Sequence record: OZ035754.1
DNA: 44,622 bases
Strand: one strand, 5' to 3'
Source of the DNA: Kagunavirus BCH953P1
Part shown: positions 1 to 44,622 of the stretch, piece after piece
Position numbering within the stretch: position 1 is the first letter of the stretch
Layout of the letters: the number at the start of each line of letters is the position of its first letter
The notes under the pieces: generated by a model
Told to the model about the DNA's origin: nothing
The model's database searches: none
Seen by the model: the letters and a program-made list of their open reading frames with translations, nothing else
Made by a program: the position numbers and the translations under genes

Positions 1-30
1 GTTAAGGCTGTTAAACCGGGGGGCGAGTAA
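1..30 (+). CDS. terminase small subunit, last 9 codons plus stop (continuation of the ORF that runs off the window end at 44622)
   Basis: Frame of the 44140..44622 ORF continues in phase into 1..27 (VKAVKPGGE) with TAA at 28-30 overlapping the ATG of the large terminase at 30 (TAATG); implies a circular or permuted molecule. Confidence 0.55.
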   Translation, partial: VKAVKPGGE

Positions 31-1265
31 TGGATATCCCATTAACAGAACCCCAACAGGACTTTGTATTCAGTACAAAGACACACCCAGCTATTGTCGC
101 GGGACTGGGGGCGGGCAAGTCCCGCGCGGCAACGATTCGCCTTTTGTATCTTATGTTGCGCGAGCGCGGGATAAACACTCTATACACTATGCCTACGTAT
201 GACCTGTTGAAGCTGCGCGCCATCCCTGGTGTGGTTGATGACCTGAATATGATGGGGCTTAAGTACGACCTCAACAAATCGGAATACAGTATCCATGTTA
301 GGGGGTACGGTACTATGTTTTTCAGGTCATACGATAACCCGAACCGTCTAATCGCTTTTGAAGTAGCTCATTCTGTCGCGGATGAACTTGACGTTCTTAC
401 TAAAGAACAGGCGTCCCTGGTGTGGCGTAAAATTTCAGAGCGTACCCGGCAACCATGTAGGGGCGGGAACAGTATTGCCGCCGTGACTACACCTGACCAG
501 GGATTCTCTGGATTTGTGTATGACTATTGGGTTACTAACGCCGACAGTTCTACGGAACTGATTAAGGCGTCTACATTGTCGAACCCATATTTACCTGAAG
601 GCTATGTCGAACAGATACGCAGGAACTACGACGCGGCTTTGGCTGATATGTATATTAACGGTGAATTTGTCAGTTTGACGGCCAATAAGGTGTATCACTA
701 TTTCAAACGAAGCACACATGACTCCACTCGCACCTTGCAGAATGGAGACGCTCTGCATATAGGGCTGGACTTTAATATCGGCGGCTGTTGCGCCACCGTG
801 AGCGTTATCGAAGACGGCAACCCGACGGTTGTTGATGAGTTTGTCAGCCATAATACCGACGACTTCGTCAATAATGTCAGGATACGGTATTCGGGCCATA
901 CGGTTACGGTTTACCCCGACGCCTCTGGTCGCTCAGGCCACACTAACGCATCATTATCCGACATAGGTATCATCGAAAAGGCCGGCTTACGTGTTAACGC
1001 TCCAAGTAAGAACCCATTCGTTAAAGACAGAATAAACGCGGTTAACGCTCTTCTGTCGCATAGCCGTTTGAGGGTTAACACTTCAAAATGCCCTAAATTA
1101 ACGCAGTCACTGGAGACGCAGGGGTATAACGATAATGGCGAACCGGAGAAGTTTAAAACTCACCCAGCTATCGACGACTGGAACGACAGTTTAGGTTACT
1201 GTATGCATAGGTTGTTCCCTGTTGTCCGCCCTGTTATCAATACACCAGTTCGTTTCGCACTTTAA
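30..1265 (+). CDS. terminase large subunit (ATPase/nuclease)
   Basis: 411 aa; Walker A-like GLGAGKSRAA near N-terminus; first gene of the structural block directly after the small-subunit ORF. Confidence 0.85.
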   Translation: MDIPLTEPQQDFVFSTKTHPAIVAGLGAGKSRAATIRLLYLMLRERGINTLYTMPTYDLLKLRAIPGVVDDLNMMGLKYDLNKSEYSIHVRGYGTMFFRSYDNPNRLIAFEVAHSVADELDVLTKEQASLVWRKISERTRQPCRGGNSIAAVTTPDQGFSGFVYDYWVTNADSSTELIKASTLSNPYLPEGYVEQIRRNYDAALADMYINGEFVSLTANKVYHYFKRSTHDSTRTLQNGDALHIGLDFNIGGCCATVSVIEDGNPTVVDEFVSHNTDDFVNNVRIRYSGHTVTVYPDASGRSGHTNASLSDIGIIEKAGLRVNAPSKNPFVKDRINAVNALLSHSRLRVNTSKCPKLTQSLETQGYNDNGEPEKFKTHPAIDDWNDSLGYCMHRLFPVVRPVINTPVRFAL

Positions 1266-1277
1266 GAGGATTATTCA

Positions 1278-2759
1278 ATGTTAACTATGAACGGTCAGAA
1301 TCAGGGTGTTAAGACAAAACACCGGGAATGGCTGCATCACTTCGATAAATGGCAGAAGGTACGCCATGCGCTGGAGGGTGACCTTATTCGCTATCTGCGC
1401 AACGTCGGGAAGAATGAGCCTGACCCGGCCTACGCAGCACAGCGCCAGGAAGAATACGAGAACGGCGCTATCTGTTACAACTTCACCAAGAGAACGCTGG
1501 CGGGGATGGTTGGTAGCGTCATGCGCAAGGACCCCGAGCAGATTATTCCGCCTGAGCTTGAGTACCTGTTACGTAATGCCGACGGTTCAGGCGTCGGGCT
1601 GTGGCAGCACGCGCAGGATACACTAATGGAGATTGACTCAGTAGGTCGTGGCGGGTTGCTGGTGGACGCCCCGGAGACAGCCGCGGCAACGGCGGCAGAG
1701 CAGAACGCTGGATTATTAAACCCGGTCATTGCATTCTATACCGCAGAGAACATCATCAACTGGCGACTGACCCGCACCGGTTCCGTTAACCGCGTGACGA
1801 TGGTTGTATTGCGCGAGGCATGGGAATACTCAGAACCGGGCGCAGAGTTCGAAACCAAGTTCGGTGAGCAATACCGCGTTCTTGATTTGATTGACGGGCG
1901 CTACCGCCAGCGCATTTACCGCTTCGACGCCGAAGGTGGTGCTCAGGGTGAAGTAATCGAAATATTCCCTGAACTTGGCGAACAGTTACGCGGCAAAATT
2001 CCGTTCACGTTCATTGGTGCAAGCAACAATGATGCAACCATCGACGACGCCCCTTTGCTGCCGTTGGCTGAGATTAATATCGGGCATTTCCGTAACAGCG
2101 CGGACAATGAGGAGTCCAGCTTCGTTGTAGGCCAGCCAACTCTGTTCATCGCCCCAGGCGAGAACATGAGCATGGAGCAGTGGAAAGAAGCCAACCCCCA
2201 CGGTGTGCGCATGGGGTCGCGTTCAGGCCATAACATTGGTTACGGCGGCAATGCGTTTCTGGTTCAGGCGGGAGAGAACAACCTGGCCAAGCAGAACATG
2301 CTGGATAAAGAGAATCAGGCCATCCAGATTGGGGCGCAGCTTATCACCCCGACGCAGCAAATCACCGCGGAATCGGCCCGCCTGCAACGTGGAGCGGATA
2401 CATCCGTTATGGCAACAATTGCACGTAACGTAAGCATGGCGTATACCGATGCGTTGCGCTGGGTAGCTGCGATGCTGGGGCTGCGTGAAGGGGTAGAGAT
2501 TGAGTTCAAGTTGAATATGGAGTTCTTCCTACAACCGATGACCGCTCAGGACCGTGCACAGTGGATGGCGGATATTAACGCTGGCCTGCTACCGGCTACC
2601 GCTTATTACGCAGCATTGCGTAAGGCGGGGGTAACTGACTGGACCGACGAGGATATTCAGAACGCTATTGAGGATGCGCCGCTGCCGTTAGGCGCGGTTA
2701 CTCAGGTAGAAGGAGATATTCCGTGGTCGGCGCAGCAACAGGACACCACTCAGCAGTAA
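1278..2759 (+). CDS. portal protein
   Basis: 493 aa ORF immediately after large terminase, SD AAGAGGA upstream; size and position typical of portal. Confidence 0.75.
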   Translation: MLTMNGQNQGVKTKHREWLHHFDKWQKVRHALEGDLIRYLRNVGKNEPDPAYAAQRQEEYENGAICYNFTKRTLAGMVGSVMRKDPEQIIPPELEYLLRNADGSGVGLWQHAQDTLMEIDSVGRGGLLVDAPETAAATAAEQNAGLLNPVIAFYTAENIINWRLTRTGSVNRVTMVVLREAWEYSEPGAEFETKFGEQYRVLDLIDGRYRQRIYRFDAEGGAQGEVIEIFPELGEQLRGKIPFTFIGASNNDATIDDAPLLPLAEINIGHFRNSADNEESSFVVGQPTLFIAPGENMSMEQWKEANPHGVRMGSRSGHNIGYGGNAFLVQAGENNLAKQNMLDKENQAIQIGAQLITPTQQITAESARLQRGADTSVMATIARNVSMAYTDALRWVAAMLGLREGVEIEFKLNMEFFLQPMTAQDRAQWMADINAGLLPATAYYAALRKAGVTDWTDEDIQNAIEDAPLPLGAVTQVEGDIPWSAQQQDTTQQ

Positions 2760-2769
2760 GTTCACCTAT

Positions 2770-2790
2770 AGCCCCGAAAGGGGCTTTCTT
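2770..2790 (+). terminator. stem-loop after portal gene (agcccc-gaaa-ggggct then ttctt)
   Basis: GC stem with GAAA loop followed by a short T-rich run; seen directly. Confidence 0.3.
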
Positions 2791-2795
2791 ATAGT

Positions 2796-3872
2796 ATGCT
2801 ATTAACTTTAGCGCCACAGGGTTTATCTATGAGATTACTTACATCCCTAATCAGCCACCAGATTTGGCTGCAACGCACCGCATCGGGCGAAGTGAAAGAC
2901 CTTGCGCCTTTCATTAAGGAGATGCGGGACGAAATCAAACGGCAGGTGCTGCTGTTCGGTGACGATGGGCGTAGCACCGCGCGACTGAATAAACTGTTAC
3001 GCGACCTGGAAGAAGCACTGAGCGGACTTACGGGCGACTGGCAAACAAAGCTGACGGAAGACCTTAAGGAACTGGCGGAGTATGAAGCAGAGTGGAACGT
3101 AAAAACGCTGACGGCTAACGTTAACGCGGAATTTGTTACACCCGCCGCCGAGCAGGTGTGGTCCGCTGCCGAGTTTCAGCCTCTGTCGCTAAGCGACAAG
3201 CCTGTCGATTTCACCAAGCTGATGTCGGACTGGGGTGAAACGGAGGTTGCGCGCCTGGTAACTGGTGTTAAGATGGGTTTCGTACAAGGGCAAACCACAC
3301 GGCAGATTGTTAAGAATGTTGTAGGCGCTGGCGGACTGGCCGACATCTCAGAACGTAACGCAGCTACCGTAATCCGCACCGCGCTGTCGCACGTATCCAA
3401 CGAAGCCCGTAACGAGACGTACCGCCAGAACGACGACATCATCGAGAAATACGAATGGGTATCAACGCTGGACAGCCGTACCAGTACGATTTGCAGAGCC
3501 AGAGACGGAATGACGTGGGAAATCGGTAAAGGGCCGATGCCCCCCGCCCATCCGAACTGTCGATCGTGCACGGCACCGGTAATCAGTTCAGAGTTCGATT
3601 TCCTGGATAAAGGCGCGAAACGCGCAGCTAAGGGCGCAGAAGGTGGTACTCAGGTAAGCGCAGACACCACTTACTACGAGTTCCTGAAACAACAACCGGC
3701 ATGGTTTCAGGACCAGGCTCTCGGGCCAACCCGCGGTAAGATTTTCCGCAACAGCGGTATATCGCCGGAGGAGTTTCGCGTAATATCTGTAGATGGTTTC
3801 GGGAATCCGCTCACGCTTAAGCAGATGGCGGAACTCGATAAACGTGTTGCTGATTATCTGAAAGGGGAATAA
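2796..3872 (+). CDS. head morphogenesis protein (MuF / SPP1 gp7-like)
   Basis: 358 aa after portal; conserved gene order; start uncertain (alternative ATG at 2829). Confidence 0.65.
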   Translation: MLLTLAPQGLSMRLLTSLISHQIWLQRTASGEVKDLAPFIKEMRDEIKRQVLLFGDDGRSTARLNKLLRDLEEALSGLTGDWQTKLTEDLKELAEYEAEWNVKTLTANVNAEFVTPAAEQVWSAAEFQPLSLSDKPVDFTKLMSDWGETEVARLVTGVKMGFVQGQTTRQIVKNVVGAGGLADISERNAATVIRTALSHVSNEARNETYRQNDDIIEKYEWVSTLDSRTSTICRARDGMTWEIGKGPMPPAHPNCRSCTAPVISSEFDFLDKGAKRAAKGAEGGTQVSADTTYYEFLKQQPAWFQDQALGPTRGKIFRNSGISPEEFRVISVDGFGNPLTLKQMAELDKRVADYLKGE

Positions 3873-3955
3873 TGATGGGCTTTTTCAAAGTAACTGATTC
3901 CTAAGGGTAGAGGCGGTAAGCAAGGCGGCGAAGGTTACTAAGCCAGAATGATATG

Positions 3956-3985
3956 AGGCCCCGTTAAGGGGCCTTAGTTTTATTT
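3956..3985 (+). terminator. rho-independent terminator (aggcccc-gtta-aggggcct then T-rich)
   Basis: GC hairpin followed by tagttttattt; sits after the head morphogenesis gene and overlaps the 3' end of the minus-strand ORF 3964..4200. Confidence 0.55.
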
Positions 3986-4200
3986 AAAGAATATCGCGAA
4001 CTTCTTGTAACCCGCTGGCTCGTTGCGCTGACCATGTTCGATAGCAAAACGTTGAACGTTGTTAAAATCGTTCTCTTCCATACCGTCGGTGCAAAAGGTA
4101 AAAAAAAGTTACGTTTGTTTCCGATAAGCACACGGCTCGCAACATCAATGCTGTAAAGTTCTTCGATAGCGCGTACCACGTTTGCAGTAGCTTTGTTCAT
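3964..4200 (-). CDS. hypothetical small protein (78 aa as read; contains an internal A8/T8 homopolymer, alternative frame possible)
   Basis: Track ORF; reverse-oriented inside the structural block; preceded by conserved promoter P1; C-terminal half runs into the terminator hairpin. Confidence 0.4.
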   Translation of the reverse strand: MNKATANVVRAIEELYSIDVASRVLIGNKRNFFLPFAPTVWKRTILTTFNVLLSNMVSATSQRVTRSSRYSLNKTKAP

Positions 4201-4235
4201 TTCTAAATTCCTTATCTCTCGTTTCGATGTAATGA

Positions 4236-4264
4236 ATAGTACCCTATTATATTGGGGTGCGCAA
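4236..4264 (-). promoter_or_regulatory. sigma70-type promoter P1 (TTGCGC-N17-TACTAT), B-family
   Basis: On minus strand TTGCGCACCCCAATATAATAGGGTACTAT; identical over about 33 nt to the copy at 13781..13809; immediately upstream of the minus ORF 3964..4200. Confidence 0.6.
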
Positions 4265-4539
4265 ACTGTTTATTCACCTATTTCAGTTATTCCACTTGAT
4301 TGTAAATGTCGGAATAAACTATTCGAATAGTTGACTTTTCACTGAAAATATGATAAGCTCCACCTGAGCTTGTGAAGTATGAACAAGCGACCGCGGCGCG
4401 GGCAGGTAACGGAGCGGGACGTAAGTCCTGAGTGTAGTTACGCTGACGCGTTCGGAAGGGTCATACTATATTGCTTGTGTAAAAAGTAACTGGTTTACTG
4501 AGATTACGCCGTTTCTATGTTTAAATGATAAGGACTAGC

Positions 4540-4567
4540 GCCCCGCTTTACGGCGGGGCTTTACTTA
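4540..4567 (+). terminator. hairpin (gccccgc-tttacg-gcggggc) followed by tttactta
   Basis: Seen directly; lies just upstream of the spanin gene start. Confidence 0.4.
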
Positions 4568-4583
4568 TCGAGAAAGGAGAAAC

Positions 4584-4970
4584 ATGAATCTTAAAGCAAC
4601 TGTCGTAGCAGGAGCATGTTTCATCGTCCTGGCTTACGCACACGGCATCTACCAGTATCGCAGCGGCTGGAACGAAGGCCGGGCGAATCTCGTTTCGCAG
4701 CAACAGCAGAAGGCGCAGGCTGAGTTAGCGAAGAAAACACAACGGCAGCAGCAGGACGAATCAAAGGCTGCCGCTGCTGACAACGAAGGCAAGACGAAAT
4801 CAGAGGTGATTACCCGTGAAGTCGTTAAGTACATTAAAACGCCTGGCCGCAGCGTGTGCACTTTTGACCCTGAGCGCGTGCAGCTCAAGTCCCGCGCCGT
4901 CGCAAACGCAAATTCCATCCCCGGATACGACGATGATGCAGCCACCGTGCAAACTGGCACCGCCAAGTAG
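4584..4970 (+). CDS. i-spanin (Rz-like inner membrane spanin)
   Basis: 128 aa; N-terminal TM segment (VVAGACFIVLAYAHGIY), Q-rich coiled-coil middle; SD AAAGGAGA; contains the embedded o-spanin ORF. Confidence 0.65.
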   Translation: MNLKATVVAGACFIVLAYAHGIYQYRSGWNEGRANLVSQQQQKAQAELAKKTQRQQQDESKAAAADNEGKTKSEVITREVVKYIKTPGRSVCTFDPERVQLKSRAVANANSIPGYDDDAATVQTGTAK

Positions 4971-5079
4971 CGACGCTGACGAGGATTTGGCTATCGACGT
5001 TCAGAATGCCGAATGTGTACGGCAATTGAGACTGAAAGTGTTCATGTTGCAGGATTACGTGAGGAATATTCTGGAATAG
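4816..5079 (+). CDS. o-spanin (Rz1-like outer membrane lipoprotein), overlapping the i-spanin gene in another frame
   Basis: 87 aa; signal peptide with lipobox LTLSAC, proline-rich mature part; GTG start preceded by GAGGTG; overlapped Rz/Rz1 architecture. Confidence 0.6.
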   Translation: MKSLSTLKRLAAACALLTLSACSSSPAPSQTQIPSPDTTMMQPPCKLAPPSSDADEDLAIDVQNAECVRQLRLKVFMLQDYVRNILE

Positions 5080-5161
5080 TTGCCTTGCATGTTGGAATAA
5101 TTTATTCTTGACATGTAAATCCGGGTGGCCCGGATTCCAACGTCCAGGGGACATACTGACT

Positions 5162-5863
5162 ATGAATCGTTTTTTACGTTATCCGTTCCAGGAAGAAGCT
5201 GGAGCAGAAGATAAATCTGGCGGCGGTGACGCGCCGAAAATGTTCACCGCCGAAGAAGTTCAGGCGCTGATTGAGAAAGAAGTCGCCGGACTTAAGGCCA
5301 ATCAGGAAGCGTTGCTGGCGGAGAAGAAAGAAGCCGCCCGTAAAGCAAAAGAGGCCGAAGAAGAACGGCAGCGCGCACACCAGGAGGCGTTAAAAGCCGC
5401 TGGTAAAATGGACGAGTTCGAAAAGACTATTCGTAGCCAGTATGACCCGGTGTTAGCTGAGAAAGATGGTCGCATCTCCAGAATGGCAGAGCGCATCCTC
5501 GGCAGCGAACGTAAAGCAGTGTTAGGCTCTTTCGCAGGTGACTTCATCACCCCGGAAGCAGTGGACATTCTTGCGCCGTTCGTTAAAACTGAGTTTGAAG
5601 GCGATGATGTGGTTACTAAGTTTGTTGGCGCAGACGGTAATGTAATCACGACTGACCCTGAACAGTTCCGCAAATACCTGCGCGAACATAAAGCGTTTTC
5701 GCATTTGATTAAAGCAAATGCAGCTTCCGGCGGCGGGGCTTCCGGTAGCAAAGGCGGCGGGGCCGCACCAGCGTTTAAAGACATGAGTGAAGCGGAGCGT
5801 TTAGCTCTGTATAAATCGAACCCTGCCGAATTTGAACGGCAACTTAAAGCCCTGAGGAAATAA
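5162..5863 (+). CDS. scaffolding protein
   Basis: Ala/Glu/Lys-rich predicted coiled coil, directly upstream of the major capsid gene; start taken at internal ATG (track ORF begins 5108). Confidence 0.65.
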   Translation: MNRFLRYPFQEEAGAEDKSGGGDAPKMFTAEEVQALIEKEVAGLKANQEALLAEKKEAARKAKEAEEERQRAHQEALKAAGKMDEFEKTIRSQYDPVLAEKDGRISRMAERILGSERKAVLGSFAGDFITPEAVDILAPFVKTEFEGDDVVTKFVGADGNVITTDPEQFRKYLREHKAFSHLIKANAASGGGASGSKGGGAAPAFKDMSEAERLALYKSNPAEFERQLKALRK

Positions 5864-5865
5864 TA

Positions 5866-6915
5866 ATGGCAATTACCACTATCGGCGATATCGTAACTGG
5901 CAACATCCCGGTCCTGGCGTCTTATATGACCGAGGACCCGGTAGAAAAAACCGCGTTCTTCCAGTCCGGTATTCTGACCCCGACTCCGTACGCCGCTGAG
6001 ATTGCCCGCGGCCCGTCAAACATCGCTAATATTCCTTTCTGGAAAGCGATTGATACGTCTATCGAACCTAACTACTCGAACGACGTATACCAGGACATCG
6101 CAACCCCTCGTAACGTGCAGACCGGTGAGATGATGGCGCGCGTAGCGTACCTGAACGAAGGTTTCGGCCAGGCGGACCTGACCGCTGAACTGACCAGTCA
6201 GAATCCGCTGCAATCTGTGGCTTCTCGCCTGGATAACTTCTGGCAGCGTCAGGCACAACGCCGTCTGATTGCCACCGCGCTCGGTCTGTACAACGACAAC
6301 GTAGCCGCTACCGATGAATACCATACGCGGAACGATATGGTTATCGACGTGTCTGCTTCTCTGGGCTTCGACGCTGGCGCATTCATCGACGCTACCCAGA
6401 CTATGGGCGATGCGCTGATGGGCAACGGCGGTGAAGTGCTGGGCGCTATCGCGATGCACAGCTTCGTTTATGCGCAGGCGCGTAAGCAGCAACTTATCGA
6501 CTTCATCAAAGACGCCGACAACGACACCTTGTTCGCCACCTACCAGGGCTACCGTGTGATTGTTGATGACAGCATGACTGTGGTCGGAACTGGCCTGAGC
6601 CGTAAGTTCATCTCCATCATCTTCGGCAACGGAGCTATCGGTTACGGTGAAGGCAATCCGTCTAACCCGCTGGAATACGAACGCGAAGCGTCTCGTGGTA
6701 ACGGCGGCGGCGTCGAAACCCTGTGGACCCGTAAGACCTGGCTGCTGCATCCATTCGGCTACAGCTTCACCAGTGCAGTAATCACCGGCAACGGCACCGA
6801 GACGGTCGCACGCTCCGCTTCCTGGCAGGACCTGGCGAACGCCTCTAACTGGAACCGCGTTGTTGAGCGTAAGCACGTACCGATTGCCTTCCTGGTAACT
6901 GGTGTAGGAGCTTAA
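5866..6915 (+). CDS. major capsid protein
   Basis: 349 aa, follows scaffold, followed by strong terminator; high-expression context. Confidence 0.8.
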   Translation: MAITTIGDIVTGNIPVLASYMTEDPVEKTAFFQSGILTPTPYAAEIARGPSNIANIPFWKAIDTSIEPNYSNDVYQDIATPRNVQTGEMMARVAYLNEGFGQADLTAELTSQNPLQSVASRLDNFWQRQAQRRLIATALGLYNDNVAATDEYHTRNDMVIDVSASLGFDAGAFIDATQTMGDALMGNGGEVLGAIAMHSFVYAQARKQQLIDFIKDADNDTLFATYQGYRVIVDDSMTVVGTGLSRKFISIIFGNGAIGYGEGNPSNPLEYEREASRGNGGGVETLWTRKTWLLHPFGYSFTSAVITGNGTETVARSASWQDLANASNWNRVVERKHVPIAFLVTGVGA

Positions 6916-6930
6916 GGTTAAGATATAATC

Positions 6931-6958
6931 GAGAGGGACTTCGGTCCCTCTTTTCATT
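6931..6958 (+). terminator. rho-independent terminator after capsid gene (gagagggac-ttcg-gtccctc then ttttcattt)
   Basis: Stem with TTCG tetraloop followed by T-run, seen directly. Confidence 0.65.
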
Positions 6959-6974
6959 TACTAAGAGGTAAACT

Positions 6975-7274
6975 ATGGCTAAGACCGGAAAAGGCTTACC
7001 GCGCAGCCTTCATAATACCGACTTCAGCGACCTGGATATCCCAGTCACGCCAGCTACTACCAGCGTAGTTGGAGGGGTTAAAAAGTCAGCTACTGTGGCT
7101 GCACCCGCGGCCATTACCGCCGCCGCCGGGGCGCAGTCCGCTGCGGATCCGACTAAAGCCGAGTTCGATGCGCTTGTAGCGGAGTACAACAAACTTCTAA
7201 CTGATGTTACCGCGCTGCGCACTACCGTAGCAAATCTGTTGACTGCGCTTAAAAACGCAGGAACTGTAAGCTAA
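6975..7274 (+). CDS. hypothetical head-associated protein (Ala-rich, C-terminal helical region)
   Basis: 99 aa track ORF with SD AAGAGG; position between capsid and neck genes. Confidence 0.5.
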   Translation: MAKTGKGLPRSLHNTDFSDLDIPVTPATTSVVGGVKKSATVAAPAAITAAAGAQSAADPTKAEFDALVAEYNKLLTDVTALRTTVANLLTALKNAGTVS

Positions 7275-7286
7275 AGGAGCTTAAAA

Positions 7287-7640
7287 ATGGTTGATGTAAT
7301 CAAACGTCGCGTTACTGGCGTCTCTGACGACTCCCCGGCCGATGGTCAGGTAGAAATCGATATGGCAAATATCTCGCCAGCATCTTTTTCTACCCCACTC
7401 AATGCTACCACCACTGTTAGTGCACCCGCCGCATTGACGCTTACCGTTGAGGCAACTGGCGGGATGGCACCTTATTCCTACCAGTGGTTCAAGGATAACA
7501 ACGCCATTGCAGGCGCTACCTCAGCTACGTACACCAAAGCCACCACTGTCGCGTCTGTCGATTCAGGCACGTATAAAGTGGTTGTTCACGATGTGTATGG
7601 TAATATTATCTCCAGTAGCACTGTAGCAACTGTATCTTAA
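7287..7640 (+). CDS. Ig-like domain protein (possible capsid decoration)
   Basis: 117 aa; beta-rich Ig-like signature (YSYQWFKDNNAI...SGTYKVVV); SD AAGGAG. Confidence 0.5.
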   Translation: MVDVIKRRVTGVSDDSPADGQVEIDMANISPASFSTPLNATTTVSAPAALTLTVEATGGMAPYSYQWFKDNNAIAGATSATYTKATTVASVDSGTYKVVVHDVYGNIISSSTVATVS

Positions 7641-7676
7641 TACAACGGCCCTTCGGGGCCGTAATAAGGAAAGGTC

Positions 7677-7856
7677 ATGGCAGATAATTATGTAATCCGC
7701 GAAAAGTACACCCACGTTGATATTGTTGACGGTCAGGTGATGCCTGTTCGCGGTGTGGTAGAGGCGGATGAACTGGTCGCTACTCAACCGGACAACGAAG
7801 AAGCGCACAACAACGGCGGTGGTACTAAGCGACGCCGCCGTAAGTCAGAGGAATAA
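7677..7856 (+). CDS. hypothetical small protein (59 aa, basic C-terminus)
   Basis: ORF below track threshold read from sequence; SD AGGAAAGG before ATG; fills the gap between flanking genes. Confidence 0.35.
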   Translation: MADNYVIREKYTHVDIVDGQVMPVRGVVEADELVATQPDNEEAHNNGGGTKRRRRKSEE

Positions 7857-7859
7857 TTT

Positions 7860-8372
7860 ATGCCGCTAATCGTGGAAGATGGGTCGATAGTACCTAACGC
7901 TGACAGTTACGTTAGTCTGGCTGACGCCCGCGCGTTAGCGGCTAAATACGGCCTTGAGCTGCCGGCGGATGATACCGCCGCCGAAGTTGCCTTACGTAAC
8001 GGTGCTACTTATGTCGGGCTTGCAGAACCGCAGATGTGCGGTCGTCGTGTATCCGCCGAACAGTCCCTTGCATACCCTCGCACTGGCGTAACGTTAAACG
8101 GGTTCCCTGTAGCGAACAATGTCATTCCGAAACAGGTAATTCTTGCGCAGGTAATCGCTGCCGCTACATATGGTACGGGTGCAGAAGTGCGGGCCAACTC
8201 GGACGGTCGTTCCGTGCAGACTGAGCGTGTCGAGGGTGCAGTGACCGTTACGTACTTCAACAACGGCAACAGTGGCGCTACAACCGCGATTACCGCGGCG
8301 GACGACGCCCTACGCCCGTTACTGTGTGGTGGTCTTAACAATGGCTTCTCGTTTAACGTGTACCGGGGTTAA
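7860..8372 (+). CDS. putative head-tail connector / neck protein
   Basis: 170 aa; position in the head-to-tail joining cluster; SD GAGGAA. Confidence 0.4.
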   Translation: MPLIVEDGSIVPNADSYVSLADARALAAKYGLELPADDTAAEVALRNGATYVGLAEPQMCGRRVSAEQSLAYPRTGVTLNGFPVANNVIPKQVILAQVIAAATYGTGAEVRANSDGRSVQTERVEGAVTVTYFNNGNSGATTAITAADDALRPLLCGGLNNGFSFNVYRG

Positions 8373-8374
8373 AA

Positions 8375-8989
8375 ATGGCTAAGACTAAAACAGAGATGTT
8401 TACCCTTATCGGTGCGAATCTTCCGGATAACACCGCCGGAGCTATTACACCTGCGAAGCTACGCGAAGTAATGACCCAGATGGCGGATTCGCCTATTTAC
8501 GCCACTCCCGGTGTTAAAGAGGTTGAAGTTCTCCGCGCTGCGTCGACAGTAACACAAGCGCCTACCGCAGTAGATACAGCATTGCAGGTATCGTTCGGCT
8601 CTGCTCAGGGAAGCGCATCTGACCCGGTAATGATTAATGCTGCAGGGCTTGTTACGTTCAACACCGCAGGTAACTATGCTGTTCGCATCAAGTTACAGGC
8701 TGGGCGCACAGGGGCCAGCGGCACATCCATCCTTTTATCGCGCATTCTTCTGAACGGTTCTCAGTACGGGTCACCCGCAGCTACTAAACTGGTAAGCGCC
8801 GATATTACAATCCCGATTGAGTCTCGCGTAGTTATTAACCCGACCGCAGGCCAGACGTTTGCCGTTCAGATTATGCGGGATAGCGCCGGGAGTGACTTTG
8901 GCGGCGTATATCCGCAAGCGGCTACTGTAACTGCATGGGGTACAGCGCCTTCTGCGCTACTGGTTATCTCGAGACTGGAGGCCGCGTAA
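8375..8989 (+). CDS. hypothetical structural protein
   Basis: 204 aa track ORF tightly packed in the neck cluster. Confidence 0.45.
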   Translation: MAKTKTEMFTLIGANLPDNTAGAITPAKLREVMTQMADSPIYATPGVKEVEVLRAASTVTQAPTAVDTALQVSFGSAQGSASDPVMINAAGLVTFNTAGNYAVRIKLQAGRTGASGTSILLSRILLNGSQYGSPAATKLVSADITIPIESRVVINPTAGQTFAVQIMRDSAGSDFGGVYPQAATVTAWGTAPSALLVISRLEAA

Positions 8990-9348
8990 TGGGTACAGCT
9001 TTCAGCAAACGTATGCAAGGCGTGGGCACGCGCCTGCTAACCAAATTTGGTAGCACGGTATCTCTGATTCGCGCCGGCTCGAAAGTATGGGATGAAGTTC
9101 TCGGCGAGTACGTCTGGTCCGCGGATGAAGTGTTGCCGTTGAAGGCCGTTCCGGTTCCGGTAAACGCGGGACTGGTAAACGGTACGACGATTCAGGCTGG
9201 TGACATGATTGTTAAAGCCAATCACAGCGTCGTTCCGAAGATGGAAGACAAGGTGCAATTCGGAGGCGAGCAATGGTCTGTCGTAGCCATCGAGAAGAAG
9301 ATGGTTAACGATGATGTCGTGGCATACTTTATCCAGGTGAGAAAATGA
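8989..9348 (+). CDS. putative head-tail joining / head closure protein
   Basis: Start at internal ATG overlapping upstream stop (TAATG); 119 aa. Confidence 0.45.
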   Translation: MGTAFSKRMQGVGTRLLTKFGSTVSLIRAGSKVWDEVLGEYVWSADEVLPLKAVPVPVNAGLVNGTTIQAGDMIVKANHSVVPKMEDKVQFGGEQWSVVAIEKKMVNDDVVAYFIQVRK

Positions 9349-9740
9349 GTTTCGCGCTCGATGTCTCTAAGTTCGTGGAAAAGGCGAAGAAGAATCCCGA
9401 GAAGGTGATTCGTCAGGTGTCTATCAAGCTGTTTTCCGCTATTATAAATGCGAGTCCAGTAGATACGGGTCGCTTTCGTATGAACTGGATGGCATCTGGT
9501 GGCACTCCTGCTTTCGGAACTACAGACGCTACGGATAAATCAGGAAACACGGCAACAGGAAACGCTACAAGTTTCGTACTGAAAGCCACCGACTGGCGCG
9601 AGTTCACGCTGACTAATAACCTGCCGTATGCGCAACGGCTGGAGTACGGTTGGTCGCAACAGGCTCCACAAGGCATGGTCAGGACTAATGTGTCACGCTT
9701 CCAGCAACTAATTAACGAAGAAGCCAACAAGGTGAAATGA
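9345..9740 (+). CDS. HK97 gp10-like neck / tail-completion protein
   Basis: 131 aa; motif PVDTGRFRMNW resembles the HK97 gp10 family signature; ATGA overlap with upstream gene. Confidence 0.5.
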   Translation: MSFALDVSKFVEKAKKNPEKVIRQVSIKLFSAIINASPVDTGRFRMNWMASGGTPAFGTTDATDKSGNTATGNATSFVLKATDWREFTLTNNLPYAQRLEYGWSQQAPQGMVRTNVSRFQQLINEEANKVK

Positions 9741-10153
9741 TGGGCTACTTTGAGGACTTAACAAAAGCGTTCGATGTGCCGCTGGTAGCCTTCGGAACCA
9801 CCAACGGCATCAGGGTAGCGCTTGAAAATATCGACGCGCCGACGTCAACCGATACGCCGTATCTGGCAAGTTACATGTTGCTGGCGGATACGGAACAGGC
9901 TGACCTATTCTTCACCGAGCAACGCGCCGGTGTTTATCAGGTCGACATTAACTACGCATCGGTGAAAGGTAGCGCGCCAATCAATAAAATGGCAGACTTA
10001 CTCAACACGGCGTTTAAAGCAGGTAAGTCATTTTCACGTAACGACATCTGCGCCGAGGTTCAATCGGTTAGCCTGGGGCCGCTGATTGTAGAAAACGGAT
10101 GGGCCAAACGACCATTGTCAATTAACTTTATTGCATTCACCAAGAGGCTGTGA
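9737..10153 (+). CDS. putative tail terminator / tail completion protein
   Basis: 138 aa; directly upstream of the major tail gene; ATGA overlap. Confidence 0.45.
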   Translation: MMGYFEDLTKAFDVPLVAFGTTNGIRVALENIDAPTSTDTPYLASYMLLADTEQADLFFTEQRAGVYQVDINYASVKGSAPINKMADLLNTAFKAGKSFSRNDICAEVQSVSLGPLIVENGWAKRPLSINFIAFTKRL

Positions 10154-10155
10154 AT

Positions 10156-11322
10156 ATGGCTACAACTCCTTTTAAGGGCGCGAATACCGCGCAATTCTAT
10201 GTGGCGGAAACTACCCCGGGCGTAACACCGACTAACCCGGTCTGGTCGCCGTTGCGTAACACAGGCGGCGTCCCTGCTATTACCCGAGACACGCTGACAT
10301 CCAACGAACTGGACGGCAGCCGCGAAACTACATCCATCCGCACCGGTAACAAACAGGTTAGCGGAGAATACGCCATCGAGCTTAGTTCGAAAAGCCAGGA
10401 TGACTGGCTGGCAGGTGCCTTAGGCTCTGCGTGGCAATCAGGTGTATCCTTGACTGACCTGTCAATTACCGTCGCACCGGCGGGCAAGACGTTCACCCGT
10501 GCTGATGGCAGCTTTATTTCTGATGGCGTTGAAGTGGGCGACCTGATCGCGTTCACCGACTTAACGGGCGACAACGCTAAACCGTTCATCGTAACCGAGG
10601 TAAGTGCGACTGTTGTCACCGGCGCTGGTATCCAACATACTCTGACCACTGAGACAGTAACTACCGCCGCTAAGACCGGAGACAAACTGGAAACCGGTAG
10701 CCAGTGTAAGACGTTCTCTATCCTCACCTGGTACAAAGGACAGTGCGGCGGCGCCAGCGCATACACGTTGACCAAAGGCGTAGAAGTTTCTGGGTTCACA
10801 GTTGAACAGGCTGTTAATGCGATGGTAACAGGCAGCTTCCCGTTTATCGGGCGTACCCAGGAGATTCTTACCGAGCCACCGTCTGGCTCTGATTTCTCCT
10901 CTGTTATGTTCGAGGATGAGCCGTTCTCCTCTGTTGACGTTTCCGTGTTTGATGGCTCTACGCCGTTACGCTGTGATAGCCTGACCATCACCAACGATAA
11001 CAGCGCGTCCGCACAGTTCGAACTCGGCAACACTAACGTAGCGTTTGTGGAGCGTAGCCGCGCGGCTAATACCTTCTCCATCTCCGGTAAGCTGTACGAC
11101 ATGGCGATGATTCAGAAGTTTATCAACGAACAGCAGGTAGAGATTAACTCTATTCTGGCGGGGGTAAATGGGGCTATGTCTTTTAGTTTGAAACGTGCAG
11201 AACTTACAGCAGTCACACCAGAGATTGGCGGGCCCGAGTCAATCACTCAGAGCATAGAAGGCCAGGCTACGGGAAACCAGTACCAGTCGTCTATTGTTAT
11301 CCAGCGTATCACTTACGCATAA
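10156..11322 (+). CDS. major tail protein
   Basis: About 388 aa; SD AAGAGG 8 nt upstream of ATG 10156 (track ORF starts at GTG 10150); followed by strong terminator. Confidence 0.6.
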   Translation: MATTPFKGANTAQFYVAETTPGVTPTNPVWSPLRNTGGVPAITRDTLTSNELDGSRETTSIRTGNKQVSGEYAIELSSKSQDDWLAGALGSAWQSGVSLTDLSITVAPAGKTFTRADGSFISDGVEVGDLIAFTDLTGDNAKPFIVTEVSATVVTGAGIQHTLTTETVTTAAKTGDKLETGSQCKTFSILTWYKGQCGGASAYTLTKGVEVSGFTVEQAVNAMVTGSFPFIGRTQEILTEPPSGSDFSSVMFEDEPFSSVDVSVFDGSTPLRCDSLTITNDNSASAQFELGNTNVAFVERSRAANTFSISGKLYDMAMIQKFINEQQVEINSILAGVNGAMSFSLKRAELTAVTPEIGGPESITQSIEGQATGNQYQSSIVIQRITYA

Positions 11323-11326
11323 AACT

Positions 11327-11351
11327 AAGGCCCCTTTCGGGGCCTTTTTCT
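11327..11351. terminator. terminator hairpin between convergent genes (aggcccc-tttc-ggggcct then ttttc)
   Basis: Seen directly; separates the plus major tail gene from the minus-strand cassette. Confidence 0.6.
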
Positions 11352-11905
11352 TACAAACCTAATTTTAAAGCAATGTCTATAACGTTGGATTTAACGTCAC
11401 CCGGTATGATGTAGGTGTCGTAATCTTCTACACCATCAACGCCGTACAGATAACCGCGGCTGTCCCCCTCAAACGTATAGCCTTCTCGGTGCAAGCGAAC
11501 GATTCTTACATCATGACCCGCGGTGACGATAGGGGTTACTTCGCTGGAGAACCCGCCATCAGACACCACAAAAACTTCGTCGCCGTCGGGCAAGTTTCCG
11601 GCAAGATACTTACCGAAATAATCATCACCGAATACCGGTTTAATGAATTGCTCCGAAATGGCAATCATGAACTGACGACGGGACAACCCATTAAGAAAAC
11701 CCTCTGGCTTTTCTTTCCGCGCCCGGTCGTCGTAGCCGTCGAGAAATTCGTGGTAAGCATCCGGGCCTAACGCTGCCAGAGCAATATTGAACATTGGATT
11801 CTTGAAACTGGTAGTTCCTTTTGCAAAGCCCATTTCTACCAGCGCCATAGCAAGCGTGTCTTTCCCGCAACCCGCAGGGCCATTAAGAATAATTACCTTA
11901 GCCAT
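11351..11905 (-). CDS. P-loop deoxynucleoside monophosphate kinase-like protein
   Basis: 184 aa; N-terminal Walker A LNGPAGCGKDT resembles the T4 gp1 dNMP kinase P-loop. Confidence 0.55.
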   Translation of the reverse strand: MAKVIILNGPAGCGKDTLAMALVEMGFAKGTTSFKNPMFNIALAALGPDAYHEFLDGYDDRARKEKPEGFLNGLSRRQFMIAISEQFIKPVFGDDYFGKYLAGNLPDGDEVFVVSDGGFSSEVTPIVTAGHDVRIVRLHREGYTFEGDSRGYLYGVDGVEDYDTYIIPGDVKSNVIDIALKLGL

Positions 11906-12393
11906 TATTTATCGCTCCCGTGTGATTTTAAGTATGTAGAGTTCCCGTTACAGTCATATTCAGTGACCGCGTGTGTCGTGATTCCTAAGCCGCGGAAATG
12001 CTTTATTACCGCTGGAGAGTCGTCGAATGCGCACAAGATTCTCTCCAGCCCAATAGCACGCAACACCTCTTCTTTAATTACGATGTCTTTTCTGTTGTCG
12101 TGTTTGCTGCGCATTAACAGAACGTCGAACTTGACATTGTTTTTACGTAACCACTCGCGAGTTTCTTCCTCGGCGTCGTCGCTTCGCCCGGTAAGGATGA
12201 TTACGGTCATCCCGGTATGCCACAACGTGTTGCACAAGTGAATGTTGTCATATATCGGCGAATCATCTTTGCAGGCCATGTTAAAAGGCTTCCACGCCCA
12301 GGTTTCGCCGTAGTTATCTTTTGGCAGCAGGTGTAAGCGATGAGTTCCGTCGGCTAATGTTCCATCTAAATCGAAAATCACAATATCTTTCAT
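11905..12393 (-). CDS. HAD-superfamily phosphatase (nucleotidase / polynucleotide phosphatase-like)
   Basis: 162 aa; N-terminal DLDGTL HAD motif I; ATGA-type overlaps with both neighbours. Confidence 0.65.
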   Translation of the reverse strand: MKDIVIFDLDGTLADGTHRLHLLPKDNYGETWAWKPFNMACKDDSPIYDNIHLCNTLWHTGMTVIILTGRSDDAEEETREWLRKNNVKFDVLLMRSKHDNRKDIVIKEEVLRAIGLERILCAFDDSPAVIKHFRGLGITTHAVTEYDCNGNSTYLKSHGSDK

Positions 12394-13520
12394 CCCAGCA
12401 TCTCCGGTGAAATAGTTAAACGTGCGACCTCGCCATATTCGGCGCTATAAGTAATTACATTTGCACTACGGCCTGACATCCATCCGCCGCGAGAGGCGTA
12501 TGCGTCTTTAGCCGCTAAGGTGCGGTGTTGCTCAACAATCATGTTACGGCTTTCTACAATCTTTTGATGGTGCAGGTGGCCTACGTGGGCGTAGCTGTAA
12601 ACACTCTCGCCGAATGCTTTGCGGAACTTGGCAATCATAACCGGTTCGATAGCGTCGAAGCGTGCTTTATGTCCGTGATGGAAGAACAGCGTAGTTTTGC
12701 CGTGTTGTACCATCTTGTAAACATCCGGCGACGTATCGACAACCACTCGGCTGTCGTTCGAATATAAAACTGTGAACATTTCTGCCAGCCACACGGACCC
12801 TACAGGGTCGTGATTTCCTTGCACGATAAGCAAGCGAACGGTTTTATGTTTAACCAGCGCCATATCAACAACACGGCGCACCATACGAATCATGTAGCGG
12901 ACAAGTTTCTGGTAGCGAGTGTCCGCGTCCAACACATGACGTGACTCAGGAGTAACGGCATCCAGACTATCGAAGTGCGCGAAGTCGCCTAGCAGGTTAA
13001 TAACTCCCGTTCCTGCATCCGGTGCTTTCTGAAACGCCGCATCGAACCAACGGGAGAACAGGTCTTCCGCAATTTTCATGTCCCAGTCGTCGCCACTCTC
13101 GTCGGCCCATGCCAGCATACCGAGATGGAAATCAGATACCGTGTAAAGATTGAGTAGCTTGTCGTCGCGTTTAGCGCGAACGGCTTTAACAGGTGCAACG
13201 GGTGTAATCTCTGACTTCATGCCTTCAATTACGGCTTTCATCAACTCTATCTGACGTTCGGCGTCAGTATCGGTCTTAACCCATTGCAACTTAGTGTTGC
13301 CGAACTCGTCCACAAGTGACGACGTGCCTTTAATTTTGTAGCCGTCCGGGACAAGGTGGCTAACGTCGCGCCCGTGGCCTACGCCTTTCTTAGCCAGCTT
13401 CGCTTTACGGATGCGAATAACGCGGTCTGAGATGCCATATTTACGGGCTATATCGATAGTTTTAACTCCGGCGTTCAATTCTTCCTGTAACTGCTCGTCG
13501 GTTATTTTCTTCCGGGCCAT
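12390..13520 (-). CDS. HTH domain fused to calcineurin-like metallophosphoesterase
   Basis: 376 aa; N-terminal HTH-like segment (IARKYGISDRVIRIRK); phosphoesterase motifs GDFAH, GNHD, GHLH. Confidence 0.65.
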   Translation of the reverse strand: MARKKITDEQLQEELNAGVKTIDIARKYGISDRVIRIRKAKLAKKGVGHGRDVSHLVPDGYKIKGTSSLVDEFGNTKLQWVKTDTDAERQIELMKAVIEGMKSEITPVAPVKAVRAKRDDKLLNLYTVSDFHLGMLAWADESGDDWDMKIAEDLFSRWFDAAFQKAPDAGTGVINLLGDFAHFDSLDAVTPESRHVLDADTRYQKLVRYMIRMVRRVVDMALVKHKTVRLLIVQGNHDPVGSVWLAEMFTVLYSNDSRVVVDTSPDVYKMVQHGKTTLFFHHGHKARFDAIEPVMIAKFRKAFGESVYSYAHVGHLHHQKIVESRNMIVEQHRTLAAKDAYASRGGWMSGRSANVITYSAEYGEVARLTISPEMLG

Positions 13521-13558
13521 GCTTACTTCCTCGTGTTTAGGATTTGTCCTATGCTAGC

Positions 13559-13765
13559 TCACTTCTCGTTAACATTCGAGTTGCACGCCCAGATTAAAAT
13601 AAATACCCACGGCAGCAGAATCCAACCAAGAAACAGGTTGGCCATGAATATCGCTAACTTCGCTTTATGGTTACGGAAGTACGCAACCAGGAAAGGTGCG
13701 AAATAAGCGAGAAGTGCAAACAGAATTAAGGAAACCGGTAAACTTGACATTTTAAACCCCTTCAT
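13559..13765 (-). CDS. small membrane protein (two predicted TM helices)
   Basis: 68 aa hydrophobic ORF; first gene downstream of promoter P2. Confidence 0.5.
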   Translation of the reverse strand: MKGFKMSSLPVSLILFALLAYFAPFLVAYFRNHKAKLAIFMANLFLGWILLPWVFILIWACNSNVNEK

Positions 13766-13780
13766 TGTTGGTGTAAGTGA

Positions 13781-13809
13781 ATAGTACCCTATTATATTGG
13801 GGTGCGCAA
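13781..13809 (-). promoter_or_regulatory. sigma70-type promoter P2 (TTGCGC-N17-TACTAT), identical copy of P1
   Basis: Same about 33-nt sequence as at 4236..4264; precedes the minus-strand cassette 13765..11351. Confidence 0.6.
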
Positions 13810-13917
13810 GTAATGTGATAGAATAATTTTGCGCCTAGTGTCGCACACGAAAAGCGGGTGGTTCCCGTCTGGCGCATTTACCCTTAACCTGTAACCTCTT
13901 AACCAAAGGATTAAAGA

Positions 13918-14337
13918 ATGAAACTTTCTGATTTCTATTTCGAAGAGAAAGCACTGGTAGGCAAGAAGATGCCGATTCTGCTACCAAACGGCGAAGACTC
14001 CGGTGAGTGGCTTAATGTTGTAAGTCCGGATGCCGATGTCGCCGTTAAAGCGGGGCGTGCTTTCATTATCGCATACCGTCGCGGGCTGGCGCGTTTCGAA
14101 GAACTGGAAAAAGCTGCCAAAGAATCCGGCGACTATACTGAATATAACCTGGCGATTAATGAGCTAGCGGAAGACCTCAACCGGCAACTCGCGGCGGAAG
14201 TCGTAAACGGCTGGAGCTTCGACGACGAGCCTTTCTCTAAGGAAGCGTTTAACAAATTGCTCGACCAGTTTAAAGGGCTTGGAACCCAGGTAGCAGCGTT
14301 CCATAACGCTGAGCGCAAAGCATTACAGGAAAAGTAG
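13918..14337 (+). CDS. tail assembly chaperone (G-like)
   Basis: 139 aa immediately upstream of the tape measure gene; SD AAGGA. Confidence 0.55.
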   Translation: MKLSDFYFEEKALVGKKMPILLPNGEDSGEWLNVVSPDADVAVKAGRAFIIAYRRGLARFEELEKAAKESGDYTEYNLAINELAEDLNRQLAAEVVNGWSFDDEPFSKEAFNKLLDQFKGLGTQVAAFHNAERKALQEK

Positions 14338-14702
14338 ACGCGCTGTACAGGTTCGCCACCTACGAGTTCGTTGATAAGCATAAAATCAGAGAGTTTGATT
14401 CTATAGCTGACGGACACGAACAGGCGCTTATCGCGATGGGTGTAATCGATAAGAAAAAACGTGCAGCGCGACGGGGTGGGCCAGAATGCCCGCCCCTTTT
14501 TATATCCACCTTTGAGACGTACTGTGACATTAAGTTTACGCGACACGTGCGCGAGGACGCTGTAGTATTGTTTGCAAGAGAATCCGTTACGTGGCAAGAC
14601 CTGAAAGCCTATCTCGATGTTACGCAAAAACAGCTTAGCCTGTTCGAGATAGACATTATCATGGGCTTAGAAGCAATCTTTGAAGGTAGAAATCATGGCT
14701 GA
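14313..14702 (+). CDS. tail assembly chaperone -1 frame extension (T-like domain, expressed as a G-T fusion by programmed frameshift)
   Basis: The -1 frame is open from 14313 to 14702 and overlaps the last codons of the chaperone gene; A-AAG slippery context (GGAAAAG) at about 14328..14334; canonical position before tape measure. Confidence 0.5.
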   Translation, partial: AQSITGKVDALYRFATYEFVDKHKIREFDSIADGHEQALIAMGVIDKKKRAARRGGPECPPLFISTFETYCDIKFTRHVREDAVVLFARESVTWQDLKAYLDVTQKQLSLFEIDIIMGLEAIFEGRNHG

Positions 14703-16968
14703 TACCGCTAGCTTGATAGTACGAGTATCTTCGACCGGCGTCGATAAAACCACATCACAACTGAACGGGCTTACCAAAGCCGCAGGTGCCGCCGCGGCTG
14801 CCGTTGTCAGTCTGGAAACCGCTAAGCAGGTGTTCAGCGCGCTGGTGGACTCTCAGCGCAACTTCGATAAGCTGAACTCCGGCCTCATCACAATGACCGG
14901 TAGCGCTGAGAACGCGGCTAAGGCTTTCAGCGTCCTGCAACAGTTCGCAAAAGAAACCCCGTATGGTCTCAATCAGGCGGTAGAAGGTTTCACTAAGCTG
15001 GTTGCCCTAGGCCTGAACCCCAGCAAAGAGGCGTTAATCTCCTACGGCAATACCGCTGCCGCGATGGGTAAAGACCTTAATCAGATGATTGAGGCCGTAG
15101 CGGACGCCAGTACATTTGAGTTTGAACGACTAAAAGAGTTTGGCATCAAGTCGTCACAGCAGGCGGATACCGTTTCTTTCACGTTCCGCGGCGTAACAAC
15201 TACTGTCAAAAAGAACTCCGAAGAGATTCAGAAATACCTGCTAAACATCGGTAACACTGATTTCGCCGGGGCGATGGAGACGCGTTCGAAGACCTTAGAT
15301 GGTCAGTTATCCAGCCTGGCGGACTCTTTCGATGGCCTTGTTCTTGCGGTAGCGCAATCCGGTTTTGGCGATGCCGTAGGTGAGCAGGCCGCGATGGCAG
15401 AAGACGCAGTAACGGCGCTTACCGACGCCATCGCGTCTAATGAGATAGCTGCCACACTCCAGGACTGGGCGACGCTGTTCAATGAGTCGTTCAAGTTTAT
15501 TTCTGACGCCTTGAATGACCTGGCATACGACACCGAGGACAAATCCGCAGACATGTCTGACTCGCTGGGGACTATACCGGATGCTATCCGTGAGTGGTTG
15601 CCTGAGATTCAAAGAATAGCGAAGGATATGTATGTAGAGTTCCAGGCTATTGACATGCAAGCGGCGCTTCTGGCGCAGTCTATTAAAGCCGCCTTCACCC
15701 CAGGTGAAACGGCGGCGGGTACATTTGCCGCGGGTCAGGCCGCCGTTCAGTTCTTCAAAGACACTGAAAAGGCGAAAAACAAGGCTGAGGCGGACGGGAT
15801 AACCCAACGCTCGAAGCAGCGTAAGAAAGAAATTGAGGAACAGCGCAAGCAGTACGACGAGCGCAAGAAGCAAGAAATTGACTTAGCCAGCCTTGTTAAT
15901 AAAAAAGGTGGAACTGGCGGCACCGGTAACGCCGACGATAAAGCGGCAAAAGCAGCCGCTAAGAAAGCTGAGCAATTGCGAAATCAGGCGCAGGATTACC
16001 TCGACACTTTGGCCCGTCAGAACAACGACGAGTTAAAGGCTATTGACGCGCAGGAACAGCAGAAACTGGCTAAAGCAAAAGAGTTCTACAGCCAGGGTGC
16101 GTTGTCTCTGAAAGAATACGAACAAGCTAAAACAGCTATCGTCCTCGAAGCCGGACAAAAACGGCAAGATGAACTGGATAAACGCCAGAAAGAAGCCCTG
16201 GAAAAGCAGCAGAAAGGTGACGACTTCATGGCCCAGATTATGGGCCAGAACGCTACTGAGCTTGAGCTTCTCGACATCCAGGAACAGCAGAAACTGGCGG
16301 TAGCCGATAAGTACCGGGAGCAAGGGCTTATTAGCGAGAAGCAGTATCAGGCCGCGCTTAACGCCATCAACGAGCAATATGCCACCAAGCGCGCCGACGC
16401 AACGGCAACCGCCTTCGGTAACATGGCCTCAAACATCGGGTCTGCGTTGGGGGAGGCTTCCGGTGCGTATAAGGCATTCGCTATCGTACAGGCCACTATC
16501 GCCACGTACACCGCAGCTATTGAGGCGTACAAGTCAACGGCTGCTATCCCTGTTGTTGGCCCGTTCCTTGCCCCTGTAGCCGCTGCCGCTGCCGTTGGGG
16601 CGGGTATGGCGCAGGTTTCCGCTATCAGGTCTGCGCGTGAGCAGGGGGGCCAGTTATCCGCGGGGCAGGCTTCCACCATCGCCGAACGCGGTAAACCCGA
16701 AGTTATCATGCCCGCTGGCGCATCGCGTGTGCGCACCGCGCAGCAGATGAAAGAAATTATGGGGCAAAACGGGTCTTCTTCCGGACCATCTAATGTTACT
16801 ATCGTAAACAACACGAGTTCTCAAATCGGCAATGTATCCACCGAACAGGATGATGAGGGCCGTCTGCGTATCATCATAGAAGAGCAAGTTGCTGCATCTT
16901 TGCAGAACAGCAACAGTAAGATTAGCAAGGCCCGCAAGGCCACAAGAAATGCGCCGGGGTTTAAATAA
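14680..16968 (+). CDS. tail tape measure protein
   Basis: 762 aa, coiled-coil rich with internal repeats and hydrophobic C-terminal segment; follows chaperones. Confidence 0.85.
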   Translation: MKVEIMADTASLIVRVSSTGVDKTTSQLNGLTKAAGAAAAAVVSLETAKQVFSALVDSQRNFDKLNSGLITMTGSAENAAKAFSVLQQFAKETPYGLNQAVEGFTKLVALGLNPSKEALISYGNTAAAMGKDLNQMIEAVADASTFEFERLKEFGIKSSQQADTVSFTFRGVTTTVKKNSEEIQKYLLNIGNTDFAGAMETRSKTLDGQLSSLADSFDGLVLAVAQSGFGDAVGEQAAMAEDAVTALTDAIASNEIAATLQDWATLFNESFKFISDALNDLAYDTEDKSADMSDSLGTIPDAIREWLPEIQRIAKDMYVEFQAIDMQAALLAQSIKAAFTPGETAAGTFAAGQAAVQFFKDTEKAKNKAEADGITQRSKQRKKEIEEQRKQYDERKKQEIDLASLVNKKGGTGGTGNADDKAAKAAAKKAEQLRNQAQDYLDTLARQNNDELKAIDAQEQQKLAKAKEFYSQGALSLKEYEQAKTAIVLEAGQKRQDELDKRQKEALEKQQKGDDFMAQIMGQNATELELLDIQEQQKLAVADKYREQGLISEKQYQAALNAINEQYATKRADATATAFGNMASNIGSALGEASGAYKAFAIVQATIATYTAAIEAYKSTAAIPVVGPFLAPVAAAAAVGAGMAQVSAIRSAREQGGQLSAGQASTIAERGKPEVIMPAGASRVRTAQQMKEIMGQNGSSSGPSNVTIVNNTSSQIGNVSTEQDDEGRLRIIIEEQVAASLQNSNSKISKARKATRNAPGFK

Positions 16969-17468
16969 TGAGCGACTTATATTTCCCACGTAGCCTTAAG
17001 CCGGTGGTGTCGAAAGGCTACTCAATGACCAGACGCAACAACGTCTGGAGTGTCGATTTAGCGGGCGGCGGTGTACGTCAGGGGCGCGACACATATTACG
17101 ACGTGTTTCCGATAAGCGTAACCCTGATTACATCAGCGCTGGGGCGACAGGCGTTTCTGTCGTTCCTCGAAAAAGTAGACGGCGGCGCGTCAAGTTTCTG
17201 GATGGCGCACGACTTCGGCATGGGTATTGAGGACTATCAGGTAACCATTACGTCCACCATCGCCGAGTCCACCGAAGATGGTATTAACTGGACGATTACT
17301 TTCACGGCAACCGCAGAGAAATCGCCGTTCCAGGATGAAGATAATAAGTGCCTTGTTAACAATCTGCCAGATTTGTATGGCTGTTATGGTGACGGGCTGG
17401 GATGTTTCCTTAAAGCCTACGGAACCGCACAATCAACGTTCCCACGAATTTGGGATCCGATGCAATGA
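16968..17468 (+). CDS. minor tail protein (distal tail component)
   Basis: 166 aa directly after tape measure; TAATG overlap. Confidence 0.5.
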   Translation: MSDLYFPRSLKPVVSKGYSMTRRNNVWSVDLAGGGVRQGRDTYYDVFPISVTLITSALGRQAFLSFLEKVDGGASSFWMAHDFGMGIEDYQVTITSTIAESTEDGINWTITFTATAEKSPFQDEDNKCLVNNLPDLYGCYGDGLGCFLKAYGTAQSTFPRIWDPMQ

Positions 17469-17581
17469 CAGAACAAGAGATAAAAGACCTGAGAGAATAC
17501 CTGAAGGACTGGTATTTAGCCATTAAGAAGGGACGTGATATCGAGAACGCCTACTCTTGGTTACGAGGGTATGTGTCATGA
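17465..17581 (+). CDS. hypothetical small protein (38 aa)
   Basis: Short ORF read from sequence, ATGA overlaps at both ends. Confidence 0.25.
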   Translation: MTEQEIKDLREYLKDWYLAIKKGRDIENAYSWLRGYVS

Positions 17582-18093
17582 GTCTGGAATCAGTAGAAGC
17601 CGCCTATCGCCGTAAGCTGGCCTCAAATCCCGACGGCGAGATGGATTACATCACATTACAAATCAGTCACCCGTTGCTATCGAAGACGTACTATCTTGTG
17701 CGCGGGCTACAGGAACTCACAGCAACACTGGAGACAGGCGAAACAATCACGTTCGAACCCACCCCGATGGAGGCGTCGGGGGCTTCAAACAACAGCGATA
17801 TGGACCAGACGACTACGTTTACTCTACCGGATATTCTCAATCAACTGGATGATGAGATGGATAAAATCCCGATGAGTAACACCGAGTTGCCGAAGTTCGT
17901 CTTCCGCCGTTACGTCAGCACCGACCTGTCTTATCCGGCTGACGGCCCGGTAGTGTACGAGTTGCAGGCCATCAACCAGGAGAAAGGCGAGTTCTCTGCG
18001 GATGTCGGTACACCTATGCTGAACCAACGAAGCACTGGTATACTTATGACACCTAAAGAGATACCGTTATTACGCGGCCTGTTGACCACATGA
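17578..18093 (+). CDS. minor tail protein
   Basis: Track ORF 17557..18093; start taken at internal ATG overlapping upstream stop. Confidence 0.5.
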   Translation: MSLESVEAAYRRKLASNPDGEMDYITLQISHPLLSKTYYLVRGLQELTATLETGETITFEPTPMEASGASNNSDMDQTTTFTLPDILNQLDDEMDKIPMSNTELPKFVFRRYVSTDLSYPADGPVVYELQAINQEKGEFSADVGTPMLNQRSTGILMTPKEIPLLRGLLTT

Positions 18094-18455
18094 ATATTAA
18101 CGACTACACGGGTATACCTTACGACTTTCGCAAGCGCAATTGCTGGCATCACGTGCGCATTGTACGGGCGGATGCCGGGTTAGAAACTCCGGCGTTCGAT
18201 GTTACAAGCCCAACGGCGATTAACGAAGCGTTTGACGAAGGCCACCGCGACACGAAGGGGCTTACGAAAATTGATAAGCCTGAAAACTTCTGTGCGGTGC
18301 TTATGGGGTATCGCCGTGGTGGTCGTATAGTGTGGCACGCAGGAGTTTACTTCGACGGGATGGTGAGTCATTGTGAGCTTGCTTCCCGCCAGGTACGGCT
18401 TGACAGGCTGGCGGACCTCAGAGACACGTACACGGAGATTGAATTTTGGCGATAA
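18090..18455 (+). CDS. NlpC/P60-family tail assembly / tail-associated peptidase
   Basis: 121 aa; candidate catalytic Cys in RKRNCWHHV and His in VWHAGVY; ATGA overlap. Confidence 0.55.
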   Translation: MNINDYTGIPYDFRKRNCWHHVRIVRADAGLETPAFDVTSPTAINEAFDEGHRDTKGLTKIDKPENFCAVLMGYRRGGRIVWHAGVYFDGMVSHCELASRQVRLDRLADLRDTYTEIEFWR

Positions 18456-21001
18456 TCCTGCACTACACTCGAAATGCGGAAGGCGCTTTCGACCGTACAA
18501 AACACGTCGGGATGCCGATGGAGTTTGTCGTTAACCGTATTCCTGACGGCGTGCCGGTGCGCGTCTACCTCGGCGAGATTGGCGATGATACAGATGTAAC
18601 CGACGACTTCGAAGCGCTCAAAGACGAAGATGCCGTGTACCACATTATCGAAGGTGCGGGTAGCGGGGCGCTTGGTGCGGTTAGTAAGGTGTTCGGTTTT
18701 ATCCTTAAGCCAATCGCTAAGTTGTTTGGGTTGAACATGTCCGCAAACGCCAACTACACGGCGACTAACAACCAGACAACGTCACCGAATAACAGCCTCA
18801 CAGACCGCTCCAACAAGCCGCGTCCTTACGAGCGTTCTTATGACATCTGCGGTACTGTGCAGACAATCCCTAATGACCTGATGCAGACGTACAAGGCGTT
18901 CAACTCAACGGGTGCTTTGCTGGAGTATTCGTACTATGACGCAGGGCGCGGGCATCTGCATATTGAGGCTGATGGCGTCACGGAAGGTGACACTCTGATA
19001 AGCGACATCACAGGTTCCTCTGTTGCCGTGTATGCGCCGTATACTTCCCCGAACAACACCGCATCTCCGCAGCTACAAATCGGCGACGTCATTGACCAGA
19101 AACTCTATGTGACATATTCCAATGACGACGTTGACGGTATTGTACTGAAAGCGCCAAACGACATCGGAGCTAACCCAAGCGCTGACGGTACAGCAAAACG
19201 TATATCAAACACCGGCTACATCTATGACCCGTCGGGCGACTCTGCTTTTTCTGAGTTTCTTAGCGTTGGTGATGTGGCGGTGCTTAGCAACTTTGACGTT
19301 GCTGACGTCACTAACCTGAACGGCTCGTTTGAGGTTTTATATGTCGACGACTTCGAGGTTCGGTTGTACGTCGGGAATATAGGTAATTGGGGAAACCTTA
19401 ATAGCGGAGAGACTTACGCACTTACAGAGCGTTCAGATACGTTTATCGGCCCGAGCAACACCTATGACGTATCCCTGACCGACTGGTATTACATGGTGCG
19501 CGGAGAAGTTGACCGGGTGCTTGCTAACGTTGCCGGGCAGAACGGCCTCTACAAATACGACGGTGGGTATAACCGCACCAGCGTAACGGTGGAACTCCAG
19601 TACCAAATGATTGATTCTCAGCGTAACCCGTTGAGCGACATTTACACAGTACAGGCCACCATTACAGGCAACAATACGGATTACGTCGGTACGTCCATTT
19701 ATGGGCAGTTACCGACGGCGTCCCGTTTCCGCGCCCGTATGCGCCGCATAACGAATTATGACAAGGACTACGACGGAACAGTAAGCGACGAGATAACGTT
19801 CATTAACCTGTATGGGCAGTCACTGGACACCACACCGCACTACGGCAACAGAACTACCGTACATTGCGCCCGTAAACAGACGCCGCGCGCCGCCAGCATA
19901 GACAACCCGGAACTGCGCATGATTGCGACCGAGATGTGCTACAAATACTTAGGCAATGGAGTATTCGATACGGTAATGTCGCCAAATACTCAGGCTGTGC
20001 AGTCGCTAATCAGACTGGCACGTGACCCGGCGGTGGGTAATCTGCAACTGACAACGGCAAACATGGACAAGTTACTCGCCGTGCAGGAAGAGATTGAGTC
20101 CTATTTCGGAAGTGAATTAGCGGGGCAGTTCTGCTACACGTTCGACGACTACGACACCACGATGCAGGACATCGTTCAGACTATAGCGGAAGCCGTGTTC
20201 TGCACCGCGTACCGTAAAGGCGCGGATATTATGCTGCGATTCGACCGTCCGGTTGCTGGGCCTGAGATGGTGTTCACACACCGCAGCAAAACTACCGGTA
20301 CGGAGAAGTGGTCCCGCACGTTCAACGATTCGACGACCTACGATAGTCTGTCATTCTCGTACATCGACCCGGATACTAACGTACAGGAAACGATTTATAT
20401 CCCGGAAGAACTCGGAGCAAACACCGAGGAATACGAATCGAAGGGCGTGCGGAACTATCAGCAAGCGTACTGGCTGGCGTGGCGTCGCTACCAGCGCAAC
20501 ATGTTAAGTAAAGTTGTCGTAGAGTTCGAAGCGACCGAAGAGGGGGCACTCGCTACACCGGGCGGCGTAATCAGTGTGGTTAAAGGATCTCGCATCGCTC
20601 CTCAGGACGGCTATGTTGTTGCCGTTAATGGGCTTACGCTTACGCTGTCTCAGCCTGTTACGTTTACCCCAGGGGATGGCCATTCCATCATACTCAAGAA
20701 GCGCGACGGCTCGGTGCAGAGTATCTCTGTTATCAAAGGAAGTCACGACCGTGAGGTGATTATGCTCTCCGCGCCGGAGGAGGCAATCTACACAGGGAAT
20801 AGTGCACTAAAAACTGAGTTTTCATTCGGCAACGAAGCAAGGCATAATGCTCAGAAGATAGTTGTTTCCTCAATCGACCCGGGCGACGACCGCACGGTCA
20901 GGATTACTGGTTACAACTATGACGACGGATTCTATAAATACGACGGCGTCGCGCCATACGGCAGCGGTTTCTCCGACGGATACAGCAACGGTTTTTATTA
21001 A
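18446..21001 (+). CDS. tail tip / central tail fiber protein (host-specificity J-like)
   Basis: 851 aa, large beta-rich protein in distal tail cluster; likely TTG start at 18446, start uncertain. Confidence 0.6.
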   Translation: MAIILHYTRNAEGAFDRTKHVGMPMEFVVNRIPDGVPVRVYLGEIGDDTDVTDDFEALKDEDAVYHIIEGAGSGALGAVSKVFGFILKPIAKLFGLNMSANANYTATNNQTTSPNNSLTDRSNKPRPYERSYDICGTVQTIPNDLMQTYKAFNSTGALLEYSYYDAGRGHLHIEADGVTEGDTLISDITGSSVAVYAPYTSPNNTASPQLQIGDVIDQKLYVTYSNDDVDGIVLKAPNDIGANPSADGTAKRISNTGYIYDPSGDSAFSEFLSVGDVAVLSNFDVADVTNLNGSFEVLYVDDFEVRLYVGNIGNWGNLNSGETYALTERSDTFIGPSNTYDVSLTDWYYMVRGEVDRVLANVAGQNGLYKYDGGYNRTSVTVELQYQMIDSQRNPLSDIYTVQATITGNNTDYVGTSIYGQLPTASRFRARMRRITNYDKDYDGTVSDEITFINLYGQSLDTTPHYGNRTTVHCARKQTPRAASIDNPELRMIATEMCYKYLGNGVFDTVMSPNTQAVQSLIRLARDPAVGNLQLTTANMDKLLAVQEEIESYFGSELAGQFCYTFDDYDTTMQDIVQTIAEAVFCTAYRKGADIMLRFDRPVAGPEMVFTHRSKTTGTEKWSRTFNDSTTYDSLSFSYIDPDTNVQETIYIPEELGANTEEYESKGVRNYQQAYWLAWRRYQRNMLSKVVVEFEATEEGALATPGGVISVVKGSRIAPQDGYVVAVNGLTLTLSQPVTFTPGDGHSIILKKRDGSVQSISVIKGSHDREVIMLSAPEEAIYTGNSALKTEFSFGNEARHNAQKIVVSSIDPGDDRTVRITGYNYDDGFYKYDGVAPYGSGFSDGYSNGFY

Positions 21002-21013
21002 AGAGGATTCTAT

Positions 21014-22960
21014 ATGTCAAGCGGATGCGGTGACGTTTTATCGCTGGAAGATCTGAAAACGGCCAAGAAGCACCAGACCTTTGAGGCCGAAGTCATTACA
21101 GGGCGCGCAGGTGGTATATCATCCGGCGCGGAGATTGACTTTGCGACTAACCAGGTTACCGGACAAGTACAAAAAACTCTTCCGGCGATCCTGCGTGACA
21201 TGGGCTTTGACCCCGCGGCATTTGATTTCACCACCGGCGGCACTGTAACAGCACGTGACACCGTGGTTTACAATTCGGCGGATAATAACTGGTATTCGTG
21301 GGCGGGAGCGCTGCCGCATGTTGTTGTGCCGGGCACTGACCCGACGGCGGACAGTAACTGGAAACCGCGCACGGATCAGTTATTGCGGCAAAACCTGGCA
21401 TCATCCGTGATTCCGGGGACTTCGTTAGTGACCCACTCCGACGGTATTCCGCTTGATGATTATATAGAGATTTTTAACAGAAGAACTAAGTTTGTAATGC
21501 CCGAGGATTTTTCCGGCACTGACACCGAACAGTTACTGGCTGCAAACAGCTATGCGAAAGCAAATAGTGTTAACTTAGTTCTGCAACCAGGAAAGACATA
21601 TATCCTTACTGGTTCTACTGGCCTGGACATTGATTTAGGGTATTTTTCTTTTGGGTGTCCTTTTGGGCGTGCGGGTATCGACGCAACCGGTTTTACAGGT
21701 GATGCCCCGATATGGGTGCATTCCTCGGCGCCGTACTCCGTAGGTTATCGGGTGCATTCTAATATCATGCGCGGTGTATCAGTCGTTGGTAGCCTGAAAG
21801 GAACAGGGCAAGCAGGGATAATCATTGGTAATAAAAATAATAACGCCAATGGGACATATAACGGCGATTGCAACATAATGCATTGCAGTTTCAAAAACTT
21901 TGACAAATTACTATTAGCCACTAACTCAACTTGGCGTTATAAATTCACCGATTGCGGTTTTACCACAGAACTGACGGGAACAACGCACGCTATGCACTTC
22001 CCTTCGGGGCTTTCCGATTCTGGGGAGAGTATCAGTTTTGACAACTGTAAGATCTACGATACTAAGGGCGCTAAAATTCTGCTGGAATGCGCCAACTTCT
22101 CAATAGGTATGTCCGGCACATCCATCCTCAACTGCCCGGTAGAAATAACGGGCGCCGGTGCTTTAATAAATCTCGATAAAACCAGCAATATAGAGAATCC
22201 TGTAGCATCTGCATGGTATCGTTATGTTAAAGTTACGGGCGTGGGTGCTCGATTTAATTTTAACGGATGTACTATTGTCTGTAACAACATGTCTGTACAA
22301 ACACAGCCACTGTTTGAAGTTGGGCCAAATGCGTTTTTGGATTTCAGCCACGTTAAAATGCCGGGTAATAACTATCTTTTCCAGAACGGGACAGAAGGGC
22401 TAAGAACTTTTGTTGAGGGTGACGGATATGTTATCGCGACATCTGTCATCGCTGACATTGCTTCAGGAGCAGGAAATATTCCGCTACATAAATCATTAAA
22501 CCCTACCCGAAACTCAGGTTTTGAGACTGGTGATTTATCATCGTGGTCATTTAATAATCAGGGGTCTGCTAGTCAAACATGCGTAGTTGGTACAGCATAT
22601 AAGAAAACAGGTACCTATGGTGCGAGAATGACATCGTTCGGGTCATTAAGTTGTTTCTTAACTCAAAATGTAAAAGTAACACAGCATAATTATTACACGG
22701 TAACGTGCCAAATCAATACAATAACGGCAGGAGCAGGAACAACGGCAGGGGCGCTAACCGTTACATTTTACGATAGGGCTGGTAGCGCCATCCAATCAGG
22801 TGCAAGTAGTTCTTTTACTAATACACCTAGTGGATGGCAATCTGTAGGACAGTTCATACAAGGCCGAGTGCCGCAGGCCGCGGAATACTGCGAAGTGTCG
22901 ATACGCTGCCGTGAGGGTGCCGTTATTGACGTTGATAATTTTATTATTAATTTTACATAG
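21014..22960 (+). CDS. receptor-binding tail fiber / tailspike (possible beta-helix with C-terminal carbohydrate-binding region)
   Basis: 648 aa, last large late gene; SD AGAGGA; 3' two-thirds visibly AT-richer than the rest of the genome. Confidence 0.6.
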   Translation: MSSGCGDVLSLEDLKTAKKHQTFEAEVITGRAGGISSGAEIDFATNQVTGQVQKTLPAILRDMGFDPAAFDFTTGGTVTARDTVVYNSADNNWYSWAGALPHVVVPGTDPTADSNWKPRTDQLLRQNLASSVIPGTSLVTHSDGIPLDDYIEIFNRRTKFVMPEDFSGTDTEQLLAANSYAKANSVNLVLQPGKTYILTGSTGLDIDLGYFSFGCPFGRAGIDATGFTGDAPIWVHSSAPYSVGYRVHSNIMRGVSVVGSLKGTGQAGIIIGNKNNNANGTYNGDCNIMHCSFKNFDKLLLATNSTWRYKFTDCGFTTELTGTTHAMHFPSGLSDSGESISFDNCKIYDTKGAKILLECANFSIGMSGTSILNCPVEITGAGALINLDKTSNIENPVASAWYRYVKVTGVGARFNFNGCTIVCNNMSVQTQPLFEVGPNAFLDFSHVKMPGNNYLFQNGTEGLRTFVEGDGYVIATSVIADIASGAGNIPLHKSLNPTRNSGFETGDLSSWSFNNQGSASQTCVVGTAYKKTGTYGARMTSFGSLSCFLTQNVKVTQHNYYTVTCQINTITAGAGTTAGALTVTFYDRAGSAIQSGASSSFTNTPSGWQSVGQFIQGRVPQAAEYCEVSIRCREGAVIDVDNFIINFT

Positions 22961-22969
22961 GGGCGTGAA

Positions 22970-23143
22970 ATGTTAAAAGTAAATGTGTGGTTTATGTCAA
23001 CTGGCAATCTTCCTGTCACGGTGGACATAGATGCTGGCGAATTATCATTTTCTGATGAAATTGAAAAACAAGATTATGTGTTGGATTACTTAATGAACAA
23101 TGGATTTTCCGACAAAGAAGGATTGACGTTTAAAATAGATTAA
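22970..23143 (+). CDS. hypothetical small protein (57 aa), AT-rich
   Basis: ORF read from sequence just after the fiber gene and before the late terminator. Confidence 0.3.
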   Translation: MLKVNVWFMSTGNLPVTVDIDAGELSFSDEIEKQDYVLDYLMNNGFSDKEGLTFKID

Positions 23144-23175
23144 GGGGCGCAAGCCCCTTTCATTTTAAATTTTTG
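23142..23175 (+). terminator. rho-independent terminator at end of late operon (aggggc-gcaa-gcccct then T-rich)
   Basis: Hairpin followed by ttcattttaaattttt, seen directly. Confidence 0.6.
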
Positions 23176-23214
23176 CGTTATGATTTAGCGTGAAGTCTAA
23201 ATCTCAGCCAAAAT

Positions 23215-23343
23215 CTAGCACCTTGCACATTTCCTGACCGGCTTCTGGCACATTTTAACCGGAGTGACCGCCGTGGCGAAACCGGCATACGAGCAGCCCA
23301 GAACGGCGGCCAGAGTAATCGCGACAGCGGTAATACGATTCAT
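23215..23343 (-). CDS. hypothetical small lipoprotein-like peptide (42 aa)
   Basis: Read from sequence; N-terminus MNRITAVAITLAAVLGC resembles a signal peptide with lipobox; weak. Confidence 0.25.
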   Translation of the reverse strand: MNRITAVAITLAAVLGCSYAGFATAVTPVKMCQKPVRKCARC

Positions 23344-23385
23344 TGTGTTTGCTCCTGAAAGTAGGCCCCGAACGGGGCCTTTTCT

Positions 23386-23523
23386 CTACTCTTCTGATAA
23401 CTTCTCCAGTACAAACGCCAGTTGCGCGTTAGCGGCGTCTCTTTGCTGTCGTAGTCGTAGAACCTCCTCTTCGAGTTCCTTGATACGTTTTTGCAATGCC
23501 GGAATCGGAGCTATGATGTTCAT
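23386..23523 (-). CDS. hypothetical small coiled-coil protein (45 aa)
   Basis: Read from sequence; ATGA overlap with upstream ORF 23520..23705. Confidence 0.3.
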   Translation of the reverse strand: MNIIAPIPALQKRIKELEEEVLRLRQQRDAANAQLAFVLEKLSEE

Positions 23524-23705
23524 TTCTTACCTTCACTTTTCTTGAAACTGCGCTTTATATCCGGCAGCGTGTAGCACCGTGATTTTTCGTATTTACCGTC
23601 CGAGCTTACCAAAACAAAGCTGTTGCCGTCTCTTGATATGTACTCGATGGTGAAAATATTGAATGAATGTACGCTGTATATTTCATCGCCAACATTAAGT
23701 TTCAT
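23520..23705 (-). CDS. hypothetical protein (61 aa)
   Basis: Track ORF; ATGA overlap with the helicase gene upstream. Confidence 0.45.
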   Translation of the reverse strand: MKLNVGDEIYSVHSFNIFTIEYISRDGNSFVLVSSDGKYEKSRCYTLPDIKRSFKKSEGKK

Positions 23706-25126
23706 TTCTTACCTCGTCTCTTCATGTAATTTAGCAATTCTTCCTGGACCGATTTCTTCTCGTCCGTACGCGCAGCGACAACCTCATCCAGCGTGTCTTT
23801 AGCGACGATATGATAGAGGAACACCGGGCGCTCGTGGCCCGCCTGCTTCTGACGGACCGGGCCTATACGCTCAACAACCTGCAAATAGTGCTCAAGGTTC
23901 CAGCCTTGCGAAATAAACGCCAGATGATGGCCGCCGTCCTGTAAATTCAAACCATGACCGGCTGACGCAGGGTGAACGCATAAGATTTCGATTTCCCCAC
24001 GGTTCCACGCTTCCATCTGCTTATTACCCTTAGCACCTTTTGCGAACGCCTGCGCCTGCGGGAATCGCTTAAGGATGCGCTCAAGTTCGTGCTTGAACTG
24101 ATAGGCGACCAGCAACGGCGCTCCCTGTAACTCCTCGACAATCGACTCCAGCGCATCAAGTTTCGTGTCGTGCACTTTCTCCCAGTCTTTGGTTGCTTCG
24201 CCATCCGGTCCTGATACATACACGGCACCGGATGCAATCTGCAGACACTTCGACGTCTTCGCTGCGGCGTTAGCCGCTTCAACTTCTCCGCTCTCCAGTT
24301 CCGCGAATAACTTTTCCTCCATATCGATGTACGCCTGACGCGCCTTCTTCGGCAGGTCGATTTCAACCGGTACGATAACGGGCGCTTCACAACCGAACCA
24401 CTCAGCGGCATCAATCGTAAGGCTGATGTCCTTCATCTTCTGGTGAATTTCATTATCCGCACCCGGGCGGGCGTGGTACTCACGCGCCATCACCGACTTA
24501 CCTTTCTGTACCGAGTTAAACCATCGGTCGGTGAACGCGGTGTATGAAGAACCAAGTCGCTCGCCAGCGTCGATAAACCAGTTCTGCCCCCACAAGTCCT
24601 TGAGGCCGTTTGGCGACGGTGTACCGGTCAGGTTAATGAAGCGCTTAACCTTTCCAAATGCCACTTTGCTGAGCGCCTTAGCCCGCTTGCTCCCACCAGA
24701 ACGGCTACGGAATGATTTCAGTTTCGTGCTTTCATCAGCAACGATAACCGTAAAAGGCCAGTCGTCTTTGCCGTAGTAGTCAATTAGCCACTCGATAACT
24801 TCGTAGTTAGTACACACCACGTTAGCGTCCGACTCCAGCGCCGCGATGCGGCGCTTCTCTGAACCGGTCGCATCGACGACACGTAGACAAGGGAAGTTCC
24901 ATTTCTCTTGTTCTGCAGGCCATGTACCTGACGCAACACGTAAGGGGGCGAGGATTAACACACGGTCGTCGTCCGTAAGTTGCCCATTACGAAACAGGCG
25001 GTTTAGCACCCACATAGTAGAGGAGGTTTTACCCCCTCCCATGCCGCACCAGATATTACAGCGCGGATGTTGTAGCATGAACGAAGTCATGAGCTTCTGG
25101 TACTCTCGACGGATAAATTTAGACAT
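23702..25126 (-). CDS. SNF2/DEAD-like superfamily 2 DNA helicase
   Basis: Walker A GMGGGKTS, DExx motif VIVADEST, C-terminal helicase domain; start at internal ATG 25126 (MSKFIRRE) 2 nt after the methyltransferase stop; track ORF extends to 25444. Confidence 0.8.
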   Translation of the reverse strand: MSKFIRREYQKLMTSFMLQHPRCNIWCGMGGGKTSSTMWVLNRLFRNGQLTDDDRVLILAPLRVASGTWPAEQEKWNFPCLRVVDATGSEKRRIAALESDANVVCTNYEVIEWLIDYYGKDDWPFTVIVADESTKLKSFRSRSGGSKRAKALSKVAFGKVKRFINLTGTPSPNGLKDLWGQNWFIDAGERLGSSYTAFTDRWFNSVQKGKSVMAREYHARPGADNEIHQKMKDISLTIDAAEWFGCEAPVIVPVEIDLPKKARQAYIDMEEKLFAELESGEVEAANAAAKTSKCLQIASGAVYVSGPDGEATKDWEKVHDTKLDALESIVEELQGAPLLVAYQFKHELERILKRFPQAQAFAKGAKGNKQMEAWNRGEIEILCVHPASAGHGLNLQDGGHHLAFISQGWNLEHYLQVVERIGPVRQKQAGHERPVFLYHIVAKDTLDEVVAARTDEKKSVQEELLNYMKRRGKK

Positions 25127-25802
25127 GATTAGCCCCGTAAACTGCTTTTGCGAAACCACGCGGAGTAAGGCTGCGGATTGTTTTTGTTCTGGCGCTCTTT
25201 CCGCCGAGTTTAGCCCAACCAGGGTTATCTCCACTACCCACGGCAACCTCGGCAACGTCGGGCATAACAAACCCATTTCCGGCCCACAGGCACGTCTTTT
25301 TAACATATGCATCTCGCGCCGGGATAACATCCGGGAACATTGGATGTGTGTCGTCTTCGGGTAAATAGCCGCCGTATTCGTACGGATTGAACGCGTAGTC
25401 AGGCTTACGCCATAAAGACGAAAGAACGCTAACCGGGTTCTCAATCATATACGGTACGTTGTACTTTTTAGCCAGACGCGCAGCCACTTTGCATGTAATC
25501 ACGGCCTCTACCTGAAACGTTGGGTTCCTTCTCCGCTTCGTTTCGAAATGGGCCGCGCCGCTAACGGCTAAATCTGTGCATGGGGGGAACGCGAAAATAA
25601 TATCCGGCGCAACGTCGAAGTCGAATTTATTATCAATCCACGCGTTTATATAGTGGATGTTCTCGTGTTCAACTTTTGCGCCCAATCGTGCATAGTCTCC
25701 GTGGTCGGCGCCATCGTAGTTGAAACAATAGCAAGTATGGCCTGCTTCCGCCCACGGCTGGGCCATAAGGCCCGAACCGTCAAACAATGACCAGACAATC
25801 AT
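25119..25802 (-). CDS. DNA (cytosine-5) methyltransferase-like protein
   Basis: 227 aa; motif I-like LFDGSG, motif IV-like FPPCT (PC dipeptide), motif VI-like ENP; short for a full C5-MTase. Confidence 0.5.
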   Translation of the reverse strand: MIVWSLFDGSGLMAQPWAEAGHTCYCFNYDGADHGDYARLGAKVEHENIHYINAWIDNKFDFDVAPDIIFAFPPCTDLAVSGAAHFETKRRRNPTFQVEAVITCKVAARLAKKYNVPYMIENPVSVLSSLWRKPDYAFNPYEYGGYLPEDDTHPMFPDVIPARDAYVKKTCLWAGNGFVMPDVAEVAVGSGDNPGWAKLGGKSARTKTIRSLTPRGFAKAVYGANHV

Positions 25803-25990
25803 TTCGCCACCAGAACTAGCTCTTTACGTCCGAACGCCGTAACGTTACCCGTTACATCTTCGATAACCAGTTTACCGTTCGACTCGACGAACACCGTATC
25901 AACGGCAACAGGACGACGTGTCTTAACGTTGAAAATCATGTCGCCTGGTACGATGTCACGTGCTGGTTTGCGGTCATATTCGTGTTTCAT
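25799..25990 (-). CDS. hypothetical protein (63 aa)
   Basis: Track ORF with ATGA overlap. Confidence 0.45.
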   Translation of the reverse strand: MKHEYDRKPARDIVPGDMIFNVKTRRPVAVDTVFVESNGKLVIEDVTGNVTAFGRKELVLVAK

Positions 25991-26029
25991 TTCTCAATTC
26001 CTTATAGTTAAGGCCCAGAAGGGCCTGTA

Positions 26030-26284
26030 TTAGTTAGATAATTCGGCTTGAACTTGCTTAATAAGTTCTCCAGCCGTTGTGAAGTCTACAGACAGCCCTT
26101 TAGCGACGTCTTCCGCAAGCACCTTGCGGCCAACTGACCCGAAACCCAGGGTACGGTTTACTTCCGAAACCTTCATAGACCATGAGTAATTAGCCGACGC
26201 CCCTGTGTATTTACAGATGCGAACAGATGAATCGATTGAACCGAGAATCATGGTGTTTACTGACAGTTGAAGTTCGATAGCCAT
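26030..26284 (-). CDS. hypothetical protein (84 aa)
   Basis: Track ORF downstream of promoter P3. Confidence 0.5.
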   Translation of the reverse strand: MAIELQLSVNTMILGSIDSSVRICKYTGASANYSWSMKVSEVNRTLGFGSVGRKVLAEDVAKGLSVDFTTAGELIKQVQAELSN

Positions 26285-26285
26285 T

Positions 26286-26600
26286 TTATAATTCCTTATA
26301 TTGTTGGGGTATGTGCTTACTATAATAGTCTGCTATTAGGGTGTCAACCTGTTTTATAGAGCCAACCACAAAAACATTTGCGCCGCGTTTGCGCATCCGC
26401 TCATGTTCTCGTAGCTGGTGCGGGTCTGGCTTCGTGTTTTCGTCTTTCTTAACCTCGACAAACCATATGATGCCGCCGGGGAGCATTACCAGCAAGTCGG
26501 GGGCGCCGGAGCGCCCCTCGTAGGAAAGTTTACGAACGAGGCCCCCCAGGGCCTCGAATCGGTCTTTCGCGTATTTCTGTACGCGGCCCTCTTTAGTCAT
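26286..26600 (-). CDS. VRR-NUC domain nuclease (PD-(D/E)xK)
   Basis: 104 aa; GAPDLLVM ... FVEVK pattern typical of VRR-NUC. Confidence 0.55.
   Translation of the reverse strand: MTKEGRVQKYAKDRFEALGGLVRKLSYEGRSGAPDLLVMLPGGIIWFVEVKKDENTKPDPHQLREHERMRKRGANVFVVGSIKQVDTLIADYYSKHIPQQYKEL
26319..26347 (-). promoter_or_regulatory. sigma70-type promoter P3 (TTGACA-N17-TATAGT), A-family
   Basis: On minus strand TTGACACCCTAATAGCAGACTATTATAGT; lies in the 3' end of the VRR-NUC gene, upstream of 26030..26284. Confidence 0.55.
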
Positions 26601-26749
26601 GGCCGCAGAGCCCAGGTTATAAACGCCCCACCGAGAACGGCAACGCCAACAAACTTAAAGAACAGGCCATAACAGAACATCGCAGCTATTCCAGCGCCGA
26701 GTAATAGTGCGAGCAGGGCTACTATCGTCCAAAATACAAGCATTGTCAT
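26597..26749 (-). CDS. hypothetical small membrane peptide (50 aa)
   Basis: Read from sequence; hydrophobic (MTMLVFWTIVALLALLLGAGIAAMF...); SD GGGAGGGG; stop overlaps VRR-NUC start. Confidence 0.3.
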   Translation of the reverse strand: MTMLVFWTIVALLALLLGAGIAAMFCYGLFFKFVGVAVLGGAFITWALRP

Positions 26750-26831
26750 AATATGCACCCCTCCCGTTTCGTATGCTCAATCCCGCATCGCGGACAGATT
26801 CGACAGTCTTCTTCATAGACCCAGTAAATTT

Positions 26832-26963
26832 TCACTCCAGCACCCACAGATAAATTGCGATAAACATACCTAATACGGCGACCATCATGCCGTATTGACC
26901 CTCGTGACAGTAGACACCGGCGGCGAATCCCGCCAGTACCGCGATAATCAGTTTACTTAGCAT
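26832..26963 (-). CDS. hypothetical small membrane peptide (43 aa)
   Basis: Read from sequence; hydrophobic; start overlaps DNA polymerase stop. Confidence 0.3.
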   Translation of the reverse strand: MLSKLIIAVLAGFAAGVYCHEGQYGMMVAVLGMFIAIYLWVLE

Positions 26964-29154
26964 AACGCTTCATCTCCGCACCTTCTGCCACAAGAGGGAA
27001 CCCCTCGGCCCAATCAGGTAATTCGCACATTAATTTCTCCAGTTCGGCCACCGTGTACTCGGGGGTGTCCGGAGTTTCGCACACCAGTTCATCGTGTACA
27101 GAAAGCACGATGGGATACCCGCCACCCTCAACATTAATCATTGCATATGCGAGTAAATCACGGCACAGCGCCTGAACAATGTTTTCGCAGGCTTTGCCGC
27201 CGTGCGTGTACAGGGTAGTCCATTGGCGGGTTAACTGGTTTTCACCCTGATACTTGATTCTCACATTCGTGTTTACCCGTCCGTCTTCGTCTGTTTCCTT
27301 TGTCACACTAACGCCGATTCCCGGATACGAGAGGATGCGACCTGACGGCAACTCCATACATAACCACCAACCGGGAACCTTCCTACCGGATGAATCAAAT
27401 TCTACTGTTCTCCAGATTCGGATAGCGCGCTCGCCATTCTTGCGCAGATGTGCCCCCGCCCAAAATTCACGACCCGGATTTCTTACAGCGGCTAAAATAC
27501 CGTCTTTGAGGTCGCGCCAGAACGCTACTGTTTCCGGGTGTGACTCGCGCCACATACGCTTGATTGCGTCGCAGGTGCGCCACACTTTCTTGTCCAGAAT
27601 ATACGATGGTCGGTCATCCTTCTCACCTGGATGCGGGGGGCGCTTGGCTTCCTGAATACGCGCCCACTCATACCCACGTGCGGTAGCAGCCCATATGTGG
27701 TCAGGGAATGTACCGTCCATTGTTTTAGTCATCTCAATAAGGTCGAGGCCTAAGTTTTTGGCGAACGTAACGAACGCTCCTACACCCCCCTCATAGCCGA
27801 GGCCAAGCTCGCAGGCCTTGCCTATCTGTCTGATTTCCTTGAAGTTTTTCTTAATATCATCTGGGTCCATGCCGAACATCTTACCCGCGGTTACGCAGTA
27901 AATATCAAGGCCGGCGCGGAACGTATCGAGCGCGGTTTCTTCACCGGCCAGCCACGCTAAACCGCGACCTTCGACGTTAGAATAATCGGCAACAACAAAC
28001 TTATGTCCTGCTTCCGGTATGATGCAGCTACGCACCGTCGATGCCGTCAGCTTGGCCACGTCGAAACGGCGGTGCGCGCGGCCTTTAAGTAGCGCAGAAA
28101 TGCCTTTATCCAGTTCATCATCGTGATAGTACCCGCGCGCCAGGTTCTGCGGCTGGAAGCCTTTACCTGCCCATCGCAGAGTACGTTTTGCCCCGCCGTA
28201 CTGTAAACACCCCCGACGGCGGTCGTCCGAAGAGCGGCCTAACAACAGCGGGTTATATTTCGTTGATGCGGTGGACGCGGCCCCGAGGCGCATTTCGATA
28301 ATCGTGCGGGCGTCATCCGGTAAGTCCTCGTCCGCCAGCAGGTCGTTAAGGGTAGACTTCTGTGCGTTGTGAATGCGGTGCGCGGGGGCGAGTTCACGCA
28401 GAATCGGAAGGAAGTCCTTTCCGGTAAGCGAGCCGCCGTATTTGCGTTGTGCTTCTTCCTGTAACTGCGCCTTGTGTTTCTCTACGGCTTCAATCGCGGC
28501 TTCCGCCAGTGCAACGTCAACCTTAAACCCGCGGTCGTTGATTAACTGGTCCAATTCCAGTACCCGGTCTTCGAACTCGGAATTACCCCAACGCGGCAGC
28601 TTATGGAATACTTCTCGCATCGCAGTGATGTCGCTCACGGCGTACTTGATGAACAGCGCCCACTCGTCCGGGTGTGTTTCTGCGGTGTAGCGGCGAATTT
28701 TGTAGTTCTTCGGTGTCGGTTTAGAGAAACGCTTAATCAGTGCCTTGCCGCGCTTATCCTTCGCATTGTCAGCGGACACGCCCAGCACTTCGCACAACGC
28801 ATCAAGTGACCCCGGCAGCGCGTGACGAAACGCCCAAATCATCGTATCAATGGTGTTGCTTACCGGAATATCAAAGCCCCAGCAGTGTTTCATGATAAGG
28901 CGATCGAAAAGTCCACCGTTGTGCCACACCATCTTGATGCGGCTGTTTGGCTTAACCAGACGGCGTAACGCGCGGTGCAAATCGCCCGGCATGTCGCTGC
29001 CGTCGGTGCAATCCCATACCTGCACCGGCTCGTCGTCAAAAGCATAGGTACAGATAAGCACTTCGGTAGTTGGGTGTTCAGCGTAGGCGTAGGAACCGAC
29101 TTTCTTTAAATTGGCTTCGGAGAATGTTTCAAAGTCTAAGAACAGGTAACTCAT
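26953..29154 (-). CDS. DNA polymerase, family A, with N-terminal 3'-5' exonuclease domain
   Basis: 733 aa; N-terminal exo I motif LFLDFETFS; C-terminal LSVHDELV motif C-like. Confidence 0.85.
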   Translation of the reverse strand: MSYLFLDFETFSEANLKKVGSYAYAEHPTTEVLICTYAFDDEPVQVWDCTDGSDMPGDLHRALRRLVKPNSRIKMVWHNGGLFDRLIMKHCWGFDIPVSNTIDTMIWAFRHALPGSLDALCEVLGVSADNAKDKRGKALIKRFSKPTPKNYKIRRYTAETHPDEWALFIKYAVSDITAMREVFHKLPRWGNSEFEDRVLELDQLINDRGFKVDVALAEAAIEAVEKHKAQLQEEAQRKYGGSLTGKDFLPILRELAPAHRIHNAQKSTLNDLLADEDLPDDARTIIEMRLGAASTASTKYNPLLLGRSSDDRRRGCLQYGGAKRTLRWAGKGFQPQNLARGYYHDDELDKGISALLKGRAHRRFDVAKLTASTVRSCIIPEAGHKFVVADYSNVEGRGLAWLAGEETALDTFRAGLDIYCVTAGKMFGMDPDDIKKNFKEIRQIGKACELGLGYEGGVGAFVTFAKNLGLDLIEMTKTMDGTFPDHIWAATARGYEWARIQEAKRPPHPGEKDDRPSYILDKKVWRTCDAIKRMWRESHPETVAFWRDLKDGILAAVRNPGREFWAGAHLRKNGERAIRIWRTVEFDSSGRKVPGWWLCMELPSGRILSYPGIGVSVTKETDEDGRVNTNVRIKYQGENQLTRQWTTLYTHGGKACENIVQALCRDLLAYAMINVEGGGYPIVLSVHDELVCETPDTPEYTVAELEKLMCELPDWAEGFPLVAEGAEMKRYAK

Positions 29155-29170
29155 TATTTTCGACCCTTAG

Positions 29171-29194
29171 TAAAAAGGCCCAATGAAGGGCCTT
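29171..29194 (-). terminator. rho-independent terminator after SSB-like gene (minus strand aaggccc-tcatt-gggcctt then TTTTT)
   Basis: Seen directly between 29214 and 29154. Confidence 0.5.
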
Positions 29195-29213
29195 AGTTAA
29201 ATTGATTCGGATA

Positions 29214-29837
29214 TTAGCGGCGACGACGTTCGCGGCGCGGTGCTTCATCTTCGTCGTCTTCGAGGTCATCGACACTTGCAGCAACTTTAGAGCCACCGAA
29301 CGCTTTACCTTCGCCTACGTATTTAATCGCCAGCAGGTTAACACCGAGAACTTTGTATTTCTGGCTGAACCAAATTTCAACGCTTACGTTAGCGACGCAG
29401 CCGCTGTAAACCTGTTCACCTTCAATCTGTTCGCCGTCTACATTGAAGTCCTGCTCTACCTGAGTCTCGCCTTTTTTAGAGGTTACAATCAGCGGTTGTT
29501 TCTGTGCCTTCGCTTTGAAGTAGAAGCCTTCGGGGAAGTCTTCAAACGGATTGTCGCGCTCTGCAATATCTTTAATCGCGCATTTATCCATGTGCTTACC
29601 TTCGCCGTAGTTGGACTTCATCCATTTCTCGGCAGCGGCTGCGCCTAACGCTTCTTCAACTACAGCGTAAACGGTGTCGTAAAGCGCGTCGATTTGAGCA
29701 TGGCCAGACGGCAGGATAATCGTCGCGCTGTACTGGCCTTTAGTGATTGAACCATCATCGTTTTCACGGTCTTTTTCGCGTTCGAATACGTTAACCCATG
29801 CAGTGTTTACTTTACGCAGATTCAGTTTAATACCCAT
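29214..29837 (-). CDS. putative single-stranded DNA-binding protein (DUF2815-like), acidic C-terminal tail
   Basis: 207 aa; acidic tail DDLEDDEDE near C-terminus; sits between polymerase and exonuclease genes; own promoter P4. Confidence 0.45.
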   Translation of the reverse strand: MGIKLNLRKVNTAWVNVFEREKDRENDDGSITKGQYSATIILPSGHAQIDALYDTVYAVVEEALGAAAAEKWMKSNYGEGKHMDKCAIKDIAERDNPFEDFPEGFYFKAKAQKQPLIVTSKKGETQVEQDFNVDGEQIEGEQVYSGCVANVSVEIWFSQKYKVLGVNLLAIKYVGEGKAFGGSKVAASVDDLEDDEDEAPRRERRRR

Positions 29838-29890
29838 CGTGATTTCTCGCTTTTCAGTTTACTCCGGGAACTGCCCGGCCAGTGATTAGA

Positions 29891-29919
29891 ACTATAATAG
29901 CTAACTATTCAGGTGTCAA
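29891..29919 (-). promoter_or_regulatory. sigma70-type promoter P4 (TTGACA-N17-TATAGT), A-family
   Basis: On minus strand TTGACACCTGAATAGTTAGCTATTATAGT in the intergenic gap upstream of 29214..29837. Confidence 0.6.
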
Positions 29920-29923
29920 CACT

Positions 29924-30415
29924 TTATTTGCCGTGATTTTCGTGGAAACCGTACTTAACCTCTGCGGCCTTTCGCGCTGCTATTGCGCCGTCGATAGTTT
30001 CAAAACGTCCGAGATGAATTAGTTTCTTCTCAACTTTTATCTCAGCTCGCCATTTGCCGCGGGTTTTATCGAAACTAACACCCGTCACCCCTGACGTGTT
30101 GTTGCGGGCTAAAGATAAATTACGGCTGTTCTCTTTTCGGGTTGTTTTCCTTAAATTAGAAAGAAGATTATTTTCCCGATTATGGTCAATATGGTCTATC
30201 TCCTCTCCAGGTTGAAGTTTATTTTCAGGGTTCATCATATCCCATATAATTCTATGCGCCAGAAATGTCCTTCCACGTAAACGTACGCACACATAGCCCC
30301 AATTACGGACAGACGCGACCTCGCTCCCAGCGGGTGCACGATTGCTGTTAGTTACGCGCCAATACAACTTACCGGTATTGGTATCATACCTAAAATAATC
30401 TTCCCATTTAATCAT
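29924..30415 (-). CDS. HNH homing endonuclease with AP2 DNA-binding domain (copy 1)
   Basis: HNH motif EIDHIDHNRENN; AP2-like SGVTGVSFDKTRGKWRAEI; start at internal ATG 30415 in ATGA overlap with exonuclease stop. Confidence 0.75.
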   Translation of the reverse strand: MIKWEDYFRYDTNTGKLYWRVTNSNRAPAGSEVASVRNWGYVCVRLRGRTFLAHRIIWDMMNPENKLQPGEEIDHIDHNRENNLLSNLRKTTRKENSRNLSLARNNTSGVTGVSFDKTRGKWRAEIKVEKKLIHLGRFETIDGAIAARKAAEVKYGFHENHGK

Positions 30416-31653
30416 TCCAAATCCTCCTCTGTTACCCCCTTCCACTCAGGTCGTTTGTCGTCCGCCGTTGTAACGCATGGGGCTCCGGGCTTACGCGTGA
30501 TGAAGTTTTTTAGTTCTTCTTCTGGGATAACTTTCAAGGCTGCTGTAGGGGTCATGATTGACTTAGTCATAACTTTATCACCAAATTTAGCAATAACGGC
30601 ATCGGGGTCCGCCCAGGAGCGATTGCCATCCCGCCCTTCAACCAGCTTGTACCCCGGAACTTTCTTACCGGAATGCAACGCGGCAGCCATAGCTTTCTCA
30701 ACCTTGTCGATGTGCTGGCGCAACAACGGCAGCTTCTCATACTCGGCGACGAGTTGCTCTGGCGTCAATTCCAGCGCAAAGTCGTCCTCAAGTTCTTCCG
30801 CCAGTACCGCGTTAACGGTTTTTGTACGCGCGGCGCACTGTTCGGAGAACCGACACCACTGGCAACCATCTACTGACGGCTTGAAGTCCGACGCTTTCAG
30901 GTTCTTCTTGCCACGGAAATACGCATCAAGAGCTAACAGCGCACGTTTCTGTGCAAACTTAGCGAACAGTTCCAGACCTTCAACCGAGATGTCCCACTCC
31001 GACGCACCCCCAGCGTACGGCTGGAAGATGACCAGACGAACCATTGTTATGTTATAACGTCTCTTTAGTCGGCGATAAACACCGAGAGCGTAAAGCATAA
31101 GCTGCTTGTTTTCTTTCGCTTCGACACGATGTCGTCCTGTTTTCAGGTCGCCGATGATAAGCATGTGCTCTTCGGTGTTCGCCAGTTCCTGGACGGCAAC
31201 AAGGTCAGCGGTTCCGAACGTCTCGACACCTTCGTAACCAGGATGCAATACCTCAGTAAGATTGACGCGCATTTCCAGCTTAGCGTAAGTCGCTACGTCC
31301 ATAATCGCTTTGCAGTAGTCGGTGTACTTTCGCACCTGCTCAATCATGTCAGCCGTAATCAGCACCGCGCCTTTCATCGGGCTGATTAGCGCCTTAATCT
31401 GGCCTTTACCCTCATCCAGCACGTAAGCACCGACTTCGCGCTCTAACGGCAGTGCAGTGCCTTTTATGTACTGGTTTAAATGTACCTCAGCTATGGTGTG
31501 ACACGCGGTCCCTGTAACGGCGGCTTTACCTGACGTGTTGGGGATATCTTTTTCACAGGCCAGTGATGCACTGCACGCCAACCATTTCTTAGCACCGGAC
31601 GGTGACAACAGCGCGTGCACATCGTTATTGCCCCTGCGTTCTTTTAATTTCAT
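30412..31653 (-). CDS. PD-(D/E)xK exonuclease (Cas4/RecB-like, DUF2800-like) with C-terminal Cys cluster
   Basis: 413 aa; IIGDLKTGRH...EAKENKQLMLYALG nuclease core; Cys cluster CQWCRFSEQC. Confidence 0.6.
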   Translation of the reverse strand: MKLKERRGNNDVHALLSPSGAKKWLACSASLACEKDIPNTSGKAAVTGTACHTIAEVHLNQYIKGTALPLEREVGAYVLDEGKGQIKALISPMKGAVLITADMIEQVRKYTDYCKAIMDVATYAKLEMRVNLTEVLHPGYEGVETFGTADLVAVQELANTEEHMLIIGDLKTGRHRVEAKENKQLMLYALGVYRRLKRRYNITMVRLVIFQPYAGGASEWDISVEGLELFAKFAQKRALLALDAYFRGKKNLKASDFKPSVDGCQWCRFSEQCAARTKTVNAVLAEELEDDFALELTPEQLVAEYEKLPLLRQHIDKVEKAMAAALHSGKKVPGYKLVEGRDGNRSWADPDAVIAKFGDKVMTKSIMTPTAALKVIPEEELKNFITRKPGAPCVTTADDKRPEWKGVTEEDLE

Positions 31654-32144
31654 CTTTTAACCCCATGATTTTTGTGGAACCCGTAAATCTCTTCTGCTTT
31701 CTTTCTAACGTTTACCGCATCGTCGAAGCTGTCGAAGTATCCTAAATGCTTCAATACCTTGTTTATTTTTATACTTGCCCGCCATCTACCGCGCCTACGG
31801 CACCATGAAACTCCGGTCACACCTGACGTATTTAGCGACGACATTCCAGAATTACGCCGGTTGCCTAGACTGTCAACTTTACGAAGATTAGATATGCGAT
31901 TATTCCTTCTGTCATGGTCTATATGGTCAATCTGGTCGCCGCTACTTAAAACATCATTAGGATTACAAAGTTCCCATATAACACGGTGCACTTTATAGAC
32001 CTTACCTAACACTTGTACCTGTTTATAGCCGTGAACATCATTCGACCCCGCCTCTTGGCCTACCTTTACCTTATCCGAAGGGCTTATCTTCCAAAATAAT
32101 TTACCGGTATCAGGGTCATAGTCAAAAACTTCATGCCAATTCAT
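31650..32144 (-). CDS. HNH homing endonuclease with AP2 domain (copy 2, paralog)
   Basis: HNH motif QIDHIDHDRRNN; AP2-like SGVTGVSWCRRRGRWRASI; ATGA overlaps at both ends. Confidence 0.75.
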   Translation of the reverse strand: MNWHEVFDYDPDTGKLFWKISPSDKVKVGQEAGSNDVHGYKQVQVLGKVYKVHRVIWELCNPNDVLSSGDQIDHIDHDRRNNRISNLRKVDSLGNRRNSGMSSLNTSGVTGVSWCRRRGRWRASIKINKVLKHLGYFDSFDDAVNVRKKAEEIYGFHKNHGVKR

Positions 32145-32413
32145 ACTCTGTTCTCCCACTGGTCGATTAAATGTCTGGTCCGGTGATGACAATGCATAGC
32201 CCAGCCATACATCGACTCGAAGACATAAAAGTCAGGCTTGGCGAATGTCGTGCGCTTAATCTGCGACAAGTGACGGCCTATATCTTTAGGCCGTGGCACT
32301 TTGCCTAAGTACGCCATCTCTTCCATCTGGTGCGCACCGGATGGCGCACGCAATAGCCATAGCGCCTCTGTGCTATCCCGCCGGTCTACGGCGCGGTAGA
32401 GTTGGTAAATCAT
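32141..32413 (-). CDS. hypothetical protein (90 aa)
   Basis: Track ORF. Confidence 0.5.
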   Translation of the reverse strand: MIYQLYRAVDRRDSTEALWLLRAPSGAHQMEEMAYLGKVPRPKDIGRHLSQIKRTTFAKPDFYVFESMYGWAMHCHHRTRHLIDQWENRV

Positions 32414-32456
32414 AATTCCGACCCTCAGTTAAAGCGGCCCGAAGGCCGCGGGATAG

Positions 32457-32975
32457 TTATTCTTCTTCGAAATACTTGTTCTTGATTGCTGTCAGGCGCT
32501 CCAGATACTCAGCCAGGTCTTCGTCTTTAATCGCAGCAATCTTCATCTTCTTACCGGTAAACTCTTCCAGCAGTTCGTCAGAATCGTCGCATGCGGCATC
32601 GCTTGGGCCTTCGTTAATCGCATCGTCGATGGCCTGAATCTGGTTACGAAGAGACTGGTAATCGACTTCTTCTTTATCTTCTTCCGGTTCTGGCGCAGGT
32701 TCCTCTACTTTAGCTTTACGCGGCTTGCGTTTCGGCTTCTCTTCTTCTGCCGGTTTAGTGTCAACTACGTCTTCACCCTCGACCGGGATTTCTTTTGTTT
32801 CTTCTTTTACAACAGTAGGCGTGATTGTTGCAGTTTCTGCGACACCACTGTCGACGTCTTTACCATATGGCGCCGTGATAGCCTTCGGCAGTTCAGTACG
32901 GCGTGCACTGTTCGCAGCAATCAGTTCATGTGCAACTACGAAACGTTCCAGTAATTTTAAGAATTGGTCTAACAT
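32457..32975 (-). CDS. hypothetical acidic protein (172 aa)
   Basis: Track ORF; highly charged central region; first gene downstream of P5. Confidence 0.5.
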   Translation of the reverse strand: MLDQFLKLLERFVVAHELIAANSARRTELPKAITAPYGKDVDSGVAETATITPTVVKEETKEIPVEGEDVVDTKPAEEEKPKRKPRKAKVEEPAPEPEEDKEEVDYQSLRNQIQAIDDAINEGPSDAACDDSDELLEEFTGKKMKIAAIKDEDLAEYLERLTAIKNKYFEEE

Positions 32976-33006
32976 TTGTTTCTCTCCTCTCGTTTGGTAT
33001 GGGCTA

Positions 33007-33035
33007 ACTATAATAGCGAACTATTCACTTGTCAA
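33007..33035 (-). promoter_or_regulatory. sigma70-type promoter P5 (TTGACA-N17-TATAGT), A-family
   Basis: On minus strand TTGACAAGTGAATAGTTCGCTATTATAGT; perfect -35. Confidence 0.6.
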
Positions 33036-33045
33036 TGGGCTTTTC

Positions 33046-33068
33046 TAAAATAATTAATATGGTACTAT
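33046..33068 (+). promoter_or_regulatory. promoter-like element for the HTH gene (B-family -10 block GGTACTATTCAC without a recognisable -35)
   Basis: TACTAT at 33063..33068 with the same flanks as P1/P2/P6; divergent from P5. Confidence 0.4.
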
Positions 33069-33099
33069 TCACATATCAACTGACTAAGGAGTAATTGAC

Positions 33100-33315
33100 A
33101 TGCAACCATCTGAACTAGGCATCCGTGTAGAACAGCGCCGTAAAGAACTCGGCATTTCCCAACGCCGTCTGGCTGTCCTGGCCGGTGTTTCCCAGGGCGC
33201 GATTAACCAGCTGGCACTCGGTGTAACTAAGGACGTCCGCCCGTCGACGTTGTTTAAGCTGGCGGAAGTGCTGCAAGTAGACGCCAAGTGGCTGGCGTTC
33301 GGTGAAGGGGCTTAA
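33100..33315 (+). CDS. XRE-family helix-turn-helix transcriptional regulator (Cro/CI-like)
   Basis: 71 aa; HTH ISQRRLAVLAGVSQGAINQL; SD AAGGAG; opposite orientation to flanking genes. Confidence 0.75.
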   Translation: MQPSELGIRVEQRRKELGISQRRLAVLAGVSQGAINQLALGVTKDVRPSTLFKLAEVLQVDAKWLAFGEGA

Positions 33316-33330
33316 CGCCCCTTTCTTTTT
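33306..33330 (+). terminator. rho-independent terminator (aggggc-ttaac-gcccct then tttcttttt)
   Basis: Seen directly, between convergent HTH and primase genes. Confidence 0.6.
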
Positions 33331-33332
33331 AC

Positions 33333-35573
33333 CTACTCCAAATCCTCCTCTGTCACCACCAGCATTTCATTCGGTTCGTATATTGTCTTCGGCCTTAGTC
33401 TATCCCCTATTCTTTCAGGTATACGATATGTTCTCGGTACTACTTCGCCATTAGCGTCGCAGCCTAGCATCAACTCACCGTCTTTCAGCATTTTATCAAG
33501 ATGGGTGTTAGTCACAGAAAAGTCACCGGAACGGGCCACTATCTGCTGCTGGGTAAAACCGCGACCTGTATCATCTGACTGTTGCAGGTCTTCCAGTGCT
33601 GAAAGTATTGACTCCTTCCTTACTTCATCCCTGCCGCGTTTAACTTCTTCCTTTACTTTTTGTTTACCTTCGTTAGTTAACCCTTCTTCCCGCTCTTTCT
33701 CCTCGTCAGTTTTGAACGGCTCGAAACCCCACGGCATAAGCACAAGCGCCTTGTGCGGCTCCGGCAGGTCGAGGTTTACTATTGTGCCGTATTCCTCTGT
33801 GCTACCGAGGAACTCAACCGCGCGATACTCTTTCGGCGGAGGAGCTTCACGAAACTGTACAGACTCCAGCACCATACCAACCGTTTTCTGTTGAGGCCCG
33901 TGCTTAAATTTCGAATGGTATACGTTTATCTGGCGGTCGGTTGCACGTTCAATTGTCAGTTCCACGTCGACGCCCGCATACAGCGCCCCACTACCACGGG
34001 CTTTCTTTCCGCCCTTCGGCGTATGGTGGACGACGCCAACCGCAGCTTTAGTCGCGTCGCGTACTTCTTTCAGTATGGCGATAACTTTACCCATGCCAAT
34101 CGCCGTTGATGAACTGTTTTCGTCGAACTTATCAATCGTCAGGGCCAGCGTCTGGTTTAGGGTGTCGAACGCAACCATACCGATTGGCTCGTCGCCGGCG
34201 GTTTCACGCATCAACTTAATAAGGCTTTTCAGTTTGCCAACTTCGCCCATGTCGATGACATGTACATAATCTTTACCTTCCTCGCCGTATTTAGCCGCGA
34301 GTGCGTCAATACGTGTGCGTGTAGCTGCGCCGCCCTCACCGTCAATATAGAAATGGTGGCAACGCTGGGTATCCGCCCCTGCAAACCGGTATCCGGCGGC
34401 GCTCAGGTACATCATCCCCAGCGTATAGAACGATTTGTACGTGCCGGATTCCCCAACAATATCCCAGATACAATCTGACGGCATGTACCCCTCAACGACG
34501 AAATCAGCCTTTACCGGTTCCGGTAGCTCGTCCTCTTCTGAGTCATCATCGTCTTCCAGGTCGTCGAGGCTGCATGAAACAGATTCACGCGCACCCCATC
34601 CGATAGCCTCGGCGACTTCACTGAACGGCAGCCCGGTCGCATCACACGCGTATTTCCACACTTCTTTCGGTGACATGCCTTCGGTCGCCGCAATGTCGGT
34701 GTCGTGAATCATGGTTACGTTAGGTGCGGCGTAGCCCTCACGTGGGAAGCACAGCAGGAAGTCGTCCGGACGCGGTGTCGGGTCGCTGTAGTTTTCTGCA
34801 TGCTCTGGTGTGGCTGGCATCTTAAGGCCGCGTGGTGTCATAGCACCGCCGTACTCGAACGCCAACGCCTCAAAAGCGTCCGTAAACGCTGTGCGTAGTT
34901 CTTCCGGTATCTGGTAGTCAGATGCGCTGCTCACCTCGTAATCCGGGATGCCCTCCAGTAACTCGTCCGGGTCAATCAGGTCGTTACGGCGCGACCAGAT
35001 AACCTGCGAGCCGACCGGCGGCAGGTACATCGGCTGAGACAGAGTGAACCCGCTGCGGTCCGCACCCATGCCTTTGAAGAAGTGTTCCAACAATCCATGA
35101 CGAACGCGGATGATGTCACCGCCCTCAACCGTTCGGGCCAGCGGCATGACGACGCGAAAGCGCGGGGCTTCGTCTGTGTGTGATGCCGTGGTGTAGAGGC
35201 ACATGGCTTTACGGCTGCGCTTAACCAGGCGCACAGCTTCCTGATACTCTTCCAGGGTTGCGCTGTCGAAGTCCAGGTACGTCAGCGACGATTTGTTTAC
35301 AGACGCGTCGCAGCGGTAGAAGAAGCCCCGGCGCGCTTGCTTAAAGTCACCGGTTTCCGGGTCTTTTACGGTGCTGTGCGTAGAATCGCACGCGGCAGTA
35401 ATATAGCCCGGCGCGGTCTTCGGATTAATCCCGTCACGAACGGCATCGAGCGGCTGGATTAACTCTTTCAGGTCGTCCAGTGTTGCCGTGTGAGTGGTTC
35501 TGACGTTTATATCCTTTTTCTCTGCCCGCGCGTTGCGACGAGACCACGAGTAGGATAAAATTACATCGGACAT
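33333..35573 (-). CDS. DNA primase/helicase (RecA-like AAA_25-type ATPase domain in C-terminal half)
   Basis: 746 aa; Walker A-like VGESGTYKS, Walker B-like region; N-terminal half unassigned (primase-like by position). Confidence 0.6.
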   Translation of the reverse strand: MSDVILSYSWSRRNARAEKKDINVRTTHTATLDDLKELIQPLDAVRDGINPKTAPGYITAACDSTHSTVKDPETGDFKQARRGFFYRCDASVNKSSLTYLDFDSATLEEYQEAVRLVKRSRKAMCLYTTASHTDEAPRFRVVMPLARTVEGGDIIRVRHGLLEHFFKGMGADRSGFTLSQPMYLPPVGSQVIWSRRNDLIDPDELLEGIPDYEVSSASDYQIPEELRTAFTDAFEALAFEYGGAMTPRGLKMPATPEHAENYSDPTPRPDDFLLCFPREGYAAPNVTMIHDTDIAATEGMSPKEVWKYACDATGLPFSEVAEAIGWGARESVSCSLDDLEDDDDSEEDELPEPVKADFVVEGYMPSDCIWDIVGESGTYKSFYTLGMMYLSAAGYRFAGADTQRCHHFYIDGEGGAATRTRIDALAAKYGEEGKDYVHVIDMGEVGKLKSLIKLMRETAGDEPIGMVAFDTLNQTLALTIDKFDENSSSTAIGMGKVIAILKEVRDATKAAVGVVHHTPKGGKKARGSGALYAGVDVELTIERATDRQINVYHSKFKHGPQQKTVGMVLESVQFREAPPPKEYRAVEFLGSTEEYGTIVNLDLPEPHKALVLMPWGFEPFKTDEEKEREEGLTNEGKQKVKEEVKRGRDEVRKESILSALEDLQQSDDTGRGFTQQQIVARSGDFSVTNTHLDKMLKDGELMLGCDANGEVVPRTYRIPERIGDRLRPKTIYEPNEMLVVTEEDLE

Positions 35574-35631
35574 ATTGTATATTCCTTCAGCAAGTAATTT
35601 GGCCTCGGCGCTCTAACGTCGGGGCTTTCTT

Positions 35632-35865
35632 TTATTCCAGGTCTTCTAAAGTAGCGGCCATTCCGCGAACTTCAGCAACAGCACTATATTTCCCACCAAC
35701 ATTTTTCACGACACCAGATTTAACCAGCACCTTCAACGACCCTTCAATAATGGCGGAACTATAGTACCTAAAATAACTACGGCGCAAGTCGATAACGCTG
35801 CACGACCCTTTTTTACGTGTTAACGAAACGACTGCCGTGAATACGCGTGACTGGAACTCGGTCAT
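35632..35865 (-). CDS. hypothetical protein (77 aa)
   Basis: Track ORF; C-terminus ends EDLE like two other proteins in this block. Confidence 0.5.
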   Translation of the reverse strand: MTEFQSRVFTAVVSLTRKKGSCSVIDLRRSYFRYYSSAIIEGSLKVLVKSGVVKNVGGKYSAVAEVRGMAATLEDLE

Positions 35866-36032
35866 TTCACATTCTCCTTAATCCACGCTTCCACTTTCTC
35901 CGGGTCAAACGTACCCGGCTGACGGCGGCCCATAATGCGGATACAACAATCCGGGAACTTCCCGCTCTTTAGCCAGTTATTCAGTGTGCGACGAGTAACC
36001 CCGATACGCTCGGCTACTTCATTCTGTGTCAT
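35862..36032 (-). CDS. small HTH DNA-binding protein (AlpA/excisionase-like fold), probable early regulator
   Basis: HTH MTQNEVAERIGVTRRTLNNW; start taken at internal ATG 36032 because the predicted promoter P9 lies at 36066..36093 (track ORF extends to 36065). Confidence 0.5.
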   Translation of the reverse strand: MTQNEVAERIGVTRRTLNNWLKSGKFPDCCIRIMGRRQPGTFDPEKVEAWIKENVK

Positions 36033-36065
36033 TCTCAAACCCTCAGTATCAGTTAACGAAACCAA

Positions 36066-36093
36066 GTATACATTGCGAATAATGGGAAATCAA
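36066..36093 (-). promoter_or_regulatory. candidate sigma70 promoter P9 (TTGATT-N16/17-TATACT) for the minus-strand replication operon
   Basis: Read on minus strand; moderate match. Confidence 0.35.
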
Positions 36094-36182
36094 ACATAAT
36101 CGCACCTATTGACATTATGAAAATCTTCGTTTAAGGTGCTTCTATATCTTAGTTACTTTGATTCCTGTTCACCTTGTAAGAA

Positions 36183-36216
36183 TGTTTAACCCGTGCGTCA
36201 AGCAAAGGGTTAAACA
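36183..36216. promoter_or_regulatory. inverted repeat tgtttaaccc / gggttaaaca (10-bp arms, 14-nt spacer) in the early control region
   Basis: Seen directly. Confidence 0.4.
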
Positions 36217-36370
36217 CAGGCTTACTGAACACGAGAATTATCATAACTTTCCTTCCTTAGTATCTCCGGTTGCCCTGGGCAAGCTATATTCTCATCAACG
36301 GCATATCTCTTAAGTATCTGATTTTCTTAATGTGCCGTAGATTCGCAACCGTAAAAATGTAACCCTTACC

Positions 36371-36394
36371 GGGCGGGCTTAAGGCCCGCCCTTT
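36371..36394 (+). terminator. GC-rich hairpin gggcgggc-ttaag-gcccgccc followed by TTT
   Basis: Seen directly, in intergenic region upstream of P6. Confidence 0.4.
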
Positions 36395-36464
36395 AGTTAC
36401 AAAGTAATAAGAATAAAGGCACGACCCTGCCTGAAGAATCACAACGGCAACGTAACTATTCTCT

Positions 36465-36493
36465 TGCACACCCCAACATAATAGGATACTATT
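36465..36493 (+). promoter_or_regulatory. sigma70-type promoter P6 (TTGCAC-N17-TACTAT), B-family
   Basis: TTGCACACCCCAACATAATAGGATACTAT; near-identical to P1/P2; 25 nt upstream of the first plus-strand early gene. Confidence 0.6.
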
Positions 36494-36517
36494 CACTTAT
36501 CGTAACGAGACAGAGGA

Positions 36518-36712
36518 GTGAGGGTTATGTTTAAGAAGGGTCAGTTGGTGAAGATTTTGGAGACCGGAGAGTTAGCGGTTATCTCATTTATGCACCACAG
36601 AGAATATGAGGTCTATTTTGCTAAATCTTTAACGGAGTCCTATCTCACCGTGCTATACGCGCAAGATATGAAACTCATCGGCAACAATTTTAAATTCAAA
36701 GGGGCGAAGTGA
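36518..36712 (+). CDS. hypothetical early protein (64 aa)
   Basis: Track ORF; SD GGAGTGAGGG. Confidence 0.5.
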   Translation: MRVMFKKGQLVKILETGELAVISFMHHREYEVYFAKSLTESYLTVLYAQDMKLIGNNFKFKGAK

Positions 36713-36912
36713 TGGAAGAATTATTTGAGGAACTGAAACATCATGAGTTCGAGGAGATATATTTTGTAGCTGGACGCTACGAGGCGCATTTAGTGGACGG
36801 GATTACACTTATTACGGTGGATAGCCTGCAAATGTTAAATAGCTTACGTGCGCTACGAACGGCATCGAATCATGATGCTCGTGCCGACGACTCTGAGGGA
36901 GGTTGCCGTTGA
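36712..36912 (+). CDS. hypothetical early protein (66 aa)
   Basis: Track ORF 36709..36912, start set at ATG overlapping upstream stop. Confidence 0.45.
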   Translation: MEELFEELKHHEFEEIYFVAGRYEAHLVDGITLITVDSLQMLNSLRALRTASNHDARADDSEGGCR

Positions 36913-37169
36913 TGAATAATACTGAACTGAAAACAGTAGCGGAATATAACCGTAAAATACGGGTCATGCGTCGTGGTGCGGGGCTGGAGCAGTTCTATAA
37001 CATGTGGCGCATTGCGACGCGCGACCCTGAGTTTCTTCAGACAGGTTATTATTCCATTAAAGGCATTATCCCGATTCGTGCACGTAAGGATTATGGTTGG
37101 GTTCGTGAGACCCCTAATCTTTTGTGGTGCTGGTATTGTGGTGAATTCTGGGTAAGGGTTAAGGACTGA
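36912..37169 (+). CDS. hypothetical early protein (85 aa)
   Basis: Track ORF 36903..37169, start set at ATG in TGATG overlap. Confidence 0.45.
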   Translation: MNNTELKTVAEYNRKIRVMRRGAGLEQFYNMWRIATRDPEFLQTGYYSIKGIIPIRARKDYGWVRETPNLLWCWYCGEFWVRVKD

Positions 37170-37240
37170 GTTATGAATAATTACCCGTTTATTTTAATCG
37201 TCAGCGTCGTTTATGTGGCGCACGTGTTGTGGGGTTTGGT

Positions 37241-37441
37241 ATGAGCAAGTGGATTAAGTGTAGTGAGCGGATGCCGCGCTGCGAGCCGGGTAGGTGGTCA
37301 AAAGATGTTATTGCACTAAGTGATACTGGGGAGGTGTTTCGTCTGGCCTGTCAAGGTGAATACTGGCAAAGAACGTCAGCGTTCGTTGAATCAGGTTCAG
37401 AAAAAGTGGTTGCATGGATGCCGTTCCCTGATGAGGACTAA
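37241..37441 (+). CDS. DUF551-like protein (copy 1)
   Basis: MSKWIKCSERMP...W..WMPFP pattern typical of the DUF551 phage family; paralog at 37592..37777. Confidence 0.55.
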   Translation: MSKWIKCSERMPRCEPGRWSKDVIALSDTGEVFRLACQGEYWQRTSAFVESGSEKVVAWMPFPDED

Positions 37442-37444
37442 GTT

Positions 37445-37588
37445 ATGAGAGAAGCATTTGAACGGTGGGCCGTCATCGAGGGTCTGCCGGTCAACAAGGG
37501 TTCAAAGAAAGAGTACCTGAACGTTAAGACCCGTCTCGCGTGGCGGGCGTGGAGAGCTGGTGTGCAAGCGGTTATGGACCGGGGGTGA
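37445..37588 (+). CDS. hypothetical small protein (47 aa)
   Basis: Read from sequence, fills the gap between the two DUF551 genes. Confidence 0.3.
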   Translation: MREAFERWAVIEGLPVNKGSKKEYLNVKTRLAWRAWRAGVQAVMDRG

Positions 37589-37591
37589 GAT

Positions 37592-37777
37592 ATGGGCGAG
37601 TGGATTATGTGTAGTGAACGGATGCCGGAGCCTTATGAATACGTTCTTGTAACTGATTGTTTTGTTGGCTGTGAGGTTATGCGTGTTAATTCAGATGGCT
37701 ACTGGGGGCCCGCAAAGAGTTTATATCACGGTGATATCACCCACTGGATGCCATTACCGGAGCCGCCAGAAGCGTGA
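37592..37777 (+). CDS. DUF551-like protein (copy 2)
   Basis: EWIMCSERMPEPYEYVLV...HWMPLPEPP. Confidence 0.55.
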   Translation: MGEWIMCSERMPEPYEYVLVTDCFVGCEVMRVNSDGYWGPAKSLYHGDITHWMPLPEPPEA

Positions 37778-37818
37778 TGTTATATTGTAACAATAGCTTG
37801 GGATTTTACTGAGTGACT

Positions 37819-37840
37819 TACGCTGCTGTGCAGCAGCGTA
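37819..37840. repeat. near-perfect palindrome TACGCTGCTG-tg-CAGCAGCGTA
   Basis: 10-bp perfect arms seen directly in a 227-bp intergenic region. Confidence 0.6.
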
Positions 37841-37944
37841 CAACTTTAACTTAGTGTCGTCAAAAGGTGACACTTTTCACCAAACGCAACAATCGAGGCG
37901 ACTATTGCAGGAGATGCAACAATACAAACACCAATAAAATTTAC

Positions 37945-37973
37945 TTGCACACTGAGATAGAATAGGCTACTGT
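37945..37973 (+). promoter_or_regulatory. sigma70-type promoter P7 (TTGCAC-N17-TACTGT), B-family
   Basis: TTGCACACTGAGATAGAATAGGCTACTGT followed by TCATTTACAC as in the other B-family copies. Confidence 0.5.
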
Positions 37974-38004
37974 TCATTTACACAAACGAGAGGAGAGATA
38001 GAAG

Positions 38005-38154
38005 ATGGTTACTTTGATGGTTATGGAGTTTGAAAACAGCGTAGCAACTTACCGTGAGATGACTATGGTGCAGGCGTATCACCTGGCATCAAACGGCAAC
38101 TTCTACAAGGCTCAAATCATCAACGAGTTCGGGGTAATTGACTATGAATTTTAA
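38005..38154 (+). CDS. hypothetical small protein (49 aa)
   Basis: Read from sequence; SD GAGGAGAG. Confidence 0.35.
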   Translation: MVTLMVMEFENSVATYREMTMVQAYHLASNGNFYKAQIINEFGVIDYEF

Positions 38155-38416
38155 CAGCTACACCGTTACCGTTGATTTTGAGGGGCTGGAGTTGCCCCTC
38201 CCCAACAACTACCGATATGTCACGCGCGACCGTAACGGGTTTATCCAGGGGTGGAGGAACAAACCGACAGATACTGAGTTCGGGATGTCGGGCGGCGAAG
38301 AGTTGCCGATCACTTTCGGGCATCAGAGTAGCAACGAAGAGCTTAAAACTGTGATTCGTAAGTATCGCCGCCGCGGTAACACTGGGCTTATAGCAATAAC
38401 AGGTGCTGTTGAATAG
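38144..38416 (+). CDS. hypothetical protein (90 aa)
   Basis: Track ORF 38138..38416; start at ATG 38144. Confidence 0.5.
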   Translation: MNFNSYTVTVDFEGLELPLPNNYRYVTRDRNGFIQGWRNKPTDTEFGMSGGEELPITFGHQSSNEELKTVIRKYRRRGNTGLIAITGAVE

Positions 38417-38434
38417 ACGAGAGGAGAGACAGAG

Positions 38435-38653
38435 ATGTTCCTGGAATGTAAATCCTATGATGGATATTGGGCGCTGACTAAAAATGACTTATACCACCTA
38501 AAAGAGGACGGCGACGAGAGCCGCTGCTACGTAATAGACGACAACGGCACTGAACTTGATGTCTATTACACCGGTTATGGCCGATGGGCGCTATCCGCTG
38601 ACGATGACTTTGTGTTCGAAGAATATAACGGAGAGGAATCAGAAGATGAGTAA
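38435..38653 (+). CDS. hypothetical small acidic protein (72 aa)
   Basis: Track ORF; SD GAGGAGAG; acidic C-terminus EESEDE. Confidence 0.5.
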   Translation: MFLECKSYDGYWALTKNDLYHLKEDGDESRCYVIDDNGTELDVYYTGYGRWALSADDDFVFEEYNGEESEDE

Positions 38654-39155
38654 CAAAAACGAAGTATTCGAGTACCTGATTGACCAGTTACGACAGCAGG
38701 TAACTAACAACCCGCACAAGCAACAGTGCGAAGACCTGGCGCATGAGGTGCAGTCGCTTAAGAATCAGTTACGTGATGCGTCGGCGCTGGTGGCTGAGTT
38801 GCAGGAAACAATAAAACTAATGAATGAGGACTTCGACAGTGTAACCAACCGCGGCGGCCCACTGCCTAAAGGGAAGAGCTACGTAGTAGGCGAACACGGA
38901 CCAGAGCAATCCGGTTGCCGTAAGGAAGATACTCAGGAATGCGAGCACTCTTGGATTATTATGCCTGGGTTGTTTCTCAGCGAAGGCAATACGAACAACG
39001 TTCCTGGTAGTGAGCTTTGCTCTAAATGTGGTAAACGTGAGTGGGACGACAAGGAATATAAACCGAAAAACGATACACAGGAGTGCGAGCATGAATGGGA
39101 ATATTATTACCCCGACGGTAGGCGTTGTACCAAATGCGGGGTGATAAACTTATGA
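38646..39155 (+). CDS. coiled-coil protein with two C-terminal zinc-ribbon-like repeats (QECEH-x-W ... C-x-KCG)
   Basis: Track ORF 38556..39155, start at internal ATG; repeats QECEHSW...CSKCGK and QECEHEW...CTKCG. Confidence 0.5.
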   Translation: MSNKNEVFEYLIDQLRQQVTNNPHKQQCEDLAHEVQSLKNQLRDASALVAELQETIKLMNEDFDSVTNRGGPLPKGKSYVVGEHGPEQSGCRKEDTQECEHSWIIMPGLFLSEGNTNNVPGSELCSKCGKREWDDKEYKPKNDTQECEHEWEYYYPDGRRCTKCGVINL

Positions 39156-39355
39156 CCAGCATCTTATTTATCTGGGTACTGTCAGCAGGCCAGATGCAAC
39201 TAGCGGCATCAGAAACGTTTTACTCGATGGAGGCGTGCCGGTCAGCGGCACGCGCCGCAGAGAACGCGCACTTCCTGTTTCAGGGCGACAAGCCAAACGA
39301 TTCAGAGGTACGCGCTATCTGCTCACCTAAGCGACTTGGTAAACAGGAGAAGTGA
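39152..39355 (+). CDS. hypothetical small protein with N-terminal signal-peptide-like segment
   Basis: ATGA overlap; MTSILFIWVLSAGQMQLAAS hydrophobic N-terminus. Confidence 0.4.
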   Translation: MTSILFIWVLSAGQMQLAASETFYSMEACRSAARAAENAHFLFQGDKPNDSEVRAICSPKRLGKQEK

Positions 39356-39357
39356 TT

Positions 39358-39537
39358 ATGGTGCAGAGGTACTTATTACAAGGCGGTTTAATCGGGCCGC
39401 ACGATGCGGGTGATTGGGTTGGCTACGAAGATTACGCGGAGCTGGAGCGCAAACTGCGTAACTTCGCCGACCAGGTATTGTACGCACCCTGTTCGAAAGT
39501 TACCGAAGAAATGGCCCGCGAGATTCTCGGAATATGA
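39358..39537 (+). CDS. hypothetical protein (59 aa)
   Basis: Track ORF 39352..39537. Confidence 0.45.
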   Translation: MVQRYLLQGGLIGPHDAGDWVGYEDYAELERKLRNFADQVLYAPCSKVTEEMAREILGI

Positions 39538-39827
39538 GCCTCGCAACTGACATCCTGAAACGAAGCGGCCTTGCGCCGCTGTCACCGAGAGCTAAAACAC
39601 AGATATACAAGCGCCGGGGTAATGCGCTGTTCCCTGAGATTCAGGCCCGACGCAAGGCTATCCGCGCCTGTGGATTCCAGAACGGGAAGGCCGTGAATCT
39701 CGGTGAGTTCAAAACACAGGAACGCGCAGCAATCGCTAATCGGTTATTTAATTACTGGAAATCGCTGGGGTACGATGATATTCCAACGAAACCGCAGAGA
39801 CGACAATACATCTGGAGACATAAATGA
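39534..39827 (+). CDS. hypothetical basic protein (97 aa)
   Basis: Track ORF, ATGA overlap. Confidence 0.5.
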   Translation: MSLATDILKRSGLAPLSPRAKTQIYKRRGNALFPEIQARRKAIRACGFQNGKAVNLGEFKTQERAAIANRLFNYWKSLGYDDIPTKPQRRQYIWRHK

Positions 39828-40264
39828 CTACAATCGCGTTTGACGGAAAGACAATGGCCTGCGACACCCGTGTTGTGTGCGGAAGTAACTGCTACAACAC
39901 TGACACAAAGATATACGAGAATGATTTTGCTGTTATTGGGGTGGCTGGTGATGCTGGAGTAGGGGCTATGCTTATCGATTGCTCTGGTATTCTTCTGGCA
40001 AAGCACTATGACTTCGATTTCGAAGCTCTGGTGTTCGTGAAAGACACAGAAAAGGTGTACAAAGTTGCGTTTTATAAATCATGGGATTGCGCACTAAGTT
40101 CGGTTATCCCTGTTGCCGATGTGCGCGCTGCCGTAGGGTCCGGCGCCCCTTATGCACTGGCGGCTATGTATTTGGGTGAAACCGCAACACGTGCGATTAC
40201 TGTAGCCGCGCAATTCGACACTAACACTGGGGGCAAGGTTATTACCAAACAACTATTAAGATAA
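39824..40264 (+). CDS. HslV / proteasome beta-subunit-like Ntn-hydrolase fold protein (truncated relative to bacterial HslV)
   Basis: N-terminus MTTIAF (Thr after initiator Met), segment KIYENDFAVIGVAGDAGVG and GSGAPYALAAMYL resemble HslV conserved blocks (recalled from E. coli HslV, not searched). Confidence 0.5.
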   Translation: MTTIAFDGKTMACDTRVVCGSNCYNTDTKIYENDFAVIGVAGDAGVGAMLIDCSGILLAKHYDFDFEALVFVKDTEKVYKVAFYKSWDCALSSVIPVADVRAAVGSGAPYALAAMYLGETATRAITVAAQFDTNTGGKVITKQLLR

Positions 40265-40278
40265 TTCCTACCCGTGCT

Positions 40279-40318
40279 ATCCTCCAGTTACTGCATACTT
40301 AATACGCACCTGGAGGAT
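40279..40318 (+). promoter_or_regulatory. stem-loop atcctccag ... ctggaggat (9-bp stem, 22-nt loop) whose 3' arm forms the GGAGGA ribosome-binding site of the holin gene
   Basis: Seen directly; could occlude the RBS. Confidence 0.4.
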
Positions 40319-40323
40319 TCATC

Positions 40324-40632
40324 TTGGATAAATTTACTGAAACAGTGACAGGCTGGCTTCTCGCTGCCGCGCTAGCCGGAGGGGTAATCGGACTACGACA
40401 ACATAAGTCCGTTATTTCTGGCCCTATCGACGGATTCTGCTTTATCGCAATGGGCTTCACTTGCGCCGTATTTGGAGCACCTCTCGCAGCTCAATGGTTC
40501 GGTATCACGGGCGACCGTGAAATCGCGGGCCTGGGCTTCATTATCGCCGTTCTCTGGATGCCTATCTATTCCCGTCTCTCCGGTATCGTCGCCGGAGAAT
40601 ACATCGCACGTCGAGGAGGCCCAGATGAATGA
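40324..40632 (+). CDS. putative holin (membrane protein, TTG start)
   Basis: 102 aa with about three hydrophobic segments; GGAGGA 6 nt upstream of TTG; immediately upstream of endolysin. Confidence 0.5.
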   Translation: MDKFTETVTGWLLAAALAGGVIGLRQHKSVISGPIDGFCFIAMGFTCAVFGAPLAAQWFGITGDREIAGLGFIIAVLWMPIYSRLSGIVAGEYIARRGGPDE

Positions 40633-40897
40633 GTTATTCTGGTTCGGTGGTATGCTGGCAATCGGAGGCACATCGCTGTTTAATGTGTACCATCCGAGTA
40701 TTGACGACGGGCTATTTGGCCGGGTGCTCTATATCCTGACTGCTATCGTCTGCGCTGCCGGATGTATCCACCTGTTACAGGGCAGCATGTCGCCAACGCT
40801 GCCTGAGACATTAATCACATTAGTTGCGCTGCGCCAGATTCGCCAGGCGTGGCTGGCATACGGAGGACATAAGCGTGTCTCGAAACATTTCAGATAA
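40625..40897 (+). CDS. second small membrane protein of the lysis cassette (holin/antiholin-like)
   Basis: 90 aa, two hydrophobic segments; start at internal ATG of track ORF 40472..40897. Confidence 0.45.
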   Translation: MNELFWFGGMLAIGGTSLFNVYHPSIDDGLFGRVLYILTAIVCAAGCIHLLQGSMSPTLPETLITLVALRQIRQAWLAYGGHKRVSKHFR

Positions 40898-41363
40898 TGG
40901 ATTGCATTTCACCGCCGCGTTTGAGGGGTTCCGCGGAACTGCGTACCGCGCTACGCCGAACGAGAAGTACCTGACCATAGGCTACGGTCACTACGGACCG
41001 GACGTAACACCTGGCAAGACCATCACGCCAGGTCAGGGCCTCCTGTTACTGAATCGCGATATGGCTAAGGCCGTAGCTGCGGTTGATGCGGCGGCGCACC
41101 ATTCACTGACGCAGGCGCAGTTTGATGCTGTGTGCGACCTGGTCTATAACGCGGGTGCTGGTGTGATTGCCGCTACTACCGGCACGGGCAAGGCGCTGCG
41201 TTCTGGAGATGTTACGACACTGCGGGCCAAGCTGGCGCTGTTCATCAACCAGAACGGCAAACCGTTACTCGGCCTGCGTCGCCGTACCGCCGGTCGTCTG
41301 GCTCTGTTCGACGGCAAACCATGGCAAGAGGCAGAGGCTATCGGGCGCGCGGTGAAAGGTTGA
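40875..41363 (+). CDS. endolysin, T4/lambda-type lysozyme (glycoside hydrolase family 24)
   Basis: Catalytic-region motif FEGFRGTAY...TIGYGH; GTG start with GGAGGA 7 nt upstream (track ORF starts 40824). Confidence 0.75.
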   Translation: MSRNISDNGLHFTAAFEGFRGTAYRATPNEKYLTIGYGHYGPDVTPGKTITPGQGLLLLNRDMAKAVAAVDAAAHHSLTQAQFDAVCDLVYNAGAGVIAATTGTGKALRSGDVTTLRAKLALFINQNGKPLLGLRRRTAGRLALFDGKPWQEAEAIGRAVKG

Positions 41364-41427
41364 CACCTGAGACTAATCCGACGATACTTAAATCACCTCC
41401 TGCTCCATCCCTCTACTCTCCAGTTTT

Positions 41428-41460
41428 ATCCCGGCCCTGACCCAGCCGGGATTTTTTTTT
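41428..41460 (+). terminator. rho-independent terminator (atcccggc-loop-gccgggat then T9)
   Basis: GC stem followed by nine T, seen directly after the endolysin gene. Confidence 0.75.
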
Positions 41461-41482
41461 ATCTATTTTCTGCAATGACTAG

Positions 41483-41511
41483 TTGACTATTACTCTCACA
41501 CCAATTATATT
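41483..41511 (+). promoter_or_regulatory. sigma70 promoter P8 (TTGACT-N17-TATATT)
   Basis: Strong consensus match, directly after the terminator and about 35 nt upstream of 41545. Confidence 0.55.
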
Positions 41512-41544
41512 TACTCCATCGACAACGAGAACGGAGTAGAGAAG

Positions 41545-41793
41545 ATGAGTAACGTATCGACGATAGAAATAACCGAGGAACTTGAAGCTAAATGCATCGC
41601 ATGGACTATGGATAACGACCCGGTTGCTATGCGTAAATTTCCAATGAAAATCACGGATACCGAGGCATTCAAAGACGCACAACTGATGGCACGTATCGCC
41701 GTTAGTAACCTGAGCAACAGCATTCCGGCAGATGCGTTCTGGTTCGCCGCGATGCAGACACTGAAAGCAGCTTATGCAGGAGAGAAGAAATGA
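41545..41793 (+). CDS. hypothetical protein (82 aa)
   Basis: Track ORF; SD GGAGTAGAGAAG. Confidence 0.5.
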   Translation: MSNVSTIEITEELEAKCIAWTMDNDPVAMRKFPMKITDTEAFKDAQLMARIAVSNLSNSIPADAFWFAAMQTLKAAYAGEKK

Positions 41794-41954
41794 TTAAGTT
41801 AGCTACTGATTTAGTCCCTGGCGATGTTCTATTCATAGATAACCGCGACGGCGGGTATTTTGTGGAGGTTAAACGCGTATTCGAGGACTCGGGTATTTTA
41901 GTTGTTAACGGTGACATTGTATTCCTGACTACCGATTATGTTGAGGTTAAGTGA
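41790..41954 (+). CDS. hypothetical small protein (54 aa), paralog of 42109..42279
   Basis: Read from sequence; ATGA overlap; shares L..D...GD...ID...GGY.VEVKR...D......V.......T.DYVEV pattern with the paralog. Confidence 0.4.
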   Translation: MIKLATDLVPGDVLFIDNRDGGYFVEVKRVFEDSGILVVNGDIVFLTTDYVEVK

Positions 41955-42112
41955 TGAGCGAACAAGGCCCGGCAAGCCGACCATTACGCGTAGGCCGTAA
42001 AGTTAGTCACACCCCGTTCCCGACACGCGAGGAACTGATGAAACGCAACAGTTTCCCGGGGCCGGACAAGAACAAGTATCTCAATCGCATGTGGGGAGAG
42101 CGTAAAGTATGA
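41954..42112 (+). CDS. hypothetical small protein (52 aa)
   Basis: Read from sequence; overlaps both neighbours. Confidence 0.3.
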   Translation: MSEQGPASRPLRVGRKVSHTPFPTREELMKRNSFPGPDKNKYLNRMWGERKV

Positions 42113-42279
42113 AAAAGTTAATTGCAGATGTTGAGCTGGGCGATGTTATCCGTATCGATGACGGCTACGGCGGCTACGATGTAGAGGTGAAGCGAATCGA
42201 TTGGGATTCTATGCTGCCGTTTGTCACTATTAATCGTGAAATCATGTTCGCCAAAACTGATTTAGTAGAGGTTCGATAA
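42109..42279 (+). CDS. hypothetical small protein (56 aa), paralog of 41790..41954
   Basis: Read from sequence. Confidence 0.4.
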   Translation: MKKLIADVELGDVIRIDDGYGGYDVEVKRIDWDSMLPFVTINREIMFAKTDLVEVR

Positions 42280-42503
42280 TGACTAACAACGAATACGAGA
42301 AACTTAGCGTCGAATCCGCGACTGGTGAATCTGAAATAGCGTGGATTGACGTCCACATCGAACACCACTTACGGCAGGTAGATAATCTTATGGAACGCCG
42401 CCGTGAACTGATTAACCGCTTCAACCTGAACAAGGGGTTCGCTATTTCTGATGATTTCGATGGAGATTACCGAAATGGCGATTTTTATGAGGGGGCTGAA
42501 TAA
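42279..42503 (+). CDS. hypothetical protein (74 aa)
   Basis: Track ORF. Confidence 0.5.
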   Translation: MTNNEYEKLSVESATGESEIAWIDVHIEHHLRQVDNLMERRRELINRFNLNKGFAISDDFDGDYRNGDFYEGAE

Positions 42504-42742
42504 TGCCTAAAATCACAATCGCATCGCTCGAGCGCCGTGTTCTGGTGCTTGAGTCGGAGAAACAGACGTTAGGCGGGCAACTGTCAATCAACGGTGAGTT
42601 TCAACTGGAGGCGTTTAAGTTGTTGCTTGATAAGTTGAAAGAGGGTGAAAAGCCTTGCGAGCATGATTACTATCTACATGTGGTTGGTGGGTTACATCGC
42701 GCCACGTGCATTAAGTGCGGTGAAGCGTATGGAGTTGCCTAA
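42503..42742 (+). CDS. hypothetical protein with zinc-ribbon-like motif (PCEH ... CIKCG)
   Basis: Track ORF; motif resembles the repeats in 38646..39155. Confidence 0.5.
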   Translation: MPKITIASLERRVLVLESEKQTLGGQLSINGEFQLEAFKLLLDKLKEGEKPCEHDYYLHVVGGLHRATCIKCGEAYGVA

Positions 42743-42911
42743 ACCAGTAGTTATCGATGGCGTACTGTGGAAACCCTACTCGGTTAACCACATCGACGCA
42801 GACGGGAAGAAGTTTAGCTTCTACATTTTTGCAATTAGCCGGGAGCACGCCGCCTGCGTGGTAGACGATATACGAGAAACGGCGTGGCTTGGTGATGAGA
42901 TAGTGGGGTAA
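42729..42911 (+). CDS. hypothetical protein (60 aa)
   Basis: Internal ATG of track ORF 42645..42911. Confidence 0.4.
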   Translation: MELPKPVVIDGVLWKPYSVNHIDADGKKFSFYIFAISREHAACVVDDIRETAWLGDEIVG

Positions 42912-42913
42912 TT

Positions 42914-43144
42914 ATGTTTCACGAACTGAAGATATTACCTGAGCATTTTGAGCCTGTTATGGCAGGAATCAAGCTGGCGGAACTTCGATTAAACGACCGC
43001 GACTTCAAGGAAGATGACACTCTGTGTCTGCGAGAATACGAAAACGGTGAATACACAGGCCGTATCGTTTACCGCCGCATCATTCATGTTGCGGACGTAG
43101 GGGTTTACCTACCCGGGTACGTGCTATTAAGTATGGAGGATTGA
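42914..43144 (+). CDS. ASCH-like (DUF3850-type) small protein
   Basis: 76 aa; ELKILPEHFEPVMAGIK..ELRLNDRDF..DDTLCLREY pattern typical of DUF3850. Confidence 0.5.
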   Translation: MFHELKILPEHFEPVMAGIKLAELRLNDRDFKEDDTLCLREYENGEYTGRIVYRRIIHVADVGVYLPGYVLLSMED

Positions 43145-43146
43145 TT

Positions 43147-43317
43147 ATGTTCAGCGACATCAACGCAGCAATCGAAGAGGCAATCTGGCGTCGTTACAAC
43201 GGCGAGCAACAGCGGCACTTCTGCCTGGTGCAACGCGGTAACATGATTGCCGTAGTGCAGGACCGCGATAACAAATATCCGAATGCGATGTGGACAACGA
43301 GGAATTTCTTAGAATGA
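43147..43317 (+). CDS. hypothetical small protein (56 aa)
   Basis: Read from sequence. Confidence 0.35.
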   Translation: MFSDINAAIEEAIWRRYNGEQQRHFCLVQRGNMIAVVQDRDNKYPNAMWTTRNFLE

Positions 43318-43550
43318 TTACCAGCATTCCGAACCTGATTAAAGAATTCGGCACGATGGCGGAGACATGCCGACAAACCGGCATCAACGAAATGACGATT
43401 GCGAAGTACAGCAAAGACGTGAACTGCGAGCGCCACGTAATTTATAACAACCGTCTGATGACGCACGTTAAAACAAGCCCGGTGTTATTCACGCGCCGGG
43501 GTATCACTAAAACTGAGCAACGCATCGCTAAAGAGGAGAGCGGAGAATGA
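43314..43550 (+). CDS. hypothetical protein with possible HTH (78 aa)
   Basis: Internal ATG of track ORF 43290..43550; ATGA overlap. Confidence 0.4.
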   Translation: MITSIPNLIKEFGTMAETCRQTGINEMTIAKYSKDVNCERHVIYNNRLMTHVKTSPVLFTRRGITKTEQRIAKEESGE

Positions 43551-43747
43551 GCGAAAAACTATTGTTACTTATGCTGCATACGCTTATTGATGACAACGGA
43601 CAGGTGGTATTCCAGTTTACCGGGCGAGATGACCTCCTAATCGACGTCTACGGTGGGACATTTGCTATTGGCGACGAGTTTGTAGAAAGAGGGGCTGCAT
43701 TCCAGTATCTAAGCGACAATTACGACGTGCTGGAAGATATTTGCTGA
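43547..43747 (+). CDS. hypothetical protein (66 aa)
   Basis: Track ORF, ATGA overlap. Confidence 0.5.
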   Translation: MSEKLLLLMLHTLIDDNGQVVFQFTGRDDLLIDVYGGTFAIGDEFVERGAAFQYLSDNYDVLEDIC

Positions 43748-43862
43748 TGAGACTACTAATCATCCCGAACGCCTGGGCTATCGCCGTAGCTAATGACCAT
43801 TACGGCGGCGACGGTAAAAGAGCACCGCGGCACCGCATATACAACTGATTGGAGAGTGAAAA

Positions 43863-44012
43863 ATGGTTGAATTCGATGATGTTTCATTTGAGGAGCGCAT
43901 AGACCGGGTTGTTTTAATAGTGTATTGGGGTTTTTACTCAAAAGCATTCGAAGGCGACACGAAAGCAGATTGCATAAATCAATTACTGCAATGGGCCGCA
44001 AGCCGAAAGTAA
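43863..44012 (+). CDS. hypothetical small protein (49 aa)
   Basis: Read from sequence; SD GGAGAGTGA. Confidence 0.3.
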   Translation: MVEFDDVSFEERIDRVVLIVYWGFYSKAFEGDTKADCINQLLQWAASRK

Positions 44013-44020
44013 CAACACCA

Positions 44021-44046
44021 AAAGCCCTCCGTAGAGGGCTTTTCTG
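44021..44046 (+). terminator. rho-independent terminator (aagccctc-cgta-gagggctt then ttctgt)
   Basis: Seen directly, closes the early plus-strand block before the terminase genes. Confidence 0.55.
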
Positions 44047-44139
44047 TACATCACGCCTAATCCCCTTATATAATCCATTTAGACGCGTAGGGCGCGTCTT
44101 ATGCGCTCTGATGGTCAGACGCATATGCAAGGGGATTCT

Positions 44140-44622
44140 ATGAAGCTGAAACTCAAGCAGCCATCGCCAGAGGTGGTGCAAGCTGCACATGAAGAAGCTG
44201 TTAGCGCGAACCGTCGCCGTAAACGACCGCGCGGTAAACAGAGCCTTTATCAATCGTCCCGTAATTCCGCCGCGTTGTGGGACCCGGATTATTGCGACGC
44301 GTTAATCGAGTTCTTCGACCGCACGTCATGGGAACTTGTGCCCACGTCTAAGGGTGACGAACGCCCGCTGATTCAGGATAAACCGCCGTCGCTAGCCCGC
44401 TTCGCCTTACATATTGGCGTCACTATCCCGATTATTAAGCTGTGGCTGCGCGAGATTCCCGCATTTGCAGAAGCCTGGGAGACAGCACAGGCACTGGAAG
44501 AGGCATACTTCACTGAGACAGGGGCCGCTGGCATCTCTGCTACGTTTGCCGCTGCGAAGCTGGGCCTGAATAAGAAAGAAGAATCGACTGGCGAGGGTTC
44601 TGAACCTATCGAGATTCGTTTC
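44140..44622 (+). CDS. terminase small subunit (N-terminal 161 codons; ORF runs off the window end and continues at 1..30)
   Basis: SD AAGGGGA before ATG 44140; HTH-like segment; no stop before window end; in-phase continuation at window start ending in TAATG overlap with the large terminase. Confidence 0.65.
   Translation, partial: MKLKLKQPSPEVVQAAHEEAVSANRRRKRPRGKQSLYQSSRNSAALWDPDYCDALIEFFDRTSWELVPTSKGDERPLIQDKPPSLARFALHIGVTIPIIKLWLREIPAFAEAWETAQALEEAYFTETGAAGISATFAAAKLGLNKKEESTGEGSEPIEIRF

Follow-up and report, generated by a model that had tools for sequence, protein, structure and literature searches.

Does a run of eight identical bases within a small gene of a Kagunavirus reflect programmed slippage, a tract that changes length among phages, or an error in a single sequence record? 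The window considered here, i.e. the whole analysed stretch of 44,622 nucleotides (OZ035754.1), is a complete Kagunavirus genome (Guernseyvirinae). Eight A on the plus strand (AAAAAAAA) at 4100-4107 correspond to T8 in mRNA sense and lie inside the minus-strand open reading frame (ORF) 3964..4200, exactly as the initial annotation had described. The tract and its immediate surroundings comprise the following features.

4100..4107, minus strand: T8 homopolymer (mRNA sense), a length-variable tract; the T8 allele places U_UUU_UUA in the register for a -1 shift
3964..4200, minus strand: ORF as present in the window, 78 aa; residues 1-33 form the N-terminal half native to the Ip9-like protein and the remainder is out-of-frame read-through into the terminator hairpin
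3980..4099, minus strand: conserved C-terminal coding segment (TFCTDGMEEN...FAIFFK, then TAA at 3980-3982), with purifying selection in the T6/T9 frame only
4209..4213, minus strand: Shine-Dalgarno-like AAGGA, 8 nt 5' of the ATG at 4198-4200, read from the sequence; the 5' leader is common to the early-locus copy of Bas70
3954..3976, no strand assigned: GC-rich hairpin TGAGGCCCCGTTAAGGGGCCTTA, common to the convergent head-morphogenesis gene (2796..3872, plus strand) and the cassette gene (minus strand)

The ORF as present in the window translates into 78 aa (MNKATANVVRAIEELYSIDVASRVLIGNKRNFFLPFAPTVWKRT...KAP), and its stop codon at 3964-3966 sits within the hairpin at 3954-3976. The alternative frame runs from the tract to the TAA at 3980-3982, 3 nt outside the hairpin stem, and reads ...TFCTDGMEENDFNNVQRFAIEHGQRNEPAGYKKFAIFFK. 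The C-terminal coding segment joins the N-terminal half in frame only with T6 or T9, and one extra T (T9) gives a product of 73 aa. Both endings agree with the initial annotation, which had the annotated frame running into a terminator hairpin and a -1-shifted or 9-T frame ending near 3980, outside the stem. The hairpin has a good T-tail on the plus strand only. Taking a clean end before the terminator as a guide to coding pointed to the correct frame, but the heuristic is weak because a terminating ribosome overlaps the hairpin in both frames.

Homology searches with both products favour the frame that the window does not read through. The 73-aa T9 product matches PHROG 7673 ("internal head protein") with residues 2-73 over profile positions 20-90 of 90 (E 6e-22), whereas the match of the 78-aa T8 product is limited to residues 2-34. 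Full-length homologues in the T6/T9 frame were recovered by tblastn in 169 phage records, about ten of them other Kagunaviruses (71-77% identity) and the others T4-like phages with a gene named Ip9. Downstream of the tract, the window and three relatives differ by 12/5, 6/2 and 13/8 synonymous/nonsynonymous codons in the T6/T9 frame. The corresponding counts against the same relatives are 1/16, 0/8 and 1/21 in the frame read with T8; hence selection does not maintain the last 45 residues of the 78-aa ORF as protein. This zero-frame extension has a homologue only in one other T8-allele product, P0017. The comparisons support the T6/T9 frame as the genuine one, with the 78-aa ORF a probable artefact of tract length. 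The earlier proposal that the shifted or 9-T frame is real is thus borne out by the end-to-end match to PHROG 7673, the 169 homologues and an A9 tract in the nearest relative. Homologues keep the T6/T9 frame rather than the T8 frame, and tracts in related genomes read T6, T7, T8, T9 or TTCTTT, with no fixed 8-nt run. In annotation, the 78-aa ORF should be treated as a frameshifted version of a conserved gene of 72/73 aa rather than as a protein, and 3964..4200 deserves a flag for a frameshift or a low-quality homopolymer.

The conserved frame gives the gene a recognizable identity. P0001, a T9-allele homologue 97% identical to the frame-corrected product of the window, shares 44-53% identity over the mature domain with Ip9 of T4-like phages (RB15/K3/IME08; PHROG 7673), and the invariant G-N-K-R, R-F-A and L-R-x-E positions of the Ip9 family are kept in the Kagunavirus protein. 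However, T4-like Ip9 carries an N-terminal leader of 18-20 residues starting MKTYQEFIAE, and the Kagunavirus protein lacks it. Positions 1-19 of the PHROG 7673 profile are unmatched by the Kagunavirus product, and the first residue of the Kagunavirus proteins aligns directly behind the leader of IME08, RB15 and RB33 Ip9. MKTYQEFIAE is the T4 internal-protein capsid-targeting sequence, followed by a prohead-protease site. Ip9 of IME08 reads MKTYQEFIAESILNEEVKINKS... and is encoded between 57B and the tRNA cluster, the hyperplastic internal-protein locus of T4. T4-like Ip9 is thus located in the 57B-tRNA internal-protein locus, whereas the Kagunavirus gene stands behind its own early promoter. 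Because the protein starts right after the leader and has its own early promoter, it is presumably made in the cell and not injected. The Kagunavirus protein is, as far as sequence comparison can tell, a homologue of the Ip9 mature domain and should not be filed as an internal head protein because the capsid-targeting leader is absent. In Kagunaviruses, the Ip9 family of injected proteins of T4-like phages also occurs as a leaderless first gene behind an early-type promoter.

A confident AlphaFold model (pLDDT 90) predicts a small alpha-beta-beta-alpha-beta-beta fold in which the Phe run opens strand 2. Pfam yielded no match for the T8 or the T9 product, a PDB sequence search returned none at E up to 10, and Foldseek against PDB found nothing at E <= 0.001. 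The fold search of BFVD gave one match, an unnamed 535-aa viral protein that is uninformative, and the fold searches therefore provide no link to a known anti-restriction fold. The internal proteins Ip1, Ip2 and Ip3 of T4 each inhibit different GmrSD type IV restriction enzymes, while ten further T4-like ip genes assayed against additional GmrSD systems revealed no new inhibitory interaction (PMC12373910). A counter-defence role of the Ip9-like protein is a reasonable guess by analogy with these proteins.

The position of the gene in the window is unusual compared to other Kagunaviruses and is best followed through copies of a promoter element.

4233..4264, minus strand: conserved promoter element of 32 nt, TTGCGCACCCCAATATAATAGGGTACTATTCA, recognized from repeats and from its position in relatives; the same stretch is annotated 'promoter' in phage fBC-Eco01
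13778-13809, minus strand: promoter-element copy, recognized as a sequence repeat
36464-36495, plus strand: promoter-element copy, which precedes the Ip9-like gene in other Kagunaviruses

The third copy of the element is 91% identical. The putative promoter hexamers are TTGCGC (-35) and TACTAT (-10), separated by a 17-nt spacer. A simple sigma-70 scan flagged no promoter for the cassette gene, and the assignment is for this reason based on the recurrence of the 32-nt element and on where it stands in relatives. In Bas70 and similar phages, the Ip9-like gene is the first behind the promoter element TTGCACACCCCAACATAATAGGTTACTATTCA at ~36.6 kb. The promoter at 36464-36495 of the window instead runs directly into the next gene, and the Ip9-like gene is absent there. 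A promoter copy (4233-4264), the same 5' leader and the gene are found reversed after the head-morphogenesis gene, in accordance with the earlier description of the gene as sole cargo of a reverse-oriented promoter cassette. The promoter and gene at 3964-4264 look like a relocated promoter-gene cassette, and the Kagunavirus gene would thus move between genome positions in this form.

The slot into which the cassette would have moved (3873-4583) extends from the MuF-like head-morphogenesis gene to the next structural genes, and its cargo differs among Kagunaviruses. Annotated cargo includes a DNA polymerase III beta/sliding clamp, a Dam-type methylase and endonuclease VII, and five more distant cassettes (L008-L012) carry an additional ORF of 153 aa adjoining the Ip9-like gene. 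The slot appears to be an accessory-gene hot spot. On the plus strand of the window, the stretch 4331-4566 starts with a promoter-like TTGACT, 17 nt and TAAGCT (with TG one base upstream), followed by ~200 nt that hold no convincing ORF, then by a strong terminator at 4540-4559 and a gene at 4584. The stretch folds better than shuffled sequences (z = -2.26), and the 5' part (4214-4350) is kept in many Kagunaviruses, where it is mostly unannotated. The region 4331-4566 could be a small RNA or a structured leader; an Rfam search over 3800-4700 gave nothing relevant. A metagenome contig with the T9 allele (L007) has a Pfam Tad2-like match (PF11195, anti-Thoeris family) at 1-226, in the gene at the opposite end of the locus, ~2.8 kb from the cassette gene, where other relatives have an Ig-like/Hoc-like gene. 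The Tad2-like gene may be another swapped counter-defence gene.

The mere presence of an 8-nt tract is statistically not unusual. The genome contains two homopolymer runs of at least 8 against ~2.1 expected from base composition, and shorter runs are rarer than expected (2 vs ~8.2 for runs of at least 7; 17 vs ~33 for runs of at least 6). What exceeds chance is that the tract is the sole indel in 23.5 kb compared to the closest genome, and that four lengths occur among near-identical cassettes. The closest record is Kagunavirus BCH953P1 (OZ035805.1, the record meant by BCH953P1 throughout), with 99.9% identity over 1-23525, 19 mismatches and one gap. The single gap over this range is the tract at 4100-4107, with A8 in the window and A9 in BCH953P1. 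The second and last indel in the near-identical parts is a T9 at 41452-41460, which is T10 in BCH953P1.

The runs at 4100-4107 and 41452-41460 are the only two of at least 7 in the genome. The T9 at 41452-41460 follows a hairpin (CCCGGC...GCCGGG), resembles the tail of an intrinsic terminator and is apparently non-coding, and the stretch carries no annotated feature in most of the relatives listed. Alignment lengths suggest one base fewer in some relatives, which together with the T10 of BCH953P1 makes this a second length-variable tract. A 14-bp indel is found at 29856 of the window (29905 of the BCH953P1 sequence, L002), where AGTTTATATTTCAA is present in BCH953P1 and absent from the window. 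An AGTTTA beside the indel repeats the first six bases of the inserted block, and the event looks like slippage between short direct repeats.

Further alleles were obtained through protein-cluster searches and exact look-ups in metagenome and isolate assemblies, and occupy the same genomic slot. The comparison covers the promoter-to-terminator cassette (about 540 nt) in seven independent lineages.

T6: L015 and L016; 72 aa, in frame
T7: L005, identical to L006; 45 aa, out of frame
T8: the window, and L003, identical to L004; 78 aa, out of frame
T9: BCH953P1 and L007; 73 aa, in frame

The seven cassettes show 0-4 substitutions over this length, with tracts of T6, T6, T7, T8, T8, T9 and T9, i.e. 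out of frame in three of the seven lineages. The 6-kb flanks diverge where they were compared (282-663 mismatches in a 7.3-kb alignment). The lineages are different phages with a recently exchanged common cassette. The T7 allele and the T8 allele outside the window were each found in two separately deposited or assembled records of identical sequence. The cassette haplotype GGTCAG is shared by the window (T8) and BCH953P1 (T9), and the haplotype GGCCTG occurs with T6, T7, T8 and T9. The presence of T8 and T9 alleles on both haplotypes implies repeated length change, at least four times. More distant cassettes (L008-L012) have T6 or an interrupted TTC TTT, and the early-locus copies in other Kagunaviruses have TTC TTT at the tract position. 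Among 25 aligned family members, only the T9 allele has a third Phe inserted into the GNKRN-FF-F motif, which is invariant otherwise, and T9 is therefore derived. Beyond Kagunaviruses, the T4-like Mosigvirus FL31 (Escherichia phage, PP400782.1; L017 385-392) carries T7 instead of the T6 of its relatives at the homologous Phe-Phe codons, and the Ip9 homologue of FL31 is annotated as two short coding sequences. FL31 would represent an independent frameshift, or an error, at the same site in another phage family. Exact-pattern scans of IMG/VR and JGI metagenome contigs for the tract with its 5' flank found no further copies, and the cassette had no megablast match among complete E. coli genomes. 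The 78-aa product of the window itself, looked up exactly, led to no contig, although a protein cluster includes a member of this length from an NCBI contig of 44,622 bases.

We suggest that the tract is a replication-slippage hot spot in a small, dispensable and mobile early gene, and that the T8 of the window is a real slippage allele. We consider this the probable explanation, with room left for the alternatives below. Among the three mechanisms initially offered, the evidence points most to a length-variable tract and away from programmed slippage, and a sequencing error in the single record retains some share of the probability. The comparisons above directly show the reading frame, the homology, the allelic series, the relocation of the cassette and the pattern of selection. 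In the relocated-cassette lineage, the ancestral codons TTY TTT (Phe-Phe) would have become an unbroken T6 that later grew to T9, adding one Phe without loss of frame. Slippage by single bases would then shift the tract among T7, T8 and T9. In one lineage, an unstable T-run would thus have arisen within the motif that is most conserved in the protein. Runs of 9 A/T are reported to be prone to transcriptional slippage and to be likely hypermutable because replication slips on them; 9 nt is a frequent threshold for slippage on A/T runs (Baranov et al. 2005, PMC1088944). We infer that T8 is the true sequence of the phage, that replication slippage is its origin and that any rescue of the frame is at most trace. 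The dispensability of the gene is likewise deduced from the survival of out-of-frame alleles in assemblies.

At T8, the gene would yield the 78-aa product with only the first 33 residues native. The best reading is that the gene in the window is OFF or strongly hypomorphic. Expression would be driven by the early promoter copy within a promoter-gene-terminator cassette that lies in reverse orientation, with the head-morphogenesis gene on one side and the downstream structural genes on the other. Full-length protein might still arise as a small fraction if RNA polymerase adds one U in the U-run, or if ribosomes shift by -1 on U_UUU_UUA. For comparison, an apoB allele with an 8-A run gives about one tenth of full-length product (PMC1088944). 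Both leak routes, through RNA polymerase and through the ribosome, are regarded as incidental because the site is unconserved, the zero-frame tail is unselected, no significant structure lies downstream and U_UUU_UUA is reported to be weak in E. coli. If the ON/OFF variation is unselected, the locus would offer a clean case, from nature, of a homopolymer drifting stepwise within a dispensable gene of a phage.

The phage could alternatively carry T9 (or T6) in truth, with one homopolymer base lost from the record and an intact gene. We regard such a sequencing or assembly error as a possibility to be kept in mind, though a doubtful one. Both indels in the collinear, 99.9%-identical parts fall at the two longest homopolymers, each one base shorter in the window than in BCH953P1, and shortening in the same direction (A8 vs A9; T9 vs T10) is the pattern of homopolymer under-calling. 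The rest of the gene also carries no other lesion. However, all 15 six-base runs agree with BCH953P1 where the two genomes are collinear, which argues against general homopolymer noise. The T8 allele recurs in an unrelated Kagunavirus background on which the ENA and Logan assemblies agree, and T7 was found in a third background in two records (NCBI, Logan). The reproduction of T7 and T8 in other backgrounds indicates that out-of-frame lengths appear to exist in nature.

A real slippage allele might also be selected rather than tolerated. Growth of the tract from T6 to T9 would then have been favoured by a benefit to the phage from switching an early protein rapidly between ON and OFF, and T8 would be the OFF phase of a reversible switch. 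We consider such a contingency locus improbable. An equally improbable elaboration is that, in a mobile early counter-defence gene, a T9 run keeps ON and OFF variants in the population as a hedge between hosts. Such a hedge may pay if some hosts require the protein whereas others detect it or make it costly; the protein might, for instance, counter one host defence and trigger or fail against another. The stepwise series T6-T7-T8-T9 on one haplotype and the homoplasy of T8 and T9 across haplotypes are suggestive at most, in a sample of seven lineages only, and the same pattern is expected if a dispensable gene decays neutrally at a mutable tract. The T4 relatives Ip1, Ip2 and Ip3 are specific GmrSD inhibitors and provide an arms-race context, yet this did not extend to a new GmrSD interaction for the ten further ip genes (PMC12373910). 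If the variation proves selected, the locus would represent phase variation of a counter-defence gene in a lytic coliphage. Unless switching proves to be selected, the locus is of modest general interest.

Programmed recoding, in which T8 would be a functional design to make the 73-aa protein at a set ratio beside the 78-aa zero-frame product by a ribosomal -1 shift or RNA polymerase slippage, is very unlikely given the T6, T7 and T9 of near-identical cassettes, the TTCTTT of distant homologues and an unselected zero-frame extension (1/16, 0/8, 1/21) whose sole homologue is P0017.

Known recoding sites share some features with the tract. T8 followed by A creates U_UUU_UUA in the needed register (zero-frame codons UUU UUA), which fits the slippery pattern X_XXY_YYZ and is identical to the heptamer of the HIV-1 shift site, and a -1 shift would enter the conserved frame as in HIV-1-type sites. 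The Kagunavirus site differs in having no suitably spaced stimulatory structure, no conservation of the site and a heptamer reported as weak in E. coli, where U_UUU_UUA is described as much less shift-prone than A_AAA_AAG (PMC5009743). A stimulatory structure 5-9 nt downstream was absent when the 126 nt from the tract onward were folded (z = -0.47 vs shuffles); only a weak hairpin of 9 pairs, 3 of them G-U, starts 1-2 nt past the heptamer. No GGAGG-like element was seen upstream of the tract on reading the sequence, and the homologues have no conserved shift site or two-frame layout.

Transcriptional slippage at 9A/9T runs, as in IS elements, Thermus dnaX and Shigella mxiE (PMC1088944, PMC5009743), similarly involves a run close to the 8-9 U seen here, where one added U restores the conserved frame, and runs of 8-9 A/T give productive slippage in some bacteria and genes (PMC1088944). 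Cases of utilized slippage keep both the run and the two-ORF layout among homologues, whereas the Kagunavirus gene keeps neither: no run of ~9 A/T is conserved, and most homologues are in frame without slippage. The 'savior' type of compensated indel, exemplified by the G7 run in herpes simplex thymidine kinase (Atkins et al. 2016, PMC5009743), is comparable in that a viral accessory gene loses its activity through an indel within a coding homopolymer, while low-level slippage could leave a trace of product. The thymidine kinase case is set apart, as no selective agent or residual activity is known for the Kagunavirus gene.

A further comparison is with contingency loci. Sorensen and colleagues reportedly described phage-encoded hypermutable polyG tracts in Campylobacter phages (2021, Cell Rep 35:109214), which would serve as a phage precedent for tracts of this type. 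The Kagunavirus tract differs from these in being poly-T, short (6-9) and located in an early gene of a virulent coliphage rather than in a receptor-binding gene. The resemblance is that a mononucleotide run within an ORF varies in length between near-identical genomes and sets the reading frame. With an in-ORF tract that varies among close genomes and occurs in both in-frame and out-of-frame states, the Kagunavirus tract behaves, at the level of sequence, like a contingency-type homopolymer.

Follow-up and report, generated by a model that had tools for sequence, protein, structure and literature searches.

Phage 434 has dyad operators of 14 bp whose centre is poorly conserved. The sites that we describe here in a Kagunavirus genome resemble those operators (OR1-3 and OL1-3) in their length of 14 bp, in their two 5-bp half-sites and variable 4-base centre, in their overlap with promoters, and in the presence of a weaker copy at the putative regulator's own promoter. 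The phage encodes a Cro-like homologue of 434 Cro; both proteins comprise 71 aa, and 434 Cro is the best PDB match by sequence as well as by fold. The half-sites differ, however, reading AATAG in Kagunavirus and ACAA(G/T) in 434. Moreover, the phage is virulent and is without the CI partner, integrase, lysogeny module and tripartite OR of 434 and other lambdoid phages, and it has two sites 44 bp apart at the cro locus plus about nine more across the genome. Since neither the annotated relatives nor the window (by ORF and Pfam scans) contain CI, an integrase or a three-site operator, we regard the arrangement as a Cro/operator-like circuit but not as a lambdoid immunity region.

Two further systems invite comparison. 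The sites bound by P1 C1 and the ‘stoperator’ sites of mycobacteriophage L5 gp71 are asymmetric, are bound by monomers, and serve to maintain lysogeny. They are similar to the Kagunavirus sites in distribution only, with about ten scattered sites apparently for one small phage regulator, whereas our phage is lytic and has dyad sites and a candidate regulator of the Cro type. Promoter spacers that contain dyads are the classical targets of MerR-type proteins. One class of our promoters likewise has a dyad in its spacer, and the genome includes a gene for a small helix-turn-helix protein that is MerR/excisionase-like (HTH_17). Yet the spacer in Kagunavirus has the optimal 17 nt instead of 19-20 nt, HTH_17 is without a coiled-coil dimerisation helix, and, as contigs L020 and L031 indicate, it is dispensable for conservation of the sites.

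The only literature that we found on Jerseyvirus or Kagunavirus promoters or transcriptomes consists of two PHIRE lists and one low-resolution RNA-seq study. The PHIRE ‘phage promoters’ of the Kagunavirus phages Golestan and fBC-Eco01 contain the same motif as reported here, at the same genomic positions (PMC7203180, PMC9825357). Both papers present seven 20-mers, for example TAATAGGGTACTATTCATTA and TGAATAGTACCCTATTATAT, and the fBC-Eco01 consensus, tgAATAGTa-ccTATTat-T, was ascribed to a phage RNA polymerase (PMC7203180, PMC9825357). They give the sequences only, without dyad symmetry, registers or a candidate binder (PMC7203180, PMC9825357). The motif is hence already published descriptively, and what is added here is a dyad operator common to several promoter classes and a named candidate regulator; as a repressor-operator circuit of a standard kind, it offers a modest conceptual gain. 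The RNA-seq study, of phage K1B4, is the sole Kagunavirus transcriptome that we found and has gene-level resolution. It lists an ‘HTH’ gene among the four earliest genes and groups a ‘specific DNA binding’ gene with the middle genes; the former is probably HTH_17 and the latter probably cro.

The window, by which we mean the whole stretch of 44,622 nucleotides that was analysed, contains a region of about 3 kb around the element at 4236-4264 that matches Kagunavirus BCH953P1 at 99.9% identity and is 92-94% identical to many E. coli Kagunavirus isolates. On the strength of this identity, the window is the genome of a virulent siphovirus of the genus Kagunavirus, subfamily Guernseyvirinae, and its gene order is that of the annotated relative Bas74. 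Packaging, head and tail genes occupy 1-23 kb and point rightward, broken by two short leftward cassettes (3964-4200 and 11351-13765). They are followed by a leftward replication block (23.7-33 kb), a small rightward cro-like gene (33100-33315), a leftward helicase-primase gene with two small genes (33.3-36.1 kb), and rightward small early genes, lysis genes and further small genes (36.5-44.6 kb). Rfam and tRNA scans of the window returned no matches.

The initial annotation had reported a conserved promoter element, the ‘B family’, in at least four copies, and our searches recovered all of them (at 4236, 13781, 36464 and 37945). The 29-mer TTGCGCACCCCAATATAATAGGGTACTAT occurs exactly at 4236-4264 and at 13781-13809, both on the minus strand as described, against 0 expected by chance; the identity of these two copies, previously put at about 33 nt, measures 32 nt (4233-4264 = 13778-13809). 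The third copy is indeed a close variant, with three mismatches to the 29-mer, although it lies on the plus strand at 36464-36492, one base below the 36465-36493 given before. A search with the 22-nt core returned the fourth copy at 37945-37973 on the plus strand, TTGCACACTGAGATAGAATAGGCTACTGT, as well as the reported variant without a -35 upstream of the gene at 33100, which spans 33040-33068 on the plus strand (core 33053-33074, -10 TACTAT at 33063-33068). The claims about promoter geometry likewise proved accurate: TTGCRC and TACTAT or TACTGT are 17 nt apart in each of the four full copies, and each copy is followed at 15-40 nt by a start codon of matching orientation, with a ribosome-binding site in between. 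The corresponding starts are 4200(-), 13765 or 13750(-), 36518 or 36527(+), 38005(+) and 33100(+).

By their hexamers, spacing, gene orientation and conservation, the B copies look like sigma-70-type promoters, and the TTGCNN -35 and the -10 are kept at the orthologous sites of Jerseyvirus and Cornellvirus. A simple sigma-70 scan misses them because they match the consensus at only 7 of 12 positions, which is below the scan threshold. An overlapping arrangement at 13819-13791, ATCACA-17-TATAAT, scores higher (10/12), but its -35 is missing at the other three copies, and we therefore preferred TTGCRC/TACTAT. Two other candidates were discarded, namely TTGCRCAC as a separately enriched motif (6 found against 4.2 expected) and a common 5'-leader motif, AAACGAGAGGAG, which showed no significant enrichment at two mismatches.

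Each of these putative promoters faces a distinct transcription unit. The first (4236-4264, minus strand; -35 TTGCGC at 4264-4259, 17-nt spacer, -10 TACTAT at 4241-4236) precedes a gene for a 78-aa protein (3964-4200, minus strand), a self-contained leftward cassette that ends at a hairpin at 3954-3976. The same sequence at 13781-13809 (minus strand) heads the leftward cassette from 13765 to 11351, which encodes a superinfection-immunity protein, an exonuclease and a polynucleotide kinase/phosphatase and ends at a bidirectional terminator (11327-11346). On the plus strand, TTGCAC-17-TACTAT (36464-36492) opens the rightward run of small early genes, the first of which begins at 36518 or 36527, and TTGCAC-17-TACTGT (37945-37973) lies upstream of a DUF7170 gene (38005-38154). 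The predicted promoter of the cro-like gene (33040-33069, plus strand) has no recognisable -35 in Kagunavirus; its Jerseyvirus counterpart, TTGCGT-17-TACTAT, does have one.

The conserved ‘spacer’ of the copies is a 14-bp palindrome, AATAG-N4-CTATT. Perfect copies number six in the window against 0.02 expected, and allowing up to one mismatch raises the count to 11 against 1.06 expected. It is the most frequent 5-N-5 palindrome of the genome, the other frequent ones being GC-rich terminator stems. All 11 sites coincide with promoter-like hexamers; ten are intergenic and one falls within the final 50 nt of an ORF. When the -10 hexamer is numbered -12 to -7, the dyad centres cluster at about -12.5 (five B sites, one of them at the cro promoter), -15.5 (one), -18.5 (three sites, termed A) and -33.5 (two, termed C). 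The ‘B family’ consequently does not hold up as an element of its own, as one operator overlaps several promoter classes and B is one of its registers.

In the B register, the right half-site coincides with the -10 TACTAT. The palindrome at the 4236 promoter, AATAGTACCCTATT, covers 4235-4248 (centre about -12.5), and its counterparts are 13780-13793, the perfect 36480-36493, and 37961-37974 with one mismatch (CTGTT). A weak operator with one mismatch, O2 (AATATGGTACTATT, 33056-33069), is located in the cro-like gene promoter.

In the A register, the dyad fills the spacer of TTGACA-17-TATAGT promoters, which match the consensus at 11 of 12 positions and are the three best sigma-70 matches of the promoter scan in 25-44.6 kb. 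The first (33007-33035, minus strand) faces the leftward replication genes, is divergent from the cro-like gene, and holds the perfect operator O1 (33012-33025, centre about -18.5), with the O1 and O2 centres separated by the 44 bp mentioned above. The second (29891-29919, minus strand; operator 29896-29909) lies upstream of a Gp2.5-like ssDNA-binding gene (29214-29837), and the third (26319-26347, minus strand; operator 26324-26337) overlaps the 3' end of the ORF 26286-26600 and is upstream of 26030-26284.

In the C register, a one-mismatch dyad covers the -35 of two TTGACT promoters (4331 and 41483). One of these, TTGACT-17-TATATT (41478-41511, plus strand; 10/12), begins immediately 3' of a T-run and bears the operator-like ACTAGTTGACTATT at 41478-41491 (centre about -33.5), upstream of 41545 and of the genes leading to the terminase. 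The other, TTGACT-17-TAAGCT with a TG extension (4326-4359, plus strand), faces the rightward spanin, scaffold and capsid genes and has AATAGTTGACTTTT over its -35 at 4326-4339. Another operator-like sequence with one mismatch, TATAGTATGCTATT (2790-2805, plus strand), overlaps an extended -10, TGcTATTAA, directly 3' of the portal-gene terminator (2770-2785) and 39 nt before the point, at 2829, where the head-morphogenesis gene starts. This site is kept in Jerseyvirus, and it is PHIRE site 1 of phage Golestan (PMC7203180, PMC9825357). A role of the palindrome at the RNA level was rejected: because all dyad positions lie within the polymerase footprint and upstream of the predicted transcription start, the element is expected to act on DNA.

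These promoter contexts also bear on the published attribution of the motif to a phage-encoded RNA polymerase. PHIRE does detect the motif, and the fBC-Eco01 paper lists seven ‘phage RNAP promoters’. However, the sites have canonical sigma-70 hexamers at 17-nt spacing, and no RNA polymerase gene is annotated in the close, fully annotated relatives Bas74, wksl3 and VSiA or was found among the large ORFs of the window and the other ORFs scanned. For these reasons, we consider the assignment almost certainly wrong.

The proposal that conservation of the spacer exceeds what sigma-70 requires, and thus reflects an extra factor, is supported by the way in which the dyad is constrained. When seven orthologous site pairs of Kagunavirus and Jerseyvirus wksl3 are compared, differences affect 4 of 70 half-site positions, 13 of 28 positions in the N4 centre and 77 of 168 in the 12-nt flanks (Fisher p = 8e-6 for half-sites against N4 and 2e-10 against flanks), a comparison that is partly biased as the pairs were found by motif. 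For this reason, 47 distinct Kagunavirus and Jerseyvirus sequences from upstream of the cro-like gene were also aligned without use of the motif. Here, the half-sites of the perfect site are invariant, the N4 takes at least six forms in Kagunavirus alone, and the stretch toward the -35 is variable, with a 1-bp indel. In the wksl3 counterpart of the 13781 site, the -35 and the dyad are 7 nt apart instead of 10 nt and the -10 is TATTAT, while the dyad is unchanged; promoter spacers are generally 17 nt and reach 18 nt in some relatives. Since the half-sites stay fixed while centre and flanks drift and the register relative to the hexamers varies, the extra conservation appears to be best explained by a bound factor.

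Alternatively, no extra factor might be involved, and the copies could be paralogous promoter cassettes spread by duplication, recombination or gene conversion, their likeness being due to common descent and to two overlapping -10-like sequences on opposite strands. The 32-nt identity of the 4236 and 13781 copies fits this explanation, as do the TATAAT-like and TACTAT-like hexamers contained in the palindrome and the similar 5' leaders downstream of the copies. These two copies moreover agree in having TTGCGC, in contrast to TTGCAC in both of their Bas74 counterparts, which suggests concerted evolution, and the fBC-Eco01 copy at the 13781 position is a 20-mer of the 36477 type, from which we conclude that cassettes exchange. 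Common descent does not account, however, for half-sites that are fixed when the central four bases and the flanks have diverged by about 46% between genera, nor for a palindrome that is retained when the -10 and the spacing change. It also fails to predict that the dyad occupies three or four registers, one of them wholly inside TTGACA-17-TATAGT spacers that sigma-70 does not read, or that sister lineages have different, equally symmetric dyads at equivalent positions. Judging from the copies themselves, duplication or gene conversion between them is a real process but leaves the pattern of constraint unexplained, and an origin without any binding factor seems very unlikely to us.

The bound factor that we favour is encoded by the phage. 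Site counts were made in 70 viral contigs fetched around homologues of the 33100 gene, and palindromes were compared across genomes by gapped-palindrome counts. The palindrome is enriched in the window and present throughout the Kagunavirus and Jerseyvirus loci: 39 loci of Kagunavirus contain 175 perfect AATAG-N4-CTATT sites and 12 of Jerseyvirus contain 37, against a single one in 26 loci (530 kb) of other lineages. In each Kagunavirus and Jerseyvirus locus examined, it ranks first among the N4 palindromes, and more than 90% of the perfect sites in these genera have TTG at the expected -35 position. In Cornellvirus, the equivalent promoters, TTGCNN-17-TAATAT, instead carry TATTA-N6-TAATA, and contig L056 has AATAC-N4-GTATT in A-like and B-like registers. 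In Cornellvirus, the half-sites are degenerate (TAWTAS) and coincide in part with -10-like sequences; as more sites of this kind came to light, a clean symmetric A-to-T change in that operator became a less convincing idea.

The initial annotation had left room for a host protein as well as a phage regulator, and these distributions speak for the latter. A DNA-binding protein of E. coli or Salmonella could in principle recognise the dyad, given that the site is AT-rich like many sites of enterobacterial regulators and nucleoid proteins and that one dyad serves phages of two host genera. Salmonella is the host of both Cornellvirus and Jerseyvirus, yet their dyads differ, and L056 has a third variant. 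To our knowledge, the dyad matches no known enterobacterial regulator consensus (ArgR, Fur, CRP, Fis). Site specificity thus follows the phage lineage and not the host, which points to a phage-encoded factor and makes recognition by a host protein highly improbable.

Pfam scans of the small ORFs yielded two clear sequence-specific helix-turn-helix proteins, the Cro-like protein and HTH_17. The HTH_17 gene (35862-36065, minus strand) encodes an excisionase/MerR-like protein of 56-67 aa, is the first gene of a leftward early operon, and is probably an early gene. If its product bound the dyad, the Cro-like protein would do something else. Several observations are in line with this possibility: HTH_17 orthologues are limited to Kagunavirus and Jerseyvirus, the two genera with AATAG-N4-CTATT, and are absent from Cornellvirus, L056 and a Klebsiella-phage lineage; they are about 87% identical between the two genera, far above the 51% of Cro; and the gene is probably the early ‘HTH’ gene of the K1B4 time course. 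On the other hand, HTH_17 and its 77-aa neighbour are missing from the Kagunavirus contigs L031 and L020, which have a 47-aa CxxC protein and a 149-aa protein without Pfam match in their place but keep 6 and 3 perfect sites, respectively, together with a 96%-identical cro. Lineages without the gene share the promoter/palindrome architecture with altered half-sites, and the spacers have the 17 nt noted above, not the length typical of MerR-type promoters. The HTH_17 promoter region itself is without a copy of the site. The protein lacks a region for dimerisation and had no significant solved relative in a PDB search, and its family is made up of excisionases and of HTH domains from terminase small subunits. 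HTH_17 is therefore probably not the dyad binder, and we rate its candidacy as quite unlikely.

The replacement of HTH_17 in L031 and L020, its absence from lineages of the same architecture and its missing dimerisation region lead us to favour the Cro-like protein, and the 71-aa product of 33100-33315 (plus strand) is in our assessment the most likely binder of the dyad. It belongs to the HTH_3 (Cro/CI-type) family (Pfam, E = 7e-13), and its best PDB sequence match is 434 Cro (phmmer, E = 1.7e-7 over residues 6-68). Five helices are present in an AF2 single-sequence model (pLDDT 84), for which Foldseek again ranks 434 Cro first (2cro; 42% identity, TM 0.72/0.78), with the DNA-binding domain of 434 repressor and the Cro/OR1 complex among the further top matches. 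In a sequence alignment, the equivalents of Gln28 and Gln33 of 434 repressor are kept. The gene is divergent from the perfect O1 and preceded by the weakened O2, so that the two operators flank the cro promoter, and a hairpin terminator (33304-33324, plus strand) overlaps its stop codon and separates it from the convergent helicase-primase gene.

A Cro-like homologue is found in every examined lineage with the promoter/dyad architecture, with a recognition helix that differs by lineage. The proteins of Kagunavirus and Jerseyvirus have recognition helices (SQGAINQ and SQSLITH) that differ at 4 of 6 positions although the operators are the same, whereas the Cornellvirus helix, TQSAISH, is close to that of Jerseyvirus although the sites differ. 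No simple helix-to-operator code can accordingly be read from these pairs, and phylogeny confounds any covariation between protein and site.

Overall, we regard it as probable, though well short of certain, that these are host sigma-70 promoters, each overlapped by a dyad operator and repressed by a dimer of a phage helix-turn-helix protein, most likely the Cro-like protein. We infer from sequence evidence that the promoters fire, that the Cro-like protein binds the sites, and that binding represses. Soon after infection, host sigma-70 polymerase would start at the strong A and the weaker B promoters. The Cro-like protein would be made from a weak promoter with a weak operator, accumulate, and bind the dyads as a dimer, occluding the -10, the spacer or the -35 and thereby blocking RNA polymerase. 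This would shut down the small early genes (36464, 37945) as well as the replication operons (33035, 29919, 26347) and the two leftward cassettes (4264, 13809), which would otherwise run head-on into late rightward transcription. Through the weakened O2, the protein could cap its own level, and the one-mismatch sites at 4331 and 41483, over the TTGACT -35, and at 2790 may be weaker targets.

Phages of Kagunavirus and Jerseyvirus are some of the commonest isolates among the E. coli and Salmonella phages put forward for therapy and biocontrol, and Guernseyvirinae serve as small chassis in synthetic phage work. The cro-like gene is often annotated in GenBank as ‘transcriptional repressor’ or ‘Cro’, and the ‘transcriptional repressor’ annotation in Guernseyvirinae is sometimes taken as a warning sign of lysogeny. 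If a Cro-type timer acting on about ten operators proves true, it would explain why a virulent phage retains this gene and provide a testable map of early and middle transcription units. It would also correct the published phage-RNA-polymerase attribution of the motif and supply a compact set of repressible promoter/operator parts.

It is possible to go further, to a reading that we put forward tentatively and consider unlikely, in which a Cro-type protein without CI would be the genome-wide timer of a virulent subfamily, acting through a multi-register operator. Such a timer would shut off every early and replication promoter together with the leftward cassettes that oppose late transcription. 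The paralogous promoter-operator cassettes could in addition serve as recombination points, with exchange between sites. The protein might even act as an activator of a late promoter in the divergent orientation: relative to a predicted extended -10 promoter that faces the tail genes, TGaTAGAAT (13816-13824), the centre of the operator at 13780-13793 would be at about -44.5, a position like that of lambda CI at PRM.

Concerted evolution or exchange seems to occur among the paralogous promoter copies. In the BCH953P1 genome, the B-type promoters (TTGCRC-17-TACTAT) at 4233-4264 and 13778-13809 both carry TTGCGC, whereas both copies in the Kagunavirus relative Bas74 (5138 and 13663 in that genome) carry TTGCAC. 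In the fBC-Eco01 supplement, the sequence typical of another copy, the 36477-type 20-mer of the B-type promoter at 36464-36492(+), is found in the copy at the 13781 position. The motif (A)AACGAGAG(G)AG, which surrounds the ribosome-binding site, is common to the 5' leaders downstream of several operator-bearing promoters, at 4215-4227(-), 32984-32995(-), 36502-36518(+), 37984-37995(+) and 38415-38426(+), and the likeness of the copies therefore reaches past the promoter. With two mismatches allowed, statistical enrichment of this leader motif was not found.

An extended -10 promoter-like site, TTGGGG-16-TGaTAGAAT at 13797-13824(+), faces the tail-assembly-chaperone gene (13918). It is directly adjoined by the operator, the palindrome AATAG-N4-CTATT, at 13780-13793, the centre of which would then lie near -44.5. 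In the Jerseyvirus wksl3, the spacing between the dyad and the extended -10 element differs by 2 bp from that in the window. An operator-like site is also met at the head-morphogenesis gene, the longest ORF of which begins with an ATG at 2796, within the site; relatives use the start equivalent to window position 2829, which is in frame and has the operator-like site 39 nt upstream. A perfect hairpin, ACGCTGCTGTGCAGCAGCGT, was noted at 37820-37839; about 20 nt upstream of it, at 37793-37806, is AATAGCTTGGGATT, an operator-like sequence of degenerate form. The ACGCTGCT...AGCAGCGT hairpin is seen again downstream of operator-like sites in Jerseyvirus (wksl3, near 8960) and in other Kagunavirus contigs.

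The divergent early operons are separated by about 450 bp of noncoding DNA (36066-36517); the equivalent gap in wksl3 measures about 850 bp. Within the gap lies a strong hairpin terminator at 36371-36391(+), and a search of the same interval returned no noteworthy ORF and no Rfam match. The gap could harbor a small RNA or a replication origin. On the leftward side, two Kagunavirus contigs, L031 (12559-13144) and L020 (3624-4209), carry, in place of the HTH_17 gene and its 77-aa neighbor, genes for two other proteins, one of 47 aa with a CxxC...CxxC pattern and one of 149 aa without a Pfam match. The leftward early operon thus begins with a swappable gene module. In the replication block, two homing-endonuclease genes with HNH_3 and AP2 domains are present on the minus strand (29924-30445 and 31650-32192), and the A-type promoter at 29891-29919, with the operator in its spacer, adjoins one of them. 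Both genes are absent from the corresponding positions of Bas74. The otherwise well annotated Bas74 record (PQ850627.1) carries no annotation for the cro-like gene at 33202-33414; a 31-aa minus-strand ORF (33217-33312) is annotated where this gene sits.

The related phage lineage of Klebsiella phage 37P2 is without the AATAG dyad. Two long noncoding regions of 37P2 (10885-11215 and 1570-1860) contain repeat arrays, which are built of ACTCGCAAAATTTTGCGAGT and related TTGCGAGT units, a different repeat from the dyad.

Follow-up and report, generated by a model that had tools for sequence, protein, structure and literature searches.

Genomic context

Phage BCH953P1 is a Kagunavirus (Guernseyvirinae), and the window analysed here covers 44,622 nt (record OZ035754.1); the region described below is 99.8% identical to OZ035805.1. 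Genes for the large terminase, the portal and a Mu-F-like head morphogenesis protein lie to the left of a gap at 4201-4583, bounded by the ATG of a minus-strand open reading frame (ORF) and the ATG of the i-spanin gene. To the right follow the genes for i-spanin, o-spanin, scaffold, major capsid protein and head-tail proteins (Table 1). The cargo of the leftward slot differs among relatives, which encode there a Dam methylase, a clamp-like protein or small hypothetical proteins. No tRNA or tmRNA was found within the 44,622-nt window. The 'tRNA-Ser' of some Jerseyvirus annotations was also considered and set aside: it is on the other strand, over the end of a Hoc-like gene and the terminator, outside the leader.

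Table 1. Features in and around the gap upstream of the i-spanin gene, and related features elsewhere in the window
Feature	Position	Strand	Remarks
Terminator, strong, bidirectional	3954-3976		Ends upstream operon
Small leftward cargo ORF	3964-4200	-	Between terminator and gap
Repeated 32-nt promoter/operator box	4233-4264	-	Minus-strand reading TTGCGCACCCCAATATAATAGGGTACTATTCA; neighbour, outside RNA
Conserved block upstream of promoter	4279-4330	+	About -88 to -37
-35 hexamer TTGACT	4331-4336	+	GT.GA.TT invariant in 47/47 aligned sequences
Extended -10 TGaTAAGCT	4351-4359	+	TG 4351-4352, hexamer 4354-4359; TG and TA.GCT invariant in 47/47
Predicted transcription start	G4366 or A4367	+	From the usual 7-nt distance to the -10 hexamer
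P0, 5'-terminal hairpin	4368-4388	+	GCUUGU, 9-nt loop, ACAAGC; ~2 nt from predicted 5' end
36-codon ORF, rejected as gene	4379-4489	+	Hypothetical protein in some relatives' annotation
Core, single unbranched irregular hairpin	4391-4455	+	~23 bp; minimum free energy fold
Core P1	4391-4393 / 4453-4455		
Core P2	4395-4400 / 4447-4452		
Core P3	4403-4410 / 4437-4445		G4442 bulged
Core internal loop			GGAG / AGUGUA, between P3 and P4
Core P4	4415-4420 / 4425-4430		Loop GUAA
Tail, conserved, mostly unpaired	4456-4473	+	AAGGGUCAUACUAUAUUG; end of the module duplicated in relatives
Linker, less conserved	4474-4526	+	Small hairpin AGUAA 4485-4489 / UUACU 4495-4499; motif AGAUUACGCCGU 4501-4512
Extended 3' hairpin	4527-4569	+	Terminator scan calls its GC hairpin
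3' hairpin, lower stem	4527-4532 / 4564-4569		GAUAAG / CUUAUC
3' hairpin, middle	4536-4538 / 4561-4563		UAG / UUA
3' hairpin, upper GC stem	4540-4547 / 4552-4559		GCCCCGC-TTTAC-GGCGGGGC at 4540-4559
Shine-Dalgarno sequence AAGGAG	4574-4579	+	AAAGG.GA.AC.ATG invariant in alignment
i-spanin start codon	4584-4586	+	
Terminator-like hairpins within downstream operons	6931-6952; 14473-14496		
Non-coding cassette in the second-copy slot	36110-36405		TTGACA-17-TAAGGT promoter; folds with z = -5.98

Conservation among relatives

Forty-eight loci were gathered from IMG/VR by way of the i-spanin protein, and the resulting alignment holds 47 sequences in two clades. Loci of the Kagunavirus type were 77-91% identical over the upstream 450 nt; in those of the Jerseyvirus type the spanin was 63-68% identical and the upstream DNA about 54% identical. 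The region from 4279 to the spanin was kept in all 184 Kagunavirus-type records, and a diverged homologue of the leader was present in 269 records of the Jerseyvirus type. Taken by capsid protein, the leader accompanied about 450 of the 461 records in which that protein is at least 80% identical. Identity between the clades was 53% for the leader, 70% for the spanin and 81-82% for the scaffold and capsid genes, and the fold of the leader was kept. The parts common to both clades are the promoter (TTGACT-17-TGnTAAGCT), P0, the core, the tail and the extended GC hairpin. Our literature search found no transcript mapping for the Kagunavirus/Jerseyvirus group.

Promoter and upstream DNA

An earlier note on this DNA had pointed to a promoter-like element with a TTGACT hexamer at about 4331. 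The hexamer is indeed there (Table 1), and it belongs to a conserved promoter sequence of the sigma-70 type, in which the 17-bp spacing to the -10 and the TG of the extended -10 are invariant across the 47 sequences of both clades. In the Jerseyvirus clade the -35 reads TAGACT or TTGACT and the -10 reads TGyTACGCT. The combination TTGACT-N15-19-TAAGCT occurs once in the window, against an expectation of 0.06. Compared with a sigma-70 promoter of the extended -10 class, the sequence has 5/6 matches at TTGACT, a 17-bp spacer, the TG, and 3/6 matches at TAAGCT (T1, A2 and T6). A generic promoter scan left 4331-4359 uncalled because the TAAGCT -10 has only these 3/6 consensus matches; our call relies on sequence conservation, the extended -10 and the genomic surroundings. 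Both the start site at 4366/4367 and the activity of the promoter are predictions from the sequence. The putative promoter is the only evident one for the operon that runs from the spanins to the tail genes, because the preceding operon ends in a terminator and an opposite-strand gene, and because only 14 nt separate the 3' hairpin from the spanin ATG. With no other route in, the late operon would therefore need this promoter together with read-through of the GC hairpin.

The conserved block at 4279-4330 starts at the point where homology resumes in all relatives, irrespective of the cargo gene on the left, and its identity between the two clades is 69% as compared to 36% for the variable slot. 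It holds an inverted repeat, TTATTCC (4287-4293) and GGAATAA (4311-4317). Self-BLAST found a perfect 16-bp palindrome, AACTATTCGAATAGTT, at 4317-4332, overlapping the -35; this palindrome is absent from the Jerseyvirus clade. The block is probably a DNA control site, possibly an UP element or the site of a regulator.

The 5' RNA module

The plus-strand RNA from 4340 to 4583 folds with a free energy of -82.6 kcal/mol (z = -3.78), and none of 200 shuffled sequences was equally stable; the minus strand of the gap region folds less well (z = -3.06). The 5'-terminal hairpin P0 forms in every variant, with differing stems: 6 bp in most Kagunavirus copies, 8 bp (GCUUGUGA/UCGCAAGC) in locus L030 and in the second copies described below, and a weak ACGCU/AGCGU stem of 3-5 bp in the Jerseyvirus clade, where the length depends on the true start site. 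The core forms one unbranched hairpin in all 24 of its distinct variants (18-26 bp, median 22), closed by loops as different as GUAA, GUUAA, CACA, AUUA and UCUCGA. This pattern suggests that the geometry of the helix is under selection and not the identity of the loop, as would be expected of a substrate of a double-strand RNA-binding protein.

Support for the core came from two alignments. In a MAFFT alignment, made blind to structure, 89% of cells were paired, as compared to 23-43% in slid controls, and six pairs had changed on both sides; the covariation score was 0.20 against 0.10 after shuffling (0/500 shuffles as high). In an alignment based on the model, with 38 distinct sequences, 92% were paired (slid controls, 28-47%), ten pairs had changed on both sides, and the score was 0.31 against 0.12 (again 0/500); here one core pair occurs in three states (CG, UA and AU) and another in four. 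One of the checks that the earlier note had proposed, conservation and covariation in relatives, thus came out in favor of a structured RNA. Because two G-U pairs are conserved in the core, which would be A-C mismatches if read on the other strand, the core RNA is placed on the plus strand. A few lineages account for most of the compensatory changes (the Jerseyvirus clade, L019, L030, L013-like loci and two second-copy variants), so that the number of independent compensatory events is modest.

A covariance model built from the core, R1, found exactly one copy in the window and one match per locus, always on the plus strand. Decoys gave it no match; these were 718 kb of unrelated viral contigs, namely 80 of the 120 chance loci returned by a collection scan with a loose pattern. 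Chance matches of the tighter collection scans were likewise rejected by the core model. Scans of viral (IMG/VR), metagenome and GTDB collections returned the same phage lineages only, with no more distant relative and no copy in a bacterial genome, and the element was unmatched in 5,426 E. coli genomes.

Both clades, as well as the second copies, keep the CGGAAGG and U..UA positions of the tail that follows the core; the invariant pattern is AAGGG...CUAUAUUG. The linker beyond it is 40% identical between the clades, with an 11-nt indel, and retains the motif AGAUU.CGCCGU in both. Several further pairings were considered. A pseudoknot between the 3' side of the internal loop and the CUAUA of the tail, seen by eye, was dropped, as one tail position varies between C and G without compensation, and pairing of CGUUUCU with the stretch from the ribosome-binding site to the AUG was unsupported across the clades. 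The 5' end (CUUGUGAAGU) can pair with ACUUAUCGAG just 3' of the GC stem, at -8.0 and -7.0 kcal/mol for cognate combinations as compared to -2.8 and -5.1 kcal/mol for non-cognate ones, a comparison that amounts to a single split between clades; this long-range pairing competes with both P0 and the lower stem of the 3' hairpin. CsrA-type GGA motifs, ops/RfaH sequences and boxA-like sequences, for which the alignment was inspected, are not conserved between the two clades.

The 3' GC hairpin

The earlier note had also described a GC hairpin at 4540..4567 followed by a T-rich stretch, and had called it terminator-like. The hairpin occupies 4540-4559, with TTTACTTATC directly after it at 4560-4569, so that the interval given in the note takes in hairpin and tail together; it is the upper part of an extended hairpin that ends 4 nt before the Shine-Dalgarno sequence of the spanin. 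Each of the 16 distinct variants forms this extended hairpin. Compensatory change has maintained its lower stem (GAUAAG/CUUAUC as compared to UAUACG/CGUAUA in the Jerseyvirus clade), its upper GC stem covaries (CG to GC in eight sequences, CG to UA in one and GC to AU in one), and in locus L031 it contains a perfect stem of 18 bp. Features of a terminator are present in phage BCH953P1: an 8-bp stem of -15.7 kcal/mol, five U in the first 8 nt and a moderate U tract. The U-tract score is 3.0 here, within the 2.4-3.2 of the phage's own operon-end terminators; Jerseyvirus-type copies score 1.9 and second copies about 0.5. The terminator-like reading may thus hold for this phage, and the extended stem is conserved, but the U tract is not. 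Because the score drops outside the Kagunavirus-type late copy, what is conserved appears to be the stem rather than termination, and with it the segment paired to the tail UUUACUUAUC, which is contained in the lower stem. In phage BCH953P1 itself, partial termination at this hairpin likely produces an RNA of ~200 nt beside the read-through mRNA.

Second copies and the early-slot cassette

A tighter pattern scan combined with the model revealed a second, diverged copy in many Kagunavirus relatives (50-79 bits). This copy comprises promoter, P0, core and tail, immediately precedes the early rightward promoter at a point 11-13 kb upstream, and adds compensatory states to the core, e.g. C-G to A-U in P2. 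Phage BCH953P1 does not carry it (best score 6 bits with filters off); its slot is occupied by a different non-coding cassette, which is found in 396 phage records and has conserved hairpins of its own. The second copies are recombinants, in which the 5' part of the early cassette has given way to the late promoter and about two-thirds of the leader. The leader sequence GGAAGGG is complementary to a conserved CCCUUCC/UCCUUCC of the early RNA encoded by the cassette; duplex prediction between the whole late and early RNAs was uninformative.

From its distribution, the unit of promoter and RNA module apparently works, or is at least tolerated, before unrelated genes. Duplication before an unrelated early operon marks a portable RNA element and not a spanin-specific switch, and such portability favors a mode of action that depends on the transcript itself or on the polymerase making it. 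A small RNA or structured leader controlling spanin and scaffold expression had been suggested earlier; the non-coding, covarying plus-strand structure bears out the first part of that suggestion, and the duplication speaks against specificity for the spanin.

Comparison with known RNAs and phage systems

Searches of Rfam 15 returned no family for the module. Across 3800-4800, with E values up to 10 allowed, the best match (17.9 bits) covered the GC stem only; the whole window gave no match at the gathering threshold, and neither Jerseyvirus-type nor second-copy loci gave a match on the module. The perfect-stem variant scored 32 bits against STnc370 (threshold 54), and similarly against many unrelated families, by way of its terminator-like end. 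No riboswitch or ribozyme in Rfam matched. The element represents a new RNA family of a well-known type, the promoter-proximal structured leader.

By position, the closest analogue appears to be the late leader of lambda, where the promoter pR' is followed by the 194-nt 6S RNA, the terminator tR' and then the lysis genes. In both systems, lysis genes (here the spanins) and late structural genes are directly preceded by a sigma-70 promoter, a ~200-nt untranslated RNA and a hairpin resembling a terminator, and late expression would require read-through of that hairpin. The difference lies in what is conserved: control in lambda resides in DNA (qut) and a protein, whereas here a covarying RNA fold is conserved and the U tract is not. 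No Q-type antiterminator is listed among the 83 annotated genes of the close relative Bas70, a search by annotation in a genome with many small hypothetical proteins.

For a core of two helical turns with conserved geometry, the best fit would be the RNase III processing hairpins of phage leaders, namely R0.3 and R1.1 of T7 and that of the lambda N leader. Like these, the core is unbranched and irregular, spans about two turns, has an internal loop, sits in an untranslated leader behind a strong host-type promoter and is conserved in structure above sequence; all 24 core variants, at 18-26 bp (median 22), agree with the ~20-22 bp of coaxial, unbranched double-stranded RNA expected of an RNase III substrate. 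A feature that RNase III would not demand is the invariant sequence of the helix base and the 3' tail. Stem-loops at the 5' terminus can also stabilize an mRNA, as in the ompA 5' UTR, and P0 resembles these in its position, ~2 nt from where a long, highly expressed mRNA is predicted to start; a stabilizer of this kind would account for P0 only and not for the covarying hairpin of 65 nt.

The closest functional analogue for a portable promoter-proximal RNA may be put of phage HK022, whose putL and putR head two operons and each consist of two stem-loops in about 70 nt (PMC9378689). The module is similarly promoter-proximal, is ~70-110 nt long, consists of stem-loops, heads operons in two paralogous copies (in relatives with a second copy), and has no evident dedicated protein. 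Position and number of hairpins thus fit the put type, but the stem proportions differ, the module having one short and one long hairpin instead of two comparable stems, its loops are not conserved, and a credible downstream terminator is present only in the Kagunavirus-type late copy. Model R1 run on the whole HK022 genome with filters off gave a best score of 10.5 bits (E = 0.7), in a tail gene, and hence no homology to put.

Proposed function and alternatives

The evidence for conservation, strand, non-coding status, covarying structure and portability of the module comes from sequence comparison, and each mechanistic step proposed below is drawn by analogy with known leaders. That the gap encodes a real, transcribed, non-coding and structured RNA is, in our judgement, very likely; that this RNA acts in cis, as the leader of the late operon, is probable. 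Our preferred explanation of the whole, to which we assign a probability of roughly 0.55, is that the gap is the head of a transcription unit bearing a cis-acting leader for stability or processing. The reconstructed order of events would be as follows: a host sigma-70 promoter would start an untranslated leader of ~215-217 nt, with which the mRNA of the spanin, scaffold, capsid and further structural genes would begin. Its first ~110 nt would make up an autonomous module of the 5' hairpin, the two-turn hairpin of ~23 bp and the invariant purine-rich tail. The paired 5' end would shield the long late transcript from 5'-end-dependent decay, and the two-turn hairpin may be a site of double-strand-specific processing or protection, as RNase III sites are in the T7 and lambda leaders. 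Finally, the GC hairpin would close the leader, leaving the ribosome-binding site of the spanin unpaired, and in phage BCH953P1 would stop a fraction of the transcripts, with the ~200-nt RNA as a by-product. Stability or processing as the specific mechanism is a tentative choice, made by analogy, and the leading one among the mechanisms considered.

Some observations sit uneasily with this explanation. A simple 5' stabilizer needs no covarying 65-nt hairpin with an invariant base and tail. The GC hairpin scores as high as the terminators at the ends of the phage's operons, and would suit a discrete RNA or an antitermination circuit at least equally well. The -10 matches consensus at only 3/6 positions, P0 is weak in the Jerseyvirus clade, and independent compensatory events are modest in number.

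The alternative that survives best, still an improbable one, is a discrete trans-acting small RNA of ~200 nt, running from the promoter at 4331-4359 to a terminator at 4540-4569, with spanin and capsid expression arising from read-through. The layout is that of a small-RNA cassette, with its own promoter, a structured body and a GC hairpin with a U-tract score of 3.0, and the 6S RNA of lambda is a formal analogue. The 3' half weakly matches, below threshold, many families of small RNAs and leaders by way of its terminator-like end. The early-slot cassette, which precedes a separate promoter, looks like a free-standing RNA gene; the module has been swapped into its slot in some genomes, and the complementarity of GGAAGGG offers a possible contact between the two RNAs. 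However, the U tract is not conserved outside the Kagunavirus-type late copy, the tail is base-paired into the conserved lower stem, and read-through is obligatory, there being no room for a further promoter before the ribosome-binding site of the spanin. No convincing target was found within the window, and the GGAAGGG/CCCUUCC complementarity extends over just 7 bp, is invariant on both sides and hence shows no covariation, and has two of its seven bases in P1.

Somewhat less likely again is a cis-acting elongation element, by which the nascent module would make RNA polymerase resistant to pausing and termination in the manner of HK022 put, carrying it past the GC hairpin, 90 nt further on, and past later terminator-like hairpins in the long operon. 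The module sits at the start of the transcript and has two stem-loops, and a second long operon is headed by a duplicate of module and promoter, which recalls putL and putR (PMC9378689). A GC-rich hairpin always follows the module within 60-130 nt; in this phage it scores like a real terminator, so that the capsid operon would otherwise be throttled, and terminator-like hairpins recur inside the downstream operons (Table 1). Annotated relatives list no antiterminator of the Q or N type. Against this, the module shares neither sequence nor structure with HK022 put, its core being one long hairpin and not a V-shaped pair of comparable stems. Its loops and bulges vary freely, which is unexpected of an RNA that docks on polymerase, and the Jerseyvirus clade and the second copies, with no U tract downstream, have little to antiterminate.

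A more speculative proposal, which we consider a long shot, is a protein-independent RNA device that would program transcription complexes where the long operons of this phage family begin. It could be an antiterminator of the put type whose fold is unrelated, or else a partner in a switch by pairing between early RNA and late leader. In the switch version, the CCCUUCC of the early-slot RNA would pair with the invariant GGAAGGG found at the foot of the late hairpin. If true, this pairing would time the onset of capsid and lysis genes in virulent siphoviruses that have no known late regulator.

Very unlikely is a region of promoter, spacer and terminator only, with folds that are incidental, or a DNA element such as a protein-binding, packaging or replication site: regulatory DNA is frequent between divergent units, and the block at 4279-4330 probably is such a site, but the element proper begins right after the conserved promoter, its pairing is kept by compensatory changes despite drift to 53% identity, and both the conserved G-U pairs and the poorer fold of the minus strand argue for RNA.

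Least likely of all is a 36-residue protein encoded at 4379-4489, an ORF that is intact in 32 of the 47 sequences and annotated in Bas70, fBC-Eco01 and SHAK7693, but whose start, frame and length are not kept among relatives. It is truncated, re-framed or startless in the other 15, which include the whole Jerseyvirus clade: single-base indels shorten it to 9 or 17 residues in five sequences, L019 is read in another frame, L030 no longer has the ATG, and all eight Jerseyvirus-type sequences carry a deletion of the start region. It has no usable Shine-Dalgarno sequence, and it lies within the covarying hairpin, where the substitutions observed are those that preserve RNA pairs. The statement of the earlier note that the gap contains no convincing ORF therefore stands as regards coding, with the qualification that an ORF of this length does exist.

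Significance for phage genomes

Kagunaviruses and Jerseyviruses are among the phages of E. coli and Salmonella most often isolated for therapy and food safety. In their genomes the gap is mostly unannotated or has been given the spurious 36-residue gene, and the present finding corrects the annotation of several hundred of them. The gap carries the only evident promoter of the capsid-to-tail operon, together with a covarying fold absent from Rfam. This element has been copied with its promoter to the head of an early operon, and in most genomes a second, unrelated structured RNA occupies that slot. The late leader and the early-slot RNA would make a tractable system for the role of promoter-proximal structured RNAs in virulent phages.

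The neighboring 32-nt box

The 32-nt box at 4233-4264 drives the leftward cargo ORF. Its motif has been published as tgAATAGTa-ccTATTat-T (PMC9825357). Comparison of the window with itself located an identical copy of the box at 13778-13809 and related copies at 36464-36495, 33009, 33054, 29890 and 26318.

Early-slot cassette and second copies of the late module

Many Kagunavirus relatives have the late promoter and RNA module, otherwise found upstream of the spanins, a second time in the early slot, that is the non-coding region before the early rightward promoter (equivalent to window 36030-36430). The loci of related phages listed in the table are examples, and others exist. Two sequence variants of the second copy were observed. 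The copy takes the place of the 5' two-thirds of the cassette that occupies this slot, and the recombination junction lies close to CUAUAUU, a motif common to both elements.

The cassette itself, as found in the window, is a structured non-coding element unrelated to the late module and located immediately 5' of the early rightward promoter. Besides a promoter of its own (TTGACA-17-TAAGGT), it has about 260 nt without an ORF and a predicted fold of -82 kcal/mol (z = -5.98); its 3' end is an extended GC hairpin, GUAAC...GGGCGGGC-UUAA-GGCCCGCCC...GUUAC. A total of 396 phage records contain the cassette, for the most part with 60-80% identity. The consensus fold of six sequences included 10 compensatory pairs.

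The two RNAs may also be able to pair. The late hairpin has an invariant GGAAGGG in its base and tail (window 4454-4460), which is complementary to a conserved UCCUUCC (CCCUUCC in relatives) at 36250-36256 of the early-slot RNA, where it is apparently unpaired; the duplex would comprise 7 bp at -10.9 kcal/mol. Because both partners are invariant, this pairing is beyond the reach of covariation, and it could be due to chance.

Coordinates of the features described (window positions unless an L-number, denoting a locus of a related phage, is given)
Feature	Position	Strand	Remark
Second copy of late module	L190 11804-11897	-	
Second copy of late module	L222 12236-12329	-	
Second copy of late module	L208 1631-1722	+	
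Second copy of late module	L227 4193-4285	+	
Structured early-slot cassette	36105-36410	+	
Repeated-box copies	4233-4264, 13778-13809, 36464-36495, 33009-33033, 33054-33077, 29890-29919, 26318-26347		
Terminator-like hairpin	2770-2785	+	after portal gene
Terminator-like hairpin	6931-6952	+	after capsid gene
Terminator-like hairpin	14473-14496	+	tail chaperone region
'tRNA-Ser' call	L173 1425-1502	-	Salmonella phage celemicas
'tRNA-Ser' call	L043 2154-2232		

Repeated box and palindrome

The repeated box carries the palindrome GAATAG-N4/5-CTATT and has been named a 'phage promoter' (PMC9825357). Some of its copies overlap a perfect TATAAT, and others lie inside the spacer of a TTGACA-17-TATAGT promoter; the box probably serves a phage regulator as its operator at early promoters. 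A perfect 16-bp palindrome, AACTATTCGAATAGTT (4317-4332), overlaps the -35 element of the leader promoter and has the GAATAG half-site in common with the box, in the opposite arrangement. This palindrome is not kept in the Jerseyvirus clade.

Neighbouring genes, and hairpins in the structural operons

The leftward cargo ORF (3964-4200, - strand) is a paralogue, with a frameshift, of the early gene that comes first after the same promoter box in relatives. Its N-terminal 33 aa match that gene, and its C-terminal part carries on in the overlapping ORF 3980-4081. The ORF contains an A8 run (4101-4108), and the frameshift could represent a pseudogene, a homopolymer sequencing error, or slippage. 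Nearby (~3887-3950), about 370 bp of a Hoc-like head decoration gene has been deleted relative to L001 1112-1482; in relatives this gene is flanked by the head morphogenesis gene and the terminator. The window retains only the final ~50 nt of it, and the ORF for head morphogenesis exceeds that of relatives by 10 codons.

Some Jerseyviruses have a 'tRNA-Ser' annotation or ARAGORN call on the strand opposite the Hoc-like gene, overlapping its 3' end and the terminator. Since most relatives yield no such call, it is probably a false positive.

The three terminator-like hairpins lie within the rightward structural operons and bear on any model of antitermination.

Follow-up and report, generated by a model that had tools for sequence, protein, structure and literature searches.

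A predicted Jersey-family spanin pair encoded among the head genes of Kagunavirus BCH953P1, apart from its holin and endolysin genes

The 'Jersey' i-spanin and o-spanin families, as defined by Kongari et al. (2018, PMC6139136), include the proteins of phages Jersey, SETP3, K1G, K1H, K1ind1-3, HK578 and others. According to the same paper, the two Jersey spanin genes overlap by 155 bp and Cys45 and Cys67 of the o-spanin are constant; in the FSL_SP-031 subgroup the overlap is 8 bp. Such pairs are also annotated in public databases. The GenBank record of K1G, the type Kagunavirus, lists ORF5 (387 nt) and ORF6 (264 nt) as putative spanins at the same location as the pair described here, and the RefSeq record of SETP3 (gp07/gp08) and those of the BASEL phages carry the spanin annotation as in K1G. 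The separation of the spanin genes from the lysis cassette has been stated in print in the genome announcement of phage Schulenberg (PMC6763661), and the gene numbering of Jerseyvirus SeF1 (PMC9409062) implies it as well.

Three further systems provide points of comparison for the spanin pair of the window, a term used below for the whole 44,622-nt stretch of DNA that was analysed. Phage lambda Rz/Rz1 resembles this pair in having an N-terminally anchored inner-membrane protein, a helical periplasmic domain and periplasmic cysteines, and lambda Rz1, like the window o-spanin, is an outer-membrane lipoprotein translated in the +1 frame from the same DNA. However, the Rz1 gene is fully embedded and its mature product has 40 aa and no predicted helix, whereas the window o-spanin gene is overlapped and its mature product has 66 aa and a predicted C-terminal helix. 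The lambda genes also follow S and R immediately within the lysis cassette, in contrast to the window spanins, which are found 7.8 kb away among head genes. The LysB/LysC pair of P2 shares the overlapped architecture (PMC6139136); the P2 LysC model (NF038368, P2_Rz1) matched the window o-spanin below threshold (15 bits, E 0.02; curated cut-off 27). The PseT.3/PseT.2 pair of T4, as described in PMC6139136, is likewise two-component and has an o-spanin with two periplasmic cysteines and a predicted C-terminal helix, but its genes have the separated architecture, its i-spanin has no cysteine, and there is no detectable sequence similarity to the window pair.

The locus is interpreted as encoding a two-component spanin of the published Jersey family, and the whole reading, including the mechanism outlined below, is assigned a probability of roughly 0.93. 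Direct observation covers the two ORFs and their sorting signals as well as family membership, conservation and synteny. The window i-spanin is 94% identical to K1G ORF5 ('putative spanin') and the o-spanin is 93% identical to K1G ORF6 ('putative spanin; overlapping gene'); in alignments, identity is 60-68% to the SETP3 spanins and 40-43% to a Dhillonvirus pair. The Jersey-family pairs of K1G, SETP3, Jersey and HK578 share with the window pair the gene lengths of 387 and 264 nt, the 155-nt overlap, Cys45 and Cys67, and the placement between head-morphogenesis and scaffold genes. No substantive difference from these pairs was found; the phage only lacks a Hoc-like gene that most relatives carry just upstream. 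The 8-nt overlap of the FSL_SP-031 subgroup also has a counterpart, in phage SenTO17. The pair, its family, its overlap geometry and its distance from the holin-endolysin cassette are already annotated (K1G, SETP3 and BASEL phages in GenBank/RefSeq) and published (Kongari et al. 2018; the Schulenberg announcement), so the finding is an ordinary one and nothing in it is new.

Profile searches place the pair outside the lambda families. Neither spanin matched lambda Rz (PF03245) or Rz1 (PF06085) in Pfam, even at E <= 0.1, and the designation 'Rz/Rz1-like' consequently denotes architecture and role rather than homology. A sub-threshold Pfam match to DUF2514 reached 16.9 bits (cut-off 26). In sequence searches of Pfam, NCBIfam and the PDB, neither protein matched a family above threshold or a solved structure.

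The sequence is the complete genome, in circularly permuted form, of an E. coli phage of the genus Kagunavirus (subfamily Guernseyvirinae). Its spanin region is 99.9% identical, along the full length, to Kagunavirus BCH953P1, whose record has the same end points as the window, and 94-95% identical to that of many E. coli Kagunaviruses. The features considered here are collected in Table 1. The genome junction falls inside an ORF, named small terminase subunit from the annotation of relatives, that runs uninterrupted across it (...EPIEIRF at one end continuing as VKAVKPGGE and a stop codon at the other); the two ends are therefore contiguous, physically continuous DNA. Lysis cassette, terminase, portal, head-morphogenesis, spanin, scaffold and capsid genes are all on the + strand, with the spanins downstream of the holin-holin-endolysin cassette. 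The ATG of the second holin gene overlaps the stop codon of the first, and its phrog_2508 match covers residues 52-141 of a longer ORF. The start of the endolysin gene was inferred from the length of its Bas70 counterpart (489 nt), and hydropathy analysis showed no hydrophobic segment at the endolysin N-terminus. A genome-wide six-frame lipobox scan, in which a second or unimolecular spanin was sought, yielded no other spanin-like candidate. The only other convincing lipoprotein signal belongs to a 42-aa ORF (23215..23343), which has no C-terminal membrane anchor.

Table 1. Coordinates of the spanin locus, its flanking elements and the lysis genes in the window.
Feature	Position	Strand	Basis or remarks
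Head morphogenesis gene	2796..3872	+	phrog_241
Variable spacer between head-morphogenesis gene and spanins, 711 nt	3873..4583	.	local BLAST against relatives
Strong terminator-like hairpin, 9 pairs, -18.5 kcal/mol, T-rich tail	3954..3976	+	terminator scan; fold z-score -4.1
Minus-strand ORF in upstream spacer	3964..4200	-	
Small ORF in upstream spacer	4379..4489	+	
GC-rich stem-loop, 8 pairs, -17 kcal/mol, followed by TTTACTTAT	4540..4559	+	terminator scan; fold z-score -2.9
i-spanin Shine-Dalgarno AAGGAG, 4 nt before ATG	4574..4579	+	sequence
i-spanin gene, ATG start, 128 aa	4584..4970	+	ORF; phrog_2536
o-spanin Shine-Dalgarno GAGGTG, 7 nt before GTG, inside i-spanin gene	4803..4808	+	sequence
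o-spanin gene, GTG start, 87-aa precursor, +1 frame	4816..5079	+	ORF; PHROGs
Conserved spacer from o-spanin stop to scaffold ATG, 82 nt	5080..5161	+	alignment, Kagunavirus and Jerseyvirus
Promoter-like TTGCCT and TATTCT, 17-nt spacing	5080..5085 and 5103..5108	+	both hexamers invariant, spacing sequence variable
Hairpin AATCCGGG-TGG-CCCGGATT	5118..5136	+	flanks covary, AAT/ATT vs ACA/TGT
AGGGGA in downstream spacer	5146..5151	+	
Scaffold gene, true ATG	5162	+	phrog_206
Major capsid gene	5866..6915	+	
Holin, 102 aa, TTG start, about 3 hydrophobic segments	40324..40632	+	phrog_2359 holin, E 5.8e-28; hydropathy
Second holin or antiholin, 90 aa, 2 hydrophobic segments	40625..40897	+	phrog_2508 holin, E 2.2e-32; hydropathy
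Soluble GH24-type endolysin, 162 aa, GTG 40875	about 40875..41363	+	PF00959 phage lysozyme, 94 bits (cut-off 22.3)

The initial annotation had proposed an overlapping spanin pair at 4584-5079, flanked by head-morphogenesis and scaffold genes, with a holin, a second membrane protein and a GH24 endolysin at 40324..41363, so that the lysis module would be split over about 8 kb across the junction. These proposals hold. Both spanin ORFs are present at these positions, match PHROGs profiles named 'Rz-like spanin' and have homologs in K1G; the neighbouring and lysis genes are identified by the matches in Table 1. The distance from the endolysin stop codon to the i-spanin ATG is 7842 nt of contiguous DNA, and the same split recurs in Jerseyvirus, in other Guernseyvirinae and in Dhillonvirus, including Bas70 and Dhillonvirus PaulFeyerabend, in whose whole-genome annotations the holin-holin-endolysin genes are separated from the spanins.

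The i-spanin matches phrog_2536 ('Rz-like spanin') over its full length (residues 1-128, E 5.5e-57), and an AAAGG(A/G)G block at its Shine-Dalgarno sequence is conserved in 9 phages. The transmembrane segment claimed for it earlier was recovered by hydropathy analysis as a single hydrophobic segment near residues 1-23, with Lys4 ahead of the hydrophobic stretch; the N-terminal, N-in anchor expected of an i-spanin is placed at about residues 5-23. Beyond residue 23 the protein is polar and includes a Gln/Ala/Lys-rich segment. Conservation was assessed over 12 loci from Kagunavirus, Jerseyvirus, unclassified Guernseyvirinae (Klebsiella 37P2, SenTO17) and Dhillonvirus. The i-spanin alignment from these 12 phages contains 24 invariant columns. 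The periplasmic cysteines expected of spanins are present in both proteins, with i-spanin Cys92 retained in 11/12 loci and o-spanin Cys45 and Cys67 in 12/12. An AlphaFold model of the i-spanin shows one helix at residues 3-63 (pLDDT 73-86) and an unresolved C-terminal half. The models of both spanins were built from single sequences, are of low confidence outside the helices and are used at the level of secondary structure only. The i-spanin is thus predicted to consist of an N-terminal membrane anchor, a long periplasmic helix and a C-terminal domain with Cys92.

The o-spanin gene shares 155 nt with the i-spanin gene and extends 109 nt beyond its stop codon. Consequently, it belongs to the 'overlapped' class and not to the 'embedded' class, and the description of the gene as embedded in the initial annotation had to be corrected. 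The context of its GAGGTG ribosome-binding sequence is the same in Bas70, XY1 and LSPA1, and reads GAGGTA in G AB-2017; in SETP3 the codon homologous to the GTG start is ATG, and RefSeq gp08 starts there. The protein begins MKSLSTLKRLAAACALLTLSAC; its n-region is basic (K2, K8, R9) and precedes a hydrophobic core and the lipobox L19-S-A-C22. This signal fits a PROSITE PS51257-style pattern rule for lipoproteins cleaved by signal peptidase II, as expected of an o-spanin, with Cys22 encoded at 4879..4881 and with Ser, which is not an inner-membrane retention residue, at position +2. The lipobox and the Pro-rich character proposed at the outset are thus both borne out, since the mature protein contains 8 Pro in its 66 residues in addition to Cys45 and Cys67. 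In PHROGs, the o-spanin matches 'Rz-like spanin' profiles phrog_1267 (E 8e-21) and phrog_5672 (E 4e-30). The AlphaFold model contains a helix at 4-22, a disordered Pro-rich stretch at 23-53 and a helix at 54-86 (pLDDT 80-90). The secondary structure predicted for the two proteins agrees with their assignment as spanins.

Judged from gene order in the genomes compared, the placement of spanins beside head genes is ancient and has been conserved in Guernseyvirinae and Dhillonvirus. In Dhillonvirus the start of the i-spanin gene overlaps the minor-capsid gene by 8 nt, so that a direct link to a head gene probably came first. The content of the region upstream of the spanins varies between phages. 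Most Kagunaviruses have a Hoc-like gene at the site of the spacer 3873..4583, which local BLAST indicates to be deleted in the window, and the annotations of Bas70, K1G, S100, LSPA1 and SETP3 place there a Hoc-like gene, a methyltransferase or hypothetical genes. This arrangement is of practical relevance for the engineering of Kagunavirus and Jerseyvirus therapeutic phages, as a lysis function lies inside the head module and beside a hotspot of variable cargo.

Co-transcription of the spanins with head genes, notably with the downstream ones, is plausible on the basis of gene order and strand, and it is probably modulated. No terminator-like site was seen between the spanins and the scaffold gene, and transcription could plausibly read through from one to the other. 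Co-transcription with the upstream head genes would require read-through of two hairpins. In a temporal transcriptome of a Guernseyvirinae phage (PMC12645636), lysozyme, a Mu-F-like head protein and the capsid protein fall into one expression class; the paper makes no mention of spanins or of transcript boundaries. The most serious competing explanation concerns only the regulation proposed in the initial annotation and not the identity of the genes. It holds that the spanins form a separately tuned unit expressed at a low level, with upstream transcription largely terminated or attenuated at 3954..3976 and 4540..4559 and with the scaffold and capsid genes served by a promoter of their own in 5080..5161. 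This explanation is possible, although somewhat less likely than even, and the elements on both sides of the spanin genes bear on it.

On the upstream side, separate tuning is favoured by the interval from the head-morphogenesis gene to the i-spanin gene, which contains two terminator-like hairpins and an antisense ORF. The hairpin at 3954..3976 follows the head-morphogenesis gene, and the stem-loop at 4540..4559 ends 24 nt before the i-spanin ATG. Pairing in the latter is preserved in Jerseyvirus by compensatory changes at two stem positions, GCCCCGC/GCGGGGC being replaced by GCCCGGC/GCCGGGC in SETP3 and S532 and by GCCCGAC/GTCGGGC in Kenya-K25, which also favours separate tuning. However, the T-tract after this stem is weak and in Jerseyvirus poor or decayed, and the interval from the hairpin to the i-spanin ribosome-binding site is too short to hold a promoter, which means that spanin mRNA must traverse the hairpin. 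Similar hairpins follow the portal and capsid genes, as would be expected of leaky terminators within one long late transcript, and the Dhillonvirus gene overlap points to direct co-transcription there. The stem-loop at 4540..4559 is possibly a leaky terminator or an RNA-stability element. Searches of the whole 44,622-nt sequence with Rfam (gathering thresholds) and with tRNA scans gave no matches, and the conserved hairpins are therefore not known RNA families.

On the downstream side, the spacer 5080..5161 has a mean column identity of 89% across Kagunavirus and Jerseyvirus, compared with about 79% for coding DNA. Its invariant TTGCCT and TATTCT hexamers around a variable 17-nt spacing, followed by the covarying hairpin, suggest that transcription of the scaffold and capsid genes may start from a separate promoter, which is a further point in favour of separate tuning. 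On the other hand, the promoter-like element agrees with the consensus at only 8/12 positions and was not called by the scan. The conserved element at 5080..5110 was also considered as a shared late promoter and further copies in the genome were sought; it occurs once and the idea was dropped. Plausible co-transcription with modulation remains the preferred reading of the regulation. It is unlikely, but conceivable, that the covarying stem-loop on the 5' side and the promoter-like element with hairpin on the 3' side act as a conserved regulatory bracket, which could fix the amount of spanin made separately from the holin-endolysin cassette and delimit a transcript within the head module. The bracketed site might even be a remnant of an ancestral late-operon start. 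Such a bracket, if true, would add a minor layer of regulation to a known system and would not constitute a new one.

The mechanism proposed for the pair follows the general scheme for two-component spanins. The N-terminal helix of the 128-aa i-spanin would anchor it in the inner membrane, with a largely helical domain reaching into the periplasm. The 87-aa o-spanin would be exported, cleaved by signal peptidase II, lipid-modified at Cys22 and, given Ser at +2, sorted to the outer membrane. Through a Pro-rich linker and a C-terminal helix it would then contact the C-terminal domain of the i-spanin, forming a bridge across the periplasm that is probably stabilised by disulfides involving i-spanin Cys92 and o-spanin Cys45 and Cys67. 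These complexes would be held in the mesh of the cell wall until the holin and endolysin act. Once the two holin-type proteins had breached the inner membrane and the cell wall had been degraded by the soluble GH24 endolysin, the freed complexes would disrupt the outer membrane and release the progeny, by membrane fusion according to the current lambda model. Expression would most likely depend on same-strand transcription of the structural genes, with the upstream hairpin as a modulator. It is from the lambda and T4 paradigms, as summarised in PMC6139136, that the complex, its disulfides and the fusion step are inferred.

A different role for the same two proteins is very improbable. The pair could consist of envelope proteins with a non-lysis function, such as superinfection exclusion or head assembly at the membrane, and its place in the head module would then reflect that function. 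The distance from the holin and endolysin genes would fit such a role, as would the lack of Pfam homology to lambda Rz/Rz1. Moreover, the literature searched contained no experimental work on spanins of the Jersey family, and the functional assignment consequently rests on architecture and analogy. However, the working spanins of T4, PseT.3/PseT.2, are likewise unlinked from its holin (t) and endolysin (e). The genome also encodes a canonical holin and a soluble endolysin and contains no other spanin candidate. Furthermore, the combination of an anchored helical protein, an out-of-frame overlapping lipoprotein and conserved periplasmic cysteines corresponds to the spanin signature (PMC6139136).

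The reality of the o-spanin reading frame was examined separately. Each of the 12 loci has, in the +1 frame, a start codon as well as a hydrophobic leader with a lipobox cysteine. The leaders themselves are divergent, and the lipobox appears as LSAC, LASC, LNGC, LSGC or VTGC; the Asn at position -2 in some Jerseyvirus o-spanins (LNGC) is less canonical. Across the same loci P44, C45, C67 and the block D-x-D-x-DL...DV-N..C..LR..V..LQ..R are invariant, and the C-terminal 45 residues of the o-spanin are the best-conserved part of either protein. The +1 frame is open in all relatives, but in a control an antisense frame likewise proved free of stops, over 99-142 codons, in each of the nine phages used for codon analysis. 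Openness of the frame is thus not decisive, and the switch in codon phase was used instead. Pairwise differences at codon positions 1/2/3 were determined in a gap-free alignment of the nine phages. Ahead of the overlap, substitutions peak at the third codon position of the i-spanin (0.17/0.14/0.34), and past the i-spanin stop codon they switch to the phase of the o-spanin (0.13/0.05/0.32). It is hardly credible, therefore, that only the i-spanin-like gene is real and that the +1-frame ORF, inside this gene and past its end, is open by accident: long alternative-frame ORFs do arise by chance at this locus, as the antisense frame demonstrates, and many records hold only a short fragment of the ORF, but this explanation accounts neither for substitutions that obey the +1 phase past the i-spanin stop, nor for the higher conservation of the C-terminal 45 residues, nor for the maintenance of signal peptide, lipobox cysteine, Shine-Dalgarno sequence and start codon across genera, nor for SenTO17, where an overlap of just 8 nt makes the o-spanin ORF virtually a separate gene.

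The o-spanin ORF is incompletely annotated in many public records. These annotate only a 41-48-aa fragment, and the phrog_5672 profile, like many records, represents a truncated o-spanin that begins at an internal Met and lacks the lipoprotein signal. The GTG at 4816 is a better call for the start codon than this internal Met.

The outer component of the spanin pair is often shortened in public databases. In many GenBank and RefSeq records, the o-spanin is annotated as a fragment of 41-48 aa that begins at an internal methionine and includes neither the signal peptide nor the lipobox. The PHROG profile phrog_5672, which is 47 positions long, appears to have been built from such truncated calls. 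A labelling problem of another kind is found in the S532 record, where the names of the i-spanin and the o-spanin are interchanged. The coordinates of the shortened calls, together with those of the other features discussed below, are collected in the table.

Features of the window and of relatives' spanin loci (L numbers)
Feature	Source	Coordinates	Strand	Remarks
Shortened o-spanin call	L001	4495..4638
Shortened o-spanin call	L005	1850..1996
Shortened o-spanin call	L006	1850..1996
Shortened o-spanin call	L007	1871..1996
Shortened o-spanin call	L008	1871..1996
Shortened o-spanin call	L010	1853..1996
SenTO17 spanin locus	L011	1417..2089		i-/o-spanin overlap only 8 nt
PaulFeyerabend (Dhillonvirus) spanin locus	L003	3357..3798		overlap 98 nt
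GC-rich stem-loop	window	4540..4559		24 nt before i-spanin ATG
78-aa ORF	window	3964..4200	-	weak phrog_7673 match; also in BCH953P1
GC-rich terminator-like hairpin	window	2770..2785		short gap after portal gene
GC-rich terminator-like hairpin	window	6931..6952		short gap after major capsid gene
GC-rich terminator-like hairpin	window	11327..11346		bidirectional; short gap after last gene of first structural block
42-aa ORF (MNRITAVAITLAAVLGCSYAGF...)	window	23215..23343	-	Shine-Dalgarno CAGGAG; lipobox LGC, Cys17

This single spanin family occurs in several gene architectures, as illustrated by SenTO17 and the Dhillonviruses. The SenTO17 i-spanin has a shorter C-terminus; with so small an overlap the two genes are effectively separated, and the true i-spanin start probably lies 28 codons downstream of the annotated one. 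The start of the i-spanin overlaps the minor-capsid gene in Dhillonvirus. An open antisense frame of 99-142 codons also runs across the spanin locus in all nine phages compared (the window, at 4649..4966 on the minus strand, and L001, L002 and L005-L010). This frame probably reflects codon usage and not a gene, and it serves as a warning that conservation of an ORF is by itself unsafe as evidence.

Pairing in the stem-loop preceding the i-spanin is maintained across Guernseyvirinae through compensatory changes at two stem positions; the T-tract downstream of it is not conserved. In the spacer between the o-spanin and the scaffold gene (5080..5161), column identity between Kagunavirus and Jerseyvirus reaches 89%, exceeding that of the flanking coding DNA. 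The spacer contains an invariant TTGCCT-17 nt-TATTCT arrangement and a hairpin (5118..5136) with covarying flanks, and the element occurs once in the genome. It may represent a promoter and the 5' stem-loop of the scaffold/capsid mRNA. The three terminator-like hairpins listed in the table suggest that late transcription is punctuated and leaky.

Comparison with relatives identifies the stretch that separates the head-morphogenesis gene from the spanins (3873..4583) as a hotspot of variable content. About 370 nt of a Hoc-like gene that is present in other Kagunaviruses, and is labelled "fibritin" or "putative tail protein" there, are missing from both the window phage and BCH953P1, which carry a different ORF, the minus-strand one of 78 aa. 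The equivalent site holds a methyltransferase in S100 and other small genes in LSPA1 and Bas70.

The 42-aa ORF, which has a good Shine-Dalgarno sequence and a clean lipobox, lies a short distance downstream of the tailspike gene (21014..22960) and is convergent with it. Its product is a candidate small outer-membrane lipoprotein; an NCBIfam search returned no matches. A unimolecular spanin was ruled out because the C-terminal membrane anchor is absent. By analogy with T5 Llp, the candidate could perhaps serve in receptor blocking or superinfection exclusion.

Finally, the small-terminase reading frame is continuous across the window ends (44200..44622 joined to 1..29), and the record was therefore linearised within this gene, whose stop codon is overlapped by the large-terminase ATG at position 30.

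Follow-up and report, generated by a model that had tools for sequence, protein, structure and literature searches.

What does the protein encoded at positions 12390 to 13520, on the minus strand, of Kagunavirus BCH953P1 (record OZ035754.1, the 44,622 nucleotides of which we call the window) do for its phage? The open reading frame has exactly these limits, opens with ATG at 13520 and encodes 376 residues; a Shine-Dalgarno-like GAGGAAG, read directly from the sequence, lies 5 nt upstream of the start codon (13526 to 13532, minus strand). The first-pass annotation had described the product as a DNA-binding helix-turn-helix (HTH) domain fused to a calcineurin-like metallophosphoesterase (MPE), and had suggested either a nuclease or phosphatase directed at host DNA or a phosphodiesterase that degrades the signalling nucleotides of host defense systems. 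The domain call was right: the protein carries the catalytic motifs, it matches the phrog_704 profile over its full length (E = 3.8e-162, residues 4–375 on profile positions 2–389 of 390), and members of this family match HTH profiles. General-purpose searches returned far less. Pfam Metallophos_2 (E = 1.1e-4, 22.6 bits against a gathering cut-off of 27) and Metallophos (E = 7e-3, 17.2 bits against 21.5) both scored below threshold, a PDB sequence search with the protein found nothing useful (best E = 0.34), the NCBIfam search gave no meaningful match, and the family profile itself found in the PDB only marginal matches, to GerE, SbcD and Mre11. The sub-threshold Pfam scores reflect divergence and not absence, and are overridden by the motif and fold tests. 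The frame thus encodes an HTH fused to an intact Mre11/DP1-like metallophosphoesterase, and the evidence for this is far above chance.

The N-terminal part of the protein is built of three segments, all, like the core that follows, on the minus strand. Residues 8–44 (13389 to 13499) form a tri-helical HTH with helices at 8–16, 21–28 and 32–44 in the predicted models, which bears out the DNA-binding domain of about 45 residues proposed earlier. The N-terminus of the protein itself has diverged too far for a significant Pfam match (GerE at E = 0.24, nothing at E ≤ 0.01), and the evidence from profiles comes from the N-termini of aligned homologs, which match HTH_1 in 13 of 40 cases, Sigma70_r4_2 in 8 of 40 (best E = 2e-10) and GerE in 5 of 40 (best E = 5e-9). 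The domain is of the LuxR/GerE, sigma region 4 and resolvase type, and it is strongly basic, with a pI of 10.3 as compared with 6.4 for the MPE core. It is followed by a flexible linker (residues 45–60; 13341 to 13388), where pLDDT drops to 66–74 and neither model has secondary structure, and then by a module, supported by the models and by conservation, that is specific to this family: a beta-hairpin (61–85) and a helix (87–104; together 13209 to 13340) with the consensus KGxSTL...QWVK, in which G74 and W80 are at least 90% conserved. The fold search gave no separate match for this module, which is kept even in the HTH-less homolog of Campylobacter phage CP81. The only architectural variation within PHROG 704 lies in the HTH domains, which are lost in CP81-type members and duplicated in others, the longer members adding further copies; at least 109 residues precede motif I in all 140 representatives.

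Those 140 representatives, 32–48% identical to the Kagunavirus protein, also define the active site. The binuclear MPE core occupies residues 119–376 (12393 to 13166) and has the beta-sandwich fold and all five calcineurin-like motifs of the superfamily. Motif I, D130-F-H132 (13125 to 13133), supplies metal ligands; motif II, G178-D179-F-A-H182-F-D184 (12969 to 12989), supplies the bridging Asp in the GDxxH form; motif III is G235-N236-H237-D238 (12807 to 12818); motif IV is H282 (12675 to 12677) within FFHHGHK; and motif V is G314-H315-L-H317 (12570 to 12581). D130, H132, G178, D179, N236, H237, H282, G314 and H317 are invariant, and at least 90% of the aligned sequences share H182, D184, G235, D238 and H315. 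All three parts of the signature read from the sequence at the outset, GDxxH, GNHD and GHxH, are therefore present (GDFAH at 178–182, GNHD at 235–238, GHLH at 314–317), and the metal-binding residues hold up on careful alignment. A conserved insert peculiar to the family, with T190, P191, L197, D198, D200 and R202, follows motif II. The lambda-type PPP phosphatases such as lambda NinI have GDxxDRG and GNHE where this protein has GDFAHFD and GNHD, which places it outside that group.

Comparisons of fold point to a nuclease. The nearest neighbors of the core are PolD DP1, Mre11 and SbcD, and nucleases rank above diesterases in both fold searches. Together with the GDxxH form of motif II and a family architecture that varies only by loss or gain of HTH domains, this makes a DNA-targeted nuclease the best supported of the activities suggested at first, the activity itself being a prediction. 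The other suggestion, that the enzyme hydrolyzes cyclic (oligo)nucleotides or other nucleotides that serve as second messengers in CBASS, Pycsar, Thoeris or type III CRISPR defense, fared poorly and we regard it as extremely improbable: in addition to the fold rankings, a PADLOC search gave no match, the genes found around the MPE across lineages belong to DNA metabolism, and it is hard to see what a conserved and at times duplicated DNA-binding domain would do for an enzyme with a small soluble substrate. Moreover, the phage enzymes Acb1 and Apyc1, which do degrade such signals, have other folds.

The relationship to these nucleases is one of fold and motifs. The nuclease domains of Mre11 and SbcD, whose phage examples include T4 gp47 and T5 D13, are only 12–17% identical to ours in sequence. 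They work with an SMC ATPase partner, Rad50 or SbcC, for which there is no candidate in the window or in the annotation of the related phage K1G, and they carry a C-terminal capping domain and Rad50-binding helices, whereas the present protein ends with its core at residue 376 and has its additional modules at the N-terminus. Archaeal PolD DP1, a 3'-5' proofreading exonuclease, is a structural neighbor and not a family member: it is 12% identical and has an OB-fold and a DP2 partner, neither of which is found here. A parallel for a stand-alone enzyme of the MPE superfamily, as we propose the PHROG 704 protein to be, is the Lhr-associated MPE of Pseudomonas putida, described in PMC7826289 as a Mn2+-dependent ssDNA endonuclease that needs no Rad50.

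The gene is the second of a cassette that runs against the surrounding late tail genes. The cassette begins with a superinfection immunity (Imm) membrane protein (13559 to 13765, minus strand; Pfam Imm_superinfect, E = 1.6e-12; phrog_1039) and continues beyond the MPE with a 162-residue HAD phosphatase (11905 to 12393, minus strand; Pfam HAD_PNKP, E = 2.9e-20; phrog_415, E = 1.1e-66) and a 184-residue P-loop protein resembling dNMP kinases (11351 to 11905, minus strand; phrog_139, E = 4.1e-43). The start of the HAD gene overlaps the stop of the MPE gene as ATGA, and that of the kinase gene overlaps the HAD stop as TAATG; the three genes are translationally coupled in one operon with imm. A GC-rich hairpin (11327 to 11346), found by a terminator scan and in the sequence, forms a bidirectional terminator where the kinase and tail-tube genes converge. 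Upstream of the cassette a consensus scan identified a sigma-70 promoter-like site, ATCACA-17-TATAAT (13791 to 13819, minus strand; 10 of 12 matches), the number of such sites in the region being not significantly above the shuffled expectation.

No convincing operator-like repeats or palindromes lie upstream of the cassette. This bears on the idea that the protein is mainly a transcription factor, with the HTH recognizing specific sequences for autoregulation of the cassette or for an early/late switch and the MPE serving as an accessory or sensor domain, by analogy with NadR and BirA. HTH domains of this type are typical of transcription factors, some NCBI copies are named "winged helix-turn-helix domain-containing protein", and no part of the protein evolves faster than the HTH (20% identity as compared with 44% for the core), which would fit an operator that differs from phage to phage. 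However, the catalytic residues are invariant and the HTH is not, so that selection acts mainly on catalysis. The existence of CP81-type members and a genomic position that varies by lineage, with no conserved target operon, likewise argue against a regulator, and we consider this explanation very unlikely.

The company of the HAD phosphatase and the kinase can be read in two ways. The HAD protein belongs to the same PHROG as Dmp of phage T5 (E = 3.6e-57 for Dmp), a dNMP 5'-phosphatase, and PHROG 139 also contains T1 ST62 and Arno160 orf29; these assignments suggest nucleotide salvage. Alternatively, MPE, 3'-phosphatase and kinase could make up an end-healing set like that of T4 Pnkp or of Clostridium thermocellum Pnkp, the latter of which uses an MPE domain for this purpose. 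The MPE would then remove 2',3'-cyclic or 3'-phosphate ends, or make 3'-phosphate breaks for its neighbors to heal, for example in the repair of tRNA or DNA damaged by host defense nucleases. The HAD_PNKP match, the PDB matches of the HAD protein to Pnkp1 and the T4 PNK phosphatase domain, and the coupling of the three genes are in keeping with this, as is the mixture of 3'-PO4 and 3'-OH ends that PMC7826289 reports for the P. putida enzyme. Against it stand the dNMP-kinase type of the phrog_139 protein, the presence of the mononucleotide phosphatase Dmp in the best-matching PHROG of the HAD, a motif II that is GDFAHFD and not GDxxDRG, an HTH that points to duplex DNA and not to RNA ends, the lack of an annotated ligase in the closely related K1G genome, and the fact that the three genes occur together in Kagunavirus only. 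End healing is, in our view, quite unlikely.

That last point also weakens the argument from co-location on which a salvage or recycling module had originally been proposed, since the linkage of HAD and kinase to the MPE is confined to Kagunavirus. In K1G and in one Jersey-like phage imm again precedes the MPE; the Jersey-like relatives have HNH and Ant genes where Kagunavirus has HAD and kinase. In T1 some 35 kb separate the MPE gene from those for the HAD protein and the kinase, FritzSarasin, Vibrio phage 1.106.O, RcBigEagle and CP81 have neither nearby, and prophage copies occur in nin-like regions.

A likeness to the pre-early functions of T5 had also been suggested. T5 A1, a predicted metallo-phosphatase, is essential and sufficient for digestion of the host chromosome, works with the separate DNA-binding protein A2, and is also needed for the two-step DNA transfer of T5, which has no counterpart in Kagunavirus. 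The same five motifs occur in A1 in the same order and with similar spacing, and the NHDxxxSxWL context of motif III is common to both proteins and to Bxb1 gp47. A1 differs in its length (556 residues), in its N-terminal half and in its PHROG (1745), for which the PHROG search gave no match with our protein, and T5 A2 has no detectable sequence similarity to the HTH that is fused to the enzyme here. We considered whether the protein belongs to the A1 family, by hhalign on single sequences, by hmmsearch and with a profile of 10 A1 sequences, and did not keep this assignment. The match is local: aligning 140 PHROG 704 sequences with 10 A1 sequences by hhalign covered 39 columns around motif III only, at 40% probability (E = 2.9e-4). 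The resemblance in motif order and the HAD protein's place in Dmp's PHROG stand, and we retain A1 as an analogy and claim no specific homology.

A second precedent is the mycobacteriophage MPE Gp48 of A10ZJ24, which breaks down genomic DNA both in vivo and in vitro. Its family, phrog_221 (cluster A, including Bxb1 gp47 and L5 gp54), has a member in Arno160 that adjoins a phrog_139 dNMP kinase and so mirrors the arrangement in Kagunavirus. These are compact proteins of about 255 residues, with motif I at D10 and neither HTH nor hairpin module; Bxb1 gp47 doubles as a directionality factor for a serine integrase (PMC11795197), a role of which our protein shows no sign. In hhalign comparisons with the PHROG 704 family, Bxb1 gp47 reached 7% (over motifs III–V) and Arno160 orf28 0.1%. 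A chain from phrog_704 through phrog_221 to phrog_1745 by way of these two proteins was also rejected, with all probabilities at or below 7%, and we claim no specific clade. As judged from sequence, the likeness to T5 A1 and to Gp48 and gp47 appears to be at the level of the superfamily only.

PHROG 704, which that database labels "DNA repair exonuclease", has homologs in 2,042 phage records and in prophages. Its members include T1 ST16 (E = 7e-155), TLS gene 66 and CP81 gp149 (E = 2e-102). The gene follows the helicase and dam genes in T1 and TLS, genes for SSB and an RNase H-like protein in Vibrio phage 1.106.O, and those for a 5'-3' exonuclease and a primase-helicase in contig L051; in CP81 it lies near RusA. 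Among integrated prophages, one of them in a complete Dyella chromosome, copies occur in nin-like regions beside NinG/Rap, RusA, Q and a PDDEXK nuclease. Neighbors such as NinG, RusA and Q are seen more typically with recombination functions than with functions that destroy the host. Several prophage loci have salvage enzymes no more than two genes away from the MPE (nucleoside 2-deoxyribosyltransferase and nucleotide kinase twice each, DNMK once). A conserved partner is not apparent: BLAST clustering of five neighbors on either side in 28 bacterial-genome loci yielded only one small endolysin-like cluster, and no Pfam or PHROG family recurred among the two nearest genes per side in more than 3 of 111 proteins. 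A homing endonuclease, which the combination of HTH and nuclease and the NUMOD1 matches of 2 of 40 members might suggest, was rejected in view of the fixed syntenic position of the gene across entire phage subfamilies.

These settings bring in a strong rival to host-DNA breakdown, namely that the same HTH-tethered nuclease acts on phage DNA. Its substrates would be ends, hairpins, flaps or stalled or branched intermediates, or it would edit 3' ends, in the service of recombination-dependent replication or concatemer maturation. Most lineages place the gene within or at the end of the replication and recombination block, temperate prophages carry it, the labels "DNA repair exonuclease" and "proof-reading exonuclease" carry this sense, and the nearest folds function in end processing (Mre11/SbcD) and 3'-5' editing (DP1). 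PMC11795197 cites Savinov 2012 for the finding that replication of phage DNA requires the analogous Bxb1 gp47. However, no Rad50/SbcC-like or polymerase partner is encoded nearby, and, going by the K1G annotation, this phage already has genes of its own elsewhere for an exonuclease, a Holliday-junction resolvase and a DNA polymerase. In the Guernseyvirinae the gene lies outside the replication block, in a moron-like cassette with imm and, here, with nucleotide enzymes, and the T1-like phages encode no polymerase for which the enzyme could proofread (PMC11447400). We regard this role as possible, though on balance unlikely.

We favor a model, tentatively and with somewhat less than even confidence, in which the protein is a stand-alone, HTH-tethered, metal-dependent DNA nuclease whose main role is to break down the host chromosome and feed nucleotide salvage. 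Host-DNA breakdown and salvage are preferred because the gene shares its operon with the HAD phosphatase and the dNMP-kinase-like protein; an active site that is complete and invariant in 140 relatives, a genuine HTH, the phage precedents of A1 and Gp48 and the salvage enzymes near some prophage copies are consistent with them. We envision a scenario in which the cassette is transcribed from its own promoter, opposite to the late tail genes and presumably early in infection. The basic HTH would tether the protein to duplex DNA, with the flexible linker joining it to the hairpin-helix module and the Mre11/DP1-like core, and the core would hydrolyze DNA phosphodiester bonds with a metal that is probably Mn2+ or Mg2+. 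Breakdown of the chromosome would shut off the expression of host and defense genes and release dNMPs for use by the nucleotide enzymes of the cassette and by the phage replisome. The protein would then be a functional counterpart, in one polypeptide, of T5 A1 plus A2, and of mycobacteriophage Gp48. No mechanism that would spare the phage's own DNA is evident, and our literature search found no report of host-DNA degradation in Kagunavirus.

T1 and TLS do degrade the host genome and reuse its nucleotides, and as of 2024 the responsible gene had not been identified (PMC11447400). PHROG 704 could be the enzyme that destroys the host chromosome in infections by T1-type and related virulent siphoviruses, as a one-polypeptide equivalent of A1 and A2, a generalization that we consider doubtful. 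We found no source in the literature that maps the T1 mutants in which degradation of host DNA is impaired. Such mutants show higher transduction (Roberts and Drexler 1981, as cited in PMC11447400), and for that reason a host-DNA nuclease in this family would matter for the risk of transduction.

PHROG 704 genes occur in more than 2,000 sequenced phages, and many of these are candidates for use in therapy (Kagunavirus, Drexlerviridae, Jersey-like phages and Webervirus). If its members attack host DNA, they would answer the question that was explicitly raised in 2024 for T1 and TLS and account for nucleotide supply and host shut-off in the phages that carry them. A common HTH-guided takeover nuclease would then be shared by thousands of phages that infect Escherichia, Klebsiella, Salmonella, Vibrio and Campylobacter, and its loss should raise generalized transduction and weaken host shut-off and defense evasion. 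If the role is instead in replication or recombination, the family would represent an Mre11-like nuclease in which Rad50 has been replaced by a simple HTH tether. PHROG 704 is an ordinary, widely annotated family to which one testable hypothesis is attached. Our literature search found no biochemical or genetic study of any member, and the family has at least six different names in the databases, none with an experimental basis. In one public record (P0104), a homolog 94% identical to the Kagunavirus protein is named after the P. putida MPE.

The metallophosphoesterase (MPE) gene occupies 12390-13520 on the minus strand and encodes a protein of 376 aa from an ATG start preceded by a GAGGAAG ribosome-binding site, exactly the reading frame proposed in the first-pass annotation. 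The protein matches calcineurin-like phosphoesterases in Pfam only below the gathering thresholds (Metallophos_2, E 1e-4; Metallophos, E 7e-3) and PHROG 704 over its full length (E 3.8e-162). We aligned it with 139 representatives of 50%-identity clusters that are 32-48% identical to it. Across these 140 sequences the metal ligands D130, H132, D179, N236, H282 and H317 are invariant, as are H237, G178 and G314, and H182, D184, G235, D238 and H315 are at least 90% conserved. With the ligand positions invariant, the alignment rules out a loss of the metal-binding residues, and the earlier assignment of a metallophosphoesterase stands. In fold comparisons the protein scored highest with the PolD DP1 proofreading exonuclease (16.0), followed by Mre11 (15.0), SbcD (14.9), LpxH (13.8), further Mre11 entries and the small phosphodiesterases MJ0936 and YfcE (about 13), GpdQ (12.6), Rv0805 (12.0), the P. 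putida MPE (9.4) and the phosphoprotein phosphatase PP5 (9.1-9.3); Foldseek gave a result in agreement. By this ranking nucleases are its nearest neighbors, by a modest margin. We consider it probable that the MPE is some kind of DNA nuclease and highly improbable that it serves as a signaling phosphodiesterase.

Three helices (residues 8-16, 21-28 and 32-44) form the N terminus in the model of the entire protein and again when residues 1-118 are modeled alone (pLDDT 88.4), and in both they are followed by a low-confidence linker (45-60), a beta-hairpin (61-85) and a helix (87-104). The helix-turn-helix (HTH) of the window protein is itself too diverged for a Pfam match. The aligned N-termini of homologs match HTH_1 (13 of 40), Sigma70_r4_2 (8 of 40, best 2e-10), GerE (5 of 40, best 5e-9) and numerous further HTH families, and a PDB search with the family profile returned GerE at E 0.017. 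The HTH segment is basic (pI 10.3) and is the least conserved region, with 20% identity to the window protein compared with 44% for the core. All 140 representatives have at least 109 residues before motif I. The homolog from Campylobacter phage CP81 lacks the HTH and retains the hairpin-helix, and a second HTH is present in unusually long family members. This pattern makes the HTH a modular tether to DNA and the hairpin-helix part of the catalytic unit. That the protein acts instead as a regulator is a quite improbable reading.

The sequence itself is not new, as near-identical copies are already annotated by the hundred, and neither the superfamily nor the fold is unusual. The distinctive feature is the architecture: a core resembling Mre11 and DP1 that lacks a Rad50, DP2 or OB partner is joined to an HTH and to a hairpin-helix module specific to the family. 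In membership tests the window protein fell outside the Mre11/SbcD, PolD DP1 and phrog_221 families, and its match to the T5 A1 family is only local. The family is very abundant: tblastn found the protein in 2,042 of 50,697 phage records (with at least 80% of its length covered in 1,960), including phages of Escherichia, Klebsiella, Salmonella, Vibrio, Campylobacter and Rhodobacter, and an exhaustive HMMER search returned 4,562 clusters (50% identity) at E <= 1e-3 and 1,128 at E <= 1e-30. When a single peptide pattern was run against bacterial genomes, one per species, it matched 29 loci, among them a complete Dyella chromosome and scaffolds of megabase scale from Stutzerimonas, Bordetella and Pseudomonas, indicating that temperate prophages carry the family too. 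Database names range over "DNA repair exonuclease" (the annotation of the K1G ortholog, ORF20, gp22), "metallophosphoesterase", "calcineurin-like phosphoesterase", "DNA polymerase II small subunit", "winged helix-turn-helix domain-containing protein", "Nuclease MPE" and "hypothetical protein", and the 2024 reannotation of phage TLS named its copy (gene 66) "proof-reading exonuclease". A literature search found no experimental study of any family member.

The window amounts to an essentially complete genome of a Kagunavirus (Guernseyvirinae). Over positions 11000-14500 it shares 99.9% identity with Kagunavirus BCH953P1 and about 90% with K1G and K1ind1-3. Here the MPE gene is the second of four minus-strand genes lying between plus-strand genes for the tail tube (10150-11322) and the tail assembly chaperone (13918-14337). 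A predicted sigma-70-like promoter (13791-13819) is followed by imm, for superinfection immunity (13559-13765), the MPE gene, a HAD phosphatase gene (11905-12393), a gene for a P-loop dNMP-kinase-like protein (11351-11905) and a bidirectional hairpin terminator (11327-11346). The MPE-HAD and HAD-kinase junctions overlap as ATGA and TAATG, respectively, which implies translational coupling. The whole cassette (11327-13819), which has a promoter-like site and a terminator of its own, sits reversed among the late tail genes. Throughout Guernseyvirinae it begins with imm and MPE, and the cargo downstream of these varies: HAD and kinase in the window and K1G, and HNH, a hypothetical gene and Ant, in that order, in a Jersey-like Salmonella phage.

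Searches with the HAD protein hit HAD_PNKP in Pfam, as well as the phosphatase domains of Pnkp1 and T4 PNK. Its best PHROG, 415 (E 1e-66), also contains the dNMP 5'-phosphatase Dmp of T5 (E 4e-57; L006:124-858), and direct BLASTP similarity to Dmp is limited to the DxDGT motif region (E 8e-4). Since it matches both PNKP-type phosphatases and the Dmp PHROG, its sequence is compatible with either mononucleotides or 3'-phosphate ends as substrate; a role of the MPE in end-healing is improbable. The routine label "polynucleotide kinase" is misleading because the HAD protein has no kinase domain.

The first-pass annotation read the proximity of HAD and kinase as favoring a salvage or host-DNA-recycling module. 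A context of DNA and nucleotide metabolism is borne out, but a conserved salvage operon is not, the linkage being absent in other lineages. The K1G record notes that ORF18 and ORF19 resemble T1 and Era103 genes and that only ORF20 resembles SETP3 as well. In T1, the genes for HAD (ST64) and kinase (ST62, phrog_139) are grouped in the early left arm, about 35 kb from the MPE gene (ST16), which is between dam and holin; the TLS gene is placed as in T1. Neither HAD nor kinase is near the MPE gene in FritzSarasin, Vibrio phage 1.106.O, RcBigEagle or CP81, where the neighbors are a helicase and Dam, SSB and an RNase H-like gene, lysis genes, or RusA. A DNA methyltransferase lies within a few genes of the HTH-MPE in several unrelated phages, Dam-like in T1 (L053:39024-41955), TLS (L086:2656-5756) and FritzSarasin (L002:2432-5116), and a divergently transcribed methylase in RcBigEagle (L004:3971-6841). 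Among 28 bacterial-genome loci no neighbor family recurs in more than three. Their annotated neighbors are HNH endonucleases, NinG/Rap, RusA, antiterminator Q, endolysins, a methylase and a PDDEXK nuclease, and also nucleotide-salvage enzymes, namely two nucleoside 2-deoxyribosyltransferases, two nucleotide kinases and one DNMK. This context is of the lambdoid nin-region type; prophage copies, such as that on the Dyella halodurans chromosome, lie beside NinG/Rap, RusA, antiterminator Q and endolysin. The nin region of phage lambda contains an MPE of another kind, the protein phosphatase NinI. The robust inference is one of DNA and nucleotide metabolism with no obligate partner. The main alternative to host-DNA degradation, that the nuclease works on phage replication or recombination intermediates, is favored by the location of the gene in replication blocks or nin-like regions, by the presence of the family in prophages and by the reported need for Bxb1 gp47 in phage DNA replication (Savinov 2012, as cited in PMC11795197); we regard it as possible but rather unlikely.

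Host-DNA degradation is the role we tentatively favor in this phage, on the precedents of T5 and Gp48, the operon, a predicted promoter of its own opposed to the late genes, and the statement that T1 and TLS degrade the host genome and reuse its nucleotides (PMC11447400). T5 A1, described as a predicted metallo-phosphatase and encoded near dmp, is reported to be essential and sufficient for host-chromosome digestion and has the DNA-binding protein A2 as partner. Its five MPE motifs (303-306, 339-343, 395-398, 476-478 and 500-503) succeed one another as in the window protein, with which it also shares the motif III context NHDxxxSxWL, but it belongs to a different PHROG, and profile-profile comparison gives only a local match (39 columns, 40% probability). 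Gp48 of mycobacteriophage A10ZJ24, a compact MPE active as both a phosphodiesterase and a DNase, degrades host genomic DNA and is needed to kill M. tuberculosis. The cluster A MPE alignment in the Gp48 paper includes Bxb1 gp47, a member of phrog_221; this family resembles ours at the superfamily level only, and the neighbors given for the cluster A MPE resemble the set obtained here. In the T7-like podovirus Arno160 of Pectobacterium (L054:3958-5591) a phrog_221 MPE gene directly overlaps the start of a phrog_139 dNMP kinase gene. Operon partnership with one kinase family has therefore arisen independently in two MPE families, which lends modest support to a functional link between nuclease and dNMP kinase. 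Given the architecture, active site and contexts shown above, we infer a scenario in which the HTH would tether the protein to duplex DNA, and the flexibly linked core, binding two metal ions through D130, H132, D179, N236, H282, H315 and H317 and using H237 as catalytic histidine, would hydrolyze phosphodiester bonds of DNA; the co-translated HAD phosphatase and kinase would then act on mononucleotides released from host DNA. The family offers a directly testable candidate for the T1-type host-DNA nuclease.

The whole window yielded no tRNA genes, Rfam families at the gathering score or tandem repeats, and no terminal direct repeat, though it exceeds OZ035805, a relative of 99.9% identity, by 521 bases. 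The region of about 35600-38450 contains no ORF of at least 90 aa besides 38138-38416 at its right edge. Small plus-strand ORFs run from about 36500, and the region coincides with a minus-to-plus switch in gene strand and a GC-skew reversal (-0.07 to +0.15); a divergent early promoter or an origin, together with small early genes, is its probable content. The K1G annotation shows a matching gap (36452-38611). After the chaperone ORF, an overlapping plus-strand ORF in another frame (14436-14702) lies just upstream of the tape-measure gene (14680-16968). The two chaperone ORFs probably represent the usual programmed frameshift, since K1G joins the equivalent two pieces in one CDS.

What the first reader, a model, noticed from the sequence alone, without database searches (positions are those of the whole stretch)
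14313..14340. Programmed -1 frameshift site for the tail assembly chaperone G-T fusion
The -1 frame opens at 14313, overlaps the last eight codons of the chaperone gene (stop 14335..14337) and stays open for 129 codons to 14702, ending inside the start of the tape measure gene. The overlap contains GGAAAAG, where an A-AAG slip would fuse the frames. This matches the conserved G/GT mechanism of long-tailed phages.
Basis: partly seen in the sequence, partly recalled or inferred. Interest (0 to 1): 0.4.

Follow-up and report, generated by a model that had tools for sequence, protein, structure and literature searches.

The report
Tail chaperone G-T frameshift site
This is the ordinary, already-annotated -1 ribosomal frameshift that lets a K1G-like E. 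coli phage make a short tail-assembly chaperone and, rarely, a longer fused version; the only twist is that the slip signal is a minimal A-AAG placed directly against the stop codon.

Summary
The window is a K1G-like Kagunavirus (Guernseyvirinae). The chaperone gene G is 13918-14337. The -1 frame is open from 14313 to 14699, with its stop at 14700-14702 overlapping the tape measure ATG at 14695. GGAAAAG lies at 14328-14334. The -1 ORF is a Phage_TAC_18 domain, and G plus the -1 ORF together cover one 259-position PHROG "tail assembly chaperone" profile. In 121 related loci (75 distinct sequence contexts, down to about 40-50% protein identity), A_AAG is invariant. A stop codon follows it directly in 74 of 75 contexts. 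Conserved -1-frame protein (K|VxALYxFAxW) starts at the very next codon. No canonical start codon is conserved in the -1 frame. In the window the first is ATG 14436, which has no Shine-Dalgarno sequence. The fusion built with a slip at A_AAG in phage K1G is exactly the deposited protein ADA82267.1/YP_009168804.1, so the feature is already known. There are three nuances. The heptamer G_GAA_AAG is near-cognate rather than canonical. No downstream stimulatory structure is conserved. GCGCTG at 14340-14345 is conserved even at wobble positions. Two side observations are more novel: a covarying intrinsic-terminator hairpin inside the T segment (14473-14505), and an int-alpA-type structured leader upstream of G.

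The parts
13918..14337 (+). Gene G: tail assembly chaperone, 139 aa, stop TAG 14335-14337
   Evidence: ORF list and translation. PHROG 15027 E=5.6e-69. Pfam Phage_TAC_4 21.9 bits against a 21.1 cut-off. Shine-Dalgarno AAGGA, dG -5.4.
14328..14334 (+). Shift site G_GAA_AAG. The core tetranucleotide A_AAG is 14331-14334, and AAG is the last sense codon of G.
   Evidence: Sequence. A_AAG is invariant in 75/75 distinct contexts. G_GAA_AAG occurs in 55/75, always with G at position 1 although the preceding codon encodes Q, S, L, A or M. In L021/L022 the overlap is only 7 nt, which pins the shift to the last two codons.
14335..14337 (+). Zero-frame stop codon TAG directly abutting the slip codon; a candidate 'shifty stop' component of the signal
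   Evidence: A stop (TAG, TAA or TGA) follows AAG directly in 74/75 contexts. The exception, L083, has it one codon later.
14340..14345 (+). GCGCTG, 6-11 nt 3' of the slip codon, conserved at wobble positions as well; a possible spacer element of the signal (unexplained)
   Evidence: Position table over 39 non-redundant representatives: 36-39/39 at each of the six positions, whereas neighbouring wobble positions vary freely.
14334..14702 (+). T segment: -1 frame, 122 codons from GTA 14334 to GGC 14697-14699, then TGA 14700-14702
   Evidence: Translation. Pfam Phage_TAC_18 1.1e-18. PHROG 15027 positions 135-259. tblastn matches start at residues 1-7 of the -1 ORF in 493 phage records. The alignment of 14 diverse T segments has its most conserved block at the N-terminus.
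13918..14702 (+). Predicted G-T fusion product, 261 aa, junction ...ERKALQEK|VDALYRFATYEF...
   Evidence: Built. The K1G equivalent (260 aa) is an exact match to ADA82267.1 / YP_009168804.1 / QNO11738.1, and a joined CDS is present in NC_027993.1 and MT711525.1.
14695..16968 (+). Tape measure protein gene, start overlapping the T stop by 8 nt
   Evidence: PHROG 1538 E=1.4e-185; Pfam TMP_3. Shine-Dalgarno GAAGG, dG -5.0.
14473..14505 (+). Intrinsic-terminator-like hairpin GGGGTGGGC-CAGAAT-GCCCGCCCC followed by TTTTTATAT, lying inside the T segment. Side finding: a candidate attenuator between G and the tape measure gene.
   Evidence: Top-listed site of the scan of 1-20000; with 36371-36391 it has the most G-C pairs (8) of any site in 1-40000. 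dG -20.6, z -4.1, 0/200 shuffles. Conserved in about 11 clades with compensatory changes: covariation score 0.281 against 0.123 shuffled, 0/500.
13828..13892 (+). int-alpA-type (RF02996) structured RNA in the 5' leader of G. Side finding.
   Evidence: cmscan 32.4 bits (gathering score 35.8), E=1.5e-4 in the window. Relatives reach the gathering score: 36.6 and 35.8. RNAalifold gives 13 pairs, 5 with compensatory changes.
13816..13824 (+). TGaTAGAAT, an extended -10-like promoter element just upstream of the leader RNA (inferred from sequence only)
   Evidence: Read. The TAGAAT block is conserved in most relatives that carry the leader. The consensus scan did not call it because the -35 is poor.

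Best explanation
Most ribosomes translating G (13918-14337) terminate at TAG 14335 and release the 139-aa chaperone. A small fraction slip back one nucleotide while tRNA-Lys (anticodon mnm5s2UUU) is on the last sense codon AAG (14332-14334). The tRNA re-pairs with AAA (14331-14333), and the ribosome then reads GTA 14334-14336 and the following 121 codons. The result is a 261-aa G-T fusion (...ALQEK|VDALYRF...) ending at TGA 14700-14702, inside the start of the tape measure gene.

Two features plausibly help the slip. The stop codon is decoded slowly when it sits in the A site. In this lineage the P-site tRNA-Glu can also re-pair near-cognately from GAA to GGA, with a G-U pair in the middle position.

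By analogy with lambda, abundant G and the G part of GT coat the tape measure protein, and the rare T domain recruits the tail tube protein.

[quoted passage not shown] Inferred: that the slip happens, its efficiency, which tRNA(s) slip, and the roles of G and T.
For: - Coordinates and frames.
- Family hits that join G and the -1 ORF into one chaperone profile.
- A_AAG is invariant in 75/75 distinct contexts from 121 loci. The preceding codon is GAA, GCA, TCA, GGA or AAA, five different amino acids, and always ends in A. The Lys codon is always AAG. A stop is adjacent in 74/75.
- A 7-nt overlap in L021/L022 confines the shift to the last two codons.
- Conserved -1-frame protein begins at the codon after the slip, and tblastn homology reaches residues 1-7 of the -1 ORF.
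- Variable sites in 14334-14435 fall 0/1/9 on codon positions 1/2/3 of the -1 frame.
- The first canonical start in the -1 frame shifts between lineages: offsets +9, +30, +36, +93, +102, +324 and others. ATG 14436 has a background-level Shine-Dalgarno score (-2.5 against a median of -2.2) and is Ile in Cornellvirus-like clades.
- In-frame A_AAG is rare in window genes: 5/2481 codons.
- The K1G fusion with this junction equals the deposited protein, and a joined CDS exists in RefSeq.
- Literature: A_AAG is the most shift-prone tetramer in E. coli and is used with non-re-pairing P-site codons in IS1222 and B. subtilis cdd (PMC5009743; PMC4066793). GGAAAA-type 'twofour' motifs with G-U re-pairing are seen in other chaperone frameshifts (PMC10885494).
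Against: - No experiment (reporter, mass spectrometry, genetics) is available for any Guernseyvirinae member in the literature I could search.
- In E. coli reporters, tetramer motifs without a stimulator are barely above background: 0.147% against 0.112% (PMC4066793).
- I found no conserved stimulatory structure within about 85 nt downstream. The consensus fold is -0.88 kcal/mol with no covariation, and the window's own fold has z=-1.65. There is no Rfam frameshift element. Efficiency could therefore be very low unless the adjacent stop, the near-cognate G_GAA re-pairing or the conserved GCGCUG compensates.
- The heptamer is not canonical. One published announcement for a relative states that there is 'no canonical slippery sequence' (PMC6776780).
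- Several public records annotate T as a separate gene.
Confidence: 0.85

Rival explanations
1. T is a separate gene started by its own initiation. The start would be either the near-cognate CTG at 14343 (TTG in Jerseyvirus-type relatives), using the AGGA at 14327-14330 as a ribosome binding site or re-initiating after termination at TAG, or ATG 14436. No fusion protein would be made.
For: - Several public annotations call a separate ORF starting 6 nt after the G stop: Ent1, Golestan, Bas74, Bas70, Schulenburg and Shashou, some with an annotated RBS.
- AGGA lies 12 nt upstream of 14343 with dG -4.3 kcal/mol.
- The Shashou authors saw no canonical slippery sequence.
Against: - In the window and in most clades the codon is CTG. 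From my own knowledge this is a very poor initiator in E. coli.
- TTG occurs only in the Jerseyvirus/Golestan-type clade.
- Clades with N_GCA_AAG or G_TCA_AAG have no AGGA.
- ATG 14436 has no Shine-Dalgarno sequence and is not conserved. It would also leave 34 conserved codons, with a 0/1/9 substitution pattern, untranslated.
- Separate initiation does not explain why the base before AAG is always A across five different penultimate codons, or why Lys is always AAG.
Confidence: 0.08
2. The frame change is made at the RNA level: RNA polymerase stutters on the A run (14330-14333) and inserts an extra A, so that standard translation of a minority of transcripts yields the fusion.
For: The product would be identical (...QEK-VDAL...). 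Transcriptional slippage is used for some phage and IS fusions (PMC5009743, general statement).
Against: The run is only four A in the window and three in the GCA/TCA clades. From my own knowledge this is far shorter than the runs of about 7 or more A/T needed for productive slippage. The invariant G after the run and the adjacent stop are unexplained by this model.
Confidence: 0.02
3. The -1 ORF is expressed little or not at all from this arrangement, or the apparent shift is an assembly or sequence artefact.
For: No direct expression data. The tetramer alone is weak in reporters.
Against: The same -1 offset and motif occur in 121 independently assembled loci. There is strong purifying selection on T: 1/3/25 variable sites by codon position over 366 nt. 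T protein identity is about 100% in relatives with 94-96% DNA identity.
Confidence: 0.03

Closest known systems
Phage K1G ORF22A/22B, joined CDS 'tail assembly chaperone' (ADA82267.1 / YP_009168804.1; also QNO11738.1 of fKuEco01)
   Same: About 95% identical DNA, the same CAG GAA AAG TAG site, and the same junction QEK|VDAL. The K1G fusion I built with a slip at A_AAG is an exact match to the deposited protein.
   Different: The window's G has one extra Asp (FDDEP against FDEP; 139 against 138 aa). The window's closest record (OZ035805.1, 99.9%) is unannotated.
Lambda G/GT frameshift and its counterparts in long-tailed phages (Levin 1993; Xu, Hendrix & Duda 2004, as summarised in PMC5009743)
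   Same: There are two ORFs directly upstream of the tape measure gene, with the downstream one in the -1 frame. The slip occurs near the 3' end of G on an ..A_AAG codon read by tRNA-Lys. G is about 140 aa and the fusion about 260-280 aa. No stimulatory structure is evident.
   Different: Lambda uses the canonical G_GGA_AAG. Here the site is G_GAA_AAG (near-cognate P-site re-pairing), and in sister clades it is N_GCA_AAG or G_TCA_AAG with no P-site re-pairing. The slip codon is the very last sense codon, abutting the stop. The tail tube gene is not adjacent: four reverse-strand genes intervene. Sequence families also differ (Phage_TAC_4/Phage_TAC_18).
Hexanucleotide/tetranucleotide -1 sites NNA_AAG: IS1222 (G_CGA_AAG), B. 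subtilis cdd (A_CGA_AAG) and synthetic A_AAG constructs (PMC5009743; PMC4066793)
   Same: The slip rests on tRNA-Lys moving from AAG to AAA, without cognate P-site re-pairing. The penultimate codons seen here (GCA, TCA, GAA) are, from my own knowledge, read by tRNAs with modified wobble U. This fits the reported dependence on wobble propensity of the 5' codon.
   Different: Those sites work with identified stimulators (an upstream Shine-Dalgarno-like sequence or a downstream structure). None is detectable here. The candidates here are instead the adjacent stop and a conserved GCGCUG spacer.
E. coli dnaX A_AAA_AAG
   Same: Same A-site codon and tRNA. The most distant relative found (L121) actually carries A_AAA_AAG followed by TAG.
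   Different: dnaX has an upstream Shine-Dalgarno-like element and a downstream hairpin, and shifts at about 50%. No such elements are present here.

Membership tests
G/GT tail assembly chaperone programmed -1 frameshift (Xu, Hendrix & Duda 2004 type) | Two ORFs lying between the major tail (tube) gene and the tape measure gene, immediately upstream of the latter | tested here: met
   G 13918-14337 and T 14334-14702 abut the tape measure gene at 14695. The tube gene (10150-11322, Phage_tube_2 3.2e-39) is upstream but separated by four reverse-strand genes, 11351-13765.
G/GT tail assembly chaperone programmed -1 frameshift (Xu, Hendrix & Duda 2004 type) | Downstream ORF in the -1 frame, overlapping the 3' end of the upstream ORF, with no conserved initiation signal of its own | tested here: met
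   The overlap is 22 nt. There is no ATG, GTG or TTG before 14436. Start positions are not conserved, and the Shine-Dalgarno score at 14436 is at background.
G/GT tail assembly chaperone programmed -1 frameshift (Xu, Hendrix & Duda 2004 type) | Canonical X_XXY_YYZ slippery heptamer in the overlap | tested here: not met
   G_GAA_AAG is not X_XXY_YYZ. Only 2 of 75 related contexts are canonical: G_GGA_AAG in the RP180 type and A_AAA_AAG in L121. The weaker criterion, a Z_ZZN tetramer (A_AAG), is met in 75/75.
G/GT tail assembly chaperone programmed -1 frameshift (Xu, Hendrix & Duda 2004 type) | Arrangement and shift site conserved in relatives despite sequence divergence | tested here: met
   121 loci down to about 50% G identity and 38% T identity keep the -1 offset, A_AAG and the junction motif.
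G/GT tail assembly chaperone programmed -1 frameshift (Xu, Hendrix & Duda 2004 type) | Products belong to tail assembly chaperone families | tested here: met
   Pfam Phage_TAC_4 (21.9 bits, cut-off 21.1) and Phage_TAC_18 (67.5 bits). PHROG 15027 covers both halves. No solved-structure relative was found by sequence.
G/GT tail assembly chaperone programmed -1 frameshift (Xu, Hendrix & Duda 2004 type) | A fusion protein is actually made at a low fixed ratio and is needed for tail assembly; it is absent from virions | not testable with these tools
   No experimental report was found for Guernseyvirinae.
Rho-independent (intrinsic) terminator (for the hairpin at 14473-14505) | G+C-rich hairpin immediately followed by a U tract on the transcribed strand | tested here: met
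   9 pairs (8 G-C), loop of 6, then TTTTTATAT. dG -20.6, z -4.1. Covariation in the lower stem across clades.
Rho-independent (intrinsic) terminator (for the hairpin at 14473-14505) | Produces transcript 3' ends in vivo | not testable with these tools
   Needs Term-seq, 3' RACE or a Northern blot of infected cells.
int-alpA RNA (Rfam RF02996) (for 13828-13892) | Covariance-model score at or above the family gathering score, over the full-length model | tested here: inconclusive
   The window scores 32.4 bits against a gathering score of 35.8 (E=1.5e-4), over the full model 1-71. Homologous positions in Golestan (36.6) and Bas70 (35.8) reach the gathering score. The three-stem structure has 5/13 compensatory pairs.

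The most novel reading that the evidence does not exclude
Two layers may set the stoichiometry in this phage group.

(i) A structure-free, minimal frameshift cassette. It consists of A_AAG as the last sense codon, the abutting stop codon as the pause element, and a conserved GCGCUG 6-11 nt downstream.

(ii) A covarying intrinsic terminator placed inside the T segment. Ribosome traffic there is normally about nil because nearly all ribosomes stop at the G stop. Transcription into the tape measure and distal tail genes would therefore be attenuated relative to G. Read-through might even be favoured on transcripts whose leading ribosome has frameshifted and so masks the hairpin.
Probability: 0.15. 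Interest if true: 0.6.

Novelty: already known. Interest (0 to 1): 0.2.

Why it matters
For the finding as given, it matters little. It confirms a textbook recoding event that is already in the RefSeq annotation of a 95%-identical phage.

Its practical value is for annotation. Public records of Guernseyvirinae are split between a joined CDS and a separately started 'hypothetical protein', and one announcement says there is no canonical slippery sequence. The comparative data here show that the conserved signal is A_AAG plus stop, and that no start codon is conserved. This argues for the joined annotation throughout the subfamily.

The site is also a clean natural example of a tetranucleotide or near-cognate -1 site that apparently works without an RNA structure. 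That would be worth a reporter assay.

The terminator embedded in the rarely translated T segment, if functional, would be a new way of keeping G in excess over downstream tail proteins.

Tried and rejected
- **Downstream stimulatory structure.** RNAalifold on 15 diverse sequences covering about 85 nt after the site gave only 3 invariant pairs (-0.88 kcal/mol). The window's own fold was not significant (z -1.65). Rejected.
- **Rfam frameshift elements.** None in 13700-14900.
- **Upstream Shine-Dalgarno-like stimulator.** AGGA at 14327-14330 directly abuts the slip site. From my own knowledge that is too close for the -1 stimulatory spacing of about 10 nt. It is also absent in the GCA/TCA clades. 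Rejected as a conserved stimulator.
- **Pairing of AGCGC (14312-14316) with GCGCU (14340-14344) around the site.** Possible in the window but not conserved in relatives, by inspection of the sequences. Rejected.
- **Solved-structure relatives of the fusion.** Only a spurious hit (7uek, E=0.0011, 33 residues).
- **A put-like antitermination link between the int-alpA leader and the T-internal terminator.** Co-occurrence fails. The leader occurs without the terminator in Jerseyvirus and Cornellvirus. The terminator occurs without the leader in the VLCpiS11a-like (Klebsiella phage) clade, Serratia phage Tsm2 and, with a weaker hairpin, Serratia phage Eta. Not supported.
- **PMID 25663216** (the Jerseyvirinae proposal cited in annotations) is not held in the library.
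- **Literature searches** for experimental evidence in this phage group, or for a terminator within T, found nothing relevant.

Full report
**Identity of the window.** A 1-kb query around the finding matches 116 phage records. The best is Kagunavirus BCH953P1 (OZ035805.1) at 99.9%. The K1G/K1ind/RP180 group of Escherichia phages matches at 94-96%. The window is therefore a K1G-like Kagunavirus (Guernseyvirinae), a virulent siphovirus of E. coli.

**Observation.**
- G runs from ATG 13918 to TAG 14335-14337 (139 aa).
- The -1 frame has a TGA at 14310-14312. It is then open for 129 sense codons (14313-14699) and ends at TGA 14700-14702.
- That stop overlaps the tape measure ATG (14695) by 8 nt.
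- GGAAAAG occupies 14328-14334. It reads CAG GAA AAG TAG in the G frame and GGA AAA GTA in the -1 frame.
- The ORF listing shows no ATG, GTG or TTG in the -1 frame before 14436.

**What the pieces are.**
- G matches Pfam Phage_TAC_4, just above the gathering score, and PHROG 15027 'tail assembly chaperone' at profile positions 1-138.
- The -1 ORF matches Pfam Phage_TAC_18 (1.1e-18). It continues the same 259-position PHROG profile at positions 135-259.
- The next gene is a tape measure protein (PHROG 1538, 1.4e-185).
- 10150-11322 is a tail tube protein.
- The PHROG profile itself is thus built from fused G-T proteins.

**Comparative test of the frameshift.**
- I collected 121 related loci. 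They come from annotated phage records and two scans of viral contigs. They reach down to about 50% identity in G and 38% in T, and give 75 distinct 121-nt contexts.
- A_AAG is present in 75/75 contexts, and T follows it in 75/75. A stop codon (TAG, TAA or TGA) follows directly in 74/75. The exception, L083, has it one codon later.
- The penultimate codon varies: GAA, GCA, TCA, GGA and AAA, five different amino acids. It always ends in A, and the Lys codon is always AAG. This is nucleotide-level selection, not protein-level selection.
- In L021/L022 the -1 frame opens only 7 nt before the stop, which confines the shift to the last two codons.
- In-frame A_AAG is otherwise rare in this genome: 5 in 2481 codons, and the only one in G is the terminal one.
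- Where the penultimate codon is GAA (55/75), the preceding base is always G, although that codon encodes Q, S, L, A or M. G_GAA_AAG as a heptamer therefore seems selected in this lineage. tRNA-Glu can re-pair to GGA with a central G-U pair. PRFect describes the same logic for GGAAAA-type 'twofour' motifs (PMC10885494).
- Where the codon is GCA or TCA, the preceding base is free. This matches the known hexanucleotide type NNA_AAG (IS1222, cdd; PMC5009743).
- Two lineages have become canonical: G_GGA_AAG (RP180 type) and A_AAA_AAG (L121).

**Is T translated from the junction?**
- The conserved protein motif K|VxALYxFAxWxF begins at the first -1-frame codon after the slip.
- tblastn matches of the -1 ORF start at residues 1-7 in 493 phage records. 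All 80 contig matches start at residue 1 of the T segment.
- Among 18 close relatives, the 102 nt between the slip and the window's first ATG carry 10 variable sites. Nine are at -1-frame codon position 3, one at position 2 and none at position 1.
- The first canonical start in the -1 frame moves between lineages: offsets +9 TTG, +30/+36 GTG, +93, +102 ATG, +324 ATG and others.
- The window's ATG 14436 has a background-level Shine-Dalgarno score. It is Ile in Cornellvirus-like clades.

**The main rival.**
- Several public records annotate T as a separate gene starting 6 nt after the G stop.
- The Shashou announcement states there is 'no canonical slippery sequence' (PMC6776780). Shashou nevertheless has the same CAG GAA AAG TAG. 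Its annotated start is a TTG with the AGGA of the slip heptamer as RBS.
- That TTG exists only in the Jerseyvirus/Golestan-type clade. The window and most clades have CTG there, and the GCA/TCA clades lack AGGA.
- Separate initiation therefore cannot be the conserved route. It also does not explain the A_AAG conservation.

**Already known.**
- RefSeq K1G (NC_027993.1) and fKuEco01 carry a two-piece joined CDS 'tail assembly chaperone' over the homologous region.
- I built the K1G fusion with a slip at A_AAG (junction QEK|VDAL). An exact-sequence look-up returns it as ADA82267.1 / YP_009168804.1 / QNO11738.1.
- The window's own 261-aa fusion is not in the collection, because its G has one extra Asp.

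**Mechanistic caveats.**
- Sharma et al. (PMC4066793) rank A_AAG as by far the best tetramer in E. coli. Without a stimulator, however, tetramers are barely above background (0.147% against 0.112%). With a pseudoknot they reach up to 5.6%.
- I found no conserved downstream structure, no Rfam element and no properly spaced Shine-Dalgarno-like element.
- The candidates for stimulation are the abutting stop codon ('shifty stop', Weiss et al. 1987; from my own knowledge), the near-cognate G_GAA re-pairing, and a hexamer GCGCUG at +6 to +11. The hexamer is conserved at 36-39 of 39 non-redundant representatives, including both wobble positions, while neighbouring wobble positions vary freely. Its role is unexplained.
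- Which tRNA(s) slip, and the efficiency, cannot be decided computationally.

**Side finding 1: a terminator-like hairpin inside T.**
- The top-listed intrinsic-terminator-like site of 1-20000 lies inside the T segment, on the + strand. With the site at 36371-36391 it has the most G-C pairs (8) of any site scanned in 1-40000.
- Its sequence is GGGGTGGGC-CAGAAT-GCCCGCCCC at 14473-14496, followed by TTTTTATAT. dG is -20.6 kcal/mol, z is -4.1, and 0/200 shuffles fold as well.
- The other strong + strand sites in 1-20000 are all intergenic. Two of them follow the major head gene (6931-6952) and the tail tube gene (11327-11346).
- The hairpin and T-run recur at the same place in about 11 clades. 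The lower stem changes by compensatory substitutions that also change the encoded amino acids on both sides: E/K/T/R upstream, S/L/F/V/P downstream.
- On 29 sequences, the covariation score is 0.281 against 0.123 for shuffles (0/500). It is also better than any slid register. Four of nine pairs have double changes.
- Caveat: those 29 sequences were chosen from clades that have the hairpin. It is absent from Jerseyvirus and Cornellvirus and present in Klebsiella phage VLCpiS11a.
- My reading is an inference. It is a partial terminator or 3' stabiliser that marks the end of an abundant G message. It sits in a segment that almost no ribosome translates, so G stays in excess over the tape measure and distal tail proteins.
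- A literature search found no description of such an element.

**Side finding 2: a structured leader upstream of G.**
- The 5' leader of G (13828-13892) matches Rfam int-alpA RNA (RF02996) at 32.4 bits, against a gathering score of 35.8.
- Homologous positions in Golestan and Bas70 reach the gathering score.
- A three-stem consensus has 5 of 13 pairs with compensatory changes.
- A TGnTAGAAT extended -10-like element lies directly upstream.
- A functional link to the T-internal terminator (put-like antitermination) is not supported, because the two elements do not co-occur consistently.

**Verdict.** The feature is an already annotated member of the classical G/GT frameshift. Its minor mechanistic interest is a minimal A_AAG-plus-stop signal with no structure. 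Two neighbouring RNA-level elements deserve separate follow-up.

Noticed in passing
window 14473-14505 (+): A strong intrinsic-terminator-like hairpin (9 bp, 8 G-C, dG -20.6, then TTTTTATAT) lies inside the T (-1 frame) coding segment, about 136 nt after the G stop and about 190 nt before the tape measure ATG. It is conserved with compensatory changes in about 11 clades and absent in Jerseyvirus and Cornellvirus. It may be an attenuator that keeps G in excess over downstream tail proteins.
   Followed up: partly
window 13828-13892 (+): The 5' leader of the G-T-tape measure operon is an int-alpA-type structured RNA (RF02996). It scores 32.4 bits in the window and reaches the gathering score in two relatives. 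The three stems have 5/13 covarying pairs. Its function here is unknown.
   Followed up: partly
window 13791-13824: This looks like a divergent promoter region. An extended -10-like TGaTAGAAT (13816-13824, + strand) sits directly upstream of the leader RNA. A 10/12 sigma-70 match on the - strand (13819->13791) faces the superinfection-immunity gene block.
   Followed up: no
window 14340-14345: GCGCTG (Ala-Leu in the -1 frame), 6-11 nt after the slip codon, is conserved in 36-39 of 39 non-redundant relatives, including both wobble positions. Other wobble positions nearby vary freely. This looks like an RNA-level constraint of unknown role.
   Followed up: partly
window 14215-14223 (G codons ~100-102): The window's G has one extra Asp (FDDEP, GACGACGAG) compared with FDEP in all other K1G-like relatives examined (139 against 138 aa). 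This is a 3-nt tandem duplication.
   Followed up: no
window 11351-13765 (- strand): A block of reverse-strand genes separates the tail tube gene from G, so the tube-G-T-tape measure order is interrupted. The block comprises a kinase-like gene, a polynucleotide kinase/HAD phosphatase, a metallophosphoesterase annotated 'DNA repair exonuclease', and an Imm-type superinfection immunity gene. The arrangement is shared by K1G, Ent1 and Shashou.
   Followed up: no
window 6931-6952 and 11327-11346: Strong hairpin+T-run sites directly follow the major head protein gene (5866-6915) and the tail tube gene (10150-11322; this one is bidirectional). This fits a pattern of terminators or stabilisers after the most abundantly needed structural genes.
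   Followed up: partly
L011/L056 (RP180-like) and L121, at the homologous slip site: Two lineages have converted the site to canonical heptamers: G_GGA_AAG (identical to lambda's) and A_AAA_AAG (identical to dnaX's). Both are still followed directly by TAG. They are natural variants useful for comparing efficiencies.
   Followed up: partly
Public records: L002 (Bas74), L034 (Ent1), L039 (Golestan), L040 (Bas70), L041 (Schulenburg), L122 (Shashou): Annotation is inconsistent across the subfamily. T is called as a separate ORF starting at TTG, or even CTG (Bas74), 6 nt after the G stop. K1G and fKuEco01 instead carry the joined CDS.
   Followed up: yes
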